Below, piece by piece: positions 1 through 64,000 of a stretch of DNA of 64,000 bases. The translations under genes were made by a program, and so were the position numbers. Origin of the DNA: an uncultured Holophaga sp. (GTDB taxonomy: Bacteria > Acidobacteriota > Holophagae > Holophagales > Holophagaceae); NCBI GenBank assembly GCA_963664825.1, contig OY761614.1:2848001-2912000 (forward strand), read 5' to 3'. Every line of letters begins with the position of its first letter. Positions within the stretch are counted from its first letter, which is position 1. The notes below the pieces were generated by a model. The model did not search any database and was not told where the DNA came from. It saw only the letters and a program-made list of their open reading frames with translations.

Positions 1-673
1 GGCGGGCGGGAATGCGATCCGTGGCGTCTTGGAGATGGGCCTGGCAGCTGGAGGCCAGGGGGCAGGCCGCGCAGCGCGGCGCAGGCGTGCAGAGGGTGGC
101 TCCCAGTTCCATGATGGCCTGGGTCAGGCGGGAGGGGCCCAGGGCCCGGAGCGCAGGCTCGAGCCACTCCCGGAGGGGGGCCGCCCCTTTCCGGGGATCG
201 TCCTCCAGGCCCAGGAGCCGGGCCAACACCCGGAAGGCGTTGCCGTCGAGAGCCGCCGCGGGCCACTGGAAGGCGATGGAGGCCACGGCCGCGGCGGTGT
301 AGGGCCCCAGGCCCGGCAGCTCCTGGAGACCCTCCAGGCTCTTCGGCCAGCCCGTTTCCTGGACCTTCCGGGCGGCGGCCTGGAGCAGGCGGGCCCGCCG
401 ATAGTATCCAAGGCCCTCCCACAGCTTGTGGATCTCGTCGTCGCTGGCGCTCGCCAGAGCGGCCGCATCGGGGAAGCGCGCCATCCAGCGCAGGAAAAAG
501 GGGATCACGGTGGCCACTTGAGTCTGCTGGAGCATGAGCTCCGAGACGAGCACGGCGTAGGGATCGGCGTGGGGCCCATTCAGGTCCTGGGCGCGCCAGG
601 GCAGCTCGCGCCTCGTCGCCTCGAACCAGGGGGCCAAGGGGGCCAGCAGAGCCTCGGAACCTGGCCAGGGCAT
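1..673 (-). CDS. mutY: A/G-specific adenine glycosylase MutY (3' end runs off the window)
   Basis: Manual translation from ATG at 673 (GGGAGG RBS): MPWPGSEALLAPLAPWFEATRRELPWR...DPYAVLVSELMLQQTQVATVIPFFLRWMARFPD, the MutY N-terminal signature; absent from the ORF track because it is truncated. Confidence 0.93.
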   Translation of the reverse strand, partial: MPWPGSEALLAPLAPWFEATRRELPWRAQDLNGPHADPYAVLVSELMLQQTQVATVIPFFLRWMARFPDAAALASASDDEIHKLWEGLGYYRRARLLQAAARKVQETGWPKSLEGLQELPGLGPYTAAAVASIAFQWPAAALDGNAFRVLARLLGLEDDPRKGAAPLREWLEPALRALGPSRLTQAIMELGATLCTPAPRCAACPLASSCQAHLQDATDRIPAR

Positions 674-687
674 AGACCTCCCCATAC

Positions 688-715
688 AAAAAACGAGGAG
701 CGCGTGCGCTCCTCG
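688..715 (-). terminator. Intrinsic terminator after tRNA-Leu
   Basis: Hairpin CGAGGAGCGC/GCGCTCCTCG followed by a T-run on the minus strand. Confidence 0.75.
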
Positions 716-722
716 ATCAACT

Positions 723-808
723 TGGTGCCCGCGAGCGGACTCGAACCGCTACGGCTTGTGGCCACCACCCCCTCAAGATGGCGTGTCTACCAATTTCACC
801 ACGCGGGC
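723..808 (-). tRNA. tRNA-Leu(GAG)
   Basis: Reverse complement GCCCGCGTGGTGAAATTGGTAGACACGCCATCTTGAGGGGGTGG...GGTTCGAGTCCGCTCGCGGGCACCA; long variable arm, CCA end; usual position after secG. Confidence 0.96.
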
Positions 809-865
809 CAGGTCGAAAAGAAAGAATGCCATGGCAGGAAGCTGCCGTCAATCCTCAGTTTGCTC

Positions 866-1198
866 TCATTTTGCCGGAAGAACCGGAACAGGAGCAGGCG
901 CTGGGGGAACGGTGCCGGTGGGAACCGTCTTCACAATGATCTTCTTGTCCAGCACGGAGCGGCTGTCCTTGGAGATCTTCACCTCGATGACCAGGCTGGT
1001 GAGCATGAAGCCCGCCGCCAGCCAGTAGGTGAGCTTGGCCAGGAAGGGCGCCGCGCCCTGGGCGCCGAAGGCTGAATTGGCGCCTCCGCCCCCGAAGGTG
1101 GCTCCCAGGCCGCCGCCCTTGGCGCCGGGCTGGAGAAGGATCCCGCCGACCAGGAGGACGGCGACGATGACATGAAGCGTGACGAGGAAAGGGCTCAT
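866..1198 (-). CDS. secG: Preprotein translocase subunit SecG
   Basis: LHVIVAVLLVGGILLQPGAKGGGLGATFGGG...FLAKLTYWLA; two TM segments; followed by tRNA-Leu. Confidence 0.93.
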   Translation of the reverse strand: MSPFLVTLHVIVAVLLVGGILLQPGAKGGGLGATFGGGGANSAFGAQGAAPFLAKLTYWLAAGFMLTSLVIEVKISKDSRSVLDKKIIVKTVPTGTVPPAPAPVPVLPAK

Positions 1199-1265
1199 GC
1201 GAACTCCGAACCTGCCATTGTAGCAGGGCTGACGCCGATTCCCAGGCTCCAATGGCGGAGGAGGG

Positions 1266-2804
1266 CTAGGAGGGACATTCGGGGCTTTGTTCGTGGTTGA
1301 GCCAGGCGCGGATCTGGTCCTCGGTGAGTTCGAGCTTCAGCAGATGCTCCGTGGCCATCTTGACGCTCTGGCCCTCGTCTCGGCAGATCAGGAGTCGGCG
1401 CTTCCAGGCCGCGACGGCGGCTCCCTTCAGGCCCGCTTCTCCGGCCTCGATGCGCTTCTCGAGGACGAACCCGAGATTATTGGCGGCCTTGCGGTGCATA
1501 GGGGCCAGCGCCAGCGCCTTCTCGTAGGCTTCCGTGGCTTCCCTGAGGCGGCTGTTGACTTCGAGAGCCACCCCTTGAGCGTTCCAGACATCGGGATCCT
1601 CCGGGGCCAGCGTCATGGCCTCGCGCACCATGCGCAGTTCGTCCTCGGGGCGGTTCATCACCCGGTAGCATTCGGAAATGCCCAGGTAGGCGCTGTATTC
1701 GCCGGGGTCGGTCTGGAGGGCCGAGAGGAAACTCTTCTCGCTCTCCTCGTGCCGGCCCAGCTTGAGGAGGACGTAGCCGAGCTGAACCTGGATATCGGCG
1801 GCCTGAGGATTGCGGGTGAGGGCCTCTCCGTAGCAGTGGAGGGCGTCTTCCCAGCGCTGGTCTTCCCGGGCGAGGTCCCCCAGGGCCGACCAGGGATTGG
1901 GGCTCTCGGGGTCCGTTTCCGTGGCCAGCGAGAAATAGGACGTGGCCCCTTCGGGATCCCCGAGGTCGTTCCGGATCTCGCCGAGCATCGCGTAGGCTTC
2001 GGCCAGGGCGGGGATCTGGGGGGCGAGCAGGATGAGCTTGTGGAGTTCGGCCTGGGCCAGTTCCAGGTGCCCCTGCTCGGAGAAGAGCTCCGCCAGCATG
2101 AAATAGCTGGCCGATTCCCGGGCGTGGATGCTGCGAGCCCGGTTGATGCAGCGCATGCCATCCTCGATATCGCCCTTTTTCAGGAGCAGCTCGCCGAGGC
2201 TGTGCCAGCCCCAGAAGTAATGGGGTTCGGCGGTGAGCGCGGCGGTGAATTGGATCTCGGCGGCCTTGATATCCCCCAGTTGTTCGCAGGCCAGGCCCAG
2301 CAGGCGCAGGCTGCGGGGGCTTTGGGGTTTCAGGCTGAGGGCCTTGAGGAACCAGTGTTTCGCTTCGGCCGCGCTTTCGCATTGGAGGCCCAGGAGCCCC
2401 ATGAGTTCCAGGGTGCGGGCGTCCAGGCCATTGAGCTCCAAAGCCTTGTCCAGGGCCTTTTTCGCATCCTCCGGTCGCTGCTGCAGGATCCGCAGATAGC
2501 CCAGGTTCCGGTAGGGCACGGCGGCCTCAGGGCTCTCGTCCTGCAGGGCCTCCAGATCCCGGCTCAGGGTCTCGAGATCGTCCTTGGAGCCGCCATCGCC
2601 TTCGGCGACGATGCGCTCGAACCAGACTTCGCCGTTAGAGCGATCCTCGGCCAGGAGGGTGTCCAGGAGTCCCTGGGCCTCGGCGTGGTGGCAGCGGACA
2701 TTGAGGGCATGGGCCAACTGGAGCCGGGCCTCGCAGGAGGAACCCGAAGCCTGTCGGAGTCCGTGGAGTTCTGGGTCGAGCAGTTGAAGCCAGGGACGCA
2801 ACAT
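1266..2804 (-). CDS. Tetratricopeptide-repeat protein
   Basis: About 510 aa with many TPR-like repeats (e.g. WHSLGELLLKKGDIEDG, WNAQGVALE...EAYEKALALAP); start may be 2828. Confidence 0.88.
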   Translation of the reverse strand: MLRPWLQLLDPELHGLRQASGSSCEARLQLAHALNVRCHHAEAQGLLDTLLAEDRSNGEVWFERIVAEGDGGSKDDLETLSRDLEALQDESPEAAVPYRNLGYLRILQQRPEDAKKALDKALELNGLDARTLELMGLLGLQCESAAEAKHWFLKALSLKPQSPRSLRLLGLACEQLGDIKAAEIQFTAALTAEPHYFWGWHSLGELLLKKGDIEDGMRCINRARSIHARESASYFMLAELFSEQGHLELAQAELHKLILLAPQIPALAEAYAMLGEIRNDLGDPEGATSYFSLATETDPESPNPWSALGDLAREDQRWEDALHCYGEALTRNPQAADIQVQLGYVLLKLGRHEESEKSFLSALQTDPGEYSAYLGISECYRVMNRPEDELRMVREAMTLAPEDPDVWNAQGVALEVNSRLREATEAYEKALALAPMHRKAANNLGFVLEKRIEAGEAGLKGAAVAAWKRRLLICRDEGQSVKMATEHLLKLELTEDQIRAWLNHEQSPECPS

Positions 2805-2830
2805 GGGGTACCTCTTGATATGTTCCAAGT

Positions 2831-3769
2831 CTAGCAGGGAGCGGAATCCAGGGCTTCGGACACGCCCTGGCAGAGGATGTGAGCCATGGCATCCCGGGTT
2901 TCGAGGGTGGCCGAACCCAGATGGGGCAGGAGCACGGCCCTGGGGGCGCTGAACCAGGCCGGATTGATGCGAGGCTCACCCTCATAGACATCCAGGCCGA
3001 TGCCTCCCAGGCGGCCCGATTGGAGCCCTGCCAGGACGGCCGTTTCGTCCAGGATGCCGCCTCGGGCCGTGTTGATGATCACCGCACCCTCCGGGAGCAG
3101 CCTGAGGCGCGCTCGGTCCAGGAGGCCGCCGGTGGCCTCCGTCAGGGGGCAGTGCAGCGATAGGACGGAACTCTGGGGGAGCAGTTCGGGCAGGGGCAGG
3201 CGGCGGGCGATGCCAGCGCCGAAGTCCACGGGGTGGTGCGTGCCCTCCCGGTCCCAGAAGATGGGCTTCATGCCCAGGGCCCACACGCGGCGCGCGAAGG
3301 CCTTTCCGATGGGCCCGGAACCCAGGATGCCGCAGGTCTTGCCCGTCAGGCCAAAGCCCAGGAGCTGGTCCGGAGCCCAGCCCTTCCAGGTGCCTGAGCG
3401 CACCAGCGCCTCCCCTTCGGCGATTCTCCGGGTGACGGCCAGCAGGAGCGCCAGGGCCAGGTCCGCCGTGGCATCCGTGAGGACGCCCGGCGTATTGAGG
3501 ATCCGGATGCCCCGGGCCCGGCAGGCCTCCAGGGGCAGATGGTTGACGCCCACGGAATAGGTGCCGATCACCTTGAGCCGGGGCGCGAGTTCCAGATCGG
3601 CCTCGGTGATGGGTTCGGAGAGCATCACCAGCATGGCCTCGGCGCTGGGAAGGGCCATCTTCCATGCGATGGAACGGTAGGGTGCAATGAGCATTGCGGG
3701 AAAGCGTTCGCCCAGGGCGAGCAGATGCTTTCCCACGAGGGGCGTGGTGGAGAGGATGCGCGTATTCAT
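2831..3769 (-). CDS. D-isomer 2-hydroxyacid dehydrogenase (glyoxylate/glycerate reductase-like)
   Basis: NTPGVLTDATADLA, GILGSGPIG, SLHCPLT, INTARG, GLDVYEGEP, LPHLGSAT; start MNTRIL overlaps the ruvA stop. Confidence 0.92.
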   Translation of the reverse strand: MNTRILSTTPLVGKHLLALGERFPAMLIAPYRSIAWKMALPSAEAMLVMLSEPITEADLELAPRLKVIGTYSVGVNHLPLEACRARGIRILNTPGVLTDATADLALALLLAVTRRIAEGEALVRSGTWKGWAPDQLLGFGLTGKTCGILGSGPIGKAFARRVWALGMKPIFWDREGTHHPVDFGAGIARRLPLPELLPQSSVLSLHCPLTEATGGLLDRARLRLLPEGAVIINTARGGILDETAVLAGLQSGRLGGIGLDVYEGEPRINPAWFSAPRAVLLPHLGSATLETRDAMAHILCQGVSEALDSAPC

Positions 3770-4356
3770 CGTTGGAGGGCCCTCAGGGCGATTCGGATGG
3801 CTTCGGGGAGGGGGGGCTTCTCGAGCTTGAGCTCGGCGACCACCGGCAGCACGGCGTCTTCCCGGAAGCCCAGATTGACGAGCGCGGAACGGAGATCGGA
3901 TTCCCAGCGATCCAGTGGCCGCACCGCCGTGCCGAGCCCCTCCAGGCCCCCGGCTCCCCCGAGCTTTTCCGAGAGCTCGAAGCAGATCTTCTCGGCGCTC
4001 TTCCTGCCGACGCCCGGGATGCGCGTGAGGGCCTTCACGTCCCGATCCCGAATGGCCCGGAAGAGATCGTCCATGGATAGGGCGCCCAGGGCGGCCAGGG
4101 CCAGCTTGGGGCCGATGCCATCGACCTTCACCAGCATCCGGTAGAGTTCCCGCTCCTGGGGGGTGGCAAAGCCCAGGAGGCTGATCTCGTTCTCCCTCAG
4201 GAGCGTCTCCACCTGGAGGACGACCTCCGCGCCGGGTTCCGGGAGCATCCCGTAGGTGCCCAAGGAGATGGCGCAGACGTAGCCGACGCCTCCGCATTCC
4301 ACCAGGGCTTGGCTCGGGGATTTCTGGATGAGGAGACCTCTGAGTCGACCGATCAT
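3766..4356 (-). CDS. ruvA: Holliday junction branch migration protein RuvA
   Basis: MIGRLRG...GGVGY; HhH motifs VDGIGPKLA and IPGVGRKSAEKI; C-terminal ALVNLGF. Confidence 0.96.
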   Translation of the reverse strand: MIGRLRGLLIQKSPSQALVECGGVGYVCAISLGTYGMLPEPGAEVVLQVETLLRENEISLLGFATPQERELYRMLVKVDGIGPKLALAALGALSMDDLFRAIRDRDVKALTRIPGVGRKSAEKICFELSEKLGGAGGLEGLGTAVRPLDRWESDLRSALVNLGFREDAVLPVVAELKLEKPPLPEAIRIALRALQR

Positions 4357-4478
4357 CCTCCCAGGATAGGTGATCTCCGGCCTCTCCGAGGGTCGGCTGA
4401 AGCATCAAACCAATGTTTCGATAAATTCCGATATGTATTACCATGTGTCCTGGCCTCGGCTCTGGAAGGACGCAACAG

Positions 4479-4862
4479 ATGGCGGATGATTTGCGGGAGA
4501 TAGTGGAAAGCCTGAAGGCCGTCTCGCACCCCTTGCGGCTGCGGGTGCTGGCCCTGGTGGGCTCCGGGGAACTCTGCGTGTGCCAGGTGGCCGAGGTGCT
4601 CCAGGTGCCCCAGTCCTCGGCTTCGGAAGCCCTGCGGGAATTGCGCCGGGCCGGCTTCGTCAATGAGCGCAAGGAGGGTCGCTGGGTCTTCGTGTCCATC
4701 CTGTCGGCTGCGGAGGCCTCGCCTCTGCTGAAGGGGATCCTGGCGGCTGCCAGGGGCCTCCCGGAGGTCCAGAAGGATCGGGCCCGGGCGCTGGAGGTGA
4801 AGGCCCTCGGCGTTCCGGCCGTGTGCTGCAAGGTCCAGAAGGCGGAGGCCTCCCATGTCTGA
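4479..4862 (+). CDS. arsR: ArsR/SmtB family repressor
   Basis: LKAVSHPLRLRVL...ELCVCQV (ELCVC As-binding box); C-terminal CC. Confidence 0.9.
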   Translation: MADDLREIVESLKAVSHPLRLRVLALVGSGELCVCQVAEVLQVPQSSASEALRELRRAGFVNERKEGRWVFVSILSAAEASPLLKGILAAARGLPEVQKDRARALEVKALGVPAVCCKVQKAEASHV

Positions 4863-5931
4863 ATCCTCCTGCGGTTGCGGGTCGCCGGAACCCGCGGGGC
4901 GTCGAGCCTCCTATCTCCGCCGGGGCGGTTGGATCCTGCTGGCTCTGCCCCTCTGGGTCCTGCTCTACGCCGTGATCCAAAGGGCTTCCCAATGGATCGC
5001 CTTCGGGTTCTTCCGGCTCAAGCCCATGTCCCACCTGGGTGAAGCGGTGGCCTTCTTCTGCTATGACGTGCCCAAGGTCCTGCTGCTGCTCACGCTGGTG
5101 GTCTTTATCGTCACCTTCCTTCAGACCTTCGTGAGCCCAACAGGCGTGCGGAATGCCTTGGCGAAGCGCCGCGCGGGCATCGACAACGCGCTGGCCTCGC
5201 TCTTCGGCGTCATCACGCCCTTCTGCTCCTGCTCGGCCATCCCGCTCTTCATTGGATTCCTGAAGGCGGGGGTTCCCCTGGGTGTCACCTTCAGCTTCCT
5301 GGTGGCCGCCCCCATGGTCAACGAGGTGGCGCTGGGCCTGCTATTGGCCATGTTCGGGTGGAGGATCGCCCTGCTCTATGCGGGAACGGGTCTGGCCATC
5401 GCCTTCAGCGCGGGCCTGATCCTGGGGCGTCTCAACATGGAGCGGCATCTGGAGGACTGGGTGCGGGACGCGGTGAAGGCTCCTGTCCTGGGCGAAGGGG
5501 AGGAGTTGCGCGTCACCCTTGCCCTGCGCTTCGACCAGGCTGTCCAGGGTGTGATCGACATCGTGGGCAAGGTGTGGCCTTACATCTTGGCGGGCATTCT
5601 GGTGGGGGCCTTCATTCACGGATACGTGCCGGCCGCCTTCATGGCCTCCCTGCTGGGCAGCCACGCCTGGTACAGCGTGCCCCTGGCGGTGCTGATCGGT
5701 GTGCCCCTCTATTCCAACGCCGCTGGGGTGATGCCCATTGTGGAGGCCCTGCTGGGCAAGGGGGCGGCCCTGGGTTCGACCCTGGCCTTCATGATGGCCG
5801 TCATCGGCTTATCCCTGCCCGAGACCATCATCCTGCGCCGCGTCATGCGCCCGCGCCTCATCGCCGCCTTCGTAGGCGTGGTGGCCATCGGCATCCTGCT
5901 GGTGGGTTATCTCTTCAACGCGATCCTATAG
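4855..5931 (+). CDS. arsP: ArsP/DUF318 family permease
   Basis: TPFCSCSAIPLFIG, SFLVAAPMVNE, GVPLYSNAAG, LSLPETIILRRV. Confidence 0.9.
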   Translation: MSESSCGCGSPEPAGRRASYLRRGGWILLALPLWVLLYAVIQRASQWIAFGFFRLKPMSHLGEAVAFFCYDVPKVLLLLTLVVFIVTFLQTFVSPTGVRNALAKRRAGIDNALASLFGVITPFCSCSAIPLFIGFLKAGVPLGVTFSFLVAAPMVNEVALGLLLAMFGWRIALLYAGTGLAIAFSAGLILGRLNMERHLEDWVRDAVKAPVLGEGEELRVTLALRFDQAVQGVIDIVGKVWPYILAGILVGAFIHGYVPAAFMASLLGSHAWYSVPLAVLIGVPLYSNAAGVMPIVEALLGKGAALGSTLAFMMAVIGLSLPETIILRRVMRPRLIAAFVGVVAIGILLVGYLFNAIL

Positions 5932-5939
5932 GAGTCCCC

Positions 5940-6173
5940 ATGTTGATCGAAGTCTTCGGTCCGGGCTGCGCCAAGTGCGAAACCCTCCTCAAGCACACGC
6001 AGCACGCCGTCGAACAGCTCGGCGGCGAGCACCAGGTGGTGAAGGTCTCCGACTACGCAGCCATGGCGCAACGGGGCATCCTCAGCACCCCCGCCCTCAC
6101 CATCGACGGCCAGCTCAAGTTTCAGGGCAAGGTGGCCTCTTCCGAGGAGATCTTGGCCCTCCTGAAGGCCTGA
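5940..6173 (+). CDS. Small redox-active disulfide protein (thioredoxin-like)
   Basis: MLIEVFGPGCAKC...GILSTPALTIDG; GGAG RBS. Confidence 0.88.
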   Translation: MLIEVFGPGCAKCETLLKHTQHAVEQLGGEHQVVKVSDYAAMAQRGILSTPALTIDGQLKFQGKVASSEEILALLKA

Positions 6174-6238
6174 GAGGTTTGGCCTAGACCTTTATCGGGC
6201 GCAGCTAAAGCGAAAAAAACACCACCACAGGAGTTCCC

Positions 6239-6619
6239 ATGTCCCTTCCGCGCCTCTGCGCTTTCGTCCTGGCGGCCTCGGCCCTCCTCTCCGCCCAGGT
6301 GCCCGCCCTGGATCCCGGGGGCCTCACGCAGATCCTGAAATCCGGCAAGTGGACCGTGATCGAATTCGGCGGGCCCACCTGCGTGCCCTGCCGGAAGATG
6401 CAGCCCATCCTGGGCGATCTCCAGAAGCAGTTCGGGGAGCGCGCCCAGTTCCGCAATTTCTATGTCACTGAGCACCCCAAGGAGGCTCGCGCCCACAAGG
6501 TCATGGCCATGCCCACCCAGGTGGTCTTCGATCCCGGCGGCAAGGAGGTGACCCGTCACATCGGTCTCTGGGAGAAGGCTGATTTCCTGGCCGCCCTGGC
6601 CAAGGTCGGCCTGAAATGA
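6239..6619 (+). CDS. Exported thioredoxin family protein
   Basis: Signal-peptide-like N-terminus; CVPC motif; cis-Pro motif MPTQV. Confidence 0.85.
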   Translation: MSLPRLCAFVLAASALLSAQVPALDPGGLTQILKSGKWTVIEFGGPTCVPCRKMQPILGDLQKQFGERAQFRNFYVTEHPKEARAHKVMAMPTQVVFDPGGKEVTRHIGLWEKADFLAALAKVGLK

Positions 6620-7329
6620 TGACCGGCCTCATCGAGCGCCTGGCCGACACCGTGGCCCAGGCCCCGGCCTACCAGCAGCTCGGGCTCGTATTTTTGGGAG
6701 GGCTATTGACCTCGGCCAATCCCTGCGTCCTGGTGGCCGCGCCACTGGTGGTGGGCTTCGCGGGGGGGACCGAGGAGGGGCGCCATCACCCCATGGTGCT
6801 CTCCGCGATCTTCGTATTGGGCCTCGCCGCCGCCTTCACCCTCCTGGGACTCATCGCGGCCATGACGGGTTCCCTTCTGGGGGATATCGGATGGGGCTGG
6901 AAGGCCCTCCTGGGCCTCATCCTCCTGATCGTGGGCTTGCATCTGCTGGGCCTCTATTCCCTGCCGACGCCCTCTCCTGAACACATGAAACGCTTCCAGG
7001 GTGCCGGGCTCTTCGGCGCCTTCGCCCTGGGAGCCCTCACGGGCACCCTCTCCGCCCCCTGTGCCACCCCGGCGTTGGCCGCCGTGCTCACCGTCGTCGC
7101 CCTCCAGAAGAAGATCCTCTGGGGAGGGGTGCTGCTCTTCGTCTATGCCCTGGGACACGTGCTGCTGCTCTTCCTGGCGGGGGCGTCCTCGGGCTGGGCC
7201 AGCAGGTACGCGCAAAGCCACTTTTCGCAGGTCCTGGGCCGGTGGCTGCCCAGGGCCATGGGCGTGCTGCTCACCGGCTGCGCGCTTTGGGTCTTCTGGC
7301 TGGCCTGGGAGGCCCGGGCCGTCGCCTGA
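6616..7329 (+). CDS. ccdA: CcdA/DsbD-type transmembrane electron transporter
   Basis: [11 protein letters not shown] and [13 protein letters not shown]ys pair; about six TM helices. Confidence 0.88.
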
Positions 7330-7364
7330 AAACAGGCTGTAGGCCCCTTGGAATGGAGGTTCCC

Positions 7365-8429
<1,065 letters not shown>

Positions 8430-8530
8430 TCCAGAGTCCCAGCACTTGCATCCCTGGGTCATGGAGGTCCTGGCCAAGCTTCGGGCACCTGGAGAGGTCC
8501 GGCAGGGAACAGGGATGTCTGACCTGAGGC

Positions 8531-8588
8531 TATTTCTATAATTTTCGAATTAATCAGTTGCGGACTAATTCGAAAATACTAGAATTAT
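8531..8588. promoter_or_regulatory. AT-rich inverted repeat, probable ArsR operator/promoter
   Basis: ATTTTCGAATTA...TAATTCGAAAAT inverted repeat directly upstream of the second arsR. Confidence 0.7.
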
Positions 8589-8602
8589 CTCTGGAGGGAT
8601 CG

Positions 8603-8983
8603 ATGGCGAAGATCCAGGCATCGCAGCTGGTCCAGCGGAACGCAGAGCGGTTCAAGGCCCTGGGGCATCCCATCAGGCTCTCCATCCTCCGTCTCATCGT
8701 ACAGGGGCCCGAATCCGGAACTCCGGCCGGGGAGATCCAAAATCAGGTGGGCATCCCCGCCTCCACCCTCAGTCATCATCTGGCCTGCCTGTTTGAAACG
8801 GGACTGGTCCAGGTGGATCGGGAGGGCACCTTCCTGCGCTACCGGGCGGATTTCAAGACCCTTCACGCTTTGACGGAGTACCTGTGGAAGGGCTGCTGCT
8901 CCGGTGCTTCCAAGGCGCTTTCCGACCGGCCTGAAGCCTGTTGCGGCGCGAAGGTCAGAAAAGGAGAGCCCCCTCGCATCTGA
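8603..8983 (+). CDS. arsR: Second ArsR family repressor (C-terminal Cys type)
   Basis: FKALGHPIRLSILRLIV...IPASTLSHHL...YLWKGCC, plus a second CC. Confidence 0.88.
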   Translation: MAKIQASQLVQRNAERFKALGHPIRLSILRLIVQGPESGTPAGEIQNQVGIPASTLSHHLACLFETGLVQVDREGTFLRYRADFKTLHALTEYLWKGCCSGASKALSDRPEACCGAKVRKGEPPRI

Positions 8984-9389
8984 TTGCCTCCCATCAATTC
9001 AACAGACTAGGAGAAGCCATGGACAACGACACCCTCAAGGCCGCCGTGCGGGAACGCTACGCAGGCTTCGTAACGCGGAATACGAGTTGCTGCGCTTCCG
9101 CCTCCAGGGGATGTGGCTGTTCGGGATCCCTGGAAGACCCGAGCCTGAAGATAGGCTACGTCGTCCAGGATGTGGAGGCCGTGCCTGCGGGAGCCAATCT
9201 GGGCCTCGGATGCGGGAATCCAGTGGCCCTGGCCTCCCTCAAACCCGGCGAGGTCTTATTGGATCTCGGTTCCGGCGCGGGCTTCGACGCCTTCCTGGCC
9301 TCCCAGCGCGTGGGTCCCGAGGGGCGGGTCATTGGCGTGGACATGACTCCGGAGATGATCGCCCGTGCCCGCGCCTTGGCCGAAAAAAA

Positions 9390-10719
9390 GGTTCTTCGCG
9401 GATTTGCGTGAAGTAGGTCGGCAGTGGCGGATTTCAGGCATCTTGGGTTTGTCGAGAACTCGAGATGAAGGAGGCCGCCACTGCCTACCAAAGAGCTTAT
9501 GTCCCGCTTGGGCGGGTGGAAAGGGCAACGCGTCGGAATCGTGGAGCGCTTCGAAGCCGGGGTGAAGGGGCCGCGGGCCGAGGTGTGGATCGAGTTGCTT
9601 GGGTTCGGCGATCATCCCCGGAAGTGCAGCGGTTGTGGGCATTTCGTGCGGAGCGTCCACGACTGGTCAGAGCGGGAGATCCGCGACCTTCCGCTGTTCG
9701 ACGCCGACACAGTCCTAGTGGTGTGGCGGGCTCGAGTAGCCTGCCCCCGGTGCGGCCCGAAGCTGGAAGCCCTGGACTGGTTGGAGCCCCATGCCCGGAT
9801 CACGAACCGGCTTGCCGCGAGCGTGGCGCGGCTTTGCAAGGTCATGCCCATCAAACAGGTCGCGGAGCACTATGACCTGCACTGGGGCACGGTGAAGGCG
9901 ATCGACAAGGCTTACCTGGACCGAGAACTTGGGCCCGTGAAGCTGAGCAAGGCGAGGCTTCTTCTGATGGACGAATTCGCCATCCACAAGGGACAGAGCT
10001 ATGCCACGGTCATCACGGATGCGGAAACGCGTCGCGTGCTCTGGGTCGGGAAAGGGCGTGGCCGCGAGGACATCCGCCCGTTCTTCGATCTGATCGGGAA
10101 GAAGGGCTGCAAACGGATCCAGGCCGTGGGCATAGACATGTCGGCGGCCTTCGAAGGCGAAGTCCGGGCGCGCTGTCCCAACGCCGAGATCGTCTACGAC
10201 CAGTTTCATGTCGTGGCAAAGTACGGCCATGACGTCATCGACCGGATCCGGGTGGATGAGGCCAATCGATACCGGCACGACAAGGCCTCGCGGGAGCTCG
10301 TCAAGGGCGCGAAGTGGCTCCTGCTGGGCAATTGGGAGAACCTGCCGAATCGGGATGCCAAAGTCCGCCTCAACGAGTTATTGGACGCGAACCAGCCTCT
10401 GATGACCGCCTACGTGCTGAAAGACGCCCTGAAGGCACTGTGGCGCTACACGCGGGAGGGCTGGGCTCTGAAGGCCTGGGAGAACTGGATGGAACTCGCC
10501 ACCTCAAGTGGACTCCAGCCCCTCGTGAAGTTCGCCAAGAATCTCGCCCAGCGGATCGACGGAATCCTCTCCCATTGCCGCTGGCCGCTCAATACCAGCG
10601 TCCAGGAAGGGATCAACAACAAGATCAAAGTCCTCAAGCGCATCGCCTACGGCTACCGGGATGAGGGCTACTTCTTCCTTAAGATCCGTGCGGCCTTCCC
10701 CGGAAAAACGTGAAGAACC
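9390..10719 (+). mobile_element. ISL3-family insertion sequence (1330 bp)
   Basis: Terminal IRs GGTTCTTC...GAAGAACC; 8-bp target duplication GAAAAAAA at 9382-9389 and 10720-10727. Confidence 0.95.
9499..10713 (+). CDS. ISL3 family transposase
   Basis: CxxC zinc finger, MDEFAIHKG, IDMSAAF, YDQFHV, EGINNKIKVLKRIAYGYRD. Confidence 0.96.
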   Translation: MSRLGGWKGQRVGIVERFEAGVKGPRAEVWIELLGFGDHPRKCSGCGHFVRSVHDWSEREIRDLPLFDADTVLVVWRARVACPRCGPKLEALDWLEPHARITNRLAASVARLCKVMPIKQVAEHYDLHWGTVKAIDKAYLDRELGPVKLSKARLLLMDEFAIHKGQSYATVITDAETRRVLWVGKGRGREDIRPFFDLIGKKGCKRIQAVGIDMSAAFEGEVRARCPNAEIVYDQFHVVAKYGHDVIDRIRVDEANRYRHDKASRELVKGAKWLLLGNWENLPNRDAKVRLNELLDANQPLMTAYVLKDALKALWRYTREGWALKAWENWMELATSSGLQPLVKFAKNLAQRIDGILSHCRWPLNTSVQEGINNKIKVLKRIAYGYRDEGYFFLKIRAAFPGKT

Positions 10720-11621
10720 GAAAAAAACGGTTACTGCAACGTGGAATTCCGCCAGGGGGATATCGAGCAGATTCCCCTGGAGGATGCCTCGGTGGATGTG
10801 ATCATCTCCAATTGCGTCATCAACCTCACCACGGATAAGGCCAGGGCCTTCCGGGAAGCCTTCCGGGAAGCCTTCCGGGTGCTCAGGCCCGGTGGTCGCC
10901 TCCTGGTATCGGACATCGTGCTGCTGAAGGCCCTGCCGGAGGTGATCCGACACGATCTGGATGCCTACGCGGCCTGTGTGGCCGGGGCCTTGCCCAAGGG
11001 TGACTACCTGGCAGCCCTCCGCGCCGCGGGGTTCTCGGCCATCGAAGGGGTGGGCGAAACCCATTTTGATCTCGGAGAACCCACTGCAAAGAACGTGGAA
11101 GGGGCCCAAAAGATCACGGCAGCCGATCTGAAGGAGGCCGCCGAGGCTGTGGCGAGCGTCCAGATTCAGGCATTCAAGGCCGCTCCTGGATCCGTTTTCG
11201 CCGGTTGAAATTCAATTCCCGCCGGTTGAAAAGACGAGGGCCGCCAGGGCACCCAGGAGGATCAGCAAGATATCGCTACCGCTCAAGGTGCCGTAGCGGG
11301 TCGTGGTGAAGAACGTATGGAGAACCATCCGGTGGGCCATGGGAATCTCCCTTCCGCAAGGAATCCTGTCCTACTCCTAAGGATGGGCTCCGGTGCGATA
11401 GGGGCTGTGACAGTTCCGTGAATTCGAGGGGACAACGCTTCACCCACTGTCCTTTCGATCTCCTGGGCGGCGATGGGATGCTGAAAAATTACAATCAGGC
11501 TTGATATGCGGTCTTCCGGGATCCGTGGGATCATGGGAGGAACCCATTCCGCAGGGCCGCTCTTGTAGGGGCGATTGGCCTGGGTGGACCGTTCGCATCG
11601 AAATGTCATCGGAGGAGGAGC

Positions 11622-11840
11622 ATGAGCCAGGCTCACGTCAAAGGTCATCTGGGTGGACTGCCCTCGCCGGTGGAAGGTATGAACCTGGGGCATTGGCTTG
11701 GTCGTGCGCGGGTCACGGAGGATCAGCTGACGGCTCTTCTCGCCAGGCCAGACCTCAACCCCCTTCAGCAGGCCAAGGTCCAGGGCCTACTGGGGCGCCT
11801 TCGTCTCGATATTTCGGAGCAGTTGAAGAAACAGCCTTAG
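11622..11840 (+). CDS. Small hypothetical protein
   Basis: 72-aa ORF with strong GGAGGAG RBS; no recognised motif. Confidence 0.5.
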   Translation: MSQAHVKGHLGGLPSPVEGMNLGHWLGRARVTEDQLTALLARPDLNPLQQAKVQGLLGRLRLDISEQLKKQP

Positions 11841-11926
11841 GGGCCGTTACCAAATAATCCGGCTTTTCTGGCTCTTTCGATACGGCCCCTCATGTCGTGG
11901 TGGCATGGCGATTCCGCGACAACGAC

Positions 11927-12328
11927 TCAGCCCTGAACGGGGCCAGGGTCACCGGCCTGCCGCACGAAACCTTCGAATTCCCGCTGGGCCTGTTCGGGAT
12001 CGGGGCTTCTGAAGAGCACTAGGTCCCTCAGCCGCTCCAGACCCTCCTTTCCCAGGATTTGGGAAAATCGGATCGCCAAGCCATCGGCGTTGTCCCTGAC
12101 AACGGTGCCCCAGGCCAGGATCTTGGTCTCTACGCCCTCTTCCAGCACGAAGATGATGATGTAGCACCTCGTCCCCAGGGGCACCCGCTCGGTGCTGCGC
12201 ACCAGGATGCCGTTCATGCTGATATTGATGGCCGAAGGGCAGGTGAGGGTCCTCTCTTCGGCCATCACCTTGAGGCGGTAGCCGATGGGAACGCGTATGA
12301 ATTTTCGCGGGAGAGTCCGCCTGTCCAT
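11927..12328 (-). CDS. PilZ domain protein
   Basis: RKFIRVP (RxxxR) and NISMNG (D/NxSxxG) c-di-GMP-binding motifs. Confidence 0.85.
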   Translation of the reverse strand: MDRRTLPRKFIRVPIGYRLKVMAEERTLTCPSAINISMNGILVRSTERVPLGTRCYIIIFVLEEGVETKILAWGTVVRDNADGLAIRFSQILGKEGLERLRDLVLFRSPDPEQAQREFEGFVRQAGDPGPVQG

Positions 12329-12532
12329 TAGATGTTCCTGGGTCCTGGGGTGGGACTCTGAACCATACCCTCACAGAAGGGGAGGTCCGGGACTGATGCC
12401 ACTATCGCTACCTTCGATGATTGGGGGAAGATGGGTCCTTCAGCGCTTGGAGATGGCCTTCCTGGATGCGGTTTTCCTCGTCAGGTTTCTCGCTTTTCCC
12501 CGAGGGCGAAGCCAATCCTGGAGGTGATTCTC

Positions 12533-12760
12533 ATGGCAGAAACTCATCCCAACGAACTCCCGCCCATCGGAGAGGCGGAGTACCTGCTGGAGACGCCCCT
12601 GAAGTGCCACTGCTGCCAGCAGATGATTGCCTCGGTGCTGATCGTGCGACTCCTGCGGGTGCGGGTGAATTTCGTGTCCTCCCTGCCCCGGAGAGGCCAT
12701 GTGGTGGTCTGTCCCTCCTGCCATGGCATCCTTTCCGCCGAACTGGGCGGGATGGCCTGA
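12533..12760 (+). CDS. Small Cys-rich (zinc-ribbon-like) hypothetical protein
   Basis: GGAGG RBS; CHCC and CPSC motifs. Confidence 0.65.
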   Translation: MAETHPNELPPIGEAEYLLETPLKCHCCQQMIASVLIVRLLRVRVNFVSSLPRRGHVVVCPSCHGILSAELGGMA

Positions 12761-12770
12761 GGCATTCCGA

Positions 12771-13034
12771 TCAGGCCTTCGTGAGGGCGTCGCGGATGGC
12801 TTCGAGGCGGTCCAGGATGGCTCCCAGGCTGGCGAACAAGAGGCCCGCAGCGATTCCCCCCAGTCCTGTCCTCCAGGCTTGCAACATGGCGGAACTCCGC
12901 TCCACGGCATTGGAGATGAAGACATAGCCCTCCAGGTGTTCCTCGGCCGGCGGAGCCTTGATGGCGATGGTGATGGCGATGGCGATGCCGAGGGCGGCCA
13001 CGACGATCGCGAAGATGTTGAGGGCCTTTTTCAT
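12771..13034 (-). CDS. Small two-TM membrane protein
   Basis: MKKALNIFAIVVAALGIAIAITIAI... with a second hydrophobic helix. Confidence 0.6.
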   Translation of the reverse strand: MKKALNIFAIVVAALGIAIAITIAIKAPPAEEHLEGYVFISNAVERSSAMLQAWRTGLGGIAAGLLFASLGAILDRLEAIRDALTKA

Positions 13035-13154
13035 TGGAGTCTCCGGGTCTTCAGATTCCTGGCTGGGATTATGGCTCAAGCTCAGGTCCAGGCCTTCACC
13101 TTTTTGGGGCTGAGCCTTTGGAAAATCGTCTCCAGGCAAAGACACCAAGAGGCC

Positions 13155-14732
13155 TTACGGTAGCGGTTCTGCTCGGGTTCGGGCCGCGGTGACGCGGTTT
13201 CTCCCGGCCTTCTTGGACTGGTACAGGGCCTCGTCAGCCTGGGCGATGAACCATGCTTCATCCCGGTCCTGCGCGACCGGGGCTGAAGCCAGGCCGATGC
13301 TGAGAGAGAGGTGGGGCGCTGCCTCTGAATATGCGTGAGGAATGGCTCGCTGGGCCAGGCTCTTCAGGAGTTTCGAAGCCACCTTCAACGCGTTCTCCTC
13401 GCTGACGCCTGGGAGGATGACGGCGAACTCTTCGCCCCCGTACCGGGCCGGCAGCTCTCCGGCGCGTTGGAACACCTCGCGCATTACTTCCCCCACCGCC
13501 CGGAGGGCATCGTCTCCGCCCTGGTGGCCGTAGTGGTCGTTGTAGCGCTTGAAAAAATCCACATCGCACATCAGGAGGGATAATCGCCCCCCTCCGCGCC
13601 TGGCTCGACGGATCTCTTCCTCCATCACGTCGTTGAAGCGTCGCCGGTTGGCCAGGCCCGTGAGGGCATCCTCGATGGCCATCTGCTGCAAGCGCAGATT
13701 GAGCTCCTCCAACTCCATCGTGCGGGCCGCCACCCGGGCCTCGAGTTCCACGTTGGCCCGGCGGAGTTGTTCGGCCTGCTGCATGTTCTCACTGAAGAGC
13801 TTCGCGTTGGTGAGGGCCAGGCTCGCTCGATCCGCTAGGTTCTGGAGCATGGTCTGGTCTTCTTCGGAGTAGGGCCGGCTGGCCGATCCCTTGGCGAGGG
13901 TGAGCGTGCCCAGGGTCACGCCCTGGGTGCGAAGGGGCACGGAGAGGAGACTGTGGGCGTTGTAGCGCCTGAGGAAGGGATGGAATTCCGGGCGAAGGGC
14001 CTCTCGGATGCGCTGCCCCTTGGGGTCCTCCAGGCGGAGGCCCAGGCCCGAAGCGGCCACCCGGCCAGGGACTGAATCCGGAGCCGTGGCCTGGGAAAGT
14101 GTCCGGATATCGGGCAGGACATCCTTTCCATCCAGGTAGGGCTGGTCTACGGCCCGAGGCACTAGGCCTCCCTGGCCGTCCAGCATTTCCACGACGGCGA
14201 GATCTCCGATATCGGCCGCCAGATAGCGGGCGATGAGATCCAGGGCTCGCTGGTAATCCGATCCCGCCTCCGCCAGGGCCAAGAAGACGCTGTTCTGGGC
14301 CTCCGCGCGCCTCAGCCGCGTTTTGTGATCCGATTCGAGGCGCTTTCGGTCCCCGATATCCCGGATGGTGGAGAGGATCCGCGCTTCGCCGTCGAGGCTC
14401 GCCAGGTGAAGGCTCATCTCCACCCAGAAGATTCGCCCCCGGCGATCATGGGCGAGCCATTCGAAGGTCTGAGGATCCCCCTCCGCGGCCTTGTGTACCC
14501 AGGCCAGGGCGTCCTTCTGGGTATAGGGGGCAAGACCCACGCTGAGAGCCCCCATGGGAAGGGTCAGCAGATCCTCTCGAACCTGTCCGAAGAGCGAACA
14601 GGCACGAACATTGGCGTCCAGGATGGCCCCGGACTCCGGATCGTGGATGAGGATGGCCTCCTGGAATGCGTTGAACAGCGCACGGGCGCGGTCCTCGTCC
14701 TTGCTGGAGCGGGCAGTTCTCCTCACAGGCAT
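13155..14732 (-). CDS. PAS-GAF-GGDEF diguanylate cyclase
   Basis: DALTGLANRR, DVDFFKRYNDHYGHQGGD, RYGGEEF, ADEALYQSK; PAS and GAF domains N-terminal. Confidence 0.93.
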   Translation of the reverse strand: MPVRRTARSSKDEDRARALFNAFQEAILIHDPESGAILDANVRACSLFGQVREDLLTLPMGALSVGLAPYTQKDALAWVHKAAEGDPQTFEWLAHDRRGRIFWVEMSLHLASLDGEARILSTIRDIGDRKRLESDHKTRLRRAEAQNSVFLALAEAGSDYQRALDLIARYLAADIGDLAVVEMLDGQGGLVPRAVDQPYLDGKDVLPDIRTLSQATAPDSVPGRVAASGLGLRLEDPKGQRIREALRPEFHPFLRRYNAHSLLSVPLRTQGVTLGTLTLAKGSASRPYSEEDQTMLQNLADRASLALTNAKLFSENMQQAEQLRRANVELEARVAARTMELEELNLRLQQMAIEDALTGLANRRRFNDVMEEEIRRARRGGGRLSLLMCDVDFFKRYNDHYGHQGGDDALRAVGEVMREVFQRAGELPARYGGEEFAVILPGVSEENALKVASKLLKSLAQRAIPHAYSEAAPHLSLSIGLASAPVAQDRDEAWFIAQADEALYQSKKAGRNRVTAARTRAEPLP

Positions 14733-14877
14733 GGAGGCACGCTAGCACATTTGCAGGAATAGAGGAGCCAAAGGGTAAGAAAAAAGGATCCAAAACCAAA
14801 AGTGACAAGCAATTATTTTGCTAAAACTTTCGCTTTTGTTTTGGCTTGTGGCCGAATGTTCCATTCCTAGACTGATA

Positions 14878-14923
14878 GGTGGACTTCAGTGGCACAAAGT
14901 GGATCGTTTTGGATCAAAGTGGT
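14878..14923 (+). promoter_or_regulatory. MraZ-binding direct repeats (dcw operator)
   Basis: (G/T)TGG repeated five times at exact 10-bp period (14879, 14889, 14899, 14909, 14919) just upstream of mraZ. Confidence 0.85.
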
Positions 14924-14967
14924 CCAAGGCGCCCTCCTCGATCCTCTGGAGCTTTCTCTCGAAAGGC

Positions 14968-15438
14968 ATGCGGTTGTTACGTCTTCGCGGCAATTCCCCG
15001 GCGACGGTGGATGAAAAGGGGCGCCTCAAGCTCCCCACCACCTTCAAGGCCGATCTCGACACCCTCGCCACCGGCGAAGGGCAGGGGAATGTCCGCCATT
15101 ACCTGACATCCCTGGATGGGAAGAGCGCGCGGCTCTACCCCATGCCCGTCTGGGAGGCCTTCGAGGCCCGGCTGGCCCAGTTGCCCAGCACCAATCCAGC
15201 CCGGCGCAAGCTGCTGGAATTCACCGCCTACTACGGCAGCGAGGTCTCCCCCGATGCCCAGGGGCGCTTCGTCATCCCTCCCATCCTGCGGGAGGCCGCC
15301 CAGCTCATGGGCGAAGTGGCCATCCTGGGGCAGCTGGATCATCTGGCCCTCTGGAATCGCGGGCACTTCGAACGCCGTCTGGCGGCCGAACCGCTCACCA
15401 CCGACGATCTGGCCCAGTTGGCGGAATTGGGGATCTGA
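14968..15438 (+). CDS. mraZ: Transcriptional regulator MraZ
   Basis: VDEKGRLKLP and DAQGRFVIP repeats; first gene of the dcw cluster. Confidence 0.95.
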   Translation: MRLLRLRGNSPATVDEKGRLKLPTTFKADLDTLATGEGQGNVRHYLTSLDGKSARLYPMPVWEAFEARLAQLPSTNPARRKLLEFTAYYGSEVSPDAQGRFVIPPILREAAQLMGEVAILGQLDHLALWNRGHFERRLAAEPLTTDDLAQLAELGI

Positions 15439-16418
15439 TGACCACGCCCATCGTCCATGTCCCCGTCCTGCTCCACGAAGTCCTGGAGCACCTGCCCGTT
15501 CCTCCGGGAGGGCGGGTGCTCGATCTGACCCTGGGGCTGGGGGGCCATGCCCAGGCGATCCTGGCCCAGGCCGGACCCGAGGTGCGTTATCTCGGCGTGG
15601 ACCGGGACCCCCAGGCCCGGGCCCTCGCCCAGGGGCGCCTGGGCCAGGACGCTCGGATCACGATCATGGCCGGGAGCTACGAGGAGGTGTGGAGTGACCC
15701 CGCCTTCCAGGCCTGGTGCCACCTCCAGGCCCCCGATGGCTTCGACGTCATCCTCATGGATCTGGGCATCTCCACGCTCCATCTGAAGGATGCCTCCCGG
15801 GGCTTCAGCTTCATGGAAGCAGGGCCCCTGGATATGCGGATGGATACTGAGCACGGCCTCACGGCTCTCGAGTGGATCCAGGAACAGAGCGAAGAGAGCC
15901 TGGCCGACGCGATCTACCGCTTCGGGGAAGAGCGCGCCTCCCGGCCCATCGCCCGGGCCATCCTCAAGGCCCTGGAAGCCGGACAGCTCAATACGACGCG
16001 CGATCTGGCCGCTGCGGTCTACAAGGTCATTCCCCGGGAACCCGCCAAACGCAAGGGGCTTTCCGATCCCGCCACCCGCACCTTCCAGGGCATCCGCATC
16101 GCCGTCAATGGCGAATTGGAGGGCCTGGCCCAGACCCTCGAAAGGACGGTGGCCGCCCTCAAGGTCGGCGGGCGCCTGGGCGTCATCAGTTTCCACAGCC
16201 TGGAGGACCGCATCGTCAAGCAGACCCTGCGGCGCCTGGCGGGCATCTACGACGGGTCGGGGCGCATCGCGCCCAGCCCCCTTCCCAAACTGCTCCGGCT
16301 CATCTACGGCGGGGGCCTCGTCCCCACCGAGGAAGAGACCCGGGCCAATCCTCCCTCTCGTTCCGCCCGCCTCCGCCTTGGTGAGCGCCTGCCGTTTGAA
16401 GCTCCGAGGGTCCCATGA
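15438..16418 (+). CDS. rsmH: 16S rRNA m4C1402 methyltransferase RsmH
   Basis: HVPVLLHE, DLTLGLGGH, GPLDMRMD, ISFHSLEDRIVK, NPPSRSARLR. Confidence 0.96.
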   Translation: MTTPIVHVPVLLHEVLEHLPVPPGGRVLDLTLGLGGHAQAILAQAGPEVRYLGVDRDPQARALAQGRLGQDARITIMAGSYEEVWSDPAFQAWCHLQAPDGFDVILMDLGISTLHLKDASRGFSFMEAGPLDMRMDTEHGLTALEWIQEQSEESLADAIYRFGEERASRPIARAILKALEAGQLNTTRDLAAAVYKVIPREPAKRKGLSDPATRTFQGIRIAVNGELEGLAQTLERTVAALKVGGRLGVISFHSLEDRIVKQTLRRLAGIYDGSGRIAPSPLPKLLRLIYGGGLVPTEEETRANPPSRSARLRLGERLPFEAPRVP

Positions 16419-16792
16419 ACCTCACCCAGACACCTGCTCGTCGAGATCCCATGCTGCCCGCCCGCCAGGTGGAGGGCGAGGGCGTGCTTCGCATGATCCT
16501 GCTGGCCCTGGCCCTGACCATGCCCCTGGCCTCCCTGGCCTATCTCAAGATCCAGCAGACGCGCCTGAGCTACGAGATGAGCGATATCCGCGACCGCATC
16601 AAGCAGGAGGAAGAACTGAACCGCAAGCTTCTGCTGGAGCGCTCCCGCTACCAGCGGGATGAGGAGGTCCAGTCCTTCGCCGTGGAGACGGGCATGCAGC
16701 CCCGCTGCCAGAGCCACCTCATCCACCGTTCCTTCACCGCCGACGATCAGCGCTTGGCCAAGCTGAGGCCCGTCTCCTCTCTGGAGAACTGA
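16415..16792 (+). CDS. ftsL: Cell division protein FtsL-like
   Basis: Single TM helix plus coiled coil; lies between rsmH and ftsI. Confidence 0.75.
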   Translation: MNLTQTPARRDPMLPARQVEGEGVLRMILLALALTMPLASLAYLKIQQTRLSYEMSDIRDRIKQEEELNRKLLLERSRYQRDEEVQSFAVETGMQPRCQSHLIHRSFTADDQRLAKLRPVSSLEN

Positions 16793-16803
16793 TGAAGGTG
16801 CAG

Positions 16804-16893
16804 CTCCGGGCAGCCGCCGAGGCACGAGGCGGCGTAAAGCAGCGCGAGTCAGGCTCGGCCGAAGGCCGAACTGGATCGTGCTGCGCCCCGGAG
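16804..16893 (+). repeat. Structured intergenic repeat, copy 1
   Basis: Multi-stem element homologous to the reverse complement of 20752-20850, with compensatory base changes. Confidence 0.8.
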
Positions 16894-17010
16894 TGCCCGA
16901 TTGCGCCTTCACATCACGTGTGCCCCATGGGGGCATGATGTCTGACAAGCTAGGATGAAGGGGGGCTGTTCGGTCCCTGGAGTGGAAGATACGTGGGATT
17001 TTCGGGGTTG

Positions 17011-19143
17011 ATGAGCGGCAAGGCGCCGCCTCGGCGGTTGCTGGGGAGGCCGGAGGCCCAGGACCTAGCCGCGCCTCGGCTTTCCTGGGTGATCAGCCTG
17101 ATGCTGCTCTGGGCCCTGACGATCCTCCTGCGCCTGTTGTGGCTCCAGGTCATCGCCCACGAACGCTACCATCTGCGGGCCGAACACCAGCATTTCACGC
17201 GCCTGCCCAGGCCCTCCATTCGGGGGGAACTGCGGGATCGCCGGGGCGCCTCTCTGGCGATCTCCACCCGGGCCGAGAGCCTCTTCTGCACGCCCACCAG
17301 CTTCTATCCGGATTTCAGGGGGGGCAGGGGCGAACAGGACAGCACCTGGGGCGAGCCCGATCGCGCCAGCGCCCAGAAGGTGGCTGCCGCCCTGGCGCCC
17401 CTGCTGGAGACCAGCGCCCGGAATATCCAGGAGAAGCTGCTCCGCAAGAAGACCTTCGTCTATGTCGAGCGCCAGCTCCCGCCGGAGAAGGCTGCGGCCA
17501 TCAAGGCCCTGAAGCTCGATGGGGTGGATTTCCTGCCGGAGAGCCGTCGCCAGTATCCGCGCAATAGCCTGGCCTGTCAGATACTAGGCTTCACCAATAT
17601 TGATGGACTCGGGCAGCTGGGCATCGAGCACACCTTCAACGAACAGCTGGCGGGCAAGGACGGCGAACTCATCGCCCCCAAAGACGCCAAGGGGCATCTG
17701 CTCATCCTGCAGGAGAACTTCTCCAAGGTGCCGGTGAATGGTTCGACCCTCCAGCTCACCCTGGACGCCACCATCCAGCACATCGTGGAAGAGGCCCTGG
17801 AGGAGGGCGTGCAGCTCTACCACCCCCTCACGGCCTACGCCGTGGTGGTGGACCCCAGCACCGGCGAGATCCTGGCCATGGCCGGCACCCCCACCTTCGA
17901 TCCCAATTTTCCCGTATCCAAGAAGTTCAGGAACCGGCCCGAATCCGAATTCAGTGCTGCGGAAAAAGAGGAATACCACCACGAGCTGGAGCGCCAGAAG
18001 GCCGCGCGCAAGGTGCATCCCGTGGAGGATGCCTACGAACCGGGTTCCACCATGAAGATCTTCACGGCCGCCATCGCCCTGGAGGAGCGCAAGGTGCACC
18101 TGGGGGAGAAGATCAACTGCGAGGGAGGGCATTGGAAATACCTCGACAAGGTCATCACGGACACCCACCATACGGGCGTTTTGACCTTCGAGGAGGTGCT
18201 CTGGCAGAGCTCCAACGTGGGGGCCGCCAAAATCGGCCTTCGCCTGGATCCCACCGTGCACTACCAGTACCTGCGCAAGTTCGGCTTCGGAGACCGCACG
18301 GGCCTCAACTTCCCCGGGGAGACCCTGGGCCGCCTGCCAAGCCCGGATCAGTGGAGCGGCACCACCCAGCCCACCCTCTGCTACGGCTACGGTCTTTCGG
18401 TCTCCCCGCTCCAGATCCTCATGGCTGGGTGCGCCTTGGCCAATGGCGGCAAGCTCATGCAGCCCTACCTGGTGCAGCGGGTCTACAACGACCAGGGCGC
18501 CCTGCTCCAGGAGAATAAGCCCAAGGTCCGTTGCCAGGTCATCAGCGAGGAGACGAGCGCTCTCATGCGGGAGGTCCTGAAGGGCGTCATCACCAATGGC
18601 ACAGGCAAGAAGGCCCAGCTCGATGGGGGCGTGGAGGCCTTCGGCAAGACGGGCACGGCCCGGAAGATCGGGCCGGGCGGGAAGTACGACGCCAAGCGCC
18701 ACTACTCCTCCTTCATGGGTTTCTTCCCCGCCGACAAGCCCCAGTACGGCATGCTCTTCATGCTTGATGAGCCCTCCGGAGGGCTTGCGGGCGGTGACGT
18801 GGCGGCGCCCCTCTTCAAGAAGATCGGCGATGGCATCATGCGCTATCGCACCCTGGGGCGCGGAGCGGACCAGGAGCCGGATCTGAAGCTCTCCCTGCGG
18901 GACTGGGCCGCCAGCGAAACCGATGAGGCCACGGTGCATGTGGAGACCGGGAAGGTGCCCGATCTCAAGGGCCTGTCCCTGAAGGCGGCCATCCACCGGG
19001 TGGTGATGGCCGGGGGTGTGCCCCGGATCGAGGGCATCGCTGAAGGCCCCGAAGGCCCCTACGCCGTGAAAGGCCAGAGCCCCGCGGCCGGCAGCCCTTT
19101 GACCTTCGGCGAGGCGGTGAAGATCAAGCTGAGGGAACCATGA
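17011..19143 (+). CDS. ftsI: Penicillin-binding protein FtsI (PBP3) with C-terminal PASTA-like domain
   Basis: EPGSTMK (SxxK), SSN, GKTGT; RGELRDR. Confidence 0.94.
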   Translation: MSGKAPPRRLLGRPEAQDLAAPRLSWVISLMLLWALTILLRLLWLQVIAHERYHLRAEHQHFTRLPRPSIRGELRDRRGASLAISTRAESLFCTPTSFYPDFRGGRGEQDSTWGEPDRASAQKVAAALAPLLETSARNIQEKLLRKKTFVYVERQLPPEKAAAIKALKLDGVDFLPESRRQYPRNSLACQILGFTNIDGLGQLGIEHTFNEQLAGKDGELIAPKDAKGHLLILQENFSKVPVNGSTLQLTLDATIQHIVEEALEEGVQLYHPLTAYAVVVDPSTGEILAMAGTPTFDPNFPVSKKFRNRPESEFSAAEKEEYHHELERQKAARKVHPVEDAYEPGSTMKIFTAAIALEERKVHLGEKINCEGGHWKYLDKVITDTHHTGVLTFEEVLWQSSNVGAAKIGLRLDPTVHYQYLRKFGFGDRTGLNFPGETLGRLPSPDQWSGTTQPTLCYGYGLSVSPLQILMAGCALANGGKLMQPYLVQRVYNDQGALLQENKPKVRCQVISEETSALMREVLKGVITNGTGKKAQLDGGVEAFGKTGTARKIGPGGKYDAKRHYSSFMGFFPADKPQYGMLFMLDEPSGGLAGGDVAAPLFKKIGDGIMRYRTLGRGADQEPDLKLSLRDWAASETDEATVHVETGKVPDLKGLSLKAAIHRVVMAGGVPRIEGIAEGPEGPYAVKGQSPAAGSPLTFGEAVKIKLREP

Positions 19144-20660
19144 GATTCGGTGAACTGATCGAAGGCCTGCCTGGATTGGGGGAAGCCCGGGGGCCCCTGG
19201 ATCGAGAGATCCACGACCTGGGTTGCGATAGCCGGGAGATTCAGTCCGGATGGGCCTTCCTGGCCCTCCGGGGAGAGCATGCCGATGGGAGCGCTTTCGT
19301 TCCCGCGGCCCTGGAACGGGGGGCGGCGGCCATCTTCCACCAATCGCCGCTGAGCCTTCCGGGGGAGGTGCCTTCGGCCTGGTTCAGCCCTTCAGACCAG
19401 GGCGGCACTCCCGATGACGGCCTGGCCCGAGAACACATGGCGAGCCTCTCCCGGAAGCTGTACCGCGCCCCCGACGAGGCGCTCGCGCTCATGGGCGTCA
19501 CAGGCACCAATGGCAAGACCACCACCACCATGCTCATTCGGCAGCTGCTCTTGGGCGCGGGGCTGGGCTGCGGCCTGGTGGGCACCGTGTCCATCGCGGC
19601 GGGCACCGAGGAGCTTGAGGCCGTGCGCACCTCTCCGGAGAGCCCGGTCTTCTACCGGTGGATGCGGAAGGCCGCAGACGCCGGGGACGTGGCCATGGCC
19701 GTGGAGGTTTCCAGCCACGCCCTCTGCATGGCGAGGGTCCATGGAGCGCGCTTCCGGGTGGGCCTTTTCACCAACCTGACCCAGGATCATCTGGACTATC
19801 ACGGCACCATGGAGGCCTATTTTCAGGCCAAGTGCCGCCTCTTCGCCCAGTGCGAGCGGGTGCTGATCAATGGGGACGATCCCTACGGGCGACGCCTGCT
19901 GGAAGCCCATTCCGGTTATGCCAGCTACGGCATCGAGGGCCCGGCGGATTACCGTGCCCTGGATCTGAGGCTCTCCCCCACAGGGACTGGGTTTCAGCTC
20001 CAGACGCCCTCCGGGGTCTGGAGGGTGGAGAGTCCGCTGCTGGGCCGCTTCAATGCCTACAATCTGCTGGCGGCCTTGGCGGCCTGCGGGGAGGCGGGCT
20101 TCGACCTCGGGAAGCTCCTCCGGGCCGTGCCTGGGCTGAAGGGGGCGCCGGGGCGCCTGGATCGCGTGGATGTGGGCCAACCCTTCGGCGTGATGGTGGA
20201 CTATGCCCACACCCCCGATGCCCTGGAAAAGCTGCTGATCGCAGGCAAGGATCTCCTGCCTCCGGGAGGGCGCCTGCACGTGCTCTTCGGATGTGGGGGT
20301 GATCGCGATCGCACCAAGCGCCCCCTCATGGCTGGCGCTGTGGCCGCCGGGGCCGATGTCATCTGGCACACCAGCGATAACACACGCACAGAAAATCCCC
20401 AGCGCATGCTCGATGACGCCGCGGCGGGCATTCCAGCCGGTATTTTGGCTGACGCCGCCCGCTATCATCGCATCGCCGATCGCGCCCTGGCCGTAGAGGC
20501 CGCGCTGGCCGATTGTCGCCCCGGGGATCTGCTGCTCCTGGCCGGCAAGGGACACGAACCCTACCAGGACATCCTGGGCGTGAAACACCCCTACAGCGAC
20601 CGCGGGGCCGTGGAGGCCGTGCTGCGGGGAGAACGCATACCCAGACCCTGGGCGGGATGA
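19140..20660 (+). CDS. murE: UDP-MurNAc-tripeptide synthetase MurE
   Basis: GVTGTNGKTT, EVSSH, TNLTQDHLDYH, DYAHTPDAL, GCGGDRD, AGKGHE. Confidence 0.96.
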   Translation: MRFGELIEGLPGLGEARGPLDREIHDLGCDSREIQSGWAFLALRGEHADGSAFVPAALERGAAAIFHQSPLSLPGEVPSAWFSPSDQGGTPDDGLAREHMASLSRKLYRAPDEALALMGVTGTNGKTTTTMLIRQLLLGAGLGCGLVGTVSIAAGTEELEAVRTSPESPVFYRWMRKAADAGDVAMAVEVSSHALCMARVHGARFRVGLFTNLTQDHLDYHGTMEAYFQAKCRLFAQCERVLINGDDPYGRRLLEAHSGYASYGIEGPADYRALDLRLSPTGTGFQLQTPSGVWRVESPLLGRFNAYNLLAALAACGEAGFDLGKLLRAVPGLKGAPGRLDRVDVGQPFGVMVDYAHTPDALEKLLIAGKDLLPPGGRLHVLFGCGGDRDRTKRPLMAGAVAAGADVIWHTSDNTRTENPQRMLDDAAAGIPAGILADAARYHRIADRALAVEAALADCRPGDLLLLAGKGHEPYQDILGVKHPYSDRGAVEAVLRGERIPRPWAG

Positions 20661-20751
20661 GCGCATGAACATGGCTAGAAGCACCACCAGTCATGAACTA
20701 GGATTTTGCATTCGGGTTGTTCACTTCGCCTTCGGTGGGCGACACATTACG

Positions 20752-20850
20752 GTATTTCGAGCCGCAGCACTGCACAGTTTGAGCTTCGCTCAAGCCTGTG
20801 CCGCGCCGTTCTACGCCGCCAGCCTACCGGCTGTCGGCTACTCGAAATGC
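20752..20850 (-). repeat. Structured intergenic repeat, copy 2 (inverted relative to copy 1)
   Basis: Reverse complement aligns to 16804-16893 with covarying stems. Confidence 0.8.
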
Positions 20851-20876
20851 ACGATCTATCCTGCACGGGAGGTCCT

Positions 20877-22247
20877 GTGAGCCTCTGGTCTTTGGCGGAG
20901 GTGGCTCCGCACCTGGGGGCGCGCCTCGAGGGGGATGCCTCCATCGTCCCGACTTCGCTCTCCATGGATACGCGCACGATCCAGCGGGGGGCCTGTTTCG
21001 TGGCGATCCGGGCCGAGCGGGACGGGCATGGCTTCGCCTCCCAGGCCTTGGAAAAGGGGGCCTCCTGCCTGCTGGTGGATCACGAATTGGACTTCCGCTG
21101 TCCCCAAATGGTGGTGGGGGATACGCTAGTGGCCTTGCAGCGCTGGGGGCAGGAGCGCCTCGCGGCGGTGGCCCCGTCCAGGGTGCTGGGCGTCACGGGT
21201 TCCGTGGGCAAGACCAGCACCAAGGAGCTGTTGGCCGCGGCCACTGGCGCCTGGAAGACTCCCGGCAACCGCAACAATACCCTTGGCGTGCCGGAGGCCC
21301 TGGCCATGCTGCCCATGGGCACGGCCACGGTGGTGCTGGAGATGGGCATGAGCACGCCGGGGGAGATCAAGCGCCTCACGGAGATCGCGCCCTTGGATTT
21401 CGGCCTGATCACCATGGTGGGTGGATCCCATATCGAGAACTTCCAGGATGGTCAGCGCGGCATCGCCCAGGCCAAGGGGGAGCTGGTGGCCGGTCTCCGG
21501 CCCGGGGGCGTCTGGACCCATCTTGCTTCCGATGACTGGTGCCGCTGGATCAGCCTCCAGCCCTGGGCGGCCCATGCCAAGGCCATCGCGGTGGGGGAAG
21601 GCTGCGCCTATGGCTGGGAGGCCAGCCAGTCCCTGGGCGCCCGGGGTGAGCGCTTTCAGCTGCGCACGCCCAAGGGGCGCTTCCAGGTGGAACTCAAACT
21701 CCGGGGGCTGCACCAGGTGAGGAATGCCTCCCTGGCGGGAGCCCTGGCGGAGATCGCGGGCTTCGATCCCGGGGCCATCGTCCCAGGACTGGCCTCGGTG
21801 GAACCCGAGCCGGGGCGGGGGCGCCTGCATGAACTGACCGAGGGCGGCTGGCTCCTGGACGAGACCTACAATGCCAGTCCCGATTCCATTCGGGCCTGCG
21901 CGGCCACCCTGCTGGACCTGCCCGGCGGCCAACCCGTGGCCGTGCTCGGATGCATGCGGGAACTGGGTCGGGATTCCCAACGGCTCCACCAGGAGACGGG
22001 CGAAGCGCTGCGGGCCCTGGGCGTGCAGCGCCTGTGGGTCTTCGGGGACCAGGCTATCCCACTGGTTAAGGGCTTCGGCTCAGGGGCCAGAGCCTTCCCG
22101 GATTTCGAATCCCTGCGGGATGACCCCATGGGGCTCGGCGCGGTCCCGGAAGGGGCGCGCATCCTTGCCAAGGGGAGCCGATACTGGCGCGCGGAACGTG
22201 TGGTGGAATGGTTCCTGGCTTCTCGCGGCATGCCGGGGAAAGCCTGA
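20877..22247 (+). CDS. murF: UDP-MurNAc-pentapeptide synthetase MurF
   Basis: GVTGSVGKTSTKE, LEMGM, DETYNASP; GTG start with GGAGG RBS. Confidence 0.94.
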   Translation: MSLWSLAEVAPHLGARLEGDASIVPTSLSMDTRTIQRGACFVAIRAERDGHGFASQALEKGASCLLVDHELDFRCPQMVVGDTLVALQRWGQERLAAVAPSRVLGVTGSVGKTSTKELLAAATGAWKTPGNRNNTLGVPEALAMLPMGTATVVLEMGMSTPGEIKRLTEIAPLDFGLITMVGGSHIENFQDGQRGIAQAKGELVAGLRPGGVWTHLASDDWCRWISLQPWAAHAKAIAVGEGCAYGWEASQSLGARGERFQLRTPKGRFQVELKLRGLHQVRNASLAGALAEIAGFDPGAIVPGLASVEPEPGRGRLHELTEGGWLLDETYNASPDSIRACAATLLDLPGGQPVAVLGCMRELGRDSQRLHQETGEALRALGVQRLWVFGDQAIPLVKGFGSGARAFPDFESLRDDPMGLGAVPEGARILAKGSRYWRAERVVEWFLASRGMPGKA

Positions 22248-22294
22248 TCCATCCGAAGAACGAAAAAAGAAAAGCGAAGAAAGGCACAACACCG

Positions 22295-23383
22295 ATGATC
22301 CCCTGGCTCTTCCATCCCTTCCGCGATTCCTTTCACGGCCTCTCCGTCTTCCGCTATGTGACCTTCCGCACGGGGCTGGCGGCGGCGACGGCCTTCATCC
22401 TTTCCCTGCTCTTGGGCCCGCTGGTGATCCGCACCCTCACGCGCCTGAAGATGGGCCAGCACATCCGGGAGGAAGGGCCCGAGCACCACCAGGCCAAGGA
22501 GGGGACGCCCACCATGGGGGGCATCCTCATCCTGGGGGTGATCCTGCTCTCGACCCTGCTGTGGTGCGAGCTGAGGAGCGTTCCCATCTGGGTGGCGCTC
22601 CTGTCGCTCCTAGGCTTTGGCCTAGTGGGAGCCTTCGACGATGCCCAGAAGCTCTTCAAGCGGCAGAACCTGGGCTTGAAAAGCTGGCAGAAGATGGTGC
22701 TCCTCACGGGGATTTCCCTGTTGGTGGCCTTTTTCGTCCTGCACTTCGGCCTGCGTGGCACCCACACGAGCCAACTCTCGGTGCCCTTCTTTAAAAATTT
22801 CCGGCCCGATGTGGGCATCTGCCTGGTGCCCTGGATCTGGCTGGTGATGGTGGGCACGAGCAACGCCGTCAATCTCTCGGATGGCCTGGACGGGCTGGCC
22901 ATCGGGGGGATCCTCATCGTGTCGGTCACCTTTGCGATCCTGGCCTATGTGGCGGGGCACGTGAAGATGGCTTCCTACCTCTTCGTGCCCTATGTGGCTG
23001 GCGGCGCCGAACTGAGCGTGTTCCTGGGAGCCATGGCCGGGGCCTCCCTGGGCTTCCTCTGGTTCAACGCCCATCCGGCCGAAATCTTCATGGGCGATAC
23101 GGGCAGCCTGGGGCTGGGCGGCGCCTTGGGCACCGTGGCCCTGATGATCAAGCAGGAGCTGCTGCTGGTGATCGCCGGGGGCCTCTTCGTGATGGAGGCC
23201 GTGAGCGTCATCCTGCAGGTGGGCAGCTTCAAACTGCGGGGAGGGAAGCGCATCTTCCGCATGGCCCCCTTCCACCATCACCTGGAACTGGGGGGGCTGA
23301 AGGAAACCAAGGTGGTGATCCGGCTGTGGATCACGGCCATCGTCTGCTCCATCCTGGCGCTATCCTCCCTGAAACTGCGGTAG
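22295..23383 (+). CDS. mraY: Phospho-N-acetylmuramoyl-pentapeptide transferase MraY
   Basis: GTPTMGG, SNAVNLSDGLDGLA, IFMGDTGS, FRMAPFHHHLE. Confidence 0.97.
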   Translation: MIPWLFHPFRDSFHGLSVFRYVTFRTGLAAATAFILSLLLGPLVIRTLTRLKMGQHIREEGPEHHQAKEGTPTMGGILILGVILLSTLLWCELRSVPIWVALLSLLGFGLVGAFDDAQKLFKRQNLGLKSWQKMVLLTGISLLVAFFVLHFGLRGTHTSQLSVPFFKNFRPDVGICLVPWIWLVMVGTSNAVNLSDGLDGLAIGGILIVSVTFAILAYVAGHVKMASYLFVPYVAGGAELSVFLGAMAGASLGFLWFNAHPAEIFMGDTGSLGLGGALGTVALMIKQELLLVIAGGLFVMEAVSVILQVGSFKLRGGKRIFRMAPFHHHLELGGLKETKVVIRLWITAIVCSILALSSLKLR

Positions 23384-23385
23384 GG

Positions 23386-24132
23386 TCAGGCCTTCAACTT
23401 CAGTGGCACGGGTTCGCCGAAGATGAAACCCTGGCCCCAGGGCACATCGGCGTCGATGACGGCCTGGAGTTCCTCGGCGGTCTCGATGCCTTCGGCGATG
23501 TAGCCCACGTTCATCCGTGCGGCGAAGACCGATAGCGCGTTCAGCAGCGCGGCCTGGTAGGGGCGGCGATGGGCCTGGTGCACGAGGGAACGGTCCACCT
23601 TGATGAAGTCCGGCGCCAGCCTGGCCATGTGCGTGAGGCTGGCCACGCCGCTGCCCAGATCATCGACGGCGATGCGCAGCTCCAGATCCCTCAGCCGCCG
23701 GGCAAAGGCCTCCAGCTTTTCCAGGTCGTATCCCGCGAAGGACTCGGTGATCTCGATGACGATGCGATGGGGTGGGATGGCCAGATTCCAGAGCCAGGGC
23801 TGGAGCTGCTTCCAGAATTCCGGAGTATCCAGGGTCATGGGATGGAGGTTGATGAAGAGCAGGTGGTCTGTGACGGGTGTTTCAGCCAAGGCCTTGAAGA
23901 CCGCGCCCAGGCAGAGCAGATCCAGCTGTACCCGCATGGTGGAGGCCAGAGAGACATCCTCCAGCAGACTACCCACCGTGCGCATCTGGCCATCGATATC
24001 CTCGAAGCGGGTGAGCAGTTCGGTGGCCATGAGATGGCCGGAGCGCAGGTCGATGATGGAATGGGTATAGGTCGCCGCTGGGCGCTCGCCACTGAGGATG
24101 TCGTGGAGGGTCGATTCCTTCATCCAGGCCAT
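23386..24132 (-). CDS. Stand-alone EAL domain protein
   Basis: ELLTR, FINL, EITE, AVDDLGSG, IKVD, IAEGIET, GQGF. Confidence 0.88.
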   Translation of the reverse strand: MAWMKESTLHDILSGERPAATYTHSIIDLRSGHLMATELLTRFEDIDGQMRTVGSLLEDVSLASTMRVQLDLLCLGAVFKALAETPVTDHLLFINLHPMTLDTPEFWKQLQPWLWNLAIPPHRIVIEITESFAGYDLEKLEAFARRLRDLELRIAVDDLGSGVASLTHMARLAPDFIKVDRSLVHQAHRRPYQAALLNALSVFAARMNVGYIAEGIETAEELQAVIDADVPWGQGFIFGEPVPLKLKA

Positions 24133-24238
24133 CGTAGATCAGTTCTGTCCATTCTGCGGGATTGGGTTTCTCGATTTGGATGGGAAGGGATGCACCCTGG
24201 ACGCCTTCCTGGAAGACTAGGAGTGCAAGGGAGATGGC

Positions 24239-25591
24239 ATGGGACGGATCGTGATCATCGGGGCGGGGCGTTCAGGACTCTCGGCGGCGGCCTTTCTCCG
24301 GAAATCCGGCCGGGATGTCGTATTGAATGAGCGCCGCGCCGAACCCGATGCGGCCACCGTCGCGCGCCTGGCGGAAATGGATGTGCCGGGTGTGTGGGGC
24401 GATCACCCGCTCGTGCTCCTGGATGCCTGTGACGAGGTCCTCCTGAGTCCTGGCGTGCCCCCCAGTCTGCCCTTCGTGCAGGAGGCTCTGGCCCGGGGCA
24501 TTCCTGTCATCGGCGAGCTGGAACTGGCGCATCGGGTCCTGCGTTCGCGTCAGGACCATTCCATGCTGCTGGCCATCACGGGCACCAACGGGAAGAGCAC
24601 CACCACCGATTTGACGGCCCACCTCTTGAAGACCTCCGGGCTGCCCACGGTGGCCTGCGGGAACCTGGGGGTGCCGCTCATCGAGGCTCTGGAGGGCGCC
24701 GCGAAGGGCACGCGCTTTGCCCTGGAGTGCTCCAGCTACCAGCTGGAGACCGTGCGCACCTTCCACGCGGAGGCGGCGGCCCTGCTCAACCTCACCCCCG
24801 ATCACCTGGCCCGCCACGGGAGCATGGATCGCTATCTTGAGGCCAAGCTCCGCATCTTCGAAGGGCAGGGGCCCGAGGATCTTCGACTGATGCCGATGAC
24901 CGAGGACATGCCCCCCCAGGTGCCCGGTCGGGGCACCCAGGCCCGCTTCGGATGGCGGGATCCCGGGACGCTGGGCGCCTGGTGCGATGAGGCCGGGCGT
25001 CTGCATCTGCGGGACAGGGAGCAAGTCTTCGAGCTGATCCACCGTTCAGAATTGCGCATACCCGGCGATCACAACGTGGAGAATGCCCTGGCGGCGGCCC
25101 TCCTGGCCCATCACGGAGGCGCAGGCCCCGAGGCCCTGCGCGCTGGGCTCCGCAGCTACCCGGGCCTGGCGCACCGCATCGCCTTCTGCGGCGAGCGAAG
25201 CGGCGTGAAGGCCTACAACGATTCCAAGGGCACCAATGTGGACGCGACCCTCACGGCTATTCGCGCCCTACAGGGTCCTCTTGTGCTCCTGTTGGGGGGC
25301 GAGGACAAGGGCAGCAGCTATGAGCCCCTGAGGGAGGCGCTGAAGGGTAAGCTGCGCGGCCTCGTTTTCCTGGGGGACGCCATCCCGCAATTGGAGCGGG
25401 ATCTGGGGGATTTGCCGCACGTCTCCATCTGGTCCTTCGATGAGGCCGTGGCCAGGGCCTTCTCCATCGCGGAACCCGGTGACCAGGTGCTCCTCAGCCC
25501 CGCCTGCGCCAGCTTCGATCAGTTCAAGAATTTCGAGGTGCGCGGCGAGCACTTCGAGGCGCTGGCGAAGGCCTGGGCGGAAGGAGCCTGA
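24239..25591 (+). CDS. murD: UDP-MurNAc-L-Ala:D-Glu ligase MurD
   Basis: SPGVP, AITGTNGKSTTT, ECSSYQL, NDSKGTN, LLSPACASFDQF. Confidence 0.96.
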   Translation: MGRIVIIGAGRSGLSAAAFLRKSGRDVVLNERRAEPDAATVARLAEMDVPGVWGDHPLVLLDACDEVLLSPGVPPSLPFVQEALARGIPVIGELELAHRVLRSRQDHSMLLAITGTNGKSTTTDLTAHLLKTSGLPTVACGNLGVPLIEALEGAAKGTRFALECSSYQLETVRTFHAEAAALLNLTPDHLARHGSMDRYLEAKLRIFEGQGPEDLRLMPMTEDMPPQVPGRGTQARFGWRDPGTLGAWCDEAGRLHLRDREQVFELIHRSELRIPGDHNVENALAAALLAHHGGAGPEALRAGLRSYPGLAHRIAFCGERSGVKAYNDSKGTNVDATLTAIRALQGPLVLLLGGEDKGSSYEPLREALKGKLRGLVFLGDAIPQLERDLGDLPHVSIWSFDEAVARAFSIAEPGDQVLLSPACASFDQFKNFEVRGEHFEALAKAWAEGA

Positions 25592-26412
25592 AGGCGTGAG
25601 ACCTTTTCCAGGGCGAAGGTCAGGGCGATGCAATCGGCCACGCCGCCCATGGTCAGGTTTATCTGGCGGTATTCCTCGTTGAGGTGGGAGAGCAGGAGGG
25701 TGGCGCTCTGCCCCTGTTCCAGGAGGCCCTGAAGGTAGGCGCCGTCCTTTTTCAGGCGCGCTAGGCCTTCCAGGCCGCAGCGGCGGATGGAGGTGGTGTC
25801 TTCCACCTGCTGCATGAGGAGCGCCATGAGGTAGTGCCCGGCGCGCTCAGGCTCCCAGCCCCAGCCCAGGGCCTTTCGGTAGGCTGGCCATCCGTATTCG
25901 AAGACGGCGGGAAGGCCCGCCTCGGCTTCCAGCCGGATGCCGCCCAGGGCGTGGCGGTGCCGGATCTCCGCGCCGTGGGAATCCAGGGCCTCGAAGTGGG
26001 CGAAAAATCTCGTGGCGGTATCCGCGATCCCCTTGCGCAGGGCCGGGATTCGGCCATCCCATTCCCAGGCGGCCATGAGCACCAGTCCCGATAGGAAGAT
26101 GTAGCCCTTGTGGGCGTTGGAATGGATCTCCCGGGTCATCCGGCCTTCGGCTTCGATGCCAGCCTGCACAAAATCCTCCAGGGGGCTCCCCTGGTGGCAA
26201 CACCGCAGGATCTCGTCGTAGTAGAGAGGCAGAAGTCCCGCCGAAGTCCGCATGCCTTCAAAGGTGAGATCCCTGTGGGAGCCGCTATCGTGGCGATCCA
26301 CGAGGCCAGGCTTGGGCGTGAGCTCCACTTCCCTCAGGGCGCCTTCGGCAAGGCTCTTGGCGAGGAGGGCAGGGAAGAGGTGATCCGGCGCGGAGGATTC
26401 CTTGGCAATCAT
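25519..26412 (-). CDS. citG: Triphosphoribosyl-dephospho-CoA synthase (CitG/MdcB family)
   Basis: EVELTPKPGLVD...GSHRD, NAHKGYIFLSG, DTTSIRR, MGGVAD. Confidence 0.88.
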   Translation of the reverse strand: MIAKESSAPDHLFPALLAKSLAEGALREVELTPKPGLVDRHDSGSHRDLTFEGMRTSAGLLPLYYDEILRCCHQGSPLEDFVQAGIEAEGRMTREIHSNAHKGYIFLSGLVLMAAWEWDGRIPALRKGIADTATRFFAHFEALDSHGAEIRHRHALGGIRLEAEAGLPAVFEYGWPAYRKALGWGWEPERAGHYLMALLMQQVEDTTSIRRCGLEGLARLKKDGAYLQGLLEQGQSATLLLSHLNEEYRQINLTMGGVADCIALTFALEKVSRLQAPSAQAFASASKCSPRTSKFLN

Positions 26413-26420
26413 GGATGCCC

Positions 26421-27203
26421 TCAGGCCAGGTGCCATGTCTTCAGGAGGCGTTCCACCCCAGGGATATCGGCCGGGGTATCGACCCCCAGGCTCAGGTGGG
26501 GGGTCTCAGCCACGCCGATGGCGAGGCCCGCCGCCAAGGCGCGGAGCTGTTCGAGCATCTCGGCCTGTTCCAGAGGATGGGGGGGGAGCTGGGTGAAGGC
26601 CCGCAGGGCCTCGGGGCGGTAGGCGTAGATGCCCAGGTGCCGCTTGAAGAGCTTCAGGTGTTCGGGGCGCGCCCAGGGCCTGAAATCGGGTTCGAACACC
26701 GAACTATTGCGCAGGTAGGGAATGGGGCTGCGGCTGAAGTAGAGGGCCCGGCCCCGATCATCGGTCACGACCTTCACGGCATTGGGATTGAAGACCTCCT
26801 CGATCGTGGCGAAGGGACAGGCCGCCGTGCCCATGGGGAGTTCGGGGGCTTCGGCCATGAGCCTCACGAGGGCCGCGATGGTGTCGGGGTGCATGGCAGG
26901 TTCGTCGCCCTGGATATTCAGGACCACCTCGAAGGGCTCATCCAGCTGGCCCAGGGCCGCCGCCACGCGGTCCGTGCCGGAGGGGAGGGCGGGATCCGTG
27001 AGGATCACCTGGCCGTCGAAGGCCCGGACGGCGCGCTCGATGCGTGCGTCATCGGTGGCCACCACCACCCTGTCCACTCCTGTGGCGCGGGAGGCCGCTT
27101 CCCATACCCACTGGATCATGGGCTTTCCCGCGATGAGGGCGAGGGGCTTGCCCGGGAAGCGGGTCGAGGCATAACGGCTGGGGAGGACGGCCAGGGTGCG
27201 CAT
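26421..27203 (-). CDS. kdsB: 3-deoxy-manno-octulosonate cytidylyltransferase
   Basis: SRYASTRFPGKPL, SGTDR, NIQGDEP, ALYFSRSPIP, EMLEQLRAL. Confidence 0.96.
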   Translation of the reverse strand: MRTLAVLPSRYASTRFPGKPLALIAGKPMIQWVWEAASRATGVDRVVVATDDARIERAVRAFDGQVILTDPALPSGTDRVAAALGQLDEPFEVVLNIQGDEPAMHPDTIAALVRLMAEAPELPMGTAACPFATIEEVFNPNAVKVVTDDRGRALYFSRSPIPYLRNSSVFEPDFRPWARPEHLKLFKRHLGIYAYRPEALRAFTQLPPHPLEQAEMLEQLRALAAGLAIGVAETPHLSLGVDTPADIPGVERLLKTWHLA

Positions 27204-27369
27204 GGGGGAGCTTTCCTTCGGCTGGGGTGCCGGTTTGATCATAGCAAGGCCAAGCCTGGCGGCCCCCGTGGCTGAAGACCACGCTAGGCGGGGCCTCCCG
27301 TGTGGACCTGGGGGACGGGTGCAGGCATAATCAACCGTTTGACCCTCTGCAGGTATGAAGGAGGTTTCC

Positions 27370-28371
27370 TTGACCCGACGTCTCGCCAAGTCCGTGGGCA
27401 TCACCGCTACCGGTCAGTTCTATCCTGAGCGCATCGTCACCAACCATGACTTGGCCAAGCTGGTGGATACCAACGACGAGTGGATCACCTCGCGCACGGG
27501 CATCAAGGAACGGCGATGGGTGGAACCCGGCGTGGCCTCCTCGGATCTCGGGGCCGAGGCCCTCAAGATGGCCCTGAAGAATCGTGGCATCGTGGCCGAT
27601 GATCTGGACGTCATCATCGCCTGCACGGTGACGCCCGACATGTTCTTCCCCTGCACGGCGGCCCTGATCCAGAACAAGGTAGGGGCTTCCAAGGCCTTCG
27701 GCTTCGATCTGAACGCCGGGTGCTCGGGCTTCCTCTTCGGCCTCACCACGGGCGCCAGCATGGTGGCCGGTGGCGGCTTCAAGCGCGTGGCCGTCGTGGG
27801 CTGCGAGGTGATGACCTCCATCATGGACAAGACGGACCGCAACACGGCCGTGCTCTTCGGCGATGGCGCGGGCGCCGTGATCCTCGAGGAGGTGGAGGAG
27901 GGCTACGGGATCCTCGATTTCGAGCACCGCATCGACGGTTCCGGCGGCCCCTTCCTCTGCATGCCCGCCGGCGGTTCCCTGCGCCCCTCCACCCACGAGA
28001 CGGTAGACGCCCGCCAGCACTACATCCACCAGGAGGGCAAGGAGGTTTACAAGAACGCCGTGCGCGACATGGCCGAGGTGAGCCGCCTCATGCTGGACCG
28101 GAACGCCCTCGATCCGAAAGACTTGGCCCTCTTCGTGCCCCACCAGGCCAATATCCGGATCATGGAGGCCGCCGCCAAGCGTCTGGAATTGCCCCGCGAG
28201 CGGATGGCCAACAACATCGTCCATTACGCCAACACCACAGCCGCCACGCTTCCCACGGCCATGCACCAGTCGCTGGAGGCCGGGAGGCTGAAGAAGGGCG
28301 ATATCGTGGTGCTCGCCGCCTTCGGCGCGGGCTTCACCTGGGGTGGCACGCTGCTGAAGTGGGCCTACTGA
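27370..28371 (+). CDS. fabH: 3-oxoacyl-ACP synthase III
   Basis: TNDEWITSRTGIKERR, AGCSGF, LFGDGAGA, PHQANIRI, ANT, FGAGFTWG; TTG start after GGAGG (alternative ATG at 27355). Confidence 0.95.
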   Translation: MTRRLAKSVGITATGQFYPERIVTNHDLAKLVDTNDEWITSRTGIKERRWVEPGVASSDLGAEALKMALKNRGIVADDLDVIIACTVTPDMFFPCTAALIQNKVGASKAFGFDLNAGCSGFLFGLTTGASMVAGGGFKRVAVVGCEVMTSIMDKTDRNTAVLFGDGAGAVILEEVEEGYGILDFEHRIDGSGGPFLCMPAGGSLRPSTHETVDARQHYIHQEGKEVYKNAVRDMAEVSRLMLDRNALDPKDLALFVPHQANIRIMEAAAKRLELPRERMANNIVHYANTTAATLPTAMHQSLEAGRLKKGDIVVLAAFGAGFTWGGTLLKWAY

Positions 28372-28384
28372 TCCGGTAGTCTCC

Positions 28385-28915
28385 ATGCGCATCATCGCCG
28401 GATCCCTCAAGGGGCGTCGCCTGCAATCGCCCCCGGCGGGTGAGCAGGGCCTTCGTCCCACCTCGGATCGGGCCCGGGAGGCCCTCTTCTCCATTCTCCA
28501 GGCCTGGCCTCAGGGGGCCTTCCTGGATCTCTTCGCGGGGACGGGAGCCGTTGGGCTGGAGGCATGGTCCCGGGGCTTTTCTCCGGTCACCTGCGTGGAA
28601 AAGGCGGGCGCAGCCTGCGCCCTGGCCCAGGCCAACGCGCGCGGCACCGGGCTCCGGGTGCTCCAGAAGGATGCCCAGCGCCTCGAGGCGGAGGCCTTCC
28701 GGGATCTGGCGCTGGTCTTCGGAGACCCCCCCTATGCGCATTCCCGGGATCTGTTCCAGAGCCTGGCGCCCCGCATCCGATCATGGATGGCGCCGGGAGG
28801 CATTCTGGTCTGGGAGACCGAGCAGCGGGAGGAACTCTTCCCGCCCGAAGGCTGGTCGTCCCTGGATTCACGGCGCTATGGGGCTGCCTGCTTCCATTTC
28901 TTCCAGGCGGGATAG
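28385..28915 (+). CDS. rsmD: 16S rRNA m2G966 methyltransferase RsmD
   Basis: MRIIAG, RPTSDRAREALF, LDLFAGTGAVGLEAWSRG, DPPY. Confidence 0.93.
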   Translation: MRIIAGSLKGRRLQSPPAGEQGLRPTSDRAREALFSILQAWPQGAFLDLFAGTGAVGLEAWSRGFSPVTCVEKAGAACALAQANARGTGLRVLQKDAQRLEAEAFRDLALVFGDPPYAHSRDLFQSLAPRIRSWMAPGGILVWETEQREELFPPEGWSSLDSRRYGAACFHFFQAG

Positions 28916-28924
28916 ACTCTTCCC

Positions 28925-30574
28925 ATGCCTCATCTCTCCATCAAGACGAAATTCATGGCCGTCATCGGCCTGTTGGTGGCCTGCTTCGTCTTTTTCAATA
29001 CGCTGGTCTATCCCCGGAGAGTCGAGCGCCAGATCCGCGAGCGATCCCTGAACAGCGCCCAGCAGGTGGCCGAGACCGCGAGCTATGCCCTGGCCACGGG
29101 GAACCCGGAGGCCATCACAAGAGTCTTGGAGGGTGTGAAGCATATCCCCGGCTTCCACTTCAGCGCCGTCTTCGACGAGCACGGGAAACCCCTGAACGTC
29201 ACGGCTTCCGCGCCGGCCTGGGTGAAGGCCTACAGCCGCAGCCAGGGCAGCCGTGAGGCCTTCACGCGGAAAGAGGATGGCATCCTGGTGGCCACGGCGC
29301 CCATCTTCTTCCTGGCGCCCCCCACGGGTAGGGTTGGCACGCTGGTGTTGGGCTTCACCACCGATGATATTCAGAAGACGCTGAACGACAATATCTGGAT
29401 GGGCATCGCCGCGGGTCTGCTGCTGCTGGGGATAGGCGGGGCGGTTTCGGCCTTCATGGGGCGGCGCTACATCCGGCCCATCGAACAACTCACGGCCGGT
29501 GCCCAGCAGGTGGCCCAGGGGAATCTCGACGTGGCCCCCGTGCGGGTCTATAGCGGCGATGAACTGGAGGACCTGAGCCGGAGTTTCGATCTGATGACCA
29601 ACAAGCTCCGGGTTTCCCGGGATGAGATCGAGCGCCAGAACAGGCTCCTGGAATTCCGGGTGCAGGAGCGAACCCGTCAATTGATGGAGACCATCTGGGA
29701 GCTGGAGGAGATCCGGGCCAACCTCGAACAGCTCGTGCGGGAGCGCACCAAGGGGCTGGAGGAGAGTCGCGCCGAACTGCGCGCCTGGGCCGAGACCCTC
29801 GAGGAGAAGGTGCGCGAGAAGACCCAGGAACTCATGGAACTCAACGAGAGCCTCCTTGCCAGCTTCCAGAAACTCCAGCAGGTGGATCGTCTCAAGGACG
29901 AGTTCCTGGCCAACATGAGCCACGAACTGCGGACGCCCCTCAATGCGGTGATCGGGTTTTCCGGCCTCCTGCTGCAGGAGAGCGCCGATCGTATTCCCGA
30001 CGATGTGAAGGAGGACTTGGCGATCATCCTTCAAAATGGCCGCAGCCTTCTGACGATGATCGACTCCATCCTGGATCTTTCCAAGATCGAGACCGGCAAT
30101 TTCGAACTCGAGCTGAGGCCCTTTGACCCGCTCCCGGTGCTCGAAGACGTCAAGGTGCTGGCCGCGGGCCTGATCCTGGGCCGTTCCGTCCAATTCCATT
30201 GCGAGGTCCCGGCCTGGGATGTGCGTGTGCTGGGCGATCCCGTGCGGTTGAAACAGGTCTTCATCAACCTAGTGGGAAATGCCATCAAGTTCACCGAACA
30301 TGGCGAGGTGTGCATCCGGGTGGAGCGTGACCAGGCGCACCTGCGGGTGGCCATCCAGGACACGGGCATCGGCATGAACCCAGAAGAGATCCAACGCCTC
30401 TTCCGCCCCTTCCAACAGGTGGACGGGAGCATCACCCGGCGCTTTGGCGGCACGGGTCTGGGCCTGGCCTTGTCCCAGCGGGTGATGGGCCTCATGGATG
30501 GCACCATTCGGGTCGAAAGCGAGAAGGGAAGAGGTAGCACCTTCACTGTCGAGATGCCTTTGGAGCACTCATGA
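28925..30574 (+). CDS. HAMP-domain sensor histidine kinase
   Basis: Two TMs, HAMP, FLANMSHELRTPLN, NLVGNAIKFT, DTGIG, GGTGLGL. Confidence 0.94.
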   Translation: MPHLSIKTKFMAVIGLLVACFVFFNTLVYPRRVERQIRERSLNSAQQVAETASYALATGNPEAITRVLEGVKHIPGFHFSAVFDEHGKPLNVTASAPAWVKAYSRSQGSREAFTRKEDGILVATAPIFFLAPPTGRVGTLVLGFTTDDIQKTLNDNIWMGIAAGLLLLGIGGAVSAFMGRRYIRPIEQLTAGAQQVAQGNLDVAPVRVYSGDELEDLSRSFDLMTNKLRVSRDEIERQNRLLEFRVQERTRQLMETIWELEEIRANLEQLVRERTKGLEESRAELRAWAETLEEKVREKTQELMELNESLLASFQKLQQVDRLKDEFLANMSHELRTPLNAVIGFSGLLLQESADRIPDDVKEDLAIILQNGRSLLTMIDSILDLSKIETGNFELELRPFDPLPVLEDVKVLAAGLILGRSVQFHCEVPAWDVRVLGDPVRLKQVFINLVGNAIKFTEHGEVCIRVERDQAHLRVAIQDTGIGMNPEEIQRLFRPFQQVDGSITRRFGGTGLGLALSQRVMGLMDGTIRVESEKGRGSTFTVEMPLEHS

Positions 30575-32373
30575 CCGCGCGCATCCTGTGTATTGAGGAC
30601 AACCCGGTCAACTATCGGCTGGTGCAGCGCCTGTTGACCCAGGCGGGCTACGAGATGCACTGGGCCGAGGAGGGCCTCCGGGGCTTCGAGATGGCCATGG
30701 AACTCAAACCCGATCTGGTGCTCCTGGATATCAACCTGCCGGGCCTCTCGGGTTTCGAGGTGGCCACCAAGTTCAGGCAGCAGGCCGAACTCAAGCACAC
30801 GCCCATCATCGCCCTCACCGCCAAGACCCTGAAGGGTGATCGCGAGACGGCCTTGGTGGCCGGTTGCGACGGATTCATTCCCAAGCCCATCGATCCCTTT
30901 GCCTTCGTCGGCCAGGTGGAGGCCTATCTCGGCGGCCACCGGGAGCACCTCGAAAAATCTAGGGAAGGGGCTGTGCTCAGGAATTTCAATGTTCAGATGC
31001 TGGAGCATCTCGAGGCCCAACTCAAGGAGGCCCAGGAAGCCAACCGGAAGCTGACCGCCACCCAGGAGGAGCTGGAGACTCGCAACCGGAGCCTCCAGCG
31101 GCTGCTGAGCCTGGGCCAGTCTCTCCTGCTGGAACACGATTCGACCGCCCTCGTGCTCCGGGTTCTGGAACAGGTCCAGGCCATCGTGGGGGCCACGAGC
31201 CTGGCGGCCTATCGCCTCCATCCCAGTGGGGGCTACTGGGAAGGGTTCCAATGGCAGGGGGAGCGCTTCGAGGTGGCCCTGACCCTGCCCCGGGACCATG
31301 TGTTCTGTGAACGCTTGCGCACGCTGAGTGAGGGCGGGCTTCTCCATGGGGCGCAGCTTCGGAGCCACCGGATCTGGGAGGAAGGGCTCCAATTGGGGTT
31401 CTGGGGGCCCAGCTCCGAAATGAGCCTCCAGGTGCTGAAGGACCGCCAGGTGGAAGACGAGATCTGGGGATTCTGGACCTTCGCCCGGGATGCCGCCCAG
31501 CCCTTCCTGCCCCTGGACCTGGAGCTGATCGCGCTCCATGCGGGACTGGCGATGGTGAGCATCGAGAACGCCGAACTCATCCACAGCCTCCATGAGAGCA
31601 GCCGGGCCCTGGCTTCCAGCTACGAGCACATGGAACTCTCCTACCAGGACCTTCAGCACGCCAAGGCCGAGCTGAGCCGTCAGGACCGCCAAGTGATCAT
31701 GGAGGAGCTCTTCGCCAAGATCACGCACCGTCTCGTGGCCCCCGTGCAGATCCTCAATCGCCAGAGCCATGAACTCGACCGCCTGCTGGGTTCCCGGGAC
31801 GCATTGGGCGAGTCGGCCCCGAGGGCGATCGCGGAGATCCTAAGTGCGGTCTCCAAGATCAATGGGCTCCTGAAGGCCCTGATGCGAAGGGTCGACAAGG
31901 AAAGTCCCTCCACGCCCGAATGGCTGGACCTCCACGATCTCCTGCTTCAGGAGCTGGAGCTGCTGGGGGCGGAAGGCGTGATCCCAACCAAGGCCGAGGT
32001 GGAAGCCGAACTGGAGGCCTGGAATCCCCGGATCTACGGGGTCTACGGGGATTTCTCGAAGCTACTCCAGAATCTCGCCCTCCATGGATTCGGTGGGCCG
32101 ACGCCCTCCACCAAGTTGAAACTGCGTTCTTGGATGGAGGCTGAATGCTTCCAATTGGAGATCCTGGACGAGGGTGGGCCGATCCCGCCGACGGAACTGG
32201 AAGGCGCCTTCGAACCCTTCAATGAACTGCATCAGCAGGCCGTCATCGGGATCCGCAGCCCGGGACCCTCCCTGCCTCTCTGCAAACAGCTGCTGGCGGC
32301 CTACCACGGCCAGATCGAGATCCGCAATGAAGGGGAGGGCACGGCGGTGCATGTGTCCTTCCCGCTGAGGTAG
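30571..32373 (+). CDS. Response regulator with GAF-like and degenerate kinase domains
   Basis: N-terminal receiver (IEDN, LLDINLP, ALTA, KP); C-terminal HATPase-like region with eroded N/G boxes. Confidence 0.85.
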   Translation: MTARILCIEDNPVNYRLVQRLLTQAGYEMHWAEEGLRGFEMAMELKPDLVLLDINLPGLSGFEVATKFRQQAELKHTPIIALTAKTLKGDRETALVAGCDGFIPKPIDPFAFVGQVEAYLGGHREHLEKSREGAVLRNFNVQMLEHLEAQLKEAQEANRKLTATQEELETRNRSLQRLLSLGQSLLLEHDSTALVLRVLEQVQAIVGATSLAAYRLHPSGGYWEGFQWQGERFEVALTLPRDHVFCERLRTLSEGGLLHGAQLRSHRIWEEGLQLGFWGPSSEMSLQVLKDRQVEDEIWGFWTFARDAAQPFLPLDLELIALHAGLAMVSIENAELIHSLHESSRALASSYEHMELSYQDLQHAKAELSRQDRQVIMEELFAKITHRLVAPVQILNRQSHELDRLLGSRDALGESAPRAIAEILSAVSKINGLLKALMRRVDKESPSTPEWLDLHDLLLQELELLGAEGVIPTKAEVEAELEAWNPRIYGVYGDFSKLLQNLALHGFGGPTPSTKLKLRSWMEAECFQLEILDEGGPIPPTELEGAFEPFNELHQQAVIGIRSPGPSLPLCKQLLAAYHGQIEIRNEGEGTAVHVSFPLR

Positions 32374-32375
32374 GC

Positions 32376-33011
32376 TCAGAGGATTTCCACGAGCCCCCAC
32401 TGCCGCCCCTCCGTGTCCCCCCGGCGGTAGCTGAAGAGCAGTTCGGGTTCGCAGAGGGTGCACTTCAACACAGAACCGTCGTTGGCGGCATCCAGCCCCA
32501 GATCCAGGGCCTGGGCGCGCAGGAAGCCATGCAGATCGAAATGGAACTTGCCCGGTGCCGTGGGCTCGGCCAGGGCCTCGCTCCAGGCGGGATCCCGGCG
32601 GGCGGCCTCGAGGACCTCCGGGCCCACCTCGAAGTGGCACCTGCGGATGCCAGGTCCCAGGGCCCAGACGAGATCCTGGGGATGTCCTCCCTGGGCGATG
32701 AACAGGGCGACGCCCCTGCGCAGGATCCCCGCCACGGCTCCTCGCCAGCCCGCGTGCAGGGCGGCCACCCAGGGGCCGCCGCTAAGGCCCGCCAGCAGCA
32801 CGGGCACGCAATCGGCCACGCGTACGCCGATGGGCATTCCTGGTTGTCGGGTCCAGAGCCCGTCCCCCGCTTGGACAGCCCCTGTCGCGGCATGGATCTC
32901 GCATCCGTGGATCTGGCGGAGACGCACGGGAGGCAGGCATTCGGGGCCATCCAGGCGCGTCGTGAAGCCCCAGTGGAGGGGAAAGGGGGGCGGGACGGTG
33001 GGGATGAGCAT
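32376..33011 (-). CDS. pgeF: Peptidoglycan editing factor PgeF/YfiH family
   Basis: QIHG, VADCVPVLL, HAGWRG, GPGI, CT...FSYRR. Confidence 0.92.
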   Translation of the reverse strand: MLIPTVPPPFPLHWGFTTRLDGPECLPPVRLRQIHGCEIHAATGAVQAGDGLWTRQPGMPIGVRVADCVPVLLAGLSGGPWVAALHAGWRGAVAGILRRGVALFIAQGGHPQDLVWALGPGIRRCHFEVGPEVLEAARRDPAWSEALAEPTAPGKFHFDLHGFLRAQALDLGLDAANDGSVLKCTLCEPELLFSYRRGDTEGRQWGLVEIL

Positions 33012-33015
33012 CGTC

Positions 33016-33951
33016 CTACCTGGGCCACATCAGGCAGAGCAGGCTGAGATCGGTGATGGCCCAGGCTCCCAGGGCCCAGTACATCCCCGCCTCGTGCTGC
33101 TGGGGGCTCCGGCTTCGCCAGTGGGCCAGCCAGGGGACGAGGACGCCGGACCAGCATCCCAAGGAAGGCAGTAAGCCGATCAGGAGCCATCCGCGAGAGG
33201 CCGCGAAGGCCCAGAGTCCCCAGGCGAAACAGGCGTGGGCTGCGGCCATGAGTAGGATCGCCAGGGCCAGGCTGCGGGTCTCCCCCAGTTGGATGACCAG
33301 CGTGCGGTCTCCCCGGGCACGGTCTTCTTCGATTTGGTAGATCTGGGTCAGGGGATAGAGGGCGCCGAAGAGGAAGGCGAAACCGATCGCCACGGCCCAG
33401 AAGGCCGGTGTCACGGGGCGGCCCGTGAGGCCCCAGCCCGCCAGCGGCGTGAGCAGGCCGAAGCCCAGGCCATTGATCAGGAGATCCCAGCCGGCCCGCG
33501 CCTTGAGACGAATGGGGGGCATGGAGTAGAGGAAGGCCATGATCACACAGAGCCCGTTGCTCCAGGCGAAGACCGGCGGCAGCAGGAAGCCCGAGGCCAG
33601 GCTGAGGAGGAGCATGGTGGCCGAGACCTGGAAGAGATACTTGGGCGGTTTGGGGGGTTGCCGGAGGTAGCCGATATCGCCGTCATCCTGATCGAAGGCG
33701 CTATTGATGGCCAGCGTGCCCCCGTTCATGAGGACCACGAAGATGCCCCAGCCCAGGAAGACCCGGCCCATGGATACCTTGACTCCCACGGCCAGGAGGG
33801 TGCCGAGCAGAAAATGGGCCGTCATGATGGGCCACTGCATCGGTCGGAGGTGGAGGAGGTAGGCCATCAGGGTCGGCCCCAGGAGCCCTTCGCAGGCCTG
33901 GCGCAGGCGGGAGGGCGTGGCCTTGGGGTCAGAGGAGGGTGGCTTGTTCAT
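33016..33951 (-). CDS. UbiA family prenyltransferase
   Basis: NSAFDQDDGD, YSMPPIRLK, QIYQIEEDRARGDRTL; multiple TMs. Confidence 0.85.
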   Translation of the reverse strand: MNKPPSSDPKATPSRLRQACEGLLGPTLMAYLLHLRPMQWPIMTAHFLLGTLLAVGVKVSMGRVFLGWGIFVVLMNGGTLAINSAFDQDDGDIGYLRQPPKPPKYLFQVSATMLLLSLASGFLLPPVFAWSNGLCVIMAFLYSMPPIRLKARAGWDLLINGLGFGLLTPLAGWGLTGRPVTPAFWAVAIGFAFLFGALYPLTQIYQIEEDRARGDRTLVIQLGETRSLALAILLMAAAHACFAWGLWAFAASRGWLLIGLLPSLGCWSGVLVPWLAHWRSRSPQQHEAGMYWALGAWAITDLSLLCLMWPR

Positions 33952-34718
33952 GCGATCCCCTCGTGCCGCAGGGGGCGCACCTTGGCTGCCTCGTCACGCT
34001 TCGGCTCCACGAGAGCCTCCATCGCCGCACTCAGCAACGGAATGCTGAAGTTCGTATCCACGCACATGCCGTGGGGCAGCTGGAGCGGAATGGCGTAGAC
34101 GGGGACTTCGGGGAGCTTGATGAGGCCCTTCACCAGGCGATCCGGGCAGCTCACCGCCAGGATGAGATCGGGATGGAACTCCCGGGCCTCCCGGTAGGCC
34201 TTGTGGCTGCGGTTGGAGATCCGGACGTCCCAGCGGCCCAGCAGGCTGGCCTGGAGGTAGTCTCCCACCGGGCAGAGGCCGCATTGATGGCAGTTGGAGA
34301 GTCCGTCCAGGATCTGGGCCTTGCAGCGGGCCATCTGGATGCAATGGGGCAGGAGGATCAGGGCCTGTCGGGCCGGGCGCGTCCTGAAGGCCTCTCGGAC
34401 CTGGAGGTTGTTCCAGGCGCAGAAGGCTTGGATCCATGCCCCCTCTTGGCCGAACAGGCGGGCCGCCGGGCGCAGGGCCCTCACCCAGAGACCGTCCCAG
34501 CGGATGATGGCCCGGCGGCTCTTCAGGTAGGCATCCCCGGTCTTGAAGGTGGGTCCCACTTCGGCCAGGCAGGCGACCACCAAGAGCAAGACCCAACCCC
34601 GGCTGCCCTGATGTACCAGCGCGGTGATGAGGCCCGCCAGGGCTAACCCGAGCGGAATTCCGCGCCGGACGATGAGGAAGGGCCAGGTGCGCTCTGGAGG
34701 GAGAGGATGGGATTTCAT
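33948..34718 (-). CDS. DUF116 family Cys-rich membrane-anchored protein
   Basis: LILLPHCIQ...C...CHQCGLC, AVSC..L..G, CVDT. Confidence 0.85.
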   Translation of the reverse strand: MKSHPLPPERTWPFLIVRRGIPLGLALAGLITALVHQGSRGWVLLLVVACLAEVGPTFKTGDAYLKSRRAIIRWDGLWVRALRPAARLFGQEGAWIQAFCAWNNLQVREAFRTRPARQALILLPHCIQMARCKAQILDGLSNCHQCGLCPVGDYLQASLLGRWDVRISNRSHKAYREAREFHPDLILAVSCPDRLVKGLIKLPEVPVYAIPLQLPHGMCVDTNFSIPLLSAAMEALVEPKRDEAAKVRPLRHEGIA

Positions 34719-34765
34719 GGAAACCTAGTGGGAGCTCCGGGTGCGCCGCGAATGGGAGTGTGGGT

Positions 34766-36232
34766 TCACTTGCCTACTCCGACCAAACCCACGAGTTTTT
34801 TAAGGTCATCATCCTTCCAGCGGATGCCGCCCCCGACGAAGAAGGTGCGGAGATCCTTGTTCCCGAGGTCCTGGCCCCCGGCCTGAACGTAGACACCCTT
34901 CCAGAGCTGGTAGCTGGTGGTGGCACGGTAGCGGGGATTGGGCTTGTCGTCCCGCTTGGAGAAATCGTAGGCCAGGCCGCCGATGCGGAAGCGGTCGTTC
35001 AGGAAGCGCAGCTCGGCTCCGGCGCCGCCCTTGCCATCGATGATGCCCGCGTGGATGACGAAGTGCTCGCCCAGGCGCTTCATGAATTCGGCCGAGAGGG
35101 TGAAGACCTGTTCGGAAGTGGCGGTGTAGACCTTCTGCACGGCGTCCTTCGGGAGCCCGGTGAGGGGATCGATCTGGGTGAGGGTGCGCGTGCTCTCGGA
35201 GAGCTTCCCGTCGGGGGTCGAGCTCAGGCCCACGGAATACCAGTAGTCCTTGCGGGGGGCGATCTCGATGCCCAGGCCCACTTGGCTATCGCCCCGGCTG
35301 GTCCAGCGCGCGCCGCCCATATCGAGGCGCAGCTCCATGTTCTTCATGCCGCCCAGCATCTCGTTGACGTTATCCACGGCGGTGTTGAGCTTCAAGATCG
35401 TGGTGTCGTCGTTGAGCAGCTTGCCGATGGTGCCTTCGCCCTTGTTCATCTTATCGGTGATGGAGCGGATGTTCTCGGAGGTGGACTGGAAGCCCTGGGC
35501 CAGCTTGCGCACATCGCCCATGAGGCCCTTCAGCTCGGGCTTGTTCTGGTCGACCATTCCGTTGAGGTTCTTGCCCAGATCCTCGAATTGCTTGGCGATC
35601 TTGGGCAGGCGGTCCCGCATCTCACTGGTGATGGTCTCCACGTTGGCCATGGTGTTATTGATGGCGGCGTGGTTTTCCTGGGACATGGACCTGAATTCGG
35701 CGGTAAGGACTCTGATGTTATCGACGATCTCGTCGAGCTTCTGGCGGCCATTCTCCCCGCCGATGGACTGGTTCAGGGCGTAGGTGATGCCCTTCACATC
35801 CGTGCCGATGGAACCCAGGGTCTCCATGAGGTTATCCAGGCTCACGCCGGTCTTGCTGGGGATGGTGCTGCCCGAGGGGAGGGCGCCCTGGGTGGGCTTG
35901 CCGGGATCCAGGTCGAGATACTTCTCGCCCAGGATGCCGATGCTATTGAGGGAGGCCATGGCGCCCCGGTTCACGGCGATCTTCTCATCAACGGTGAAGA
36001 CGATGATGGCGTGGCCATTCTCGATGGCGATTTCCTTCACCGTCCCCACCTTGACCCCCGCGATGAGCACGTGGCCCTGGACGTTGAGGCCAGCCACCTG
36101 GGCAAACTCCGTGCGGAAGGTGCGCTCGGCGGGTTTGCCGAAGACCTCCAGTTTCTCGGTGCGCATGATGAGCACGCCCAGGATCAAAATGGTCCCGATG
36201 AAGAAGGCGCCGACTTTGCTTTCGAGTTTCAT
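34766..36232 (-). CDS. mlaD: MlaD/MCE family protein (long, with coiled coil and C-terminal beta-rich domain)
   Basis: KVGAF TM, AGL...IAGVKVGTV, GILGEKYL. Confidence 0.9.
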   Translation of the reverse strand: MKLESKVGAFFIGTILILGVLIMRTEKLEVFGKPAERTFRTEFAQVAGLNVQGHVLIAGVKVGTVKEIAIENGHAIIVFTVDEKIAVNRGAMASLNSIGILGEKYLDLDPGKPTQGALPSGSTIPSKTGVSLDNLMETLGSIGTDVKGITYALNQSIGGENGRQKLDEIVDNIRVLTAEFRSMSQENHAAINNTMANVETITSEMRDRLPKIAKQFEDLGKNLNGMVDQNKPELKGLMGDVRKLAQGFQSTSENIRSITDKMNKGEGTIGKLLNDDTTILKLNTAVDNVNEMLGGMKNMELRLDMGGARWTSRGDSQVGLGIEIAPRKDYWYSVGLSSTPDGKLSESTRTLTQIDPLTGLPKDAVQKVYTATSEQVFTLSAEFMKRLGEHFVIHAGIIDGKGGAGAELRFLNDRFRIGGLAYDFSKRDDKPNPRYRATTSYQLWKGVYVQAGGQDLGNKDLRTFFVGGGIRWKDDDLKKLVGLVGVGK

Positions 36233-36249
36233 GGGATATCCGGAGAAGG

Positions 36250-37077
36250 TCAGTCGATGTGGACAGGATGGTAGACGGATCGATCCAGGGCCCGCCGAGG
36301 AGGGGGCGGATCCTGGAGGAAGGGCCCGTCGGCATCCCCGCGGAGGAACTGCTGGATGACGGGATGGGGGTTCACCTTGAAGGCTGCCGGGGGCTCACAG
36401 GCCAGGCATTCGCCGCGAAAGATCAAGGCGATGCGGTCCGCGATCTCGAAGGCGCTCTTCAGGTCGTGGGTGACGGTGATGCTGGTGACGCCCATCTCGG
36501 CCTTCAGGTCCAGGATGATGCGTCCGATCACATCGGTCATCACGGGATCCAGGCCCGTGGTGGGTTCGTCGAAGAGGAGAATCCTGGGCTTGAGGGCGAT
36601 GGCCCGGGCGAAGCCCACCCGGCGTTTCATGCCGCCGGAGAGCTCGGAAGGCTTGAGCTTATTGGTGCCCTTGAGACCCACCATGTTCAGGCATTCGTCC
36701 ACGCGATCGGCGATCTCGGCCTTGGTCATGGGCGCGTGGCGCTTCAGGGCAAATCCCACGTTCTCTTCTACCGTCATGGAGTCAAATAGGGCCGCCATCT
36801 GGAAGCACATGCCGATCTTCTTGCGCACCTCGAAGAGCTCTTCCCGATCGAGCTGCTGGATGATCTTGCCCTCCACGGCCACGTGTCCCGCGTCCGGCGT
36901 CAGAAGGCCCATGATATTGCGCAGGAGCACGGTCTTGCCCGTGCCCGAACCGCCCATCACGCAGAGGCTCTCGCCTTCCTGGACCTGGAGGTTGACGTTG
37001 GACAGCACAACCTTGGGGCCGAAGGCCTTGGAGAGATTGACCACATCGATGACGGGTTCCATGGATATGTTTCCCAT
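36250..37077 (-). CDS. mlaF: MlaF-type ABC ATPase
   Basis: GGSGTGKT, LSGGMKRRV, LFDEPTTGLDP; start 37077 or 37062. Confidence 0.92.
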   Translation of the reverse strand: MGNISMEPVIDVVNLSKAFGPKVVLSNVNLQVQEGESLCVMGGSGTGKTVLLRNIMGLLTPDAGHVAVEGKIIQQLDREELFEVRKKIGMCFQMAALFDSMTVEENVGFALKRHAPMTKAEIADRVDECLNMVGLKGTNKLKPSELSGGMKRRVGFARAIALKPRILLFDEPTTGLDPVMTDVIGRIILDLKAEMGVTSITVTHDLKSAFEIADRIALIFRGECLACEPPAAFKVNPHPVIQQFLRGDADGPFLQDPPPPRRALDRSVYHPVHID

Positions 37078-37853
37078 CAGACGAGGAGCAGCTTGGTGAG
37101 GAAAAAGTCCGCGATGAGGATCCAGAGGCTGCTGGTCACCACGCTGCTGGTGGGAGCGTTGCCCACGCCCTCGGCGCCGCCCTGGGCCCGGTAGCCGCGC
37201 CAGCATCCCACCAGCGCGATGATGATGCCGAAGACGAAGGCCTTGTAGACGGCGATGCGGATATCCCGGAAGGCCAGGAGCTTGTAGAAGTCGTTGGCAT
37301 AGACGTAGGCGCTCTGGCCTTCGGCGCCCACCAGCAGCAGGTAGCCGCCCCAATAGCCCACATAGATGCTGAGACCCACCAGCAGGGGCAGCATGATCGC
37401 GGAGGCCAGGAGCCGGGGCACGAAGAGGTAATGCACGGGATCGGTGGCCAGGCATTCCAGGGCGTCGATCTGTTCGGTCACCTGCATGGTGCCTAATTCG
37501 GCGGCCATGGCGCTGCCCACCCGGCCCGCCATCATGAGGCCGGAGATGACCGGCGCCAGCTCGCGCACGATGGCTAGGCCATTGACCTGGGCGGCGAGGC
37601 CTTCGGCCTGGAACTGCTTGAAGCCGTAGGCCAGCTGCACGGCAAACACCATGCTGACCGCCAGGGACGTCAGCAGGATCACAGGGATGCTATTGACGCC
37701 CACGGCCTGGAACTGATGCATCAGGTTGGCCCCATCGAAGGGGCGCTTGAAGATGGCGCGGAAGGCCCGCCCCGAAACCACCGCGAAGTCCCCGGCTTGG
37801 TCGAGGGACCGGAGAACGGGGGCGCCGAGGCGTTCGAGTAGCGAATTGAGCAT
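37077..37853 (-). CDS. mlaE: MlaE family permease
   Basis: RELAPV...AGRVGSAMAAELGTMQVTEQIDAL, GGAEGVG. Confidence 0.95.
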   Translation of the reverse strand: MLNSLLERLGAPVLRSLDQAGDFAVVSGRAFRAIFKRPFDGANLMHQFQAVGVNSIPVILLTSLAVSMVFAVQLAYGFKQFQAEGLAAQVNGLAIVRELAPVISGLMMAGRVGSAMAAELGTMQVTEQIDALECLATDPVHYLFVPRLLASAIMLPLLVGLSIYVGYWGGYLLLVGAEGQSAYVYANDFYKLLAFRDIRIAVYKAFVFGIIIALVGCWRGYRAQGGAEGVGNAPTSSVVTSSLWILIADFFLTKLLLV

Positions 37854-37887
37854 GGGGCTTCCGGGAAGGGGACTGCAAAGGGTTAGG

Positions 37888-39279
37888 TTAACTCATCCCG
37901 GCCTTCAGCCGATCCCTCAATCGTTGGGCGGTGCCCTCCTTGGTGACCTGGGGGCTGCGGGAAAGGGCGAGGGCATCGGCGGGTACATCCCGGGTGATGG
38001 TGCTGCCCGCGCCGATGAGGCAGCCGTCGCCCAGCTGCACCGGGGCGACGAGCTGGCAGTCCGAACCCACGAAGACGTCCCGGCCGATGAGGCTGCGGTG
38101 CTTGTGGAACCCGTCGTAGTTGCATGTGATGAAGCCCGCGCCGATATTGCTGCGCTCACCCACCTCACAATCGCCCAGGTAGCTCAGGTGGTTGGCCTTG
38201 GCCCCTGCGTGCAGATGGGCCTTCTTGGTTTCTACGAAATTGCCCATGTGGACGCGTTCATCTAGCACGGTGCCCTCCCGGAGATGGGCGAAGGGGCCGA
38301 CTTTGGCGTGGGCGCCGATGACGGCATCCTGGCCGATGCAGCAGGGGCGTATCTCCGCTCCCTCGCCGATGCGGCAATCCCGGAAGACGCAGCCCTGGCC
38401 GATGCGAGCGCCTTCTTCCACCGTGACTCGCCCCTCGAGGCGCAGGTTGGGCTCCAGCAGCACATCCCGGGCCAGCTCCACCCGGGGCCCCACAATCGTC
38501 GTCTCGGGATCCAGGAAGGTGACGCCTGCTTCCATCCACTGGTCATTGATGCGGCCCCGGGCCAGCCTCTGGAGCTGGGCCTGGTCCACCCTGGAATTCA
38601 TGCCCAGGAGTTCCGAGGGATCGCAGAGCTCCACCCGCAGGGGCACCCTGGAGGCCACGGTCATGATGGCGTCGGTGAGGTAGAACTCCCCTTGGGCGTT
38701 CTGGTTGGAAAGGCCCGCGAGCGCCGGTTCCAGCTCGGCCCAAGGCAGTGCGTAGGCGCCGCCATTCACCCGGCGGATGGCCAGGATCTCGAGGGAGGCG
38801 TCCTTCTGTTCCACCAGCCCCCGGAGGGTGCCGTCGGCATTTTGGATCACGCGGCCGTAGCCTGTGGGGTCCTGCAGGTCCATGGCCAGGAGGGCCGCCT
38901 CCTGGGCCGCGAGACGGGCGACGCTCTCCCTGCTCAGGAGGGGGACATCGCCATAGAGGATGACGACGCCCGTGGGGGCGAGGCGCTCCAGGGCGGGGAC
39001 GGCCTGTTGCACGGCGTGACCGGTGCCGAGAGGTTCACCCTGATCCACCGTCTGGACGGGACAGGGGAGCAGGCCCTGCTTCTTCCACTCGGCCAGGGCG
39101 GCCTCGATGCGGTCCTTGCCATGGTGCAGCACCAGGATGGCCGAGGAGACCTGAGGAGGCAGGGATCTCAGGACCCATAGCAGGGCCGGATCGCCGAGCA
39201 CCGGATGAAGGACCTTCGGCAGGGTCGATTTCATGCGTGTGCCCAGGCCTGCGGCGAGAATCACAGCGACTGTCGACAT
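37888..39279 (-). CDS. glmU: Bifunctional UDP-GlcNAc pyrophosphorylase/acetyltransferase
   Basis: ILAAGLGTRMKS, GDVPL, EFYLTD, GNFVETK, HLSYLGD, TCNYDG. Confidence 0.97.
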   Translation of the reverse strand: MSTVAVILAAGLGTRMKSTLPKVLHPVLGDPALLWVLRSLPPQVSSAILVLHHGKDRIEAALAEWKKQGLLPCPVQTVDQGEPLGTGHAVQQAVPALERLAPTGVVILYGDVPLLSRESVARLAAQEAALLAMDLQDPTGYGRVIQNADGTLRGLVEQKDASLEILAIRRVNGGAYALPWAELEPALAGLSNQNAQGEFYLTDAIMTVASRVPLRVELCDPSELLGMNSRVDQAQLQRLARGRINDQWMEAGVTFLDPETTIVGPRVELARDVLLEPNLRLEGRVTVEEGARIGQGCVFRDCRIGEGAEIRPCCIGQDAVIGAHAKVGPFAHLREGTVLDERVHMGNFVETKKAHLHAGAKANHLSYLGDCEVGERSNIGAGFITCNYDGFHKHRSLIGRDVFVGSDCQLVAPVQLGDGCLIGAGSTITRDVPADALALSRSPQVTKEGTAQRLRDRLKAGMS

Positions 39280-39312
39280 GGAACCTCCTTAACCGGCTTT
39301 TCAGCTGCCATG

Positions 39313-39410
39313 AAAGAGGGGACCGCCCGCTCGCTAAAGCTCGCTCTGCGTCCCCCCTTTGACCCCCACGTGGTGTCCAGGCGAAGCCCGGACACCACGT
39401 CTGTGTGGGG
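39313..39410. repeat. Two adjacent intergenic hairpins (REP-like)
   Basis: AAAGAGGGGAC...GTCCCCCCTTT and ACGTGGTGTCC-AG-GCGAAGC-CC-GGACACCACGT. Confidence 0.6.
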
Positions 39411-39415
39411 CCAGA

Positions 39416-40702
39416 TCATCGGGTCGCCCCGGGCTCGGTCACCTCGGCCTGCCAGGGCTCCTGCCGGGCTCGTCCAGCCAGGCGCACGGCCAGGGCCGTG
39501 GCCTCGAGGAAGTTGGTGGGATCGGCGACCCAGAGACCAGCCTTGTCGAAGGCTGTGCCGTGGTCCGGGGAGGTGCGAATGAAGGGCAGGCCCAGGGTCA
39601 GGTTGACGGCCCGGGTGGGTTCCAGGACCTTCAAGGGGATCAGCCCCTGGTCGTGGTAGAGGGCGATCACCAGATCGAATTCCCCCCGGGCGGCCCTCTG
39701 GAATAGGGTGTCGGCGGGGAGGGGGCCGAAGAAACGGGGCGAAGGGTGGCTGGGGGCGGGCTCAATCCCCGGACCCAGGGAGACCACTTCCAGATTCCTC
39801 TGGGCGCGCAGCACGGAAGACCTCGGCTGGGCTTTGGTCGGGAAGACCTCCCAGCCCTCGGGTACAGGACCGGGGGCGAAGGGAGAGGCCAGGTCCGCGA
39901 AGGGCCCGGGCCCTCCGAAATCCAGGAAGGAGGCTTCAGCCATGGTGACGGCTTCCCCGAGCATGACCTCTTCCCCGCCGAAGGCGCCGCCTTCGCCCCC
40001 ATGGGGGTTCAGGGCACAGAGGGCGACCCGGAGATCGAGCTTGCCGGTGAGTTGGATGAACCGGTCCGCCGCGAAGGAGAGGGTCTCGGCCACTGCTTCG
40101 GTGTCGAGACCTTCGACCACCGAACGCAGGCTCTGATGGACGGTGTGCAGTACCACCGAGAGGCTCGGGCTCACGAAGGCCATGCGCGTGATGGGCGATC
40201 CGGAGAGCGCCTGGAGATATTCCGTGTGGCCCGGGATATCGTAGCCCGCCTCGTGGGCGGCGCGCTTCGAGAGTGGCAGGGTCACAAGGGCATCGGCTTT
40301 TCCCGCCATGACCAGGCCCGCCCCGATGCGCACGGCCTCCACCGCGCAGCGTCCCGATTCCGGCGAACCCTGGCCGAGGCGCAGTTGCCCGGCTTGGATC
40401 TCCGGCGTGGGGTCAATCCAATGGGCGGAACCTCCCAGGGTCTGCTCCGAATCCTCCCATCGGGGCTGGGCATTGGTCTGAAAGAGGTGTTCCTGAACCC
40501 CGGCAAGCCCGGAGCCCGGTGCGGGATCCTCCAGGAAACGCCAGAAGACGGGGCCCTGGGGGAGCAGGTCCATGCCGGCCCGGGCCCCCACGATCACGAC
40601 CTCTGCCCAGCGATTGATGGCCTGAAGGGTGCGCGCCAGGATCTCCGGCCCGATCCCGCAGGGATCTCCAAGGGTGATGACGATGCAGGGGCGGCTTTTC
40701 AT
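39416..40702 (-). CDS. pdxA: 4-hydroxythreonine-4-phosphate dehydrogenase PdxA family
   Basis: GDPCGIGPE, GHTEYL, LNPHGGE, GPLPADT, YHDQGLIPLK, RTSPDHGTAFD. Confidence 0.93.
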   Translation of the reverse strand: MKSRPCIVITLGDPCGIGPEILARTLQAINRWAEVVIVGARAGMDLLPQGPVFWRFLEDPAPGSGLAGVQEHLFQTNAQPRWEDSEQTLGGSAHWIDPTPEIQAGQLRLGQGSPESGRCAVEAVRIGAGLVMAGKADALVTLPLSKRAAHEAGYDIPGHTEYLQALSGSPITRMAFVSPSLSVVLHTVHQSLRSVVEGLDTEAVAETLSFAADRFIQLTGKLDLRVALCALNPHGGEGGAFGGEEVMLGEAVTMAEASFLDFGGPGPFADLASPFAPGPVPEGWEVFPTKAQPRSSVLRAQRNLEVVSLGPGIEPAPSHPSPRFFGPLPADTLFQRAARGEFDLVIALYHDQGLIPLKVLEPTRAVNLTLGLPFIRTSPDHGTAFDKAGLWVADPTNFLEATALAVRLAGRARQEPWQAEVTEPGATR

Positions 40703-40734
40703 AGCTTAGCCAGAGTAGCAGCCCCTTTCCCTCA

Positions 40735-41217
40735 TCAATCGAAGAGAGGCAGATCCACTTCCGGTGAGGCGGCTTCATCCTTCTTGCCCACGCGACTCCG
40801 GCGGATGCGGGGCTCCTCATCCTGCTTATAAATATATTTAATATTATGTTTGGGCAAGAGGAGGTTGGGCTCCTTCACACGATTGACCTTGAGGCAGTGC
40901 TTGTCGTACCACTCGATGACGCCGCGGATCTTCTCATCGTTCTGGAGGACGATGACCATGGGCGTCTTGGACTGCATCTGCTTCAGATAATAGAAACTCT
41001 CGGCATTGGTCTGTTCCGGGGGCGCGATCTTGCGCCGGGGGCTGCCCATGCCCTGGGGCACGCTGGCGGCGTTCGGGTCGGCATTCCGGCCGCTCTGGGT
41101 GAGTTCCCCGGCGGACTGGGTGACGGACGGTTGTTCCTGGGGGACGGGGGGCTTGGGGTTGCGCCCCAACTGCTCCTTGATCTCCCCGAAATTCGGACGG
41201 ATGAGCTTGCGATTCAT
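40735..41217 (-). CDS. Hfq-like Sm-fold protein with long N-terminal extension
   Basis: Sm1/Sm2-like core: TPMVIVLQNDEKIRGVIEWYDKHCLKV...LLLPKHNIKYI. Confidence 0.75.
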   Translation of the reverse strand: MNRKLIRPNFGEIKEQLGRNPKPPVPQEQPSVTQSAGELTQSGRNADPNAASVPQGMGSPRRKIAPPEQTNAESFYYLKQMQSKTPMVIVLQNDEKIRGVIEWYDKHCLKVNRVKEPNLLLPKHNIKYIYKQDEEPRIRRSRVGKKDEAASPEVDLPLFD

Positions 41218-41346
41218 GGAGGATCCTGGTCTGGCAAAGCACGAAGGCGGCCCCTGGCCTGAGTGGCGCGAACTGCCTCGGGACTGCGCTGAAGTATGGA
41301 AAAGGTGCCAGCTTCCCCCGACCTTCGCAAGGCTTTCCGTGGAAAT

Positions 41347-43023
41347 TCAGCTTCTTGAATCCATTTCCGGGGGAGGCGGGAGGACCGGGATGCGCAGGCG
41401 GATGGTGGTGCCCCGCTGGGGTTGGCTATCGACGGCGATATCCCAGCCCATTCTCGAGACGAATTGGAAGGCGATGCTCATTCCCAGTCCCGTGCCTTCA
41501 TCGAAGCCGCTGGAAAAGGGCAGGAAGATGGTCCGCAGCTGTTCGGGCCCCATGCCGCAGCCATTATCCGAGATCTCTCCGATCACCCAGGCCTGTTCCT
41601 GGCGGAAATCCAATCTGAGGACGGGGGCGGTCTGGGTCTGGAGGGCCTTGCGGGCGTTGCTCAGCAGATTGCCGAAGACCTGATGGGCGCAGACGGGATC
41701 TCCCTGGATCCAGAGTTGGGGGAGCCCCTCGATGTGGAGGGGGAGCGCCTCGTTCCGGGGGTCGATCTCGAAGCTGGCCCTCATCTCATCGACCAGGGCG
41801 GGTAGCCACAGGGGCTGGAGCCGGACGGGTCGGGGCTTGCTGAAATCCAGGAAGCCCGAGACCAGATCGTTCACCCGCTCCGATTCCCGGCGCAGGATGC
41901 CCAGCACCCGCGCCATCATGGGAGGGGGCTGCTCCCCCTGCTTCAGGATCTGGACGCAGCCCATGATCGAGGCGAGGGGGTTTCGCAGTTCGTGGGCCAG
42001 TTCCGAGGACAGCTCACCGACGGCGGCGAGGCGCTCGCTCAGGCGGGTCCTCTCCTCCAGGGCCTTCAGCTCGGTGAGATCCTGGAAGAGCAGGAGGTGA
42101 CCCGTCTGGACGCCTCCGGCATCCCGCAGGGGGGCGACATTGCCCCCCACGATGCGGGGCTCGCCCGCAGGGGAGGTGAATCCGCGTTCGAAGCGCTGTT
42201 CCTTGGGCAGGTTCCCGTGCAGGGTGAGATCGACGATATCGAGCTGGTCGAATTCGGTCCCGGGCACGAGCTCCCGCTGGAGGATCAGTTCGGCCGCAGG
42301 GTTGGCCGAGGTGATTCTCCCCTCCAGGTCCGTGGTGATGAGGCCCGAGAACATCGATTCGAACACGCGACGATAGAGATTGGAGAGGGCATCGACGGTG
42401 GCTTCGGACTGGGAGAGGGTGCGGCGTAGGGTCTCGAGGTGCTTCCGGATGAGCACCACCACCAGGGTGGCCGAGAAGATCTGAAGCGAGGCGAATCCGA
42501 GGATGAAGGTGCGCTGGGCCGCTTCCGGATCCAGATCGGGACCCGAGTGGCCGAAGGGAGGTAGGGCGCCCGAGGTGAAGAGCAATACCGTCGCGATGTG
42601 GGCGAGGGCGGAGATGACACCGACGCCTACGATCTCCGGGATCTGGAGATAGAACGCCGAGGCCAGCACCGGGAAGATATAGACGGTGGCGAAGCGCTCC
42701 TGGTCCACCCCCTGGAAGGAAATGATGAAGGCCACCAGCAGGATATCGAGCAGGAGATTGAAGCGGATCCATCCGAGGCTGGGTGTGGCGAAAGGCTGTT
42801 TCTGGAGGCGGATGGATCTCGAGACCTCCCAGGCGCTCTCGGCGAAGAAACATGCGAGGCCGACGAGATAGAGTGCCTCTCCCACGGGTGGGCGTGCCGG
42901 GTCCAAGGGCAGTGCCAAGTGCAGGACTGCAAGCCCGAAGGCGGTGGCAAAGCGGAAGGCCAGAGGCAGGAAAGGGGCCCCGGAAACCGCTGCGGCCCGG
43001 GGCACTGGAAGTTCGGAATGCAT
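41347..43023 (-). CDS. PilS-like PAS sensor histidine kinase
   Basis: Multi-TM N-terminus, PAS, LAHELRNPLASI, DNGCG, GTGLG. Confidence 0.88.
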   Translation of the reverse strand: MHSELPVPRAAAVSGAPFLPLAFRFATAFGLAVLHLALPLDPARPPVGEALYLVGLACFFAESAWEVSRSIRLQKQPFATPSLGWIRFNLLLDILLVAFIISFQGVDQERFATVYIFPVLASAFYLQIPEIVGVGVISALAHIATVLLFTSGALPPFGHSGPDLDPEAAQRTFILGFASLQIFSATLVVVLIRKHLETLRRTLSQSEATVDALSNLYRRVFESMFSGLITTDLEGRITSANPAAELILQRELVPGTEFDQLDIVDLTLHGNLPKEQRFERGFTSPAGEPRIVGGNVAPLRDAGGVQTGHLLLFQDLTELKALEERTRLSERLAAVGELSSELAHELRNPLASIMGCVQILKQGEQPPPMMARVLGILRRESERVNDLVSGFLDFSKPRPVRLQPLWLPALVDEMRASFEIDPRNEALPLHIEGLPQLWIQGDPVCAHQVFGNLLSNARKALQTQTAPVLRLDFRQEQAWVIGEISDNGCGMGPEQLRTIFLPFSSGFDEGTGLGMSIAFQFVSRMGWDIAVDSQPQRGTTIRLRIPVLPPPPEMDSRS

Positions 43024-43115
43024 GGAACCAGGATGCCCCAAGCGCCGATCCTGTCCAGCTTTGGTCCCCTCGAGAAGGGGGGGGCAAGGCGGTGGCCCAG
43101 GGTGGAAATCGGGGC

Positions 43116-43143
43116 TTGACGCCTTCCTGTTCGATGGTAATAT
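43116..43143 (+). promoter_or_regulatory. Sigma70-type promoter for the tRNA pair
   Basis: TTGACG-N16-TAATAT just upstream of tRNA-Gly. Confidence 0.65.
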
Positions 43144-43154
43144 CTAATTTCCAC

Positions 43155-43229
<75 letters not shown>

Positions 43230-43272
43230 AACACTGAGCCGCTTTACGCGGCTCATGTTATTTTTAAAGCAC

Positions 43273-43347
43273 GGCGCCGTAGCCAAGTGGTAAGGCAGCA
43301 GACTGCAAATCTGCTATTCCTCGGTTCGATTCCGAGCGGCGCCTCCA
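43273..43347 (+). tRNA. tRNA-Cys(GCA)
   Basis: GGCGCCGTAGCCAAGTGGTAAGGCAGCAGACTGCAAATCTGC...GGTTCGATTCC...GCCTCCA. Confidence 0.97.
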
Positions 43348-43362
43348 ATCAAATCAGCATTT

Positions 43363-43390
43363 AGGGCCACCCGTTCGGGTGGCCCTTTTC
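43363..43390 (+). terminator. Intrinsic terminator after the tRNAs
   Basis: AGGGCCACCCG-TT-CGGGTGGCCCT followed by T residues. Confidence 0.8.
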
Positions 43391-43443
43391 TATCCGGTAC
43401 ACCACTAGGTACACCGTACATAGGTGAAGGTGATGCGGCGTAG

Positions 43444-45196
43444 TGCGGATTCCTTCGCCACTTCATCGTCTTCGAGGACGATGGCAAGGGGACTCCCATC
43501 AAGAAGTTGGCGGGCTACCACCAGTTCCACGCCGTGAACCGCGCCCTGGAGGAGACCGCCCGTGCGGCACAGGAGGGCGGCGACCGGCGCGTGGGGGTGG
43601 TGTGGCACACCCAGGGGTCGGGCAAGAGCCTGACCATGGCCTTCTACGCGGGACGCCTGATCCTCGAAGTCACTGCTGGCATCGCGGAACCTCTTGGCCA
43701 GAGCCTCCCGGCGGGGCTTATTCCGGATGTGGAGCTGCCATTCCGTTTCCGGGGCAGACCCGGTCATGACCACCTTCAAGGCGCCCTTGTCGTCGTCCTT
43801 GTGGTGCCATTCTGGGGGCAGCTTCACCAGCTCGTCGTAGAGCCCCACACAAATCCGGCGACTCATGCAGACGATCATGGCCTTGCCACTCAGGGCCTCT
43901 TGGCGAGCGTCGAAGTGGGCCAGAAGATCCTTGGCGATGAGGCCCAGACGCTTCGGAGTGCCCACCAGTGCTTCAAGCGCGACCCACTTGGTCTTCAGCC
44001 GCTCCTTGGTGCTGTCCTCCTCACCTTCCGTGACCTCCTCGAACTCCGCATCCAGCTTGGGCCGCTCCTCCTCGTCCAGCTCCAGCTGGGCCAAGCGGCT
44101 CTCGTAGTAGATGGGAACCGTGGCGCCATCCTCCACCGCCCGCTGGATGTCGTAGACGCTGATGTAGTCGCCAAACACGCTTCGGGTGGCGACCTACACC
44201 CAGAGCGGCGGCAAGGGCAGGCCCACCTTGGACATCAACGAAGCGCTCTCGGTCTTCCTGCGGGAGCACGATACGTGCTGCGAGTTCTTCCGGGGCTTTC
44301 ACTGGGGGCTCTGGAAGGACGGCACTCCAGGCCAGCGGTTGGCACTGCTGCCGCCCGCCCAGGAACACATCCTGGCCCAGACGGATGGGAAGGTCCGGTT
44401 CGCCAACGCGGTGCTGGCTCTCTCCAAGGCCTTCGCTCTCGCTTGCAGCCATGAGGAAGCCAAGGATCTCCGGGTGGATCTGGCCTTCTTCCAGGCCGTG
44501 AGGGCTGCTCTCGTGAAATCGGGCGGTGGCGGTGGAAAGACCGAGGAGGAGCTGGAACACGCGATCCGACAGCTGGTGTCCAAGGCCGTATCTCCTCGTG
44601 AGGTGGTGGATATCTTCCAGGCCGCAGGACTCCAGAAGCCGAACATCTCCGTCCTCTCCGACGAGTTCCTGGCCGAGGTAAAAGGCCTGAAGCACAAGAA
44701 CCTGGCCCTGGAGCTGCTGCGCAAGCTCCTGAACGAAGAGATCAAGGTCCGCGGGAAGAAGAACGTGGTGCAGGCCCGTTCGTTCGGGGACCTGCTGGAG
44801 CGCAGCCTCAAGGCCTACCAGAACCGGGCCATCGAGGCCGCCCAGGTGATTGAGGAGCTGATCGACCTGGCCAAGCAGCTTCGGGCTGCCCATCAGCGCG
44901 GCGAGGAGCTAGGGCTCACCGAGGACGAGCTGGCCTTCTACGACGCCCTGGAGACCAACGACAGCGCCGTGAAGGTGCTGGGGGACGAGACGCTCCGCCT
45001 GATCGCCCGGGAGCTGTTGAAGGCTGTGAAGGCGAACGTGAACATCGACTGGACCGTGAAGGAGAGCGCCCGAGCCAAGCTCCGATCCATCGTAAAGCGC
45101 ATCCTGCGCCGCCACGGGTATCCGCCAGACAAGCAGGAGAAGGCGACCTTCACCGTGCTGGAGCAGGCAGAAGCGATCGCTGGCAACGGTGACTAG
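43444..45196. pseudogene. hsdR: Fragmented and internally inverted Type I restriction subunit HsdR
   Basis: Plus 43444-43668: AGYHQFHAV...[12 protein letters not shown]; minus 43663-44187: [25 protein letters not shown]...[12 protein letters not shown]; plus 44189-45196: C-terminal domain ending YPPDKQEKA...VLEQAE. Confidence 0.9.
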
Positions 45197-45232
45197 CATT
45201 GCAATTCCATTTGGAATTTGATGGTTCGGCTT

Positions 45233-46753
45233 GTATGCGTTCAGGCTCTTTCGCGAGTCGGATGAGCCATTAGGTTGTACTTTGCGTTCCGATCGGTCAG
45301 TCTTTGGGGAATGAGCGAGAACGAGCGGCGACTGATCTCCGAGAACGAGGCCTTGAAGGCGGCCGTGGAGCAGCTTCTCGCGCGGGTTGCAGATCTGGAA
45401 GCCAGGCTCAACCAGAACTCGGGCAACAGCTCGAAGCCGCCCAGTTCGGATGCAGGACGAAAGCGTAAGCCACCTGCGGCGCCCAGCGGACGGAGGCGTG
45501 GTGGCCAGCCAGGGCACGAGGGGAAGACGCGTGAGTTGGCGCCACCCGAGGCGGTCGACGAGGTGCAGGAGGTGGATCCCGAGGCCTGCGAACGCTGCGG
45601 GGAGTCGCTGGAAGCAGCGCCTCGGCGGGACGCCATCATCCGCCAGTTCTGCGAGTCGCCGGCCTTCAAGGCTCTGATCCTGGAGCTTCGGCAGTGGTCC
45701 AAGGCCTGCCCGCGATGTGGCCATGTCACCCGTGCAGCGGCGCCTGCGGGGACGCCGAAAGGGGCCTTCGGTCCGCGGCTCCAGGCACTCACAGGGGTGC
45801 TCTCGGGGCGATTCCGCATGACCAAGTGGGAGATCGTCGTCATGCACCGCTCCGTGTTCGGTGTGCGCATGTCGCTGGGCTCTGTTGCGGCCTGCTGCAA
45901 GGCGGTGAGCGAGGCCGTGGCGCCGACGGCCGAGGCCATTCACGCGGAGTTGAAGGCTGCGTCCGTAGTCCATGCCGACGAGACGGGCTTCGGTCGCTGC
46001 GGCGAGAACCGGATGTGGCTGTGGGTGGCCGCGACGCGGGATGCCGAGGCCTTCCGCCTTCTCCCTGGGCGCGGGCGCGACCAGGCGAAGGATCTGCTGG
46101 GGGAGAACTTCGGCGGCGTCCTCCACCGCGACCGATGGAAGCCCTACGAAGTGATCGGGACAGCACTCCACCAGCTTTGCCACAGCCACATCCGCAGGGA
46201 CATCCAGGCGATGCTGGAAAGCCAGGGAGAGACCGGAACTCAGGGCTGCATGCTAAAGCTGGCCAGCGATCGGGCCTTCCATCTGTGGCATCAGTGGGAG
46301 CACGGCGAGATCAGCCGGGAGGCGTTGCTGGCTGGGACCAAGCCGATATGGGCCGAGATGCGGGAGCGGTTCGAGATCCTCCTCCGACATCCCGACACGA
46401 CCCGGAAGGCGCGGGGCACAGCCAAGGATCTGCTCCGACAGTGGGACCGCCTGTGGACCTACCTGGAGCACGAGAAGGCGGTGCCCACGAACAACGAGGC
46501 CGAGCGGGCGATCCGCAAGGCGGTGCTCTGGCGAAAGGTGAGCCTGGGCGTGGAGAGCGAACATGGCGCTCGGTTCGTGGAGCGGATGCTGACCCTGGCC
46601 GGGACCGCCCGGAAGCGCGGCATCGATCTGCTCGAATGGCTTGCCCTGGCCATGACCGCCAGCCTTGCCAAGGCATTCGCCCCAGCATTCCGAACCTGAT
46701 CCCCTCCGGTCACGTCATCGCCCCCGCCGTCAGCACGGGGGCTGAACGCTTAC
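45233..46753 (+). mobile_element. IS66-family element, single-ORF type (1521 bp)
   Basis: IRs GTATGCGTTCAG / CTGAACGCTTAC; direct repeat GTTCGGCTT at 45224-45232 and 46754-46762. Confidence 0.93.
45311..46699 (+). CDS. IS66 family transposase
   Basis: NSGNSSKPPSSD, GGQPGH, HADETG, QLCHSH, PTNNEAERAIR. Confidence 0.94.
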   Translation: MSENERRLISENEALKAAVEQLLARVADLEARLNQNSGNSSKPPSSDAGRKRKPPAAPSGRRRGGQPGHEGKTRELAPPEAVDEVQEVDPEACERCGESLEAAPRRDAIIRQFCESPAFKALILELRQWSKACPRCGHVTRAAAPAGTPKGAFGPRLQALTGVLSGRFRMTKWEIVVMHRSVFGVRMSLGSVAACCKAVSEAVAPTAEAIHAELKAASVVHADETGFGRCGENRMWLWVAATRDAEAFRLLPGRGRDQAKDLLGENFGGVLHRDRWKPYEVIGTALHQLCHSHIRRDIQAMLESQGETGTQGCMLKLASDRAFHLWHQWEHGEISREALLAGTKPIWAEMRERFEILLRHPDTTRKARGTAKDLLRQWDRLWTYLEHEKAVPTNNEAERAIRKAVLWRKVSLGVESEHGARFVERMLTLAGTARKRGIDLLEWLALAMTASLAKAFAPAFRT

Positions 46754-47130
46754 GTTCGGCTTAAGGGAAGCGTCCCCGAGGACAGCCCTTGCGTGGAGGG
46801 CGGCGAGCCCTACGCTTGCCTCCCGGCCAGGGGTGCACCCCTGGCCGGCGAGCGTAGCGGTGAGCGCCTGGGGGACCCGCTGGGGCCACGCCGCCGCTTG
46901 CGGCGGATGGGGCGGGTCGCCCAGGCGCGGGGCGAAGTCCACCCGGAGCGCAAGGGCTCCCGGAGGGGTACCTCCCTGAGGCCTGCAAAGGAAGGAATGG
47001 GACCCCGAAAAGACTCGGCCCCGATTTCAACGAACTGGTCAGAGAGGTTGGTATTGCATATCGGCGCATTGCACCTATATTGATTTCAAGCGATTGCTGG
47101 ATCCACGGTCAATCGTTCACGGATGCGCCC

Positions 47131-47781
47131 ATGCCCCGACCTATGACCCTCCCTTCTCCTTGGAACCAGCTCGCGACCAAGCTGGGGGGTGTTGCTGCAT
47201 TGGCGAAGGCTTTCGGGACCGTGCCGCGGACAGTCAATGACTGGGTACATGGCAATCGAGTGCCGCGCGGCCCGGCCTGGCTTCTGATCCAGAAGGTCTT
47301 CCGCGAACATGGGCTCCAGCCACCTGAGCGTTCCAGCTCCGTGAAAGAGCGCACTGGGATAGATCCGAAGCGCTTCTTGGAAGAAGTGGCTGCTGGTCTT
47401 TCGGAGTATCGCGCCGTGTTCGAATCCCGAGCGGGTGATGCCCCTCCGTTTGCAGCCCAAATCCGGGTTTCGGATGCCCTCGCCCGCGCCGAGGCAGCGG
47501 GGATCGCTATTGAGAGGGCTGCCTATGCCGCGGCACTCTCCCTGACTCAGGAAGGGGAAGGGGAGGCTATCCAGGAGGCGCAATCACGATGTAAAGCGCT
47601 TCTGGCCACTCTTGGGGAGCCAATGGATGTCCTTCTGACAAGGCTCTCTCACGAAACGGGGCCTGGCGACTCCCTTATGGCCCATGCCATCCAGAGTCTT
47701 CAGTCGCACCGAGCTGAGGCTCTGGGAGCTCTTCGCGAAGTAGGCAATCAGCTAATTCCTGGGCGACGCGGTGCTGATTGA
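47131..47781 (+). CDS. Hypothetical protein with Cro-like HTH N-terminus
   Basis: LGGVAALAKAFGTVPRTVNDWVHGNRVP followed by a helical domain. Confidence 0.6.
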   Translation: MPRPMTLPSPWNQLATKLGGVAALAKAFGTVPRTVNDWVHGNRVPRGPAWLLIQKVFREHGLQPPERSSSVKERTGIDPKRFLEEVAAGLSEYRAVFESRAGDAPPFAAQIRVSDALARAEAAGIAIERAAYAAALSLTQEGEGEAIQEAQSRCKALLATLGEPMDVLLTRLSHETGPGDSLMAHAIQSLQSHRAEALGALREVGNQLIPGRRGAD

Positions 47782-47843
47782 CCCTTCCATCCGCATTAAC
47801 CTCCTTCCAATTCTCTCTTCCATGGCCTTCTCGGATCGTCCCC

Positions 47844-48134
47844 ATGCGCCTGGTCTGCCTCTTCGACACCCACGGTCTTCATTACTTCATCACCATTCCA
47901 GAGGGTGATCTCTTGATCCATGCCGGCGACTCATGCAATGCGGGCTCTGAAGGGGAGGTGCGCAAGTTCGCCAAGTGGCTCAGGCATCCTCCTCACCGCC
48001 GGAAGGTGGTCATCGCGGGCAACCACGACTGGTTCTTTCAGAGACGGCCCCTGCGCGCTAGGGCCTACCTGGAGCCTGAGGCGATCTACCTGCAGGACTC
48101 GGGATGCGAGATCGGTGGAGTGAGGCTCTGGGGA
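47844..48134 (+). pseudogene. Truncated metallophosphoesterase
   Basis: DTHG, HAGD, IAGNHD motifs; similarity stops at LWGS where an IS66 remnant begins. Confidence 0.8.
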
Positions 48135-48393
48135 TCGTCATCCTCAAGCGGATCTTTCAGCGGCTGCCCAGCGTCGAAGGGAAACGGTTCTTCGAGCGCC
48201 TCCTCAGCTTGGGCGCCACAGCCAGAATTCGAGGCGTGGCCTACTACGACTGGCTGCTCAAGGCCCTCCGCGCCGCCAAGCTGGTCCAGCCGCTGCCGGC
48301 CCTCGAACCCGCCTGACGCCGCCTCCTGAAGACCTGCAGCAGCCTGGACAGGTCGGCCTACGGCCTACATGCACCCGGGGGGTGAATCGATAC
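48135..48393 (+). mobile_element. IS66 3'-end remnant
   Basis: VILKRIFQRLPSVEGKRFFERLLSLG... nearly identical to the C-terminus of the 58290-59717 transposase; ends in the same IR GGGGGTGAATCGATAC. Confidence 0.88.
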
Positions 48394-48401
48394 AGAGAAT
48401 T

Positions 48402-48433
48402 GGTCAGCGTGTGATGTAGATCACACGCTGACC
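48402..48433. promoter_or_regulatory. Perfect 14-bp inverted repeat containing a CRP/FNR-family consensus
   Basis: GGTCAGCGTGTGAT-GTAG-ATCACACGCTGACC; includes TGTGA-N6-TCACA at 48410-48425. Confidence 0.55.
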
Positions 48434-48541
48434 GTCGTGAGAATTTTTATTTGGAACCAGTCGGGGGAGGGCATTTAAACTGATTATTGTAAATCGAGTG
48501 GCGCTGAAAAATGCTAGCGTCAGCAATTATATATTAATGGG

Positions 48542-51500
48542 ATGATTATGCGTCGTGCTCTATTTGCTCTCTGTCTTTCTCTAAGCGAATTAGGAACAGG
48601 ATCTCTGGTAGCTCAGAGCTATCACAACTCGTTCTCGCCGGTGAATTACGACAGATCAAGGGGCCCAAGCGTTCTTAAAGGGGGTGTTGATGTAGATGCC
48701 GCTACCGGCGCTGTTTCTGTCGAGATTCCACTGGGCCCTGGCATAGGTGCACGAGGCGCACAATTTTGTCCCACCATTCGGGGGCGACATGCCGTCTATC
48801 AAGAACAAGCAAGGATAGGCCCATCCGCTGGGAATATTCACTATTTACCTAGTGGCTGTTTTGGGATAGCCCCAGGAAGCCTTCGCCTATCTGGAGGGTA
48901 TTATTTTGGAAGCTATGATGGACCACAAGGAGAATCTGAACATTTTGGTGTGATTAATGATAAAATTACCGATACACAATTAATTCTACAAAATTTTGGG
49001 TATTCAAATGGAACAGTTGTTTCTAAGCCTACCCAAACTGGAGACTCTAAGGGTAGACCTGGATACAGGCCAAGCGATGGACTTGCCGTTACTGACTCAG
49101 GTGCGCTTGTCATTCCACTGAGCCATCCTACGGAATTTCCTCCGCTCCAATTGACTGCACCCGTTGTGGAGGGGTATTCCCAAGCAATGTATAGCATTCC
49201 GCAACGTATATTGGTTGTAAAAGGGGATATTGGTTATGAATATGTATTTTCAAATCAGGCATGGTATATCCCTGTTGAAATGGATGATAGTGCGATTGTA
49301 GCAAACGTTCGCGCAACTGAAACAAATGTTTTTCTGCGGTGGGCTAGTGATAAAACTCCAATCGAATTTCCGCAATTGGTGTCTTTTGATAATTCCTTTT
49401 TGGCGTGGCGCGTTAATATATATCGTCCAGACCTGCTTAATGTTGCAATAGATCAAATTCAATATTCGTTAAGCCGTATTCTAAACAGGTTTGGTGAATA
49501 CATCCAATTTGATTATGGCACAAGATCAACTGGGCTTGATTATATGGCTGAATGGTTTCGGGATGGAAAATCGACAAACATAAAAATAAAACAAGAATAT
49601 ATTTCTCAAACGAGCGGTTCAAATTGGTGGGATACTCAGTATCAGGTGCGTCTGTCTTATGAAGGAGTTGAACATACAAGCTATTTGATAAACTTGGGGT
49701 TACAGAACTCATCTGCGGAAATTCGAACGGAAAAGTGGTGGGATAACATTTGGCATGGGTTTATTCCTTTGGGACGGTCTACGGCTGAGTCTGTATCTAC
49801 AATTGCGCCGATGATTAATAATAAAATTATAAGCGTTGTGCCGGAGTCTGCGCCTTCTGAAGCTATCGAATTCACATGGGAGTATCTGCCTATTAGTGAT
49901 GAGCTACGCACTGTGCCAGTGCGTCTTACAAAGGTCACTTCACCCGGTCGAGAAGTAAGCCTTTCTTGGGAAGCTTATGAATACATGCCGACAATGATGG
50001 GTGATTTTGGGTGGTGGATATTTACCAATTCGTACATAAAAGACCCCCTTGGTGCTCCAAAAATATATTATGCATTTGGTGTAAAACAATTAGATGATAA
50101 AGATACCGGAAATGGTCAAGTGCGAACAACCTCATTTATTCGTAAAGTACCTACCCCTGATTGGACGTGTAAAAGTCTATGGAAAACTACCGATTTTTAT
50201 GCGGTTGTGATCTACCCTGATCACTCTAAAACAATGTACCGTTACCTAGACGCTAAGGAGCTAACGGTACCTGCAGGGGCTCCACCTGCAGAGGGCTGTA
50301 TCCGGGCGACTGCTTTCTGGAAGAACTTCCCAATGGAGGAGCGCCATTACGGATCGCTTACGTCATGGGAATCAGATATTTCAAAGACTCCCAATAATTG
50401 TAGCGCTCAGACTGTGATATTAAGGGACAGGCTGACTCTTATATCGCCTGGAAATCCTAGCGGGATATATTCCGGCAGCAGTCAAGTCATTCCTACTCGC
50501 GTGCGAGAGCTGGATCTGTTGAATCAAAGGCTGACATCAAGTGAACTTGTAAATTGGTCTTCGACGTCCCTTGGTTGGAGGCAGCAGCGAAAATTGACTT
50601 ATATGGGAAATGGCATTCCAGATCTAACTATCGACATTTCTAGCCTTGAAGACAAAAAAGCACAACCAGCTGATCGTAATCCATTGGTGCAATGCGTAAT
50701 TGATATGGAATATAGCACGAATCTATCGCTTTGGTGGTTGGCTCGAAACATTTGGAAGCAAAGTACGATGGTGATGGATGCGACTGGCAGTACTACTAGT
50801 CCATCTGGGTTCTTGATAGCAAATAGCACAAAGACATTAGATGATCTAAATAGGGTTACGCAGGCTCAAACAGGAGCATCCTTCTTGATGTCGACCGTAT
50901 TCTCTTATGATGATCGTAAAGCGTTGCCTCAAAGCGCAATACTTCGGTCTAGTCAATCTTTTCCTCTGCTATTTAGTGGGAATATTGGATCAAAATTTGA
51001 TTACGATCAGTCATATGGATTTTTATCGACAATTCACCCATCTCTTTCAACTGCAAACCTGACGGTCAGTCAGGTCAGTGATGCTGCGAATCGTCCCACA
51101 AGCCAGGTTGGAATGGATAGCTTGTCAACGGGCATTAAATGGGATCCACTGGGGCGCCTCAATCTGATTACCCCTCCGGGTGGGGATGAGTCAACCTCAT
51201 ACACTCCTGATCCTGACGGTCTTGGGGTTGTGATTGAGAGAGGAGTAGAAAAAACGCAATTGCGATATAATGCCTATGGAGAATTGGTTCTCGAGAGAAA
51301 ATTTGATGCAGCACATGGAGTTATACACCGGGCGCTCGGATATGATTTGGCTGGTAGGAAAATCTGGGAAACTACATGGCGCAAGGGGAGTGGTGATGAG
51401 TTTGGTTGGAATAAGCCACTAGCTCCAGATGATGAGGAAACCCTTCCTTGGACCGAAGCGACTAACGAATGTGCCTCATTCGATGTTCGAATTGTAAATG

Positions 51501-54220
51501 GCCAAGAAACATATGTTTGCACAAGCTATTTGACGGTAGATCACCCATATTCAGTCAGTTATGTAAATAGCACTCATACATTTTATGATGAATTTGGTCG
51601 AGTGATTCTCACTGTAGATCCGAATGGATCTGCCACAAAAATTGATTATAGTTTTCTTGTAAAAACTGTTACCACGGGCCTTCACTGGGATGGTGCAAAT
51701 GCAAACCCCACCCCGGCAACGGCTCGAACGATATTTCTGCAGGACGCTAATGGGCGTCTCGTTAAAGTCGTAAATGCTCTGGATCAAGTGACTGAATACT
51801 TTTACGATGGCGCAGGTAGAATTACTGAAGTCCGACAGTACCCTACATCCTCTTGGAATGGTTCTATGTGTGTGGGGACTGGAACCCCACAGAGACGGTT
51901 TTGGGTATACAATGGTATAGGTTGGCTGGTGGTGTTGGATCAACCCGAAAGTGGAGTGACCTACTACACATCCTTTACCGTGCAGGGGAAACCCACTGAA
52001 ACTATCTATGGTCTCCCTTGTGGTTGGCGTCCTTCCGACTTGAATGTTCGTGACAGCAGCGCCTTTAGCAGAGTGGGCGCAAAAGCCATAAATGTGCAAT
52101 ATGACGATATGGGAAGGACCAAAAGCACACAATCGAGTGATGGTACCGTTGATCAAGCGAACGAATATGGAGCCCCTGGCGTTGTTGCGGCACAAAACGT
52201 TGGAAAACTGGTGAGGATTACCACTAGGCAGGGTTTTGAAAAGACATTAGATTATGATCCTGGAACTGGTCGACTTTCAGCTTTAAGACAAAAAATGGAC
52301 GGATTGCCGCCATTTGAACAATCAATAGGGTACGATACCTATGGGCGAGTTGCCTTACGAATATATCCAGACCAAAAACAGCAAAGGATTCAGTATGACA
52401 ATGCCAAAGGGATCCCAAGCAATGCATATTTTAATTCCAACCAATTAGCAACCTTTTGCTGCGATGATGTTTGGTTATTGCATGCGTTATCTTTTGCAAA
52501 TGGGGCTACATCAACTTTTTTATACGACCGAGATCAAGTTCGACTGGCTAGTCTGAAACAGGAGGTGCCTGGGTCCCTTTTAAAAACTTGGAAATATAAT
52601 TATAACGATGCCGGGCAACTTGGTACTGATGGCGAAAATTGGTACACACATGACCAACTTGGTCGGCTAACTCTGGCATATGTTCGTGATCTATCGGGCA
52701 TCACTTGCCAAGGGGTTCGCCAAGAATTTGCATATGACTCATTCGGAAATCGTCTGAGTGCTGCCACCTGTTTGGTCAGTAATTGGGAGGCTGGGGCACC
52801 CCCCCCAAGTGCGCTAGTCAAGGGAGTGCTTCCGAATGCTCTGACAGCCCTTAATTTCTCGTTCAATAGGTCCGATGCTGCCTTAGCCCGAAATCGGCTT
52901 CCCACAGCTGGGGTCAATGGGGCAGGCACAGGCGCGCTGTACGATACTTTGGGAAATCTGCAGTGTGTCAATACCATTCCCGGGGCTGTGGAAAGTCAGG
53001 TAGCATTCACCTACGATGCTTTAAGCCGAGTTGTGACCCAAAGCTATGGGTCAAATAGTTCTCGCAAAACTGAGGCCTACCTCTATGATGACGAAGGGCT
53101 GCGGATCAAGGTTCTCGAGTCCACTGGGAAAATTCGCTATAACATCTACAACGAAGCCCGCCAGCTCATCGCCCAGTACGAGAAGACGCCCTCCGGTCCC
53201 CTGACCTGGAAGAAGGACATCGTCTACGTCGGCACCAAGGAAATCGCCGAAGTTTCCTCCGACGGCAAGACCAGCGTCACCCTCTGCGATCACCTGGGCA
53301 GCCCCCGCTATAGCTGGGACGGCACAACGCTGACCGAGCAGAAGTTCTTACCGTTTGGTGAGCCGCTAGCCAGCCCGACCGCATCGGCGAAGTTCGCCAA
53401 GGGCTTCACTAACCACGAACAGACGGACGCATCTGGCCTGATCTACATGCAGGCTCGGTTCTATCTGCCTGCCTATGGGCGCTTCGCCAGCCCAGATCCG
53501 GCGCGGGATCAGCACTTTGAGAACACCCAAAGCTGGAACATCTACTCCTACGTCTGCAACAACCCCGTGATGATGACTGACCCCACCGGGATGTTTAGCT
53601 TCAAAGACGCTTGGGACTACACCAAAGACGTCGGAAGATCTTTGGTCGGCGAAGCAAAAGGGGTTGCTGCGGTTGGCGTAGGGATCGCTAAGGCCGTTGC
53701 CCATCCAGTGGACACTGCAAAGGCTCTCGGCAATGCGGCGGCTCATCCCATCGCGACTGCAAAGGCCGTTGGCAACGCGGTTTCGAGTGCTGTAGCCAAT
53801 GCCAATACACCCGAGCAGGCTGGGAAACTGGTTGGGAACGCCCTGGCCAATGCTTTCCTAGTGGCAGCTCCATTTGCCAGTGCCGCAGGTGGTGCTGGAG
53901 AGGTGGCTAATGCCGCAGCGATAACGGAACGCGCTGGGGCGACATCGGGACTTGAGGCCGCTGTCGGAGAAACCAGGGTCACGCGCTGGATGGGGGAAGC
54001 AGAGTCTGTAGCCATGAAGGACAGCGGGAACCTCCAGTTTGGCGCTGGCGGGAGATCCTACGTCACCGACCTTGGAGCCCCCCAACCGGGTGGGACTGGA
54101 CCAGTCCAGGTTAATTTCAATGTTCCAACCCAAAGTTTGCAACCGGCTGGCAATCAAGGCTGGTATCAGATTCTGGATGCAAAGCGCCCTCCGGTTACCG
54201 GCATTGAGGTGGTAAAGTGA
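48542..54220 (+). CDS. Large Rhs/YD-repeat polymorphic toxin (1892 aa)
   Basis: YD repeats (YDEFGRV, YDGAGRI, YDSFGNRL); core end GFTNHEQTD.SGLIYMQARFY...NIYSYVCNNPVMMTDPTG; variable C-terminal domain. Confidence 0.93.
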   Translation: MIMRRALFALCLSLSELGTGSLVAQSYHNSFSPVNYDRSRGPSVLKGGVDVDAATGAVSVEIPLGPGIGARGAQFCPTIRGRHAVYQEQARIGPSAGNIHYLPSGCFGIAPGSLRLSGGYYFGSYDGPQGESEHFGVINDKITDTQLILQNFGYSNGTVVSKPTQTGDSKGRPGYRPSDGLAVTDSGALVIPLSHPTEFPPLQLTAPVVEGYSQAMYSIPQRILVVKGDIGYEYVFSNQAWYIPVEMDDSAIVANVRATETNVFLRWASDKTPIEFPQLVSFDNSFLAWRVNIYRPDLLNVAIDQIQYSLSRILNRFGEYIQFDYGTRSTGLDYMAEWFRDGKSTNIKIKQEYISQTSGSNWWDTQYQVRLSYEGVEHTSYLINLGLQNSSAEIRTEKWWDNIWHGFIPLGRSTAESVSTIAPMINNKIISVVPESAPSEAIEFTWEYLPISDELRTVPVRLTKVTSPGREVSLSWEAYEYMPTMMGDFGWWIFTNSYIKDPLGAPKIYYAFGVKQLDDKDTGNGQVRTTSFIRKVPTPDWTCKSLWKTTDFYAVVIYPDHSKTMYRYLDAKELTVPAGAPPAEGCIRATAFWKNFPMEERHYGSLTSWESDISKTPNNCSAQTVILRDRLTLISPGNPSGIYSGSSQVIPTRVRELDLLNQRLTSSELVNWSSTSLGWRQQRKLTYMGNGIPDLTIDISSLEDKKAQPADRNPLVQCVIDMEYSTNLSLWWLARNIWKQSTMVMDATGSTTSPSGFLIANSTKTLDDLNRVTQAQTGASFLMSTVFSYDDRKALPQSAILRSSQSFPLLFSGNIGSKFDYDQSYGFLSTIHPSLSTANLTVSQVSDAANRPTSQVGMDSLSTGIKWDPLGRLNLITPPGGDESTSYTPDPDGLGVVIERGVEKTQLRYNAYGELVLERKFDAAHGVIHRALGYDLAGRKIWETTWRKGSGDEFGWNKPLAPDDEETLPWTEATNECASFDVRIVNGQETYVCTSYLTVDHPYSVSYVNSTHTFYDEFGRVILTVDPNGSATKIDYSFLVKTVTTGLHWDGANANPTPATARTIFLQDANGRLVKVVNALDQVTEYFYDGAGRITEVRQYPTSSWNGSMCVGTGTPQRRFWVYNGIGWLVVLDQPESGVTYYTSFTVQGKPTETIYGLPCGWRPSDLNVRDSSAFSRVGAKAINVQYDDMGRTKSTQSSDGTVDQANEYGAPGVVAAQNVGKLVRITTRQGFEKTLDYDPGTGRLSALRQKMDGLPPFEQSIGYDTYGRVALRIYPDQKQQRIQYDNAKGIPSNAYFNSNQLATFCCDDVWLLHALSFANGATSTFLYDRDQVRLASLKQEVPGSLLKTWKYNYNDAGQLGTDGENWYTHDQLGRLTLAYVRDLSGITCQGVRQEFAYDSFGNRLSAATCLVSNWEAGAPPPSALVKGVLPNALTALNFSFNRSDAALARNRLPTAGVNGAGTGALYDTLGNLQCVNTIPGAVESQVAFTYDALSRVVTQSYGSNSSRKTEAYLYDDEGLRIKVLESTGKIRYNIYNEARQLIAQYEKTPSGPLTWKKDIVYVGTKEIAEVSSDGKTSVTLCDHLGSPRYSWDGTTLTEQKFLPFGEPLASPTASAKFAKGFTNHEQTDASGLIYMQARFYLPAYGRFASPDPARDQHFENTQSWNIYSYVCNNPVMMTDPTGMFSFKDAWDYTKDVGRSLVGEAKGVAAVGVGIAKAVAHPVDTAKALGNAAAHPIATAKAVGNAVSSAVANANTPEQAGKLVGNALANAFLVAAPFASAAGGAGEVANAAAITERAGATSGLEAAVGETRVTRWMGEAESVAMKDSGNLQFGAGGRSYVTDLGAPQPGGTGPVQVNFNVPTQSLQPAGNQGWYQILDAKRPPVTGIEVVK

Positions 54221-54612
54221 TGGAAAATCATTCTTTATACGCTATCGGCTGTAATGCCATTGACTTCGATGCCTGTAAGGCTGTGGCCGAAGAAGAGTGT
54301 GGTCCAGTCGAAGTTCAATCAAATCGAATTTTTATTAAAACAAGCAGCGGCAGCATTCAGATGGAGATGTGCACGAACGACATGTTCAAAGATGAGGTCA
54401 TTGTTATTTCTGTGAATGAAGTGCTGCAAGACCTTGTGGGGCAGGCGTGGGGAATCCTGATTGGTCTTTTTGTCCAATTTGATACGCCTGTTTGGATATC
54501 TACCTACAATCGGCAATACCTTGAAAAGTATGGGGATGTTGTGGACCTAGAAATCAACGAAACTAGTGGCTTTTTAATGAGTCCTGGTTCCTTCGACAAA
54601 ATGATTTCATAG
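54217..54612 (+). CDS. Putative immunity protein for the full-length Rhs
   Basis: Small acidic low-GC ORF overlapping the Rhs stop codon. Confidence 0.7.
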   Translation: MMENHSLYAIGCNAIDFDACKAVAEEECGPVEVQSNRIFIKTSSGSIQMEMCTNDMFKDEVIVISVNEVLQDLVGQAWGILIGLFVQFDTPVWISTYNRQYLEKYGDVVDLEINETSGFLMSPGSFDKMIS

Positions 54613-54727
54613 GTCTAGGCGGTAGGTGACCATTGTTCTTTCGCAAGAAGAAGCTCCCCGAGATCGTCATCCTGCCTGCGGGGTTCAGGGTCAATGACAC
54701 CGTGATCAGCAGTTTCTCCTCATCCCG

Positions 54728-55483
54728 GTGCGGCAGTGGTTCAGTTGGCTGGTCAAGCAGGGGCACCTCCCGTTCAGCCCGGCGGCGGAGCTGGAGCTGC
54801 CCAAGGTGGTGCGCAGGCTGCCCAAGGCCATCCTGTCCGCCCAGGAGGCCGAGGCGGTGCTGGCGATGCCCAACGTGGCCACGGCGGTGGGGCTGCGGGA
54901 CCGGGCGATCCTGGAGACGTTCTACTCCACGGGCATCCGGCGGACGGAGCTGACTAAGCTGGCCATCCAGGACGTGGACCGGGAGCGCGGGACGCTGTTC
55001 ATCCGTGAGGGCAAGGGCAAGAGGGACCGCATGATCCCCATCGGCGAGCGGGCGTTGGCGTGGATCGCCGCCTACCGCGACCGGGCGAGGCCCGAACTGG
55101 TGGGGCTCCAGGACGACGGCACGTTGTTCCTGAACAACCTGGGCAGGCCGCTGAAGCCGTTCCACCTGACCATCCTGGCCGGGCTCTACGTGAAGAAGTC
55201 CGGCATCGGCAAGGAGGGTGCCTGCCACCTGTTCCGCCACACGATGGCCACGCTGATGCTGGAGAACGGCGCGGACACCCGCTACATCCAGGCCATGCTC
55301 GGCCACGCCAGCCTGGAGACCACGCAGATCTACACGAAGGTGAGCATCCGGGCGCTGAAGGCCATCCACACGGCCACGCACCCCGGCAGGATGCCGGAGG
55401 CCGCCCGGAAGTGGTTGGAGAAGGAGCCCGACCCGACCGCCGCAGACCTGCTGGTCCGGCTCGGCCAGGAAGACCCGGAATGA
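54728..55483 (+). pseudogene. N-truncated XerC/XerD-like tyrosine recombinase
   Basis: YSTGIRRTE, GKGKRDR, HLFRHTMAT, MLGH, TQIYT all present; in-frame stop at 54695, so the N-terminal core-binding domain is largely missing. Confidence 0.85.
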
Positions 55484-55758
55484 AGGCGGAGCAGGTCATC
55501 GACGGCATCCCCGTGAACCCCGTGCTGCCGGTGGCGTTCTACGACACCCCCAACGAGGCCAGGCCCGCCAGCCAGGACGAGTGGTGGGACCGGCCCTACG
55601 TCATCACGGTGCCCAACGAGCACTGGCCCCAGGGCGTCCGGTTCGACACCTACTGCCTGGACGGCGGAGCCTGGGACCGGCCCACGGCCTGGGGCAAGTT
55701 CGGGACGTTGGAGGAGGCCATCGCCTGCGCCAAGACCGGCCCGGCCTGGCGGCGCTGA
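55480..55758 (+). CDS. Hypothetical protein
   Basis: ATGA overlap with the recombinase stop; 92 aa, Trp-rich (CLDGGAWDRPTAWG). Confidence 0.65.
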   Translation: MKAEQVIDGIPVNPVLPVAFYDTPNEARPASQDEWWDRPYVITVPNEHWPQGVRFDTYCLDGGAWDRPTAWGKFGTLEEAIACAKTGPAWRR

Positions 55759-55864
55759 GGCCCGTGGGGGAGCGAGGGGTGGTCGAGCGATTTATTACGG
55801 GAGGGACCCACAAGACCCTGGGATAGTTGTGAATACCTGGACGTTCCAACTTGAGGGAGACCGC

Positions 55865-56446
55865 ATGGGCCTCGTGGTGAGCAGCTTAAGTCATGTCCCT
55901 TTGAACGCCGACCGGGATTACTTCATCTACCTCCTACGTGGGGGCTGGAATAGCGCCCTGGACCAGGTGCTGGAGTCGCATTTCATGCGTTTCGCTCAGG
56001 AAGCAAGCGAGACCAGGTCCGCCGTCATCGCCGGGCTGCATGGCAGTCACTTCGGCAACGACGTGTTCTCGTGGCACCACATCAACGGCGAGGACGGCGA
56101 GGCGGCACTGCCCGCAATCCTGCTGACGACGGTTCACCCGAAATACTTCGAGCACGAAGGCGATCCCTTCTGGAGGACCAATGCGCAGAAGGACTACATG
56201 CAGTTGATCCCGTTGAAGAAGTGGGCCAACTCTGCGGATGACGTCATCACCCTGGTTCAGAGGATCTTTTCGGACATCAAGGAGCACAAGGAGCTGCGGG
56301 ACTTCACGGTCGTCAAGGAGATCCGGAGAGCGGGGGGGACGGCGCTCATGGATGGCGTGGTCCTCCAGCCCAACTTCCTCGGCCTGGGCGCTGACCTGAA
56401 GAAGTTAGCAAAGGCGGTTCGGGGCAAAGGGGCGGCGAAGAAGTAG
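55865..56446 (+). CDS. Hypothetical protein
   Basis: 193-aa ORF with GAGGGAG RBS and C-terminal LQPNFLGLGADLKKL. Confidence 0.75.
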   Translation: MGLVVSSLSHVPLNADRDYFIYLLRGGWNSALDQVLESHFMRFAQEASETRSAVIAGLHGSHFGNDVFSWHHINGEDGEAALPAILLTTVHPKYFEHEGDPFWRTNAQKDYMQLIPLKKWANSADDVITLVQRIFSDIKEHKELRDFTVVKEIRRAGGTALMDGVVLQPNFLGLGADLKKLAKAVRGKGAAKK

Positions 56447-56740
56447 CCTCTCTGTGGTGCCGAAGGCAGGGACCAGATCGGCGGCGGGGTAGGCGGGCCG
56501 AGATCCGGGGAAGCAGTGAATGGTTGGGGAGGTTACCCTGATGGGGTGCCTCCCCATCTCGATGTTTTTCCTTTAGCCGCTCTCCCTGGCCGCCGGTCCC
56601 CGGTAGGCCGTCAGGGCTGTGGTGGCGGGAAAGTCGCGTCAGGGGGTCTCCGGGGCTACAATGGGTTCAGTTCATTGAAAAGCCCCGTGCCACAAGGGAA
56701 AGTGCCCTCTCGTAGGCGGGAGTTGCATAGGGGCACCCAC

Positions 56741-57505
56741 ATGCAGGCTCGCTTCTATCTGCCGATATATGGGCGGTTTGCATCTCCAGATCCGGCGAGA
56801 GATCAGCACTTCGAAGACACGCAGAGCTGGAACATCTACAGCTATGTGCAGAACAACCCGGTGATGAGCATTGACCCCACTGGGATGGTTGATAACCCTT
56901 TCCAGGAACAATTGACTAGATCTAGAATTGTTGATGGAAAACAATCATCAGAGACGATTTCAATCAAAGGTCATAATTTAGATGCTTTGGGCATAAAGGT
57001 GTATGAAACGGTCGGTAAACCTGGTAGTTTTAGTGATGGTGTTTTGTCTGCTGGGCGTGGCGATGTTTCATTCGCACTGGATGCAAAAGGCTCATTTAGT
57101 CAGAATGGATCACCATCATTCACGGGGAGCTTAGATAAGCTTGTAGCTTGGGATCAACAGCTGTCAGGCAAAAAATTCGATGCGGCTATTGGATGCACGC
57201 TGAGTGCATCGGCTGATGTGGCTACACTTGGGCTCGCTGGGTCTGCGGAAAGGGGTCTGGCTGGCGCCTTTAAATGGGTAGCGGGGTTGTTCGCGCCAAA
57301 GGTGCAAAATCCAATCGGCATTGCTAATACGGTCAACGGGGTAGCCACAGGGGACAAATCGACTCCCGGAAAGGCTTTACTGTCAACGGCAATGTCCATT
57401 GCGCCAATTGTTGGAACCCTTAAGGGGGTTTCTGATGCAGACAAACTAAACAACCATGGGGTCGAATTAGTGAAAGAAAAACCAAAAAACATCAAAGAAC
57501 AGTGA
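56741..57505 (+). CDS. Orphan Rhs core-end plus toxin tip, cassette A
   Basis: Begins MQARFYLPIYGRFASPDPARDQHFEDTQSWNIYSYVQNNPVMSIDPTG, near-identical to the full Rhs core end; new Gly/Ala-rich C-terminus. Confidence 0.88.
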   Translation: MQARFYLPIYGRFASPDPARDQHFEDTQSWNIYSYVQNNPVMSIDPTGMVDNPFQEQLTRSRIVDGKQSSETISIKGHNLDALGIKVYETVGKPGSFSDGVLSAGRGDVSFALDAKGSFSQNGSPSFTGSLDKLVAWDQQLSGKKFDAAIGCTLSASADVATLGLAGSAERGLAGAFKWVAGLFAPKVQNPIGIANTVNGVATGDKSTPGKALLSTAMSIAPIVGTLKGVSDADKLNNHGVELVKEKPKNIKEQ

Positions 57506-57577
57506 TTACGTGCCATTTTTCCGAAAATGTTAAAACGAAAAATAAGCAATCAGTTATGAACGCGGAGAGAAATTCCA

Positions 57578-58060
57578 ATGAATATTGAGCTTGATGTTGG
57601 AGAATTTGTTGTTTCAAAAATTCGCAAACGACCATTGTTCTTATTTTTTGGACTACTATTCAATCGCATTGCTCCTGGTTTTTTGTTGTTCCCAATGTTG
57701 ATTTATTCGATGGTGCGCCCAAAGGAAATGGTATCTGCCATTTCGTCTGAAAATTCCTGGCTTATTGTGTTATTTTTTTTGATAGTTGCGTTGGGGATTG
57801 TTGGTCAGTCAATTATTGTGTATGATTTTTTCACAAAAACTATCGCTATAACCAATCAAAGAGTGTTGATAATAAAGCAAAAATCAATTGTTTCGTATGA
57901 ATTTAGTAAAATATTGTCGCATGAATCGCGTGACGGCTTCTTTGCATCCGCGCTTACATTAAAATTCGATGACCAAAATATTGTTGTACTAGATTATTTG
58001 GACCCTTCGAGTGTGGGTGAATTTGAATCCGAATTATTAAAATGTAAAACAACAAAGTAA
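57578..58060 (+). CDS. Putative membrane immunity protein, cassette A
   Basis: Very AT-rich; two TM helices and a PH-like C-terminal segment (AITNQRVLII). Confidence 0.7.
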   Translation: MNIELDVGEFVVSKIRKRPLFLFFGLLFNRIAPGFLLFPMLIYSMVRPKEMVSAISSENSWLIVLFFLIVALGIVGQSIIVYDFFTKTIAITNQRVLIIKQKSIVSYEFSKILSHESRDGFFASALTLKFDDQNIVVLDYLDPSSVGEFESELLKCKTTK

Positions 58061-58198
58061 TTTCCTAGTGTTTATCATGAACACTAAAATTTCTCTGGTC
58101 GTCAACTCCAAATAATCGACTGTCCCTCGCCAAGTCTCGATCCATGCCGATTACACGTTCCAACCCACAGCAAGCTAACACCACGCCCCTCCTTCGGG

Positions 58199-59826
58199 GT
58201 ATCGATTCACCCCCTTTGTCCCAGCGACCGCGTAAGCCGGTGGCAGCCACCCGTGATGGGCTGGTGATGTACCGCTTGTCCTGTCAGCCTCAGGCCGGTT
58301 CCAGTGCCGGTAGGGGCTGATTCGATTGGGCAGCGTGGAGGGCCTTGAGCAGCCAGTCGAAGTAGGGGACGCCGCGAATGCGGGCGGTGGTGCCCAGGCT
58401 CAGGAGCCGTTCGAAGAATCGCTTTCCGTCCGCGCTGGGCAGCCGCTGGAAGATCCGCTTGAGGATCACGAGGGGGCGCAGGGCGCGTTCGGCGGCGTTG
58501 TTGGTGGGTTCCACGCCTTCGACCTTCAGGAACACCCAGAGCTTGTCCCATTTTCGGAGGAGGTCCCTCCCGAGGTTCCGAGCGGCCCTGTGATCCATCG
58601 TGCTGGCCTGGATCAGGCCGCGTTTGAGCCGCGCCAGATTGAGGGCGGTGCAGGCCCGCAGATCCTTGCGGCTGATCTCGTTGGCCCGGAAGGCGTGCCA
58701 CAGCGCAAAGACCTCCTCCTGCTCGGTCAGGAGGCGCTTCCCCAGCGCGGCCACCTCGGGCTTCGCGGATTCGCTGAGGGCGATGAACTCCCTGCGCAAA
58801 TGGGCCCAGCAGAACTGGCGAACGGCAGATTTCAAGGCGTTGTAGGCGCCGTACCGGTCCGTTCCGATGACGCCACTGAAATCCTCGGGAAGCATCGCGG
58901 TCAGGGCCCTCGCCCCACGGGTGTCGCTGAAGTGGAAGAGGGCCGTGCGGGCGGAAAGGGCCACCCAAATCCAGTCCCGATCCTTCCGCCCAAAGCCGGT
59001 CTCGTCGAGGTTGAGCACGTCCGCCGTACGGATCTGCTGGGAGAGGTCCTCCCAGGCGGGCAGCAGATGGTTCCCGAGGGCCACGCCGCTCTCATGCAGC
59101 CAACCGCGTGAGACCGCTACGCCCGTCACCTCCAAGAGGAAACGTTGGAGCGGCGTCAGGCTCATGCGGCCCTCCGTGCGTAGATAGGCCGCCGCAGCCT
59201 GGAGGCGCGGGCCGATCCCGCCGGGCGCGGCCTCCGGTGGCAGCGAAGCCCGGACTTTTCGCTGGCAATGCGGGCAGATGCCCTCCTCCAGCGCGTAAGC
59301 GATGACTTCTGTGAGTCGCTGAGCCAGATCCACCACCCGGTGCAGGCGCGTCCCGGTGATGGCCCCTGAAGGAACCTCGCCGCGGCAGTGGGGGCAGCAG
59401 GCGAGGGGCACCGCCACGGTCCGATCCTCGCTGCCCTCCGGCAACATCACCCGAGCGGACCCCTTCCGTCCCGGTTGGCCGCCGCGCTTGCGCCCCGTGG
59501 GCGGCATCGGTGGTTTGGGCGGTGCTGCGGGCCCGTCCGAGCTGGGAGGCTTGCTGCTGTTGCGACTGTCTTTCCCGAGCCGCTCCTGGAGGGACTCCAG
59601 CAGCTTCTCCAGACGTTCCATCGTCTCCCGCAGGCGAGTCATTTCCGCACGCAGTTCCCCGTTCTCGGCAGCCAGCGCCAGATAACGCGGATCAGTCAGA
59701 ACGGGATCAAGCTCCATCCTTTAGAATCTGACTGGTTTGAGACCGAAGTACAAGTAAATTATTCACTTGCAGTGATTCCCCCCCCCTCAATCACGAGTTG
59801 AACCTGAAGGGGGGGTGAATCGATAC
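58199..59826 (-). mobile_element. IS66-family element (1628 bp)
   Basis: Perfect IRs GTATCGATTCACCCCC; 8-bp target duplication CCTTCGGG at 58191-58198 and 59827-59834. Confidence 0.95.
58290..59717 (-). CDS. IS66 family transposase
   Basis: DSRNSSKPPSSD, NLDETG, QFCWAHLRR, EPTNNAAERALR. Confidence 0.95.
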   Translation of the reverse strand: MELDPVLTDPRYLALAAENGELRAEMTRLRETMERLEKLLESLQERLGKDSRNSSKPPSSDGPAAPPKPPMPPTGRKRGGQPGRKGSARVMLPEGSEDRTVAVPLACCPHCRGEVPSGAITGTRLHRVVDLAQRLTEVIAYALEEGICPHCQRKVRASLPPEAAPGGIGPRLQAAAAYLRTEGRMSLTPLQRFLLEVTGVAVSRGWLHESGVALGNHLLPAWEDLSQQIRTADVLNLDETGFGRKDRDWIWVALSARTALFHFSDTRGARALTAMLPEDFSGVIGTDRYGAYNALKSAVRQFCWAHLRREFIALSESAKPEVAALGKRLLTEQEEVFALWHAFRANEISRKDLRACTALNLARLKRGLIQASTMDHRAARNLGRDLLRKWDKLWVFLKVEGVEPTNNAAERALRPLVILKRIFQRLPSADGKRFFERLLSLGTTARIRGVPYFDWLLKALHAAQSNQPLPALEPA

Positions 59827-59951
59827 CCTTCGGGAGGGGTGCTGCTATACGCCGTAGAACGCTCTAGGATGTGCCTGGCGTGCTGTGGGCATGGTTGGTG
59901 ACCTGAGCTGCTGCCGTGTGTCCTGGGTGCAGAGGAGCGCGGGGGGTAGTC

Positions 59952-60001
59952 GGTCGGGGCTTGGTCGGGCATCGGTCGGGGTCCGGTCGGTAGGTGGTCG
60001 G
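59952..60001. repeat. GGTCGG x5 at exact 11-bp period
   Basis: Hexamer starts at 59952, 59963, 59974, 59985, 59996 with variable 5-bp spacers. Confidence 0.85.
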
Positions 60002-60178
60002 GCTTGCTGATTCCCTGCAGAGGCAATAGTGGCGCGTGGATGCCTGCTGGGATCGCTTCCACGCGTCTGGAGCCGCGTCAGGGGGTCTCGCTGCTACCCT
60101 GGGATCACGATCTTTGAAAAGCACCATCCCGTCTAAGTTTGCTGCCATTTGAGCGCAGAACCGCAGCAGGGCTGCCTT

Positions 60179-60898
60179 ATGCAGGCTCGCTTCTACCTCC
60201 CCATGTGGGGCAGGTTCGCCTCACCCGACCCGGCGCGGGATCAACACTTTGAGGAAACGCAGAGCTGGAATATTTACAGCTATGTAAGAAATAACCCGGT
60301 GATGATGACGGACCCCACAGGGGAGTACGCCAAAATCACGGTGGAAGGTAAAAATATGACAGTTGTAATTCCTGTATCCTTTGGCGGTGCTGCTTCCGCT
60401 GAGCGGATTATGGCATTTACAAGGGGCATTGAATCTCTAAGTGGTAAGGTCGGCGACATGAATGTGAGTTTCAGAGTTGATACTTCAGCTGACCCAGAAG
60501 CAAATACAACAAATCAGGTCAACTTCAAAGAAGGTAAGGGCACATCAAACGTTGAGCCAAGGGGTGGAAAAATGGTCGCCACTCTATACGCTGGCACTGA
60601 ATCAAATAGCGAAAAACTTGCAGCTGTATCTGGACACGAAGGAGTGCATCTTGCTGGGGCACTGGATGCCTATAAGGTCGTTGACGGCAAAGTTGTATTA
60701 AATCGGGACTCCGGTGGGAAAGATAGGCTTGGCAATCCAGATACACGGAAAAAGACGGATGTAATGTTTGATCCAGCGAAAGGCAAGGTATCAAAGGATG
60801 ATGTAAAGCAAATGCAAAATTCTGATCTTCAAAAGCTATTCAAAAAAGAAAATCCAAATGGGCTTCCAGTCCCAAATAATGATGTTGAGAGGAAATGA
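60179..60898 (+). CDS. Orphan Rhs core-end plus toxin tip, cassette B (HExxH metallopeptidase-like)
   Basis: Begins MQARFYLPMWGRFASPDPARDQHFEETQSW...DPTG; tip contains GHEGVHLAGALDAY. Confidence 0.88.
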   Translation: MQARFYLPMWGRFASPDPARDQHFEETQSWNIYSYVRNNPVMMTDPTGEYAKITVEGKNMTVVIPVSFGGAASAERIMAFTRGIESLSGKVGDMNVSFRVDTSADPEANTTNQVNFKEGKGTSNVEPRGGKMVATLYAGTESNSEKLAAVSGHEGVHLAGALDAYKVVDGKVVLNRDSGGKDRLGNPDTRKKTDVMFDPAKGKVSKDDVKQMQNSDLQKLFKKENPNGLPVPNNDVERK

Positions 60899-60899
60899 A

Positions 60900-61331
60900 A
60901 TGAAAACCATGGCGTTTCTGTTCGTTTTGATGACATCGTTGCTTGTGGCAGCTCCCACCCCACAAAGCGATAAAATAGTTGCATCTGGTCTTGAAATAGC
61001 TGTTGGTGGAGAAATGCAAATACGAGAAAGTCGCGAACAGCATGGCGAGGTATATAATTTCCAAATCCTTCTAAAAAAAGGGCGTTTGATTGGGCGGGGG
61101 TGCATCGCCTATCGGATTGATGATCCAGTCGCAAAGGGCTTCCAAACAAGAACGACCGTACATAACGGCATTGTTTGGAAATACGCAATTACTGGGAATA
61201 CCATCTCATGCGTTGGTAAGCTCTCCAACTCGCAAGAAGCTCCATCCATCTCGCTTTATGTAAAACATGCTCCATATATCCGGAATCCTGAATCAATGTT
61301 TAAGGCAATCGCTATAAAGAAGGTTGAATAG
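60900..61331 (+). CDS. Putative exported immunity protein, cassette B
   Basis: MKTMAFLFVLMTSLLVA signal-peptide-like start immediately after the toxin stop. Confidence 0.7.
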   Translation: MKTMAFLFVLMTSLLVAAPTPQSDKIVASGLEIAVGGEMQIRESREQHGEVYNFQILLKKGRLIGRGCIAYRIDDPVAKGFQTRTTVHNGIVWKYAITGNTISCVGKLSNSQEAPSISLYVKHAPYIRNPESMFKAIAIKKVE

Positions 61332-61472
61332 GTTGCTGAAAGGATTCGAGGACTGTTATCCCTCGCCATCTCTCAATCCTACCGTTCCAACCCACGGCAA
61401 GCTAACGTTCCACCCCTCACAAAGCCTAAACCTCGAATCGAGAGCCTAGAGAATGTATTGCCCTGCTTGTAA

Positions 61473-62183
61473 TCACCCGATGCCCGTGATACGGGCACCA
61501 CGGATGTTGAGGGTTGCGATAACGCCACGAACCTTCAGCTCCTCGAGGAATTGAGGGAAGGGCCGGACGTGTGGATGGGCTTGCGCGGCTGTGATGGCCT
61601 CATCGATTACGGCGCGAAACTGTTGTTTTTTGGTGGGAGCTCTGGTTCGCTCCGCAAGGGCACGCTCTTTCCCGCGGAGGCGAGTTGTGTCCAGGGCCTT
61701 CCGCTGATGAGTCCTCCCACTTCGGGTCGGGCTCGGCACGGGCTCGAGGCCGAACTGTTCCTCAATGATTCGGAGCGCGCTTTCGACCTTCCGGAAATCT
61801 CGAAGATGCTCACGGGCAATGCTCCCGTCGGCTCGAACTCGAGTAGCGACGATGTGGACGTGCTCGTGGGGGCGGTCGTGGTGCTGGACCACGGCGTAAC
61901 TGTCCCACCCCATTTCTCGAGCCACATCTGCCGCCGCCAGGAGCCAACTCTCCGCTGTGAGATGCTCACCTGGAAGCAGGGAGATAGAGAGGTGTCGGAC
62001 GGGTTTGGTGACCCGCGCCCGGAGTGCGGCGATGGTCCTAAGTTCGGCGGCCAGTTCTTCTGGGGACTCCCCTGCGAGGGTTCCCCCGAGGAGTACACCC
62101 CGAGGTTCACCGTTCTCCTTGCCTCGAAATAGGTACCGGAGGAGTGGCGCAAAATCAGTCCCCTTGATGAGCTTGCCGATCAC
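61473..62183 (-). CDS. MOBP-type relaxase (probably C-truncated)
   Basis: IGKLIKGTDF..LLRYL, KPVRHLSISL, HHDRPHEHVHIV (HUH motif); ends abruptly at ITGIG. Confidence 0.88.
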   Translation of the reverse strand: MIGKLIKGTDFAPLLRYLFRGKENGEPRGVLLGGTLAGESPEELAAELRTIAALRARVTKPVRHLSISLLPGEHLTAESWLLAAADVAREMGWDSYAVVQHHDRPHEHVHIVATRVRADGSIAREHLRDFRKVESALRIIEEQFGLEPVPSPTRSGRTHQRKALDTTRLRGKERALAERTRAPTKKQQFRAVIDEAITAAQAHPHVRPFPQFLEELKVRGVIATLNIRGARITGIG

Positions 62184-62526
62184 GACGGAGCTCCTTCTGG
62201 ACGTGGAGGAGAAGAATCCGCAACGCCTGGATCTCGGTTTGGAGGCGTTCCTCACCCGGGAAGACACCGCTGTTGAGGGACCTCGCTATCTGGTTGAGGT
62301 TGCTCCCGACCCGGCCGAGCTCCTGAGCGAAGGCGCGGTCGATGTTGGGAGGCGGCACCTTTCCGAGAAGTAGGCTTCGACCGAGTGCGGAGAGGCTGAT
62401 GCCCCGAGTACGTGCAGCCGCCTGGAGCTGGATATGCTCAGTCCCTGTTAGGCGAATTGTGAGAATGACGGCGCGGCGAAGCTCTTCCGCTACGCGGTGG
62501 GGTCGAAGGGATTCGATAGTGCTCAT
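62155..62526 (-). CDS. mobC: MobC relaxosome accessory protein
   Basis: LTIRLT..E...L...A...GISLS (RHH), ELGRVGSNLNQIARSLN. Confidence 0.9.
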   Translation of the reverse strand: MSTIESLRPHRVAEELRRAVILTIRLTGTEHIQLQAAARTRGISLSALGRSLLLGKVPPPNIDRAFAQELGRVGSNLNQIARSLNSGVFPGEERLQTEIQALRILLLHVQKELRRDRQAHQGD

Positions 62527-62669
62527 GGATGGTTTCCTTTCCTTGCCGGAAGGCAGACGGGGTTCAGGGGCATGGCCCCTGGCGAGCGGCAGACGAATAC
62601 CGAGGCGAGCGGAGCGACCCGAGGTATTCGCTCTGCCTTGCTCGCTAGTCGTGAACGGGTGGAGCCTGC

Positions 62670-63347
62670 CTACTGAATCGGGTTTCTGGGTTGTAACCTT
62701 CGGTCCCGACTTCCCTTCGGGAACTCGATCCACATGGACATGTGTTGTAAGCGACTGAATACAGGTGCTCCGTAGCGCAGTAATAGCGCTTCTGCATTGC
62801 AATTGGTGGTGCAGCTCGTGGGCTTGAAGTGATCGTACCGGTGGCGAATCACGCGCTCGACGAAGGCCAGACCTTTATCAGCTTCACGGCCGCCCCGCTC
62901 CTTCATTTCGGCTCCAAGGTCATCCAGAAACAGGTAGTCAACATGGAGGAAACGCTGCAGGAACCGTTCCTGGTCTGCTGCCCGCAGTGCCATGCTCTTC
63001 CATTCCGCCACGAGGTCAGGAACGCTCCGCCAAAGTAGGGGCAGCTTTGAAGATTCGATAAACTCAGGTGTGTGGGAACCGTACCGCTTTCCAAACACCA
63101 GCTTTGCAAAGGCCGCCATTGCATAGGTCTTTCCCACTCCTGTGGTGCCCACGAGAAGGACTGCATTAGGGCGGGTTTTCATAAACAAGTCCGTGAGTAA
63201 GCTCTCGATCCGTCGACGGATTTGTTCGTCCAGGTGGGATGGATTTGCATGGATCTCGGATGGCGGGATTCCTCCGCGCTCGAGAAACTCCTGGATTCGA
63301 CCTTCCCGTGAGATTTGGATTTTGGGGAACTCAAATTCCTGGTTCAT
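62670..63347 (-). CDS. DnaC/IstB-like AAA+ ATPase (helicase loader)
   Basis: LVGTTGVGKT, LFLDDLGAE, RY...KPTSCTTN, SRL...DRR. Confidence 0.87.
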   Translation of the reverse strand: MNQEFEFPKIQISREGRIQEFLERGGIPPSEIHANPSHLDEQIRRRIESLLTDLFMKTRPNAVLLVGTTGVGKTYAMAAFAKLVFGKRYGSHTPEFIESSKLPLLWRSVPDLVAEWKSMALRAADQERFLQRFLHVDYLFLDDLGAEMKERGGREADKGLAFVERVIRHRYDHFKPTSCTTNCNAEALLLRYGAPVFSRLQHMSMWIEFPKGSRDRRLQPRNPIQ

Positions 63348-63607
63348 CGCGCCCCCCTATCTCTGGTACTTGGCTTTTCACGCAGCTGATCAAGCAAGGC
63401 TTGATCAGCATCCGAAAGCCCTGAAGATTCATCCGCAGGGGCTGCTCTCACTTCTAGGTTCTGCGCCAGCAGGTTGGCGATGCTCTTTCGTTGGAAGAGC
63501 CAAGGTAGGGAAGCTCGCCATCCGTGGGGTCCATGCCCGAGATAGAACGGAATTCGAGGGATTCGGCGGATGGCCTCCTGGAGGTGATCCATGCCGCCGA
63601 GGCTATC
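63344..63607 (-). pseudogene. C-terminal fragment of a phage-type replication initiator, cut by IS5
   Basis: PFYLGHGPHGWRASLPWL resembles C-termini of phage replication proteins; ATGA-coupled to the DnaC-like ATPase. Confidence 0.55.
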
Positions 63608-64000
63608 TAGTCGGCCTTGCGTAACCCAAGGAACCCATATTTGACGGGGATTTACGGGAACCTATCAAGTATGCCGTACACCAGAAAGGCAGGGATGAAC
63701 GCCCGGAATCTGGTGTACGAATGAAGCCGAAACCGAAGATGTACCCGCGATCTACGAAGGTGTAGGCCGGGAGCTTGCCCGTCACCCGCTCCACCTGGTC
63801 CAGTTGGCCATCCAGCGTGTGCCCGTCGTAGGGATTGCCGGGACAGGCCTGGATGCCCACCACGAAGCCTTCCCTGTGGGTCACGGCCAGGCTCACCTTG
63901 ACGCCGAACTCGTAGGGCTTGTGAGCCTTCCCCTTCGCGATGCACTCCACCTCCGGCGCCGAGAGGCTGTAGACCTTGCCTTTGGTCGTGCGCTTTTGCG
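63608..64000 (-). mobile_element. IS5-family element remnant (internal deletion; runs off the window)
   Basis: VECIAKGKAHKPYEFGVK, GNPYDGHTL, VDRGY, then loss of frame and similarity. Confidence 0.88.

Follow-up and report, generated by a model that had tools for sequence, protein, structure and literature searches.

The window analysed here is a stretch of 64,000 nucleotides from the genome (G000) of an uncultured Holophaga sp. (G000:C1:2848001-2912000). In order, it carries a full-length Rhs toxin gene, a small gene, a tyrosine recombinase gene and two orphan tip-immunity pairs. The Rhs gene (48542..54220, + strand) encodes 1892 amino acids and has the features of an Rhs polymorphic toxin locus, with YD repeats and an Rhs-associated core closing at DPxG, as recognized by Pfam and NCBIfam profiles (PF05593, TIGR03696, TIGR01643; PF24691, E 1e-9). 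Its tip is predicted to be a TreTu_C-like ADP-ribosyltransferase. The small gene that follows (54217..54612, +; 131 aa) has no match in Pfam or NCBIfam and is, by its position and its overlap with the Rhs gene, the putative immunity gene.

The first orphan (56741..57505, +) consists of a 49-aa core fragment and a tip for which a search for relatives returned only the tip itself and no hint of a toxin family. It is followed by putative immunity gene 1 (57578..58060, +), which has a bPH_3 domain and, judged by eye, membrane segments. The second orphan (60179..60898, +) is HExxH metallopeptidase-like, its matches to peptidase families being weak; relatives of its tip were found behind other Rhs cores, and a search for longer proteins bearing the tip found none, which is weak evidence. 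Putative immunity gene 2 (60900..61331, +) has a relative, at 35% identity, that follows an Rhs orphan in genome G016. With a small gene after each tip, we read the pairs as putative toxins with their cognate immunity proteins. The three tips and the three immunity proteins are mutually unrelated (best cross-match E 0.7), as the original prediction on this DNA had said of the tips, and the orphan tips are lower in GC (0.44-0.47) than the attached tip (0.59).

Core homology in both orphans begins at the ATG of MQARFY (56741 and 60179), whose counterpart in the full gene is 53447, in agreement with the start points first proposed. The core fragments in the window have 112-119 of 150 nt in common, with a longest exact match of 14-17 nt. 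An 11-bp stretch that opens the MQAR codons (53447..53457, +) is identical in the full gene and both orphans and, by analogy with the E. coli element described below, may be the crossover region (attL). A 10,085-nt contig from a public run of another study matches 48400-58227 without any difference, so this span is not an assembly artefact.

Two decayed element copies

The tyrosine recombinase (54701..55483, +) belongs to the PRK01287 (NF002331) subfamily and is 83% identical to a 346-aa Xer of genome G049. The alignment begins at residue 95 of that relative; the first ~94 residues are gone and the catalytic domain is kept. Full-length Xers are present in relatives such as G049, G075 and G016. 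The original prediction correctly placed a recombinase gene between the full Rhs gene and the orphans but missed its 5´ truncation; also absent from it were the IS66 element between the orphans and the lack of a related primase or an intact Xer in the genome. The fit is to NF002331, and the truncated protein scores 204 bits with TIGR02224 and 202 with TIGR02225, a full-length relative 227 and 229, all far under the cut-offs of 335 and 330, which rules out a chromosomal XerC or XerD. An integron integrase was likewise rejected (the TIGR02249 cut-off is 265 bits; the window protein scores 93 and the full-length relative 112).

Two cargo genes, likewise missing from the original prediction, separate the recombinase from orphan 1. 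The first (55480..55758, +; 92 aa) has no family match and is also found behind Xer in related elements, DNA homology to the loci L158 and L165 spanning the gene. The second (55829..56446, +; 205 aa) falls in an unnamed family (feature score of 0.97 to unnamed clusters, with recognition slightly below the tool's threshold) and has no Pfam match. Elsewhere in G000 there is no CHC2/Toprim primase of the type that accompanies this recombinase in relatives, the only match being DnaG-like at 26%, and no intact copy of the Xer. What is left of a second element includes repeats with an 11-bp period (59950..59990, +) that resemble those just upstream of the Xer start in intact elements. Both element copies in the window are relics, and the locus likely has no activity of its own today. 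The window itself was rejected as an intact integrative element, its Xer being truncated and the primase being absent from G000.

The upstream motif is an element end

Each orphan is preceded by a conserved right end. The end of element 1 spans 56526..56740 (+), with a core motif at 56635-56686 and the junction with toxin sequence at 56740/56741; that of element 2 spans 60042..60178 (+), with a core motif at 60074-60125 and the junction at 60178/60179. Both junctions would correspond to attR. The motif starts, 56635 and 60074, lie 106 and 105 nt before the ATG, so the near-identical spacing originally noted holds. Over 56 nt the two copies agree at 80% (E 1.6e-5), and the 3.47-Mb genome has no other.

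A pattern built on this end found matches in 12 of 133 family genomes, against 0 for a reversed control, and 0 in viral contigs. Outside G000 there were 17 matches, nine running into an Rhs core fragment, seven into a core-less low-GC tip and one into neither. A seed-built pattern had 13 metagenome matches, some of them redundant; each was followed by the same terminal sequence and then by a tip in frame, and nine had a Xer upstream on the contig. Among the Xer loci listed, the strict pattern was found downstream of the Xer in 17 of 70; the reverse strand gave 0 of 70, and the DNA upstream of the Xer 0 of 65. Against the mechanism proposed below, the strict form is absent from 53 of the 70 listed loci, and a match to an Rhs core is absent from 34 of 50. 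The upstream motif is the end of an element lying upstream of it, and it belongs with the previous tip. The nearest relatives of end 1 are metagenome ends (145/186 nt) and that of end 2 is in genome G004 (66/83), and the window ends rank only 24th and 11th of 29 as each other's relatives. Because the nearest relatives differ, one duplication does not explain the two ends.

The downstream motif and the IS66 element

The motif after the immunity genes (copy 1, 58121..58179, +; copy 2, degenerate, 61359..61406, +) is present, as predicted, in two copies, 63 and 28 nt past the immunity stops, and these are the only two in the genome. The first 29 nt match five other family genomes, where they lie beside opposite-strand transposase-like frames or remnants of such frames (judged by eye, with HTH_21 in one). 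In three of those five genomes there is no Rhs core within 1.5 kb, nor was one noted nearby; the motif follows toxin arrays in G002 and G004. A partner inverted repeat is plausible at one of the five loci. The downstream motif, and in particular its first 29 nt, is likely the end of an insertion sequence rather than a cassette site. The notion of a small cassette bracketed by two motifs is not supported, since the upstream motif is an element end and the downstream one occurs away from Rhs. The second half of the downstream motif was found only in the two window copies, with 0 matches among 132 family genomes and 0 in viral contigs, and the two downstream flanks may therefore share an origin. 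Between the two orphans lies an IS66-family element (58199..59826, - strand) that has an 8-bp target duplication and interrupts a short hairpin. It has 15 further near-full copies in the genome and is not part of the toxin system.

Intact relatives across phyla

A scan of species genomes returned at least 454 relatives, of which 76 loci were kept; these span Acidobacteriota, Pseudomonadota, Planctomycetota, Verrucomicrobiota and others. In intact form the order is tip, immunity gene, often SymE and a divergent HTH gene, CHC2/Toprim primase, PRK01287 Xer, optional cargo and the conserved end, and the element adjoins a toxin fragment at a fixed point. The primase is directly upstream of the Xer in 59 of the 64 listed loci with enough DNA, and an Rhs core lies within 3 kb downstream of the Xer in 16 of 50. 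In the 23 listed loci with an Rhs core, every match is co-oriented with the Xer. Relatives occur behind both Rhs and CdiA-type toxin genes. Most of the 94 reading frames downstream of Xers have no Pfam family, the few matches being to Ntox10, Imm27, Colicin D, YwqJ deaminase and Imm70. In G132, G016 and L158, tips are stacked without any element between them, each directly after the previous immunity stop and at the same short start site.

The primase DNA had no match in 50,697 phage records. Two small circular records contain the unit, one of them 8.8 kb; the latter would also be explained by a collapsed assembly, or by tandem copies crossing over inside the primase, and the circular records do not prove excision at att sites.

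Empty and occupied alleles in E. coli

One variant of the element is present in 56 of 5,426 E. coli genomes, and the rhs locus between ansP and pptA carried it in all four regions examined. All element-adjacent E. coli tips seen begin at the same hexamer. In a spread of 60 out of 118 records, three genomes have the final orphan of strain E189 from exactly that base; none of the three contains the element, and the tip belongs to the resident gene, which is intact in one genome and split in the other two. Compared with the intact empty allele, E189 has a 16,714-bp insert in rhs flanked by a 15-bp direct repeat. The new tip is in frame, and the old tip is displaced behind the element end and identical from the first base of the repeat. 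The alignment is free of mismatches over 900 nt on the left; the 75 nt that follow the repeat contain 27, and the displaced right side has 2 in 2,300 nt. With its short direct repeat on either side and its empty allele, the E. coli member has what is expected of a site-specific integrative element. The insert contains two element copies, so its history has more than one step.

A second E. coli rhs locus has an element at the same hexamer, and the tip that follows it stands after a decayed core in strains lacking the element. For two other E. coli orphan tips the search for an empty allele was negative, and a third orphan query ran into an ISAs1-type end and was uninformative. Of the four informative E. 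coli orphan tips, a fusion to a full gene was found for only one, which weighs against the element reading. Orphans with longer core fragments and no element end occur in the same loci in G016, G098 and E. coli, from which it follows that homologous routes also act.

Junction points cluster by recombinase clade

Toxin sequence starts ~65 nt past a conserved hexamer of the element end. The MQARFY junction was seen 10 times in eight genomes, 64-67 nt from the motif, behind ends that are divergent and with the Xers closest to that of the window. Other clades use other points: EQT, SQT in the linker after DPxG, DPIG in enterobacteria, and further positions. On a tree of 39 Xers chosen because their junction could be read, 17 junction classes need 16 changes, the minimum, and 0 of 200 shuffles came as low. 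Labels were assigned by eye and kin share them, so this result describes clustering and not cause. The window Xer sits in a clade of eight with 100/100 support, seven of which are MQARFY, and the two window junctions match the site used by this clade. Junction starts differ across genomes but are fixed within each recombinase clade. In this respect the original prediction was right that the start points are defined, linked to the recombinase and not random leftovers. There are two exceptions, G098, which has a broken Xer and an orphan that begins further up, and G075, in which homology extends about 12 nt more to the left.

The SQT site is present in frame in the full Rhs genes of G132, G016 and G002, and the tip of the full G132 gene recurs in L156, where it is an orphan that follows an element end and the homology begins at the SQT site. 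At CdiA-type loci, the two Paraburkholderia orphans share one starting base. An Enterobacter orphan and a full CdiA-type gene have only 14 bp in common, at the VENN codons (E 0.09, weak alone). A junction in Lonsdalea has inverted arms around a 6-bp core, as expected for a Xer-type site; at the MQARFY site, clear palindromic arms were not seen by eye.

A proposed mechanism and its alternatives

We consider it probable that a primase-Xer element inserted here twice, likely in independent events, that each insertion swapped the Rhs tip site-specifically at the conserved end of the core, and that the locus is what remains of them. On this reading, the spare tips sit at the ends of the two decayed copies, and the element likely uses a fixed short insertion site inside toxin genes; the enzymology of the site-specific integration is deduced from sequence. 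The free form would be a circle, replicated by the primase, with an attP at which the element end meets a short core fragment and tip. Crossover by the Xer between the circle and the matching short sequence in a resident gene, here the MQAR codons, would restore the 3´ end of the target gene, as phages do, with a new toxin tip in frame and the old tip pushed downstream. The toxin-immunity pair may pay for the element's keep. In the history that we propose for the window, tip 2 would have been resident, element 2 would have delivered tip 1, and element 1 would have delivered the present tip. Element 1 would then have lost its primase and the 5´ end of its Xer to deletions, and element 2 nearly everything; IS66 would have arrived last.

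The same gene order would result from C-terminal displacement by RecA, the model of Jackson and colleagues, which is set out in the accessible part of PMC2935791. Circles would integrate through core homology, and the primase-Xer unit would be a mere carrier of a junction made once and inherited. Orphans with long, variable core fragments are indeed common, and a Xer clade and its junction could be inherited together. However, the E. coli crossover falls within 15 identical bases, followed by the 27 mismatches in 75, and 15 bp is shorter than RecA normally requires. The element is at the same hexamer in the decayed E. coli orphan as well. The core fragments in the window, given their limited identity and short exact matches, are poor RecA substrates, and ten junctions with divergent ends and unrelated tips nonetheless fall at the same base. 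We regard this route as unlikely to account for the locus.

Doubtful to a slightly greater degree is that the upstream motif serves mainly as a promoter or leader that expresses the orphans, as toxin-antitoxin pairs, from an internal ATG. This function could coexist with the element reading. Both orphans do open with an in-frame ATG, and internal expression of orphan Rhs tips is described for Salmonella in the portion of PMC7043789 that we could consult. Yet neither end contains a sigma-70-like site (two were found in the region against 3.2 expected), and a promoter and terminator scan of the region was not above shuffles. ATG is also absent from most junction classes, and one junction of the MQARFY class reads AAG.

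The original prediction favoured an integron- or shufflon-like array, in which a resident Xer moves small tip-immunity cassettes between the upstream and downstream motifs. Both motifs are present at both orphans, and the stacking of element-free tips at one site in G132, G016 and L158 is what such an array would look like. Against this, the upstream motif trails Xer genes across phyla as an element end, the downstream motif also occurs away from Rhs, and the integron-integrase score is far below its cut-off. An Rfam scan of 44000-64000 gave no match. All tips and sites are in direct orientation with no inverted cassettes, which rules out a shufflon, and the local Xer is truncated. We judge an array improbable in the window, where an integron integrase and inverted cassettes are absent; for the relatives with stacked tips, the integron-like side of the idea may hold. 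That a single old tandem duplication followed by divergence explains the common motifs is hardly credible and largely refuted for the upstream ends: in its favour, the downstream motif has a second half that was seen in no other genome searched, but the tips and immunity genes are unrelated, each upstream end is nearer to ends in other genomes than to the other end in the window, and the same junction recurs in seven other genomes.

Returning to the insertion of primase-Xer elements, we lean, with some reserve, toward a wider generalization. PRK01287 'XerC' genes would mark an undescribed, phylum-spanning group of self-replicating integrative elements that target clade-specific codon runs (MQAR, EQT, the SQT linker, DPIG and apparently the VENN of CdiA), swap toxin tips in frame and archive the old pair, with some clades stacking element-free tips in integron-like fashion. 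They would then be the episomal pool of tips predicted in 2009 and a main engine of toxin diversification.

Relation to known systems

The accessible part of PMC2935791 proposes displacement of Rhs C-termini by episomal circles through homologous recombination, with no known integrase. Our reading has in common with that model the in-frame new tip, the old tip and immunity gene moved downstream, and the predicted circular pool of tip carriers; it differs in that a defined primase-Xer element adjoins the tips at a fixed base. The available portions of PMC4927057 and PMC5727410 note integrase or XerC/D genes close to orphan toxins and suggest site-specific recombination, and those of PMC3482391 note integrases at polyimmunity loci. 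Unlike the present work, these reports, as far as their consulted sections go, define no element, end, target site or empty allele. The excerpted text of PMC5361080 reports finding no evidence for integrase-mediated insertion in Vibrio effector arrays.

The rAID-1 clusters of Bacteroidales, in the part of 10.1101/471110 available, combine a XerD-like gene with downstream immunity-only arrays. They resemble our loci in having a Xer-family recombinase beside low-GC antagonism genes and repeated intergenic motifs, whereas here toxin tips are included, the site is inside the toxin gene and a primase accompanies the recombinase. Membership in rAID-1 was rejected, since toxin domains are present in the tips and the recombinase is flanked by tips rather than placed 5´ of an immunity-only array.

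P4- and PICI-like elements carry a tyrosine recombinase, a primase-type gene and a divergent HTH gene, are bounded by a short direct repeat, leave an empty allele and restore the 3´ end of their target. The layout described here is alike in its recombinase, primase-type gene, divergent HTH gene, direct repeat and empty allele. It is unlike them in that the restored end is a different toxin domain and not a copy, and in the lack of matches in phage records or viral contigs. With integrons and shufflons it shares recombinase-linked variable modules, newest first, and in some relatives stacked tips; it differs in having no integron integrase, no Rfam match and no inverted cassettes, and in a recombinase that travels with the element. 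Overall, the element reads as working like an integrative element that restores the 3´ end of its target with a different toxin.

Our literature search, whose reach mostly stopped short of subscription papers and supplements, found no description of this element, and a prior description is possible. Term look-ups in the searchable parts of PMC8138268, PMC3150448, PMC8987985, PMC11606950, PMC4428218, PMC10210955 and PMC6336857 returned no mention of it. The locus is a real, decayed member of an element family that is apparently undescribed.

How Rhs and CdiA genes gain new tips while old ones are kept has been a question since 2009, with a pool of circles predicted and the enzyme not known. The element offers a candidate vehicle, a candidate enzyme and base-level target sites for toxin swapping, and intact members are at hand in E. 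coli. If this is true, many annotations of xerC with a primase become a mobile-element family, and clade-specific recombinases that fuse reading frames are added to what such enzymes do.

Traces of the locus in sequencing runs

Excised forms of the locus, which the original prediction had in mind, did not turn up in the contigs of four sequencing runs, which contained no excision joint; contigs drop rare forms. No RNA run was listed among those that contain the locus. With the same restriction, these four runs gave no empty allele of the window locus, though the 11-bp repeat is present. A wetland run contains a counterpart of unit 1, its Xer, cargo and end being ~97% identical, and also an Rhs core fragment running into a different tip, the joint that links the end to the core fragment being weak, with a 35-nt side.

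Repeats, stacked tips and element ends

In genome G018 (L214:261-11400), the first orphan matches the Rhs fragment 5´ of the element (a primase, a PRK01287-type Xer recombinase, cargo and a conserved end) with 100% identity over 537 nt, and this identity begins at the junction, the fixed point where toxin sequence starts after an element end. The repeat is probably one unit that was re-integrated or amplified. An Enterobacter plasmid (L068:16359-40942) carries the element three times in tandem behind a CdiA-type gene, with tips recurring among the copies.

Tips can also be stacked with no intervening element. In G132 (L165:2250-14700, read on the minus strand), successive tips each lie directly 3´ of the preceding immunity stop, and the same stacking is seen at L167, L158 and L033. 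The stacked tips have a common short SQT-type start site, an integron-like arrangement, and one tip-immunity pair is present in duplicate at these loci.

A long array of repeated cassette-like units of ~400 nt each, which looks like an integron array, was found in G007 (L174:280-13700); it terminates at the element-end motif, after which toxin is absent. The end of Bryobacterales-type elements (L118:9590-9700, L123, L110) comprises ~4 related subsites spaced roughly 32 nt apart, a pattern suggestive of iterons or accessory binding sites.

Elements of the window's Xer clade (L207:7994-8762 and L208, from G075 and G049; L173, from G145) carry a gene labeled by eye as resolvase-like 5´ of the primase, replacing the divergent HTH gene, and their primase is shorter at the N-terminus.

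Rhs loci of the window's genome

Ahead of the MQARFY site, too, the full Rhs gene seems to be a chimera: the GC content of its N-terminal part (48542-53050) is 45%, versus 58% for the core end. The same genome has another Rhs locus (L042, G000:C1 about 3467000-3470000), at which neither element end nor orphan was detected.

The region 5´ of the window Rhs (44186-48329), which is the left portion of an island, contains the end of a type I restriction subunit, a second transposase of the IS66 family, a YdaS-like gene, and a metallophosphoesterase gene interrupted by an IS66 fragment. Directly 3´ of orphan 2, minus-strand genes for a relaxase (PF03432) and an IstB-like ATPase (61473-63347) possibly represent a mobilizable element. 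The target of the IS66 between the two orphans was a GC hairpin with perfectly paired arms and a loop of four bases, as read from the flanks at 58186-58198 and 59827-59839.
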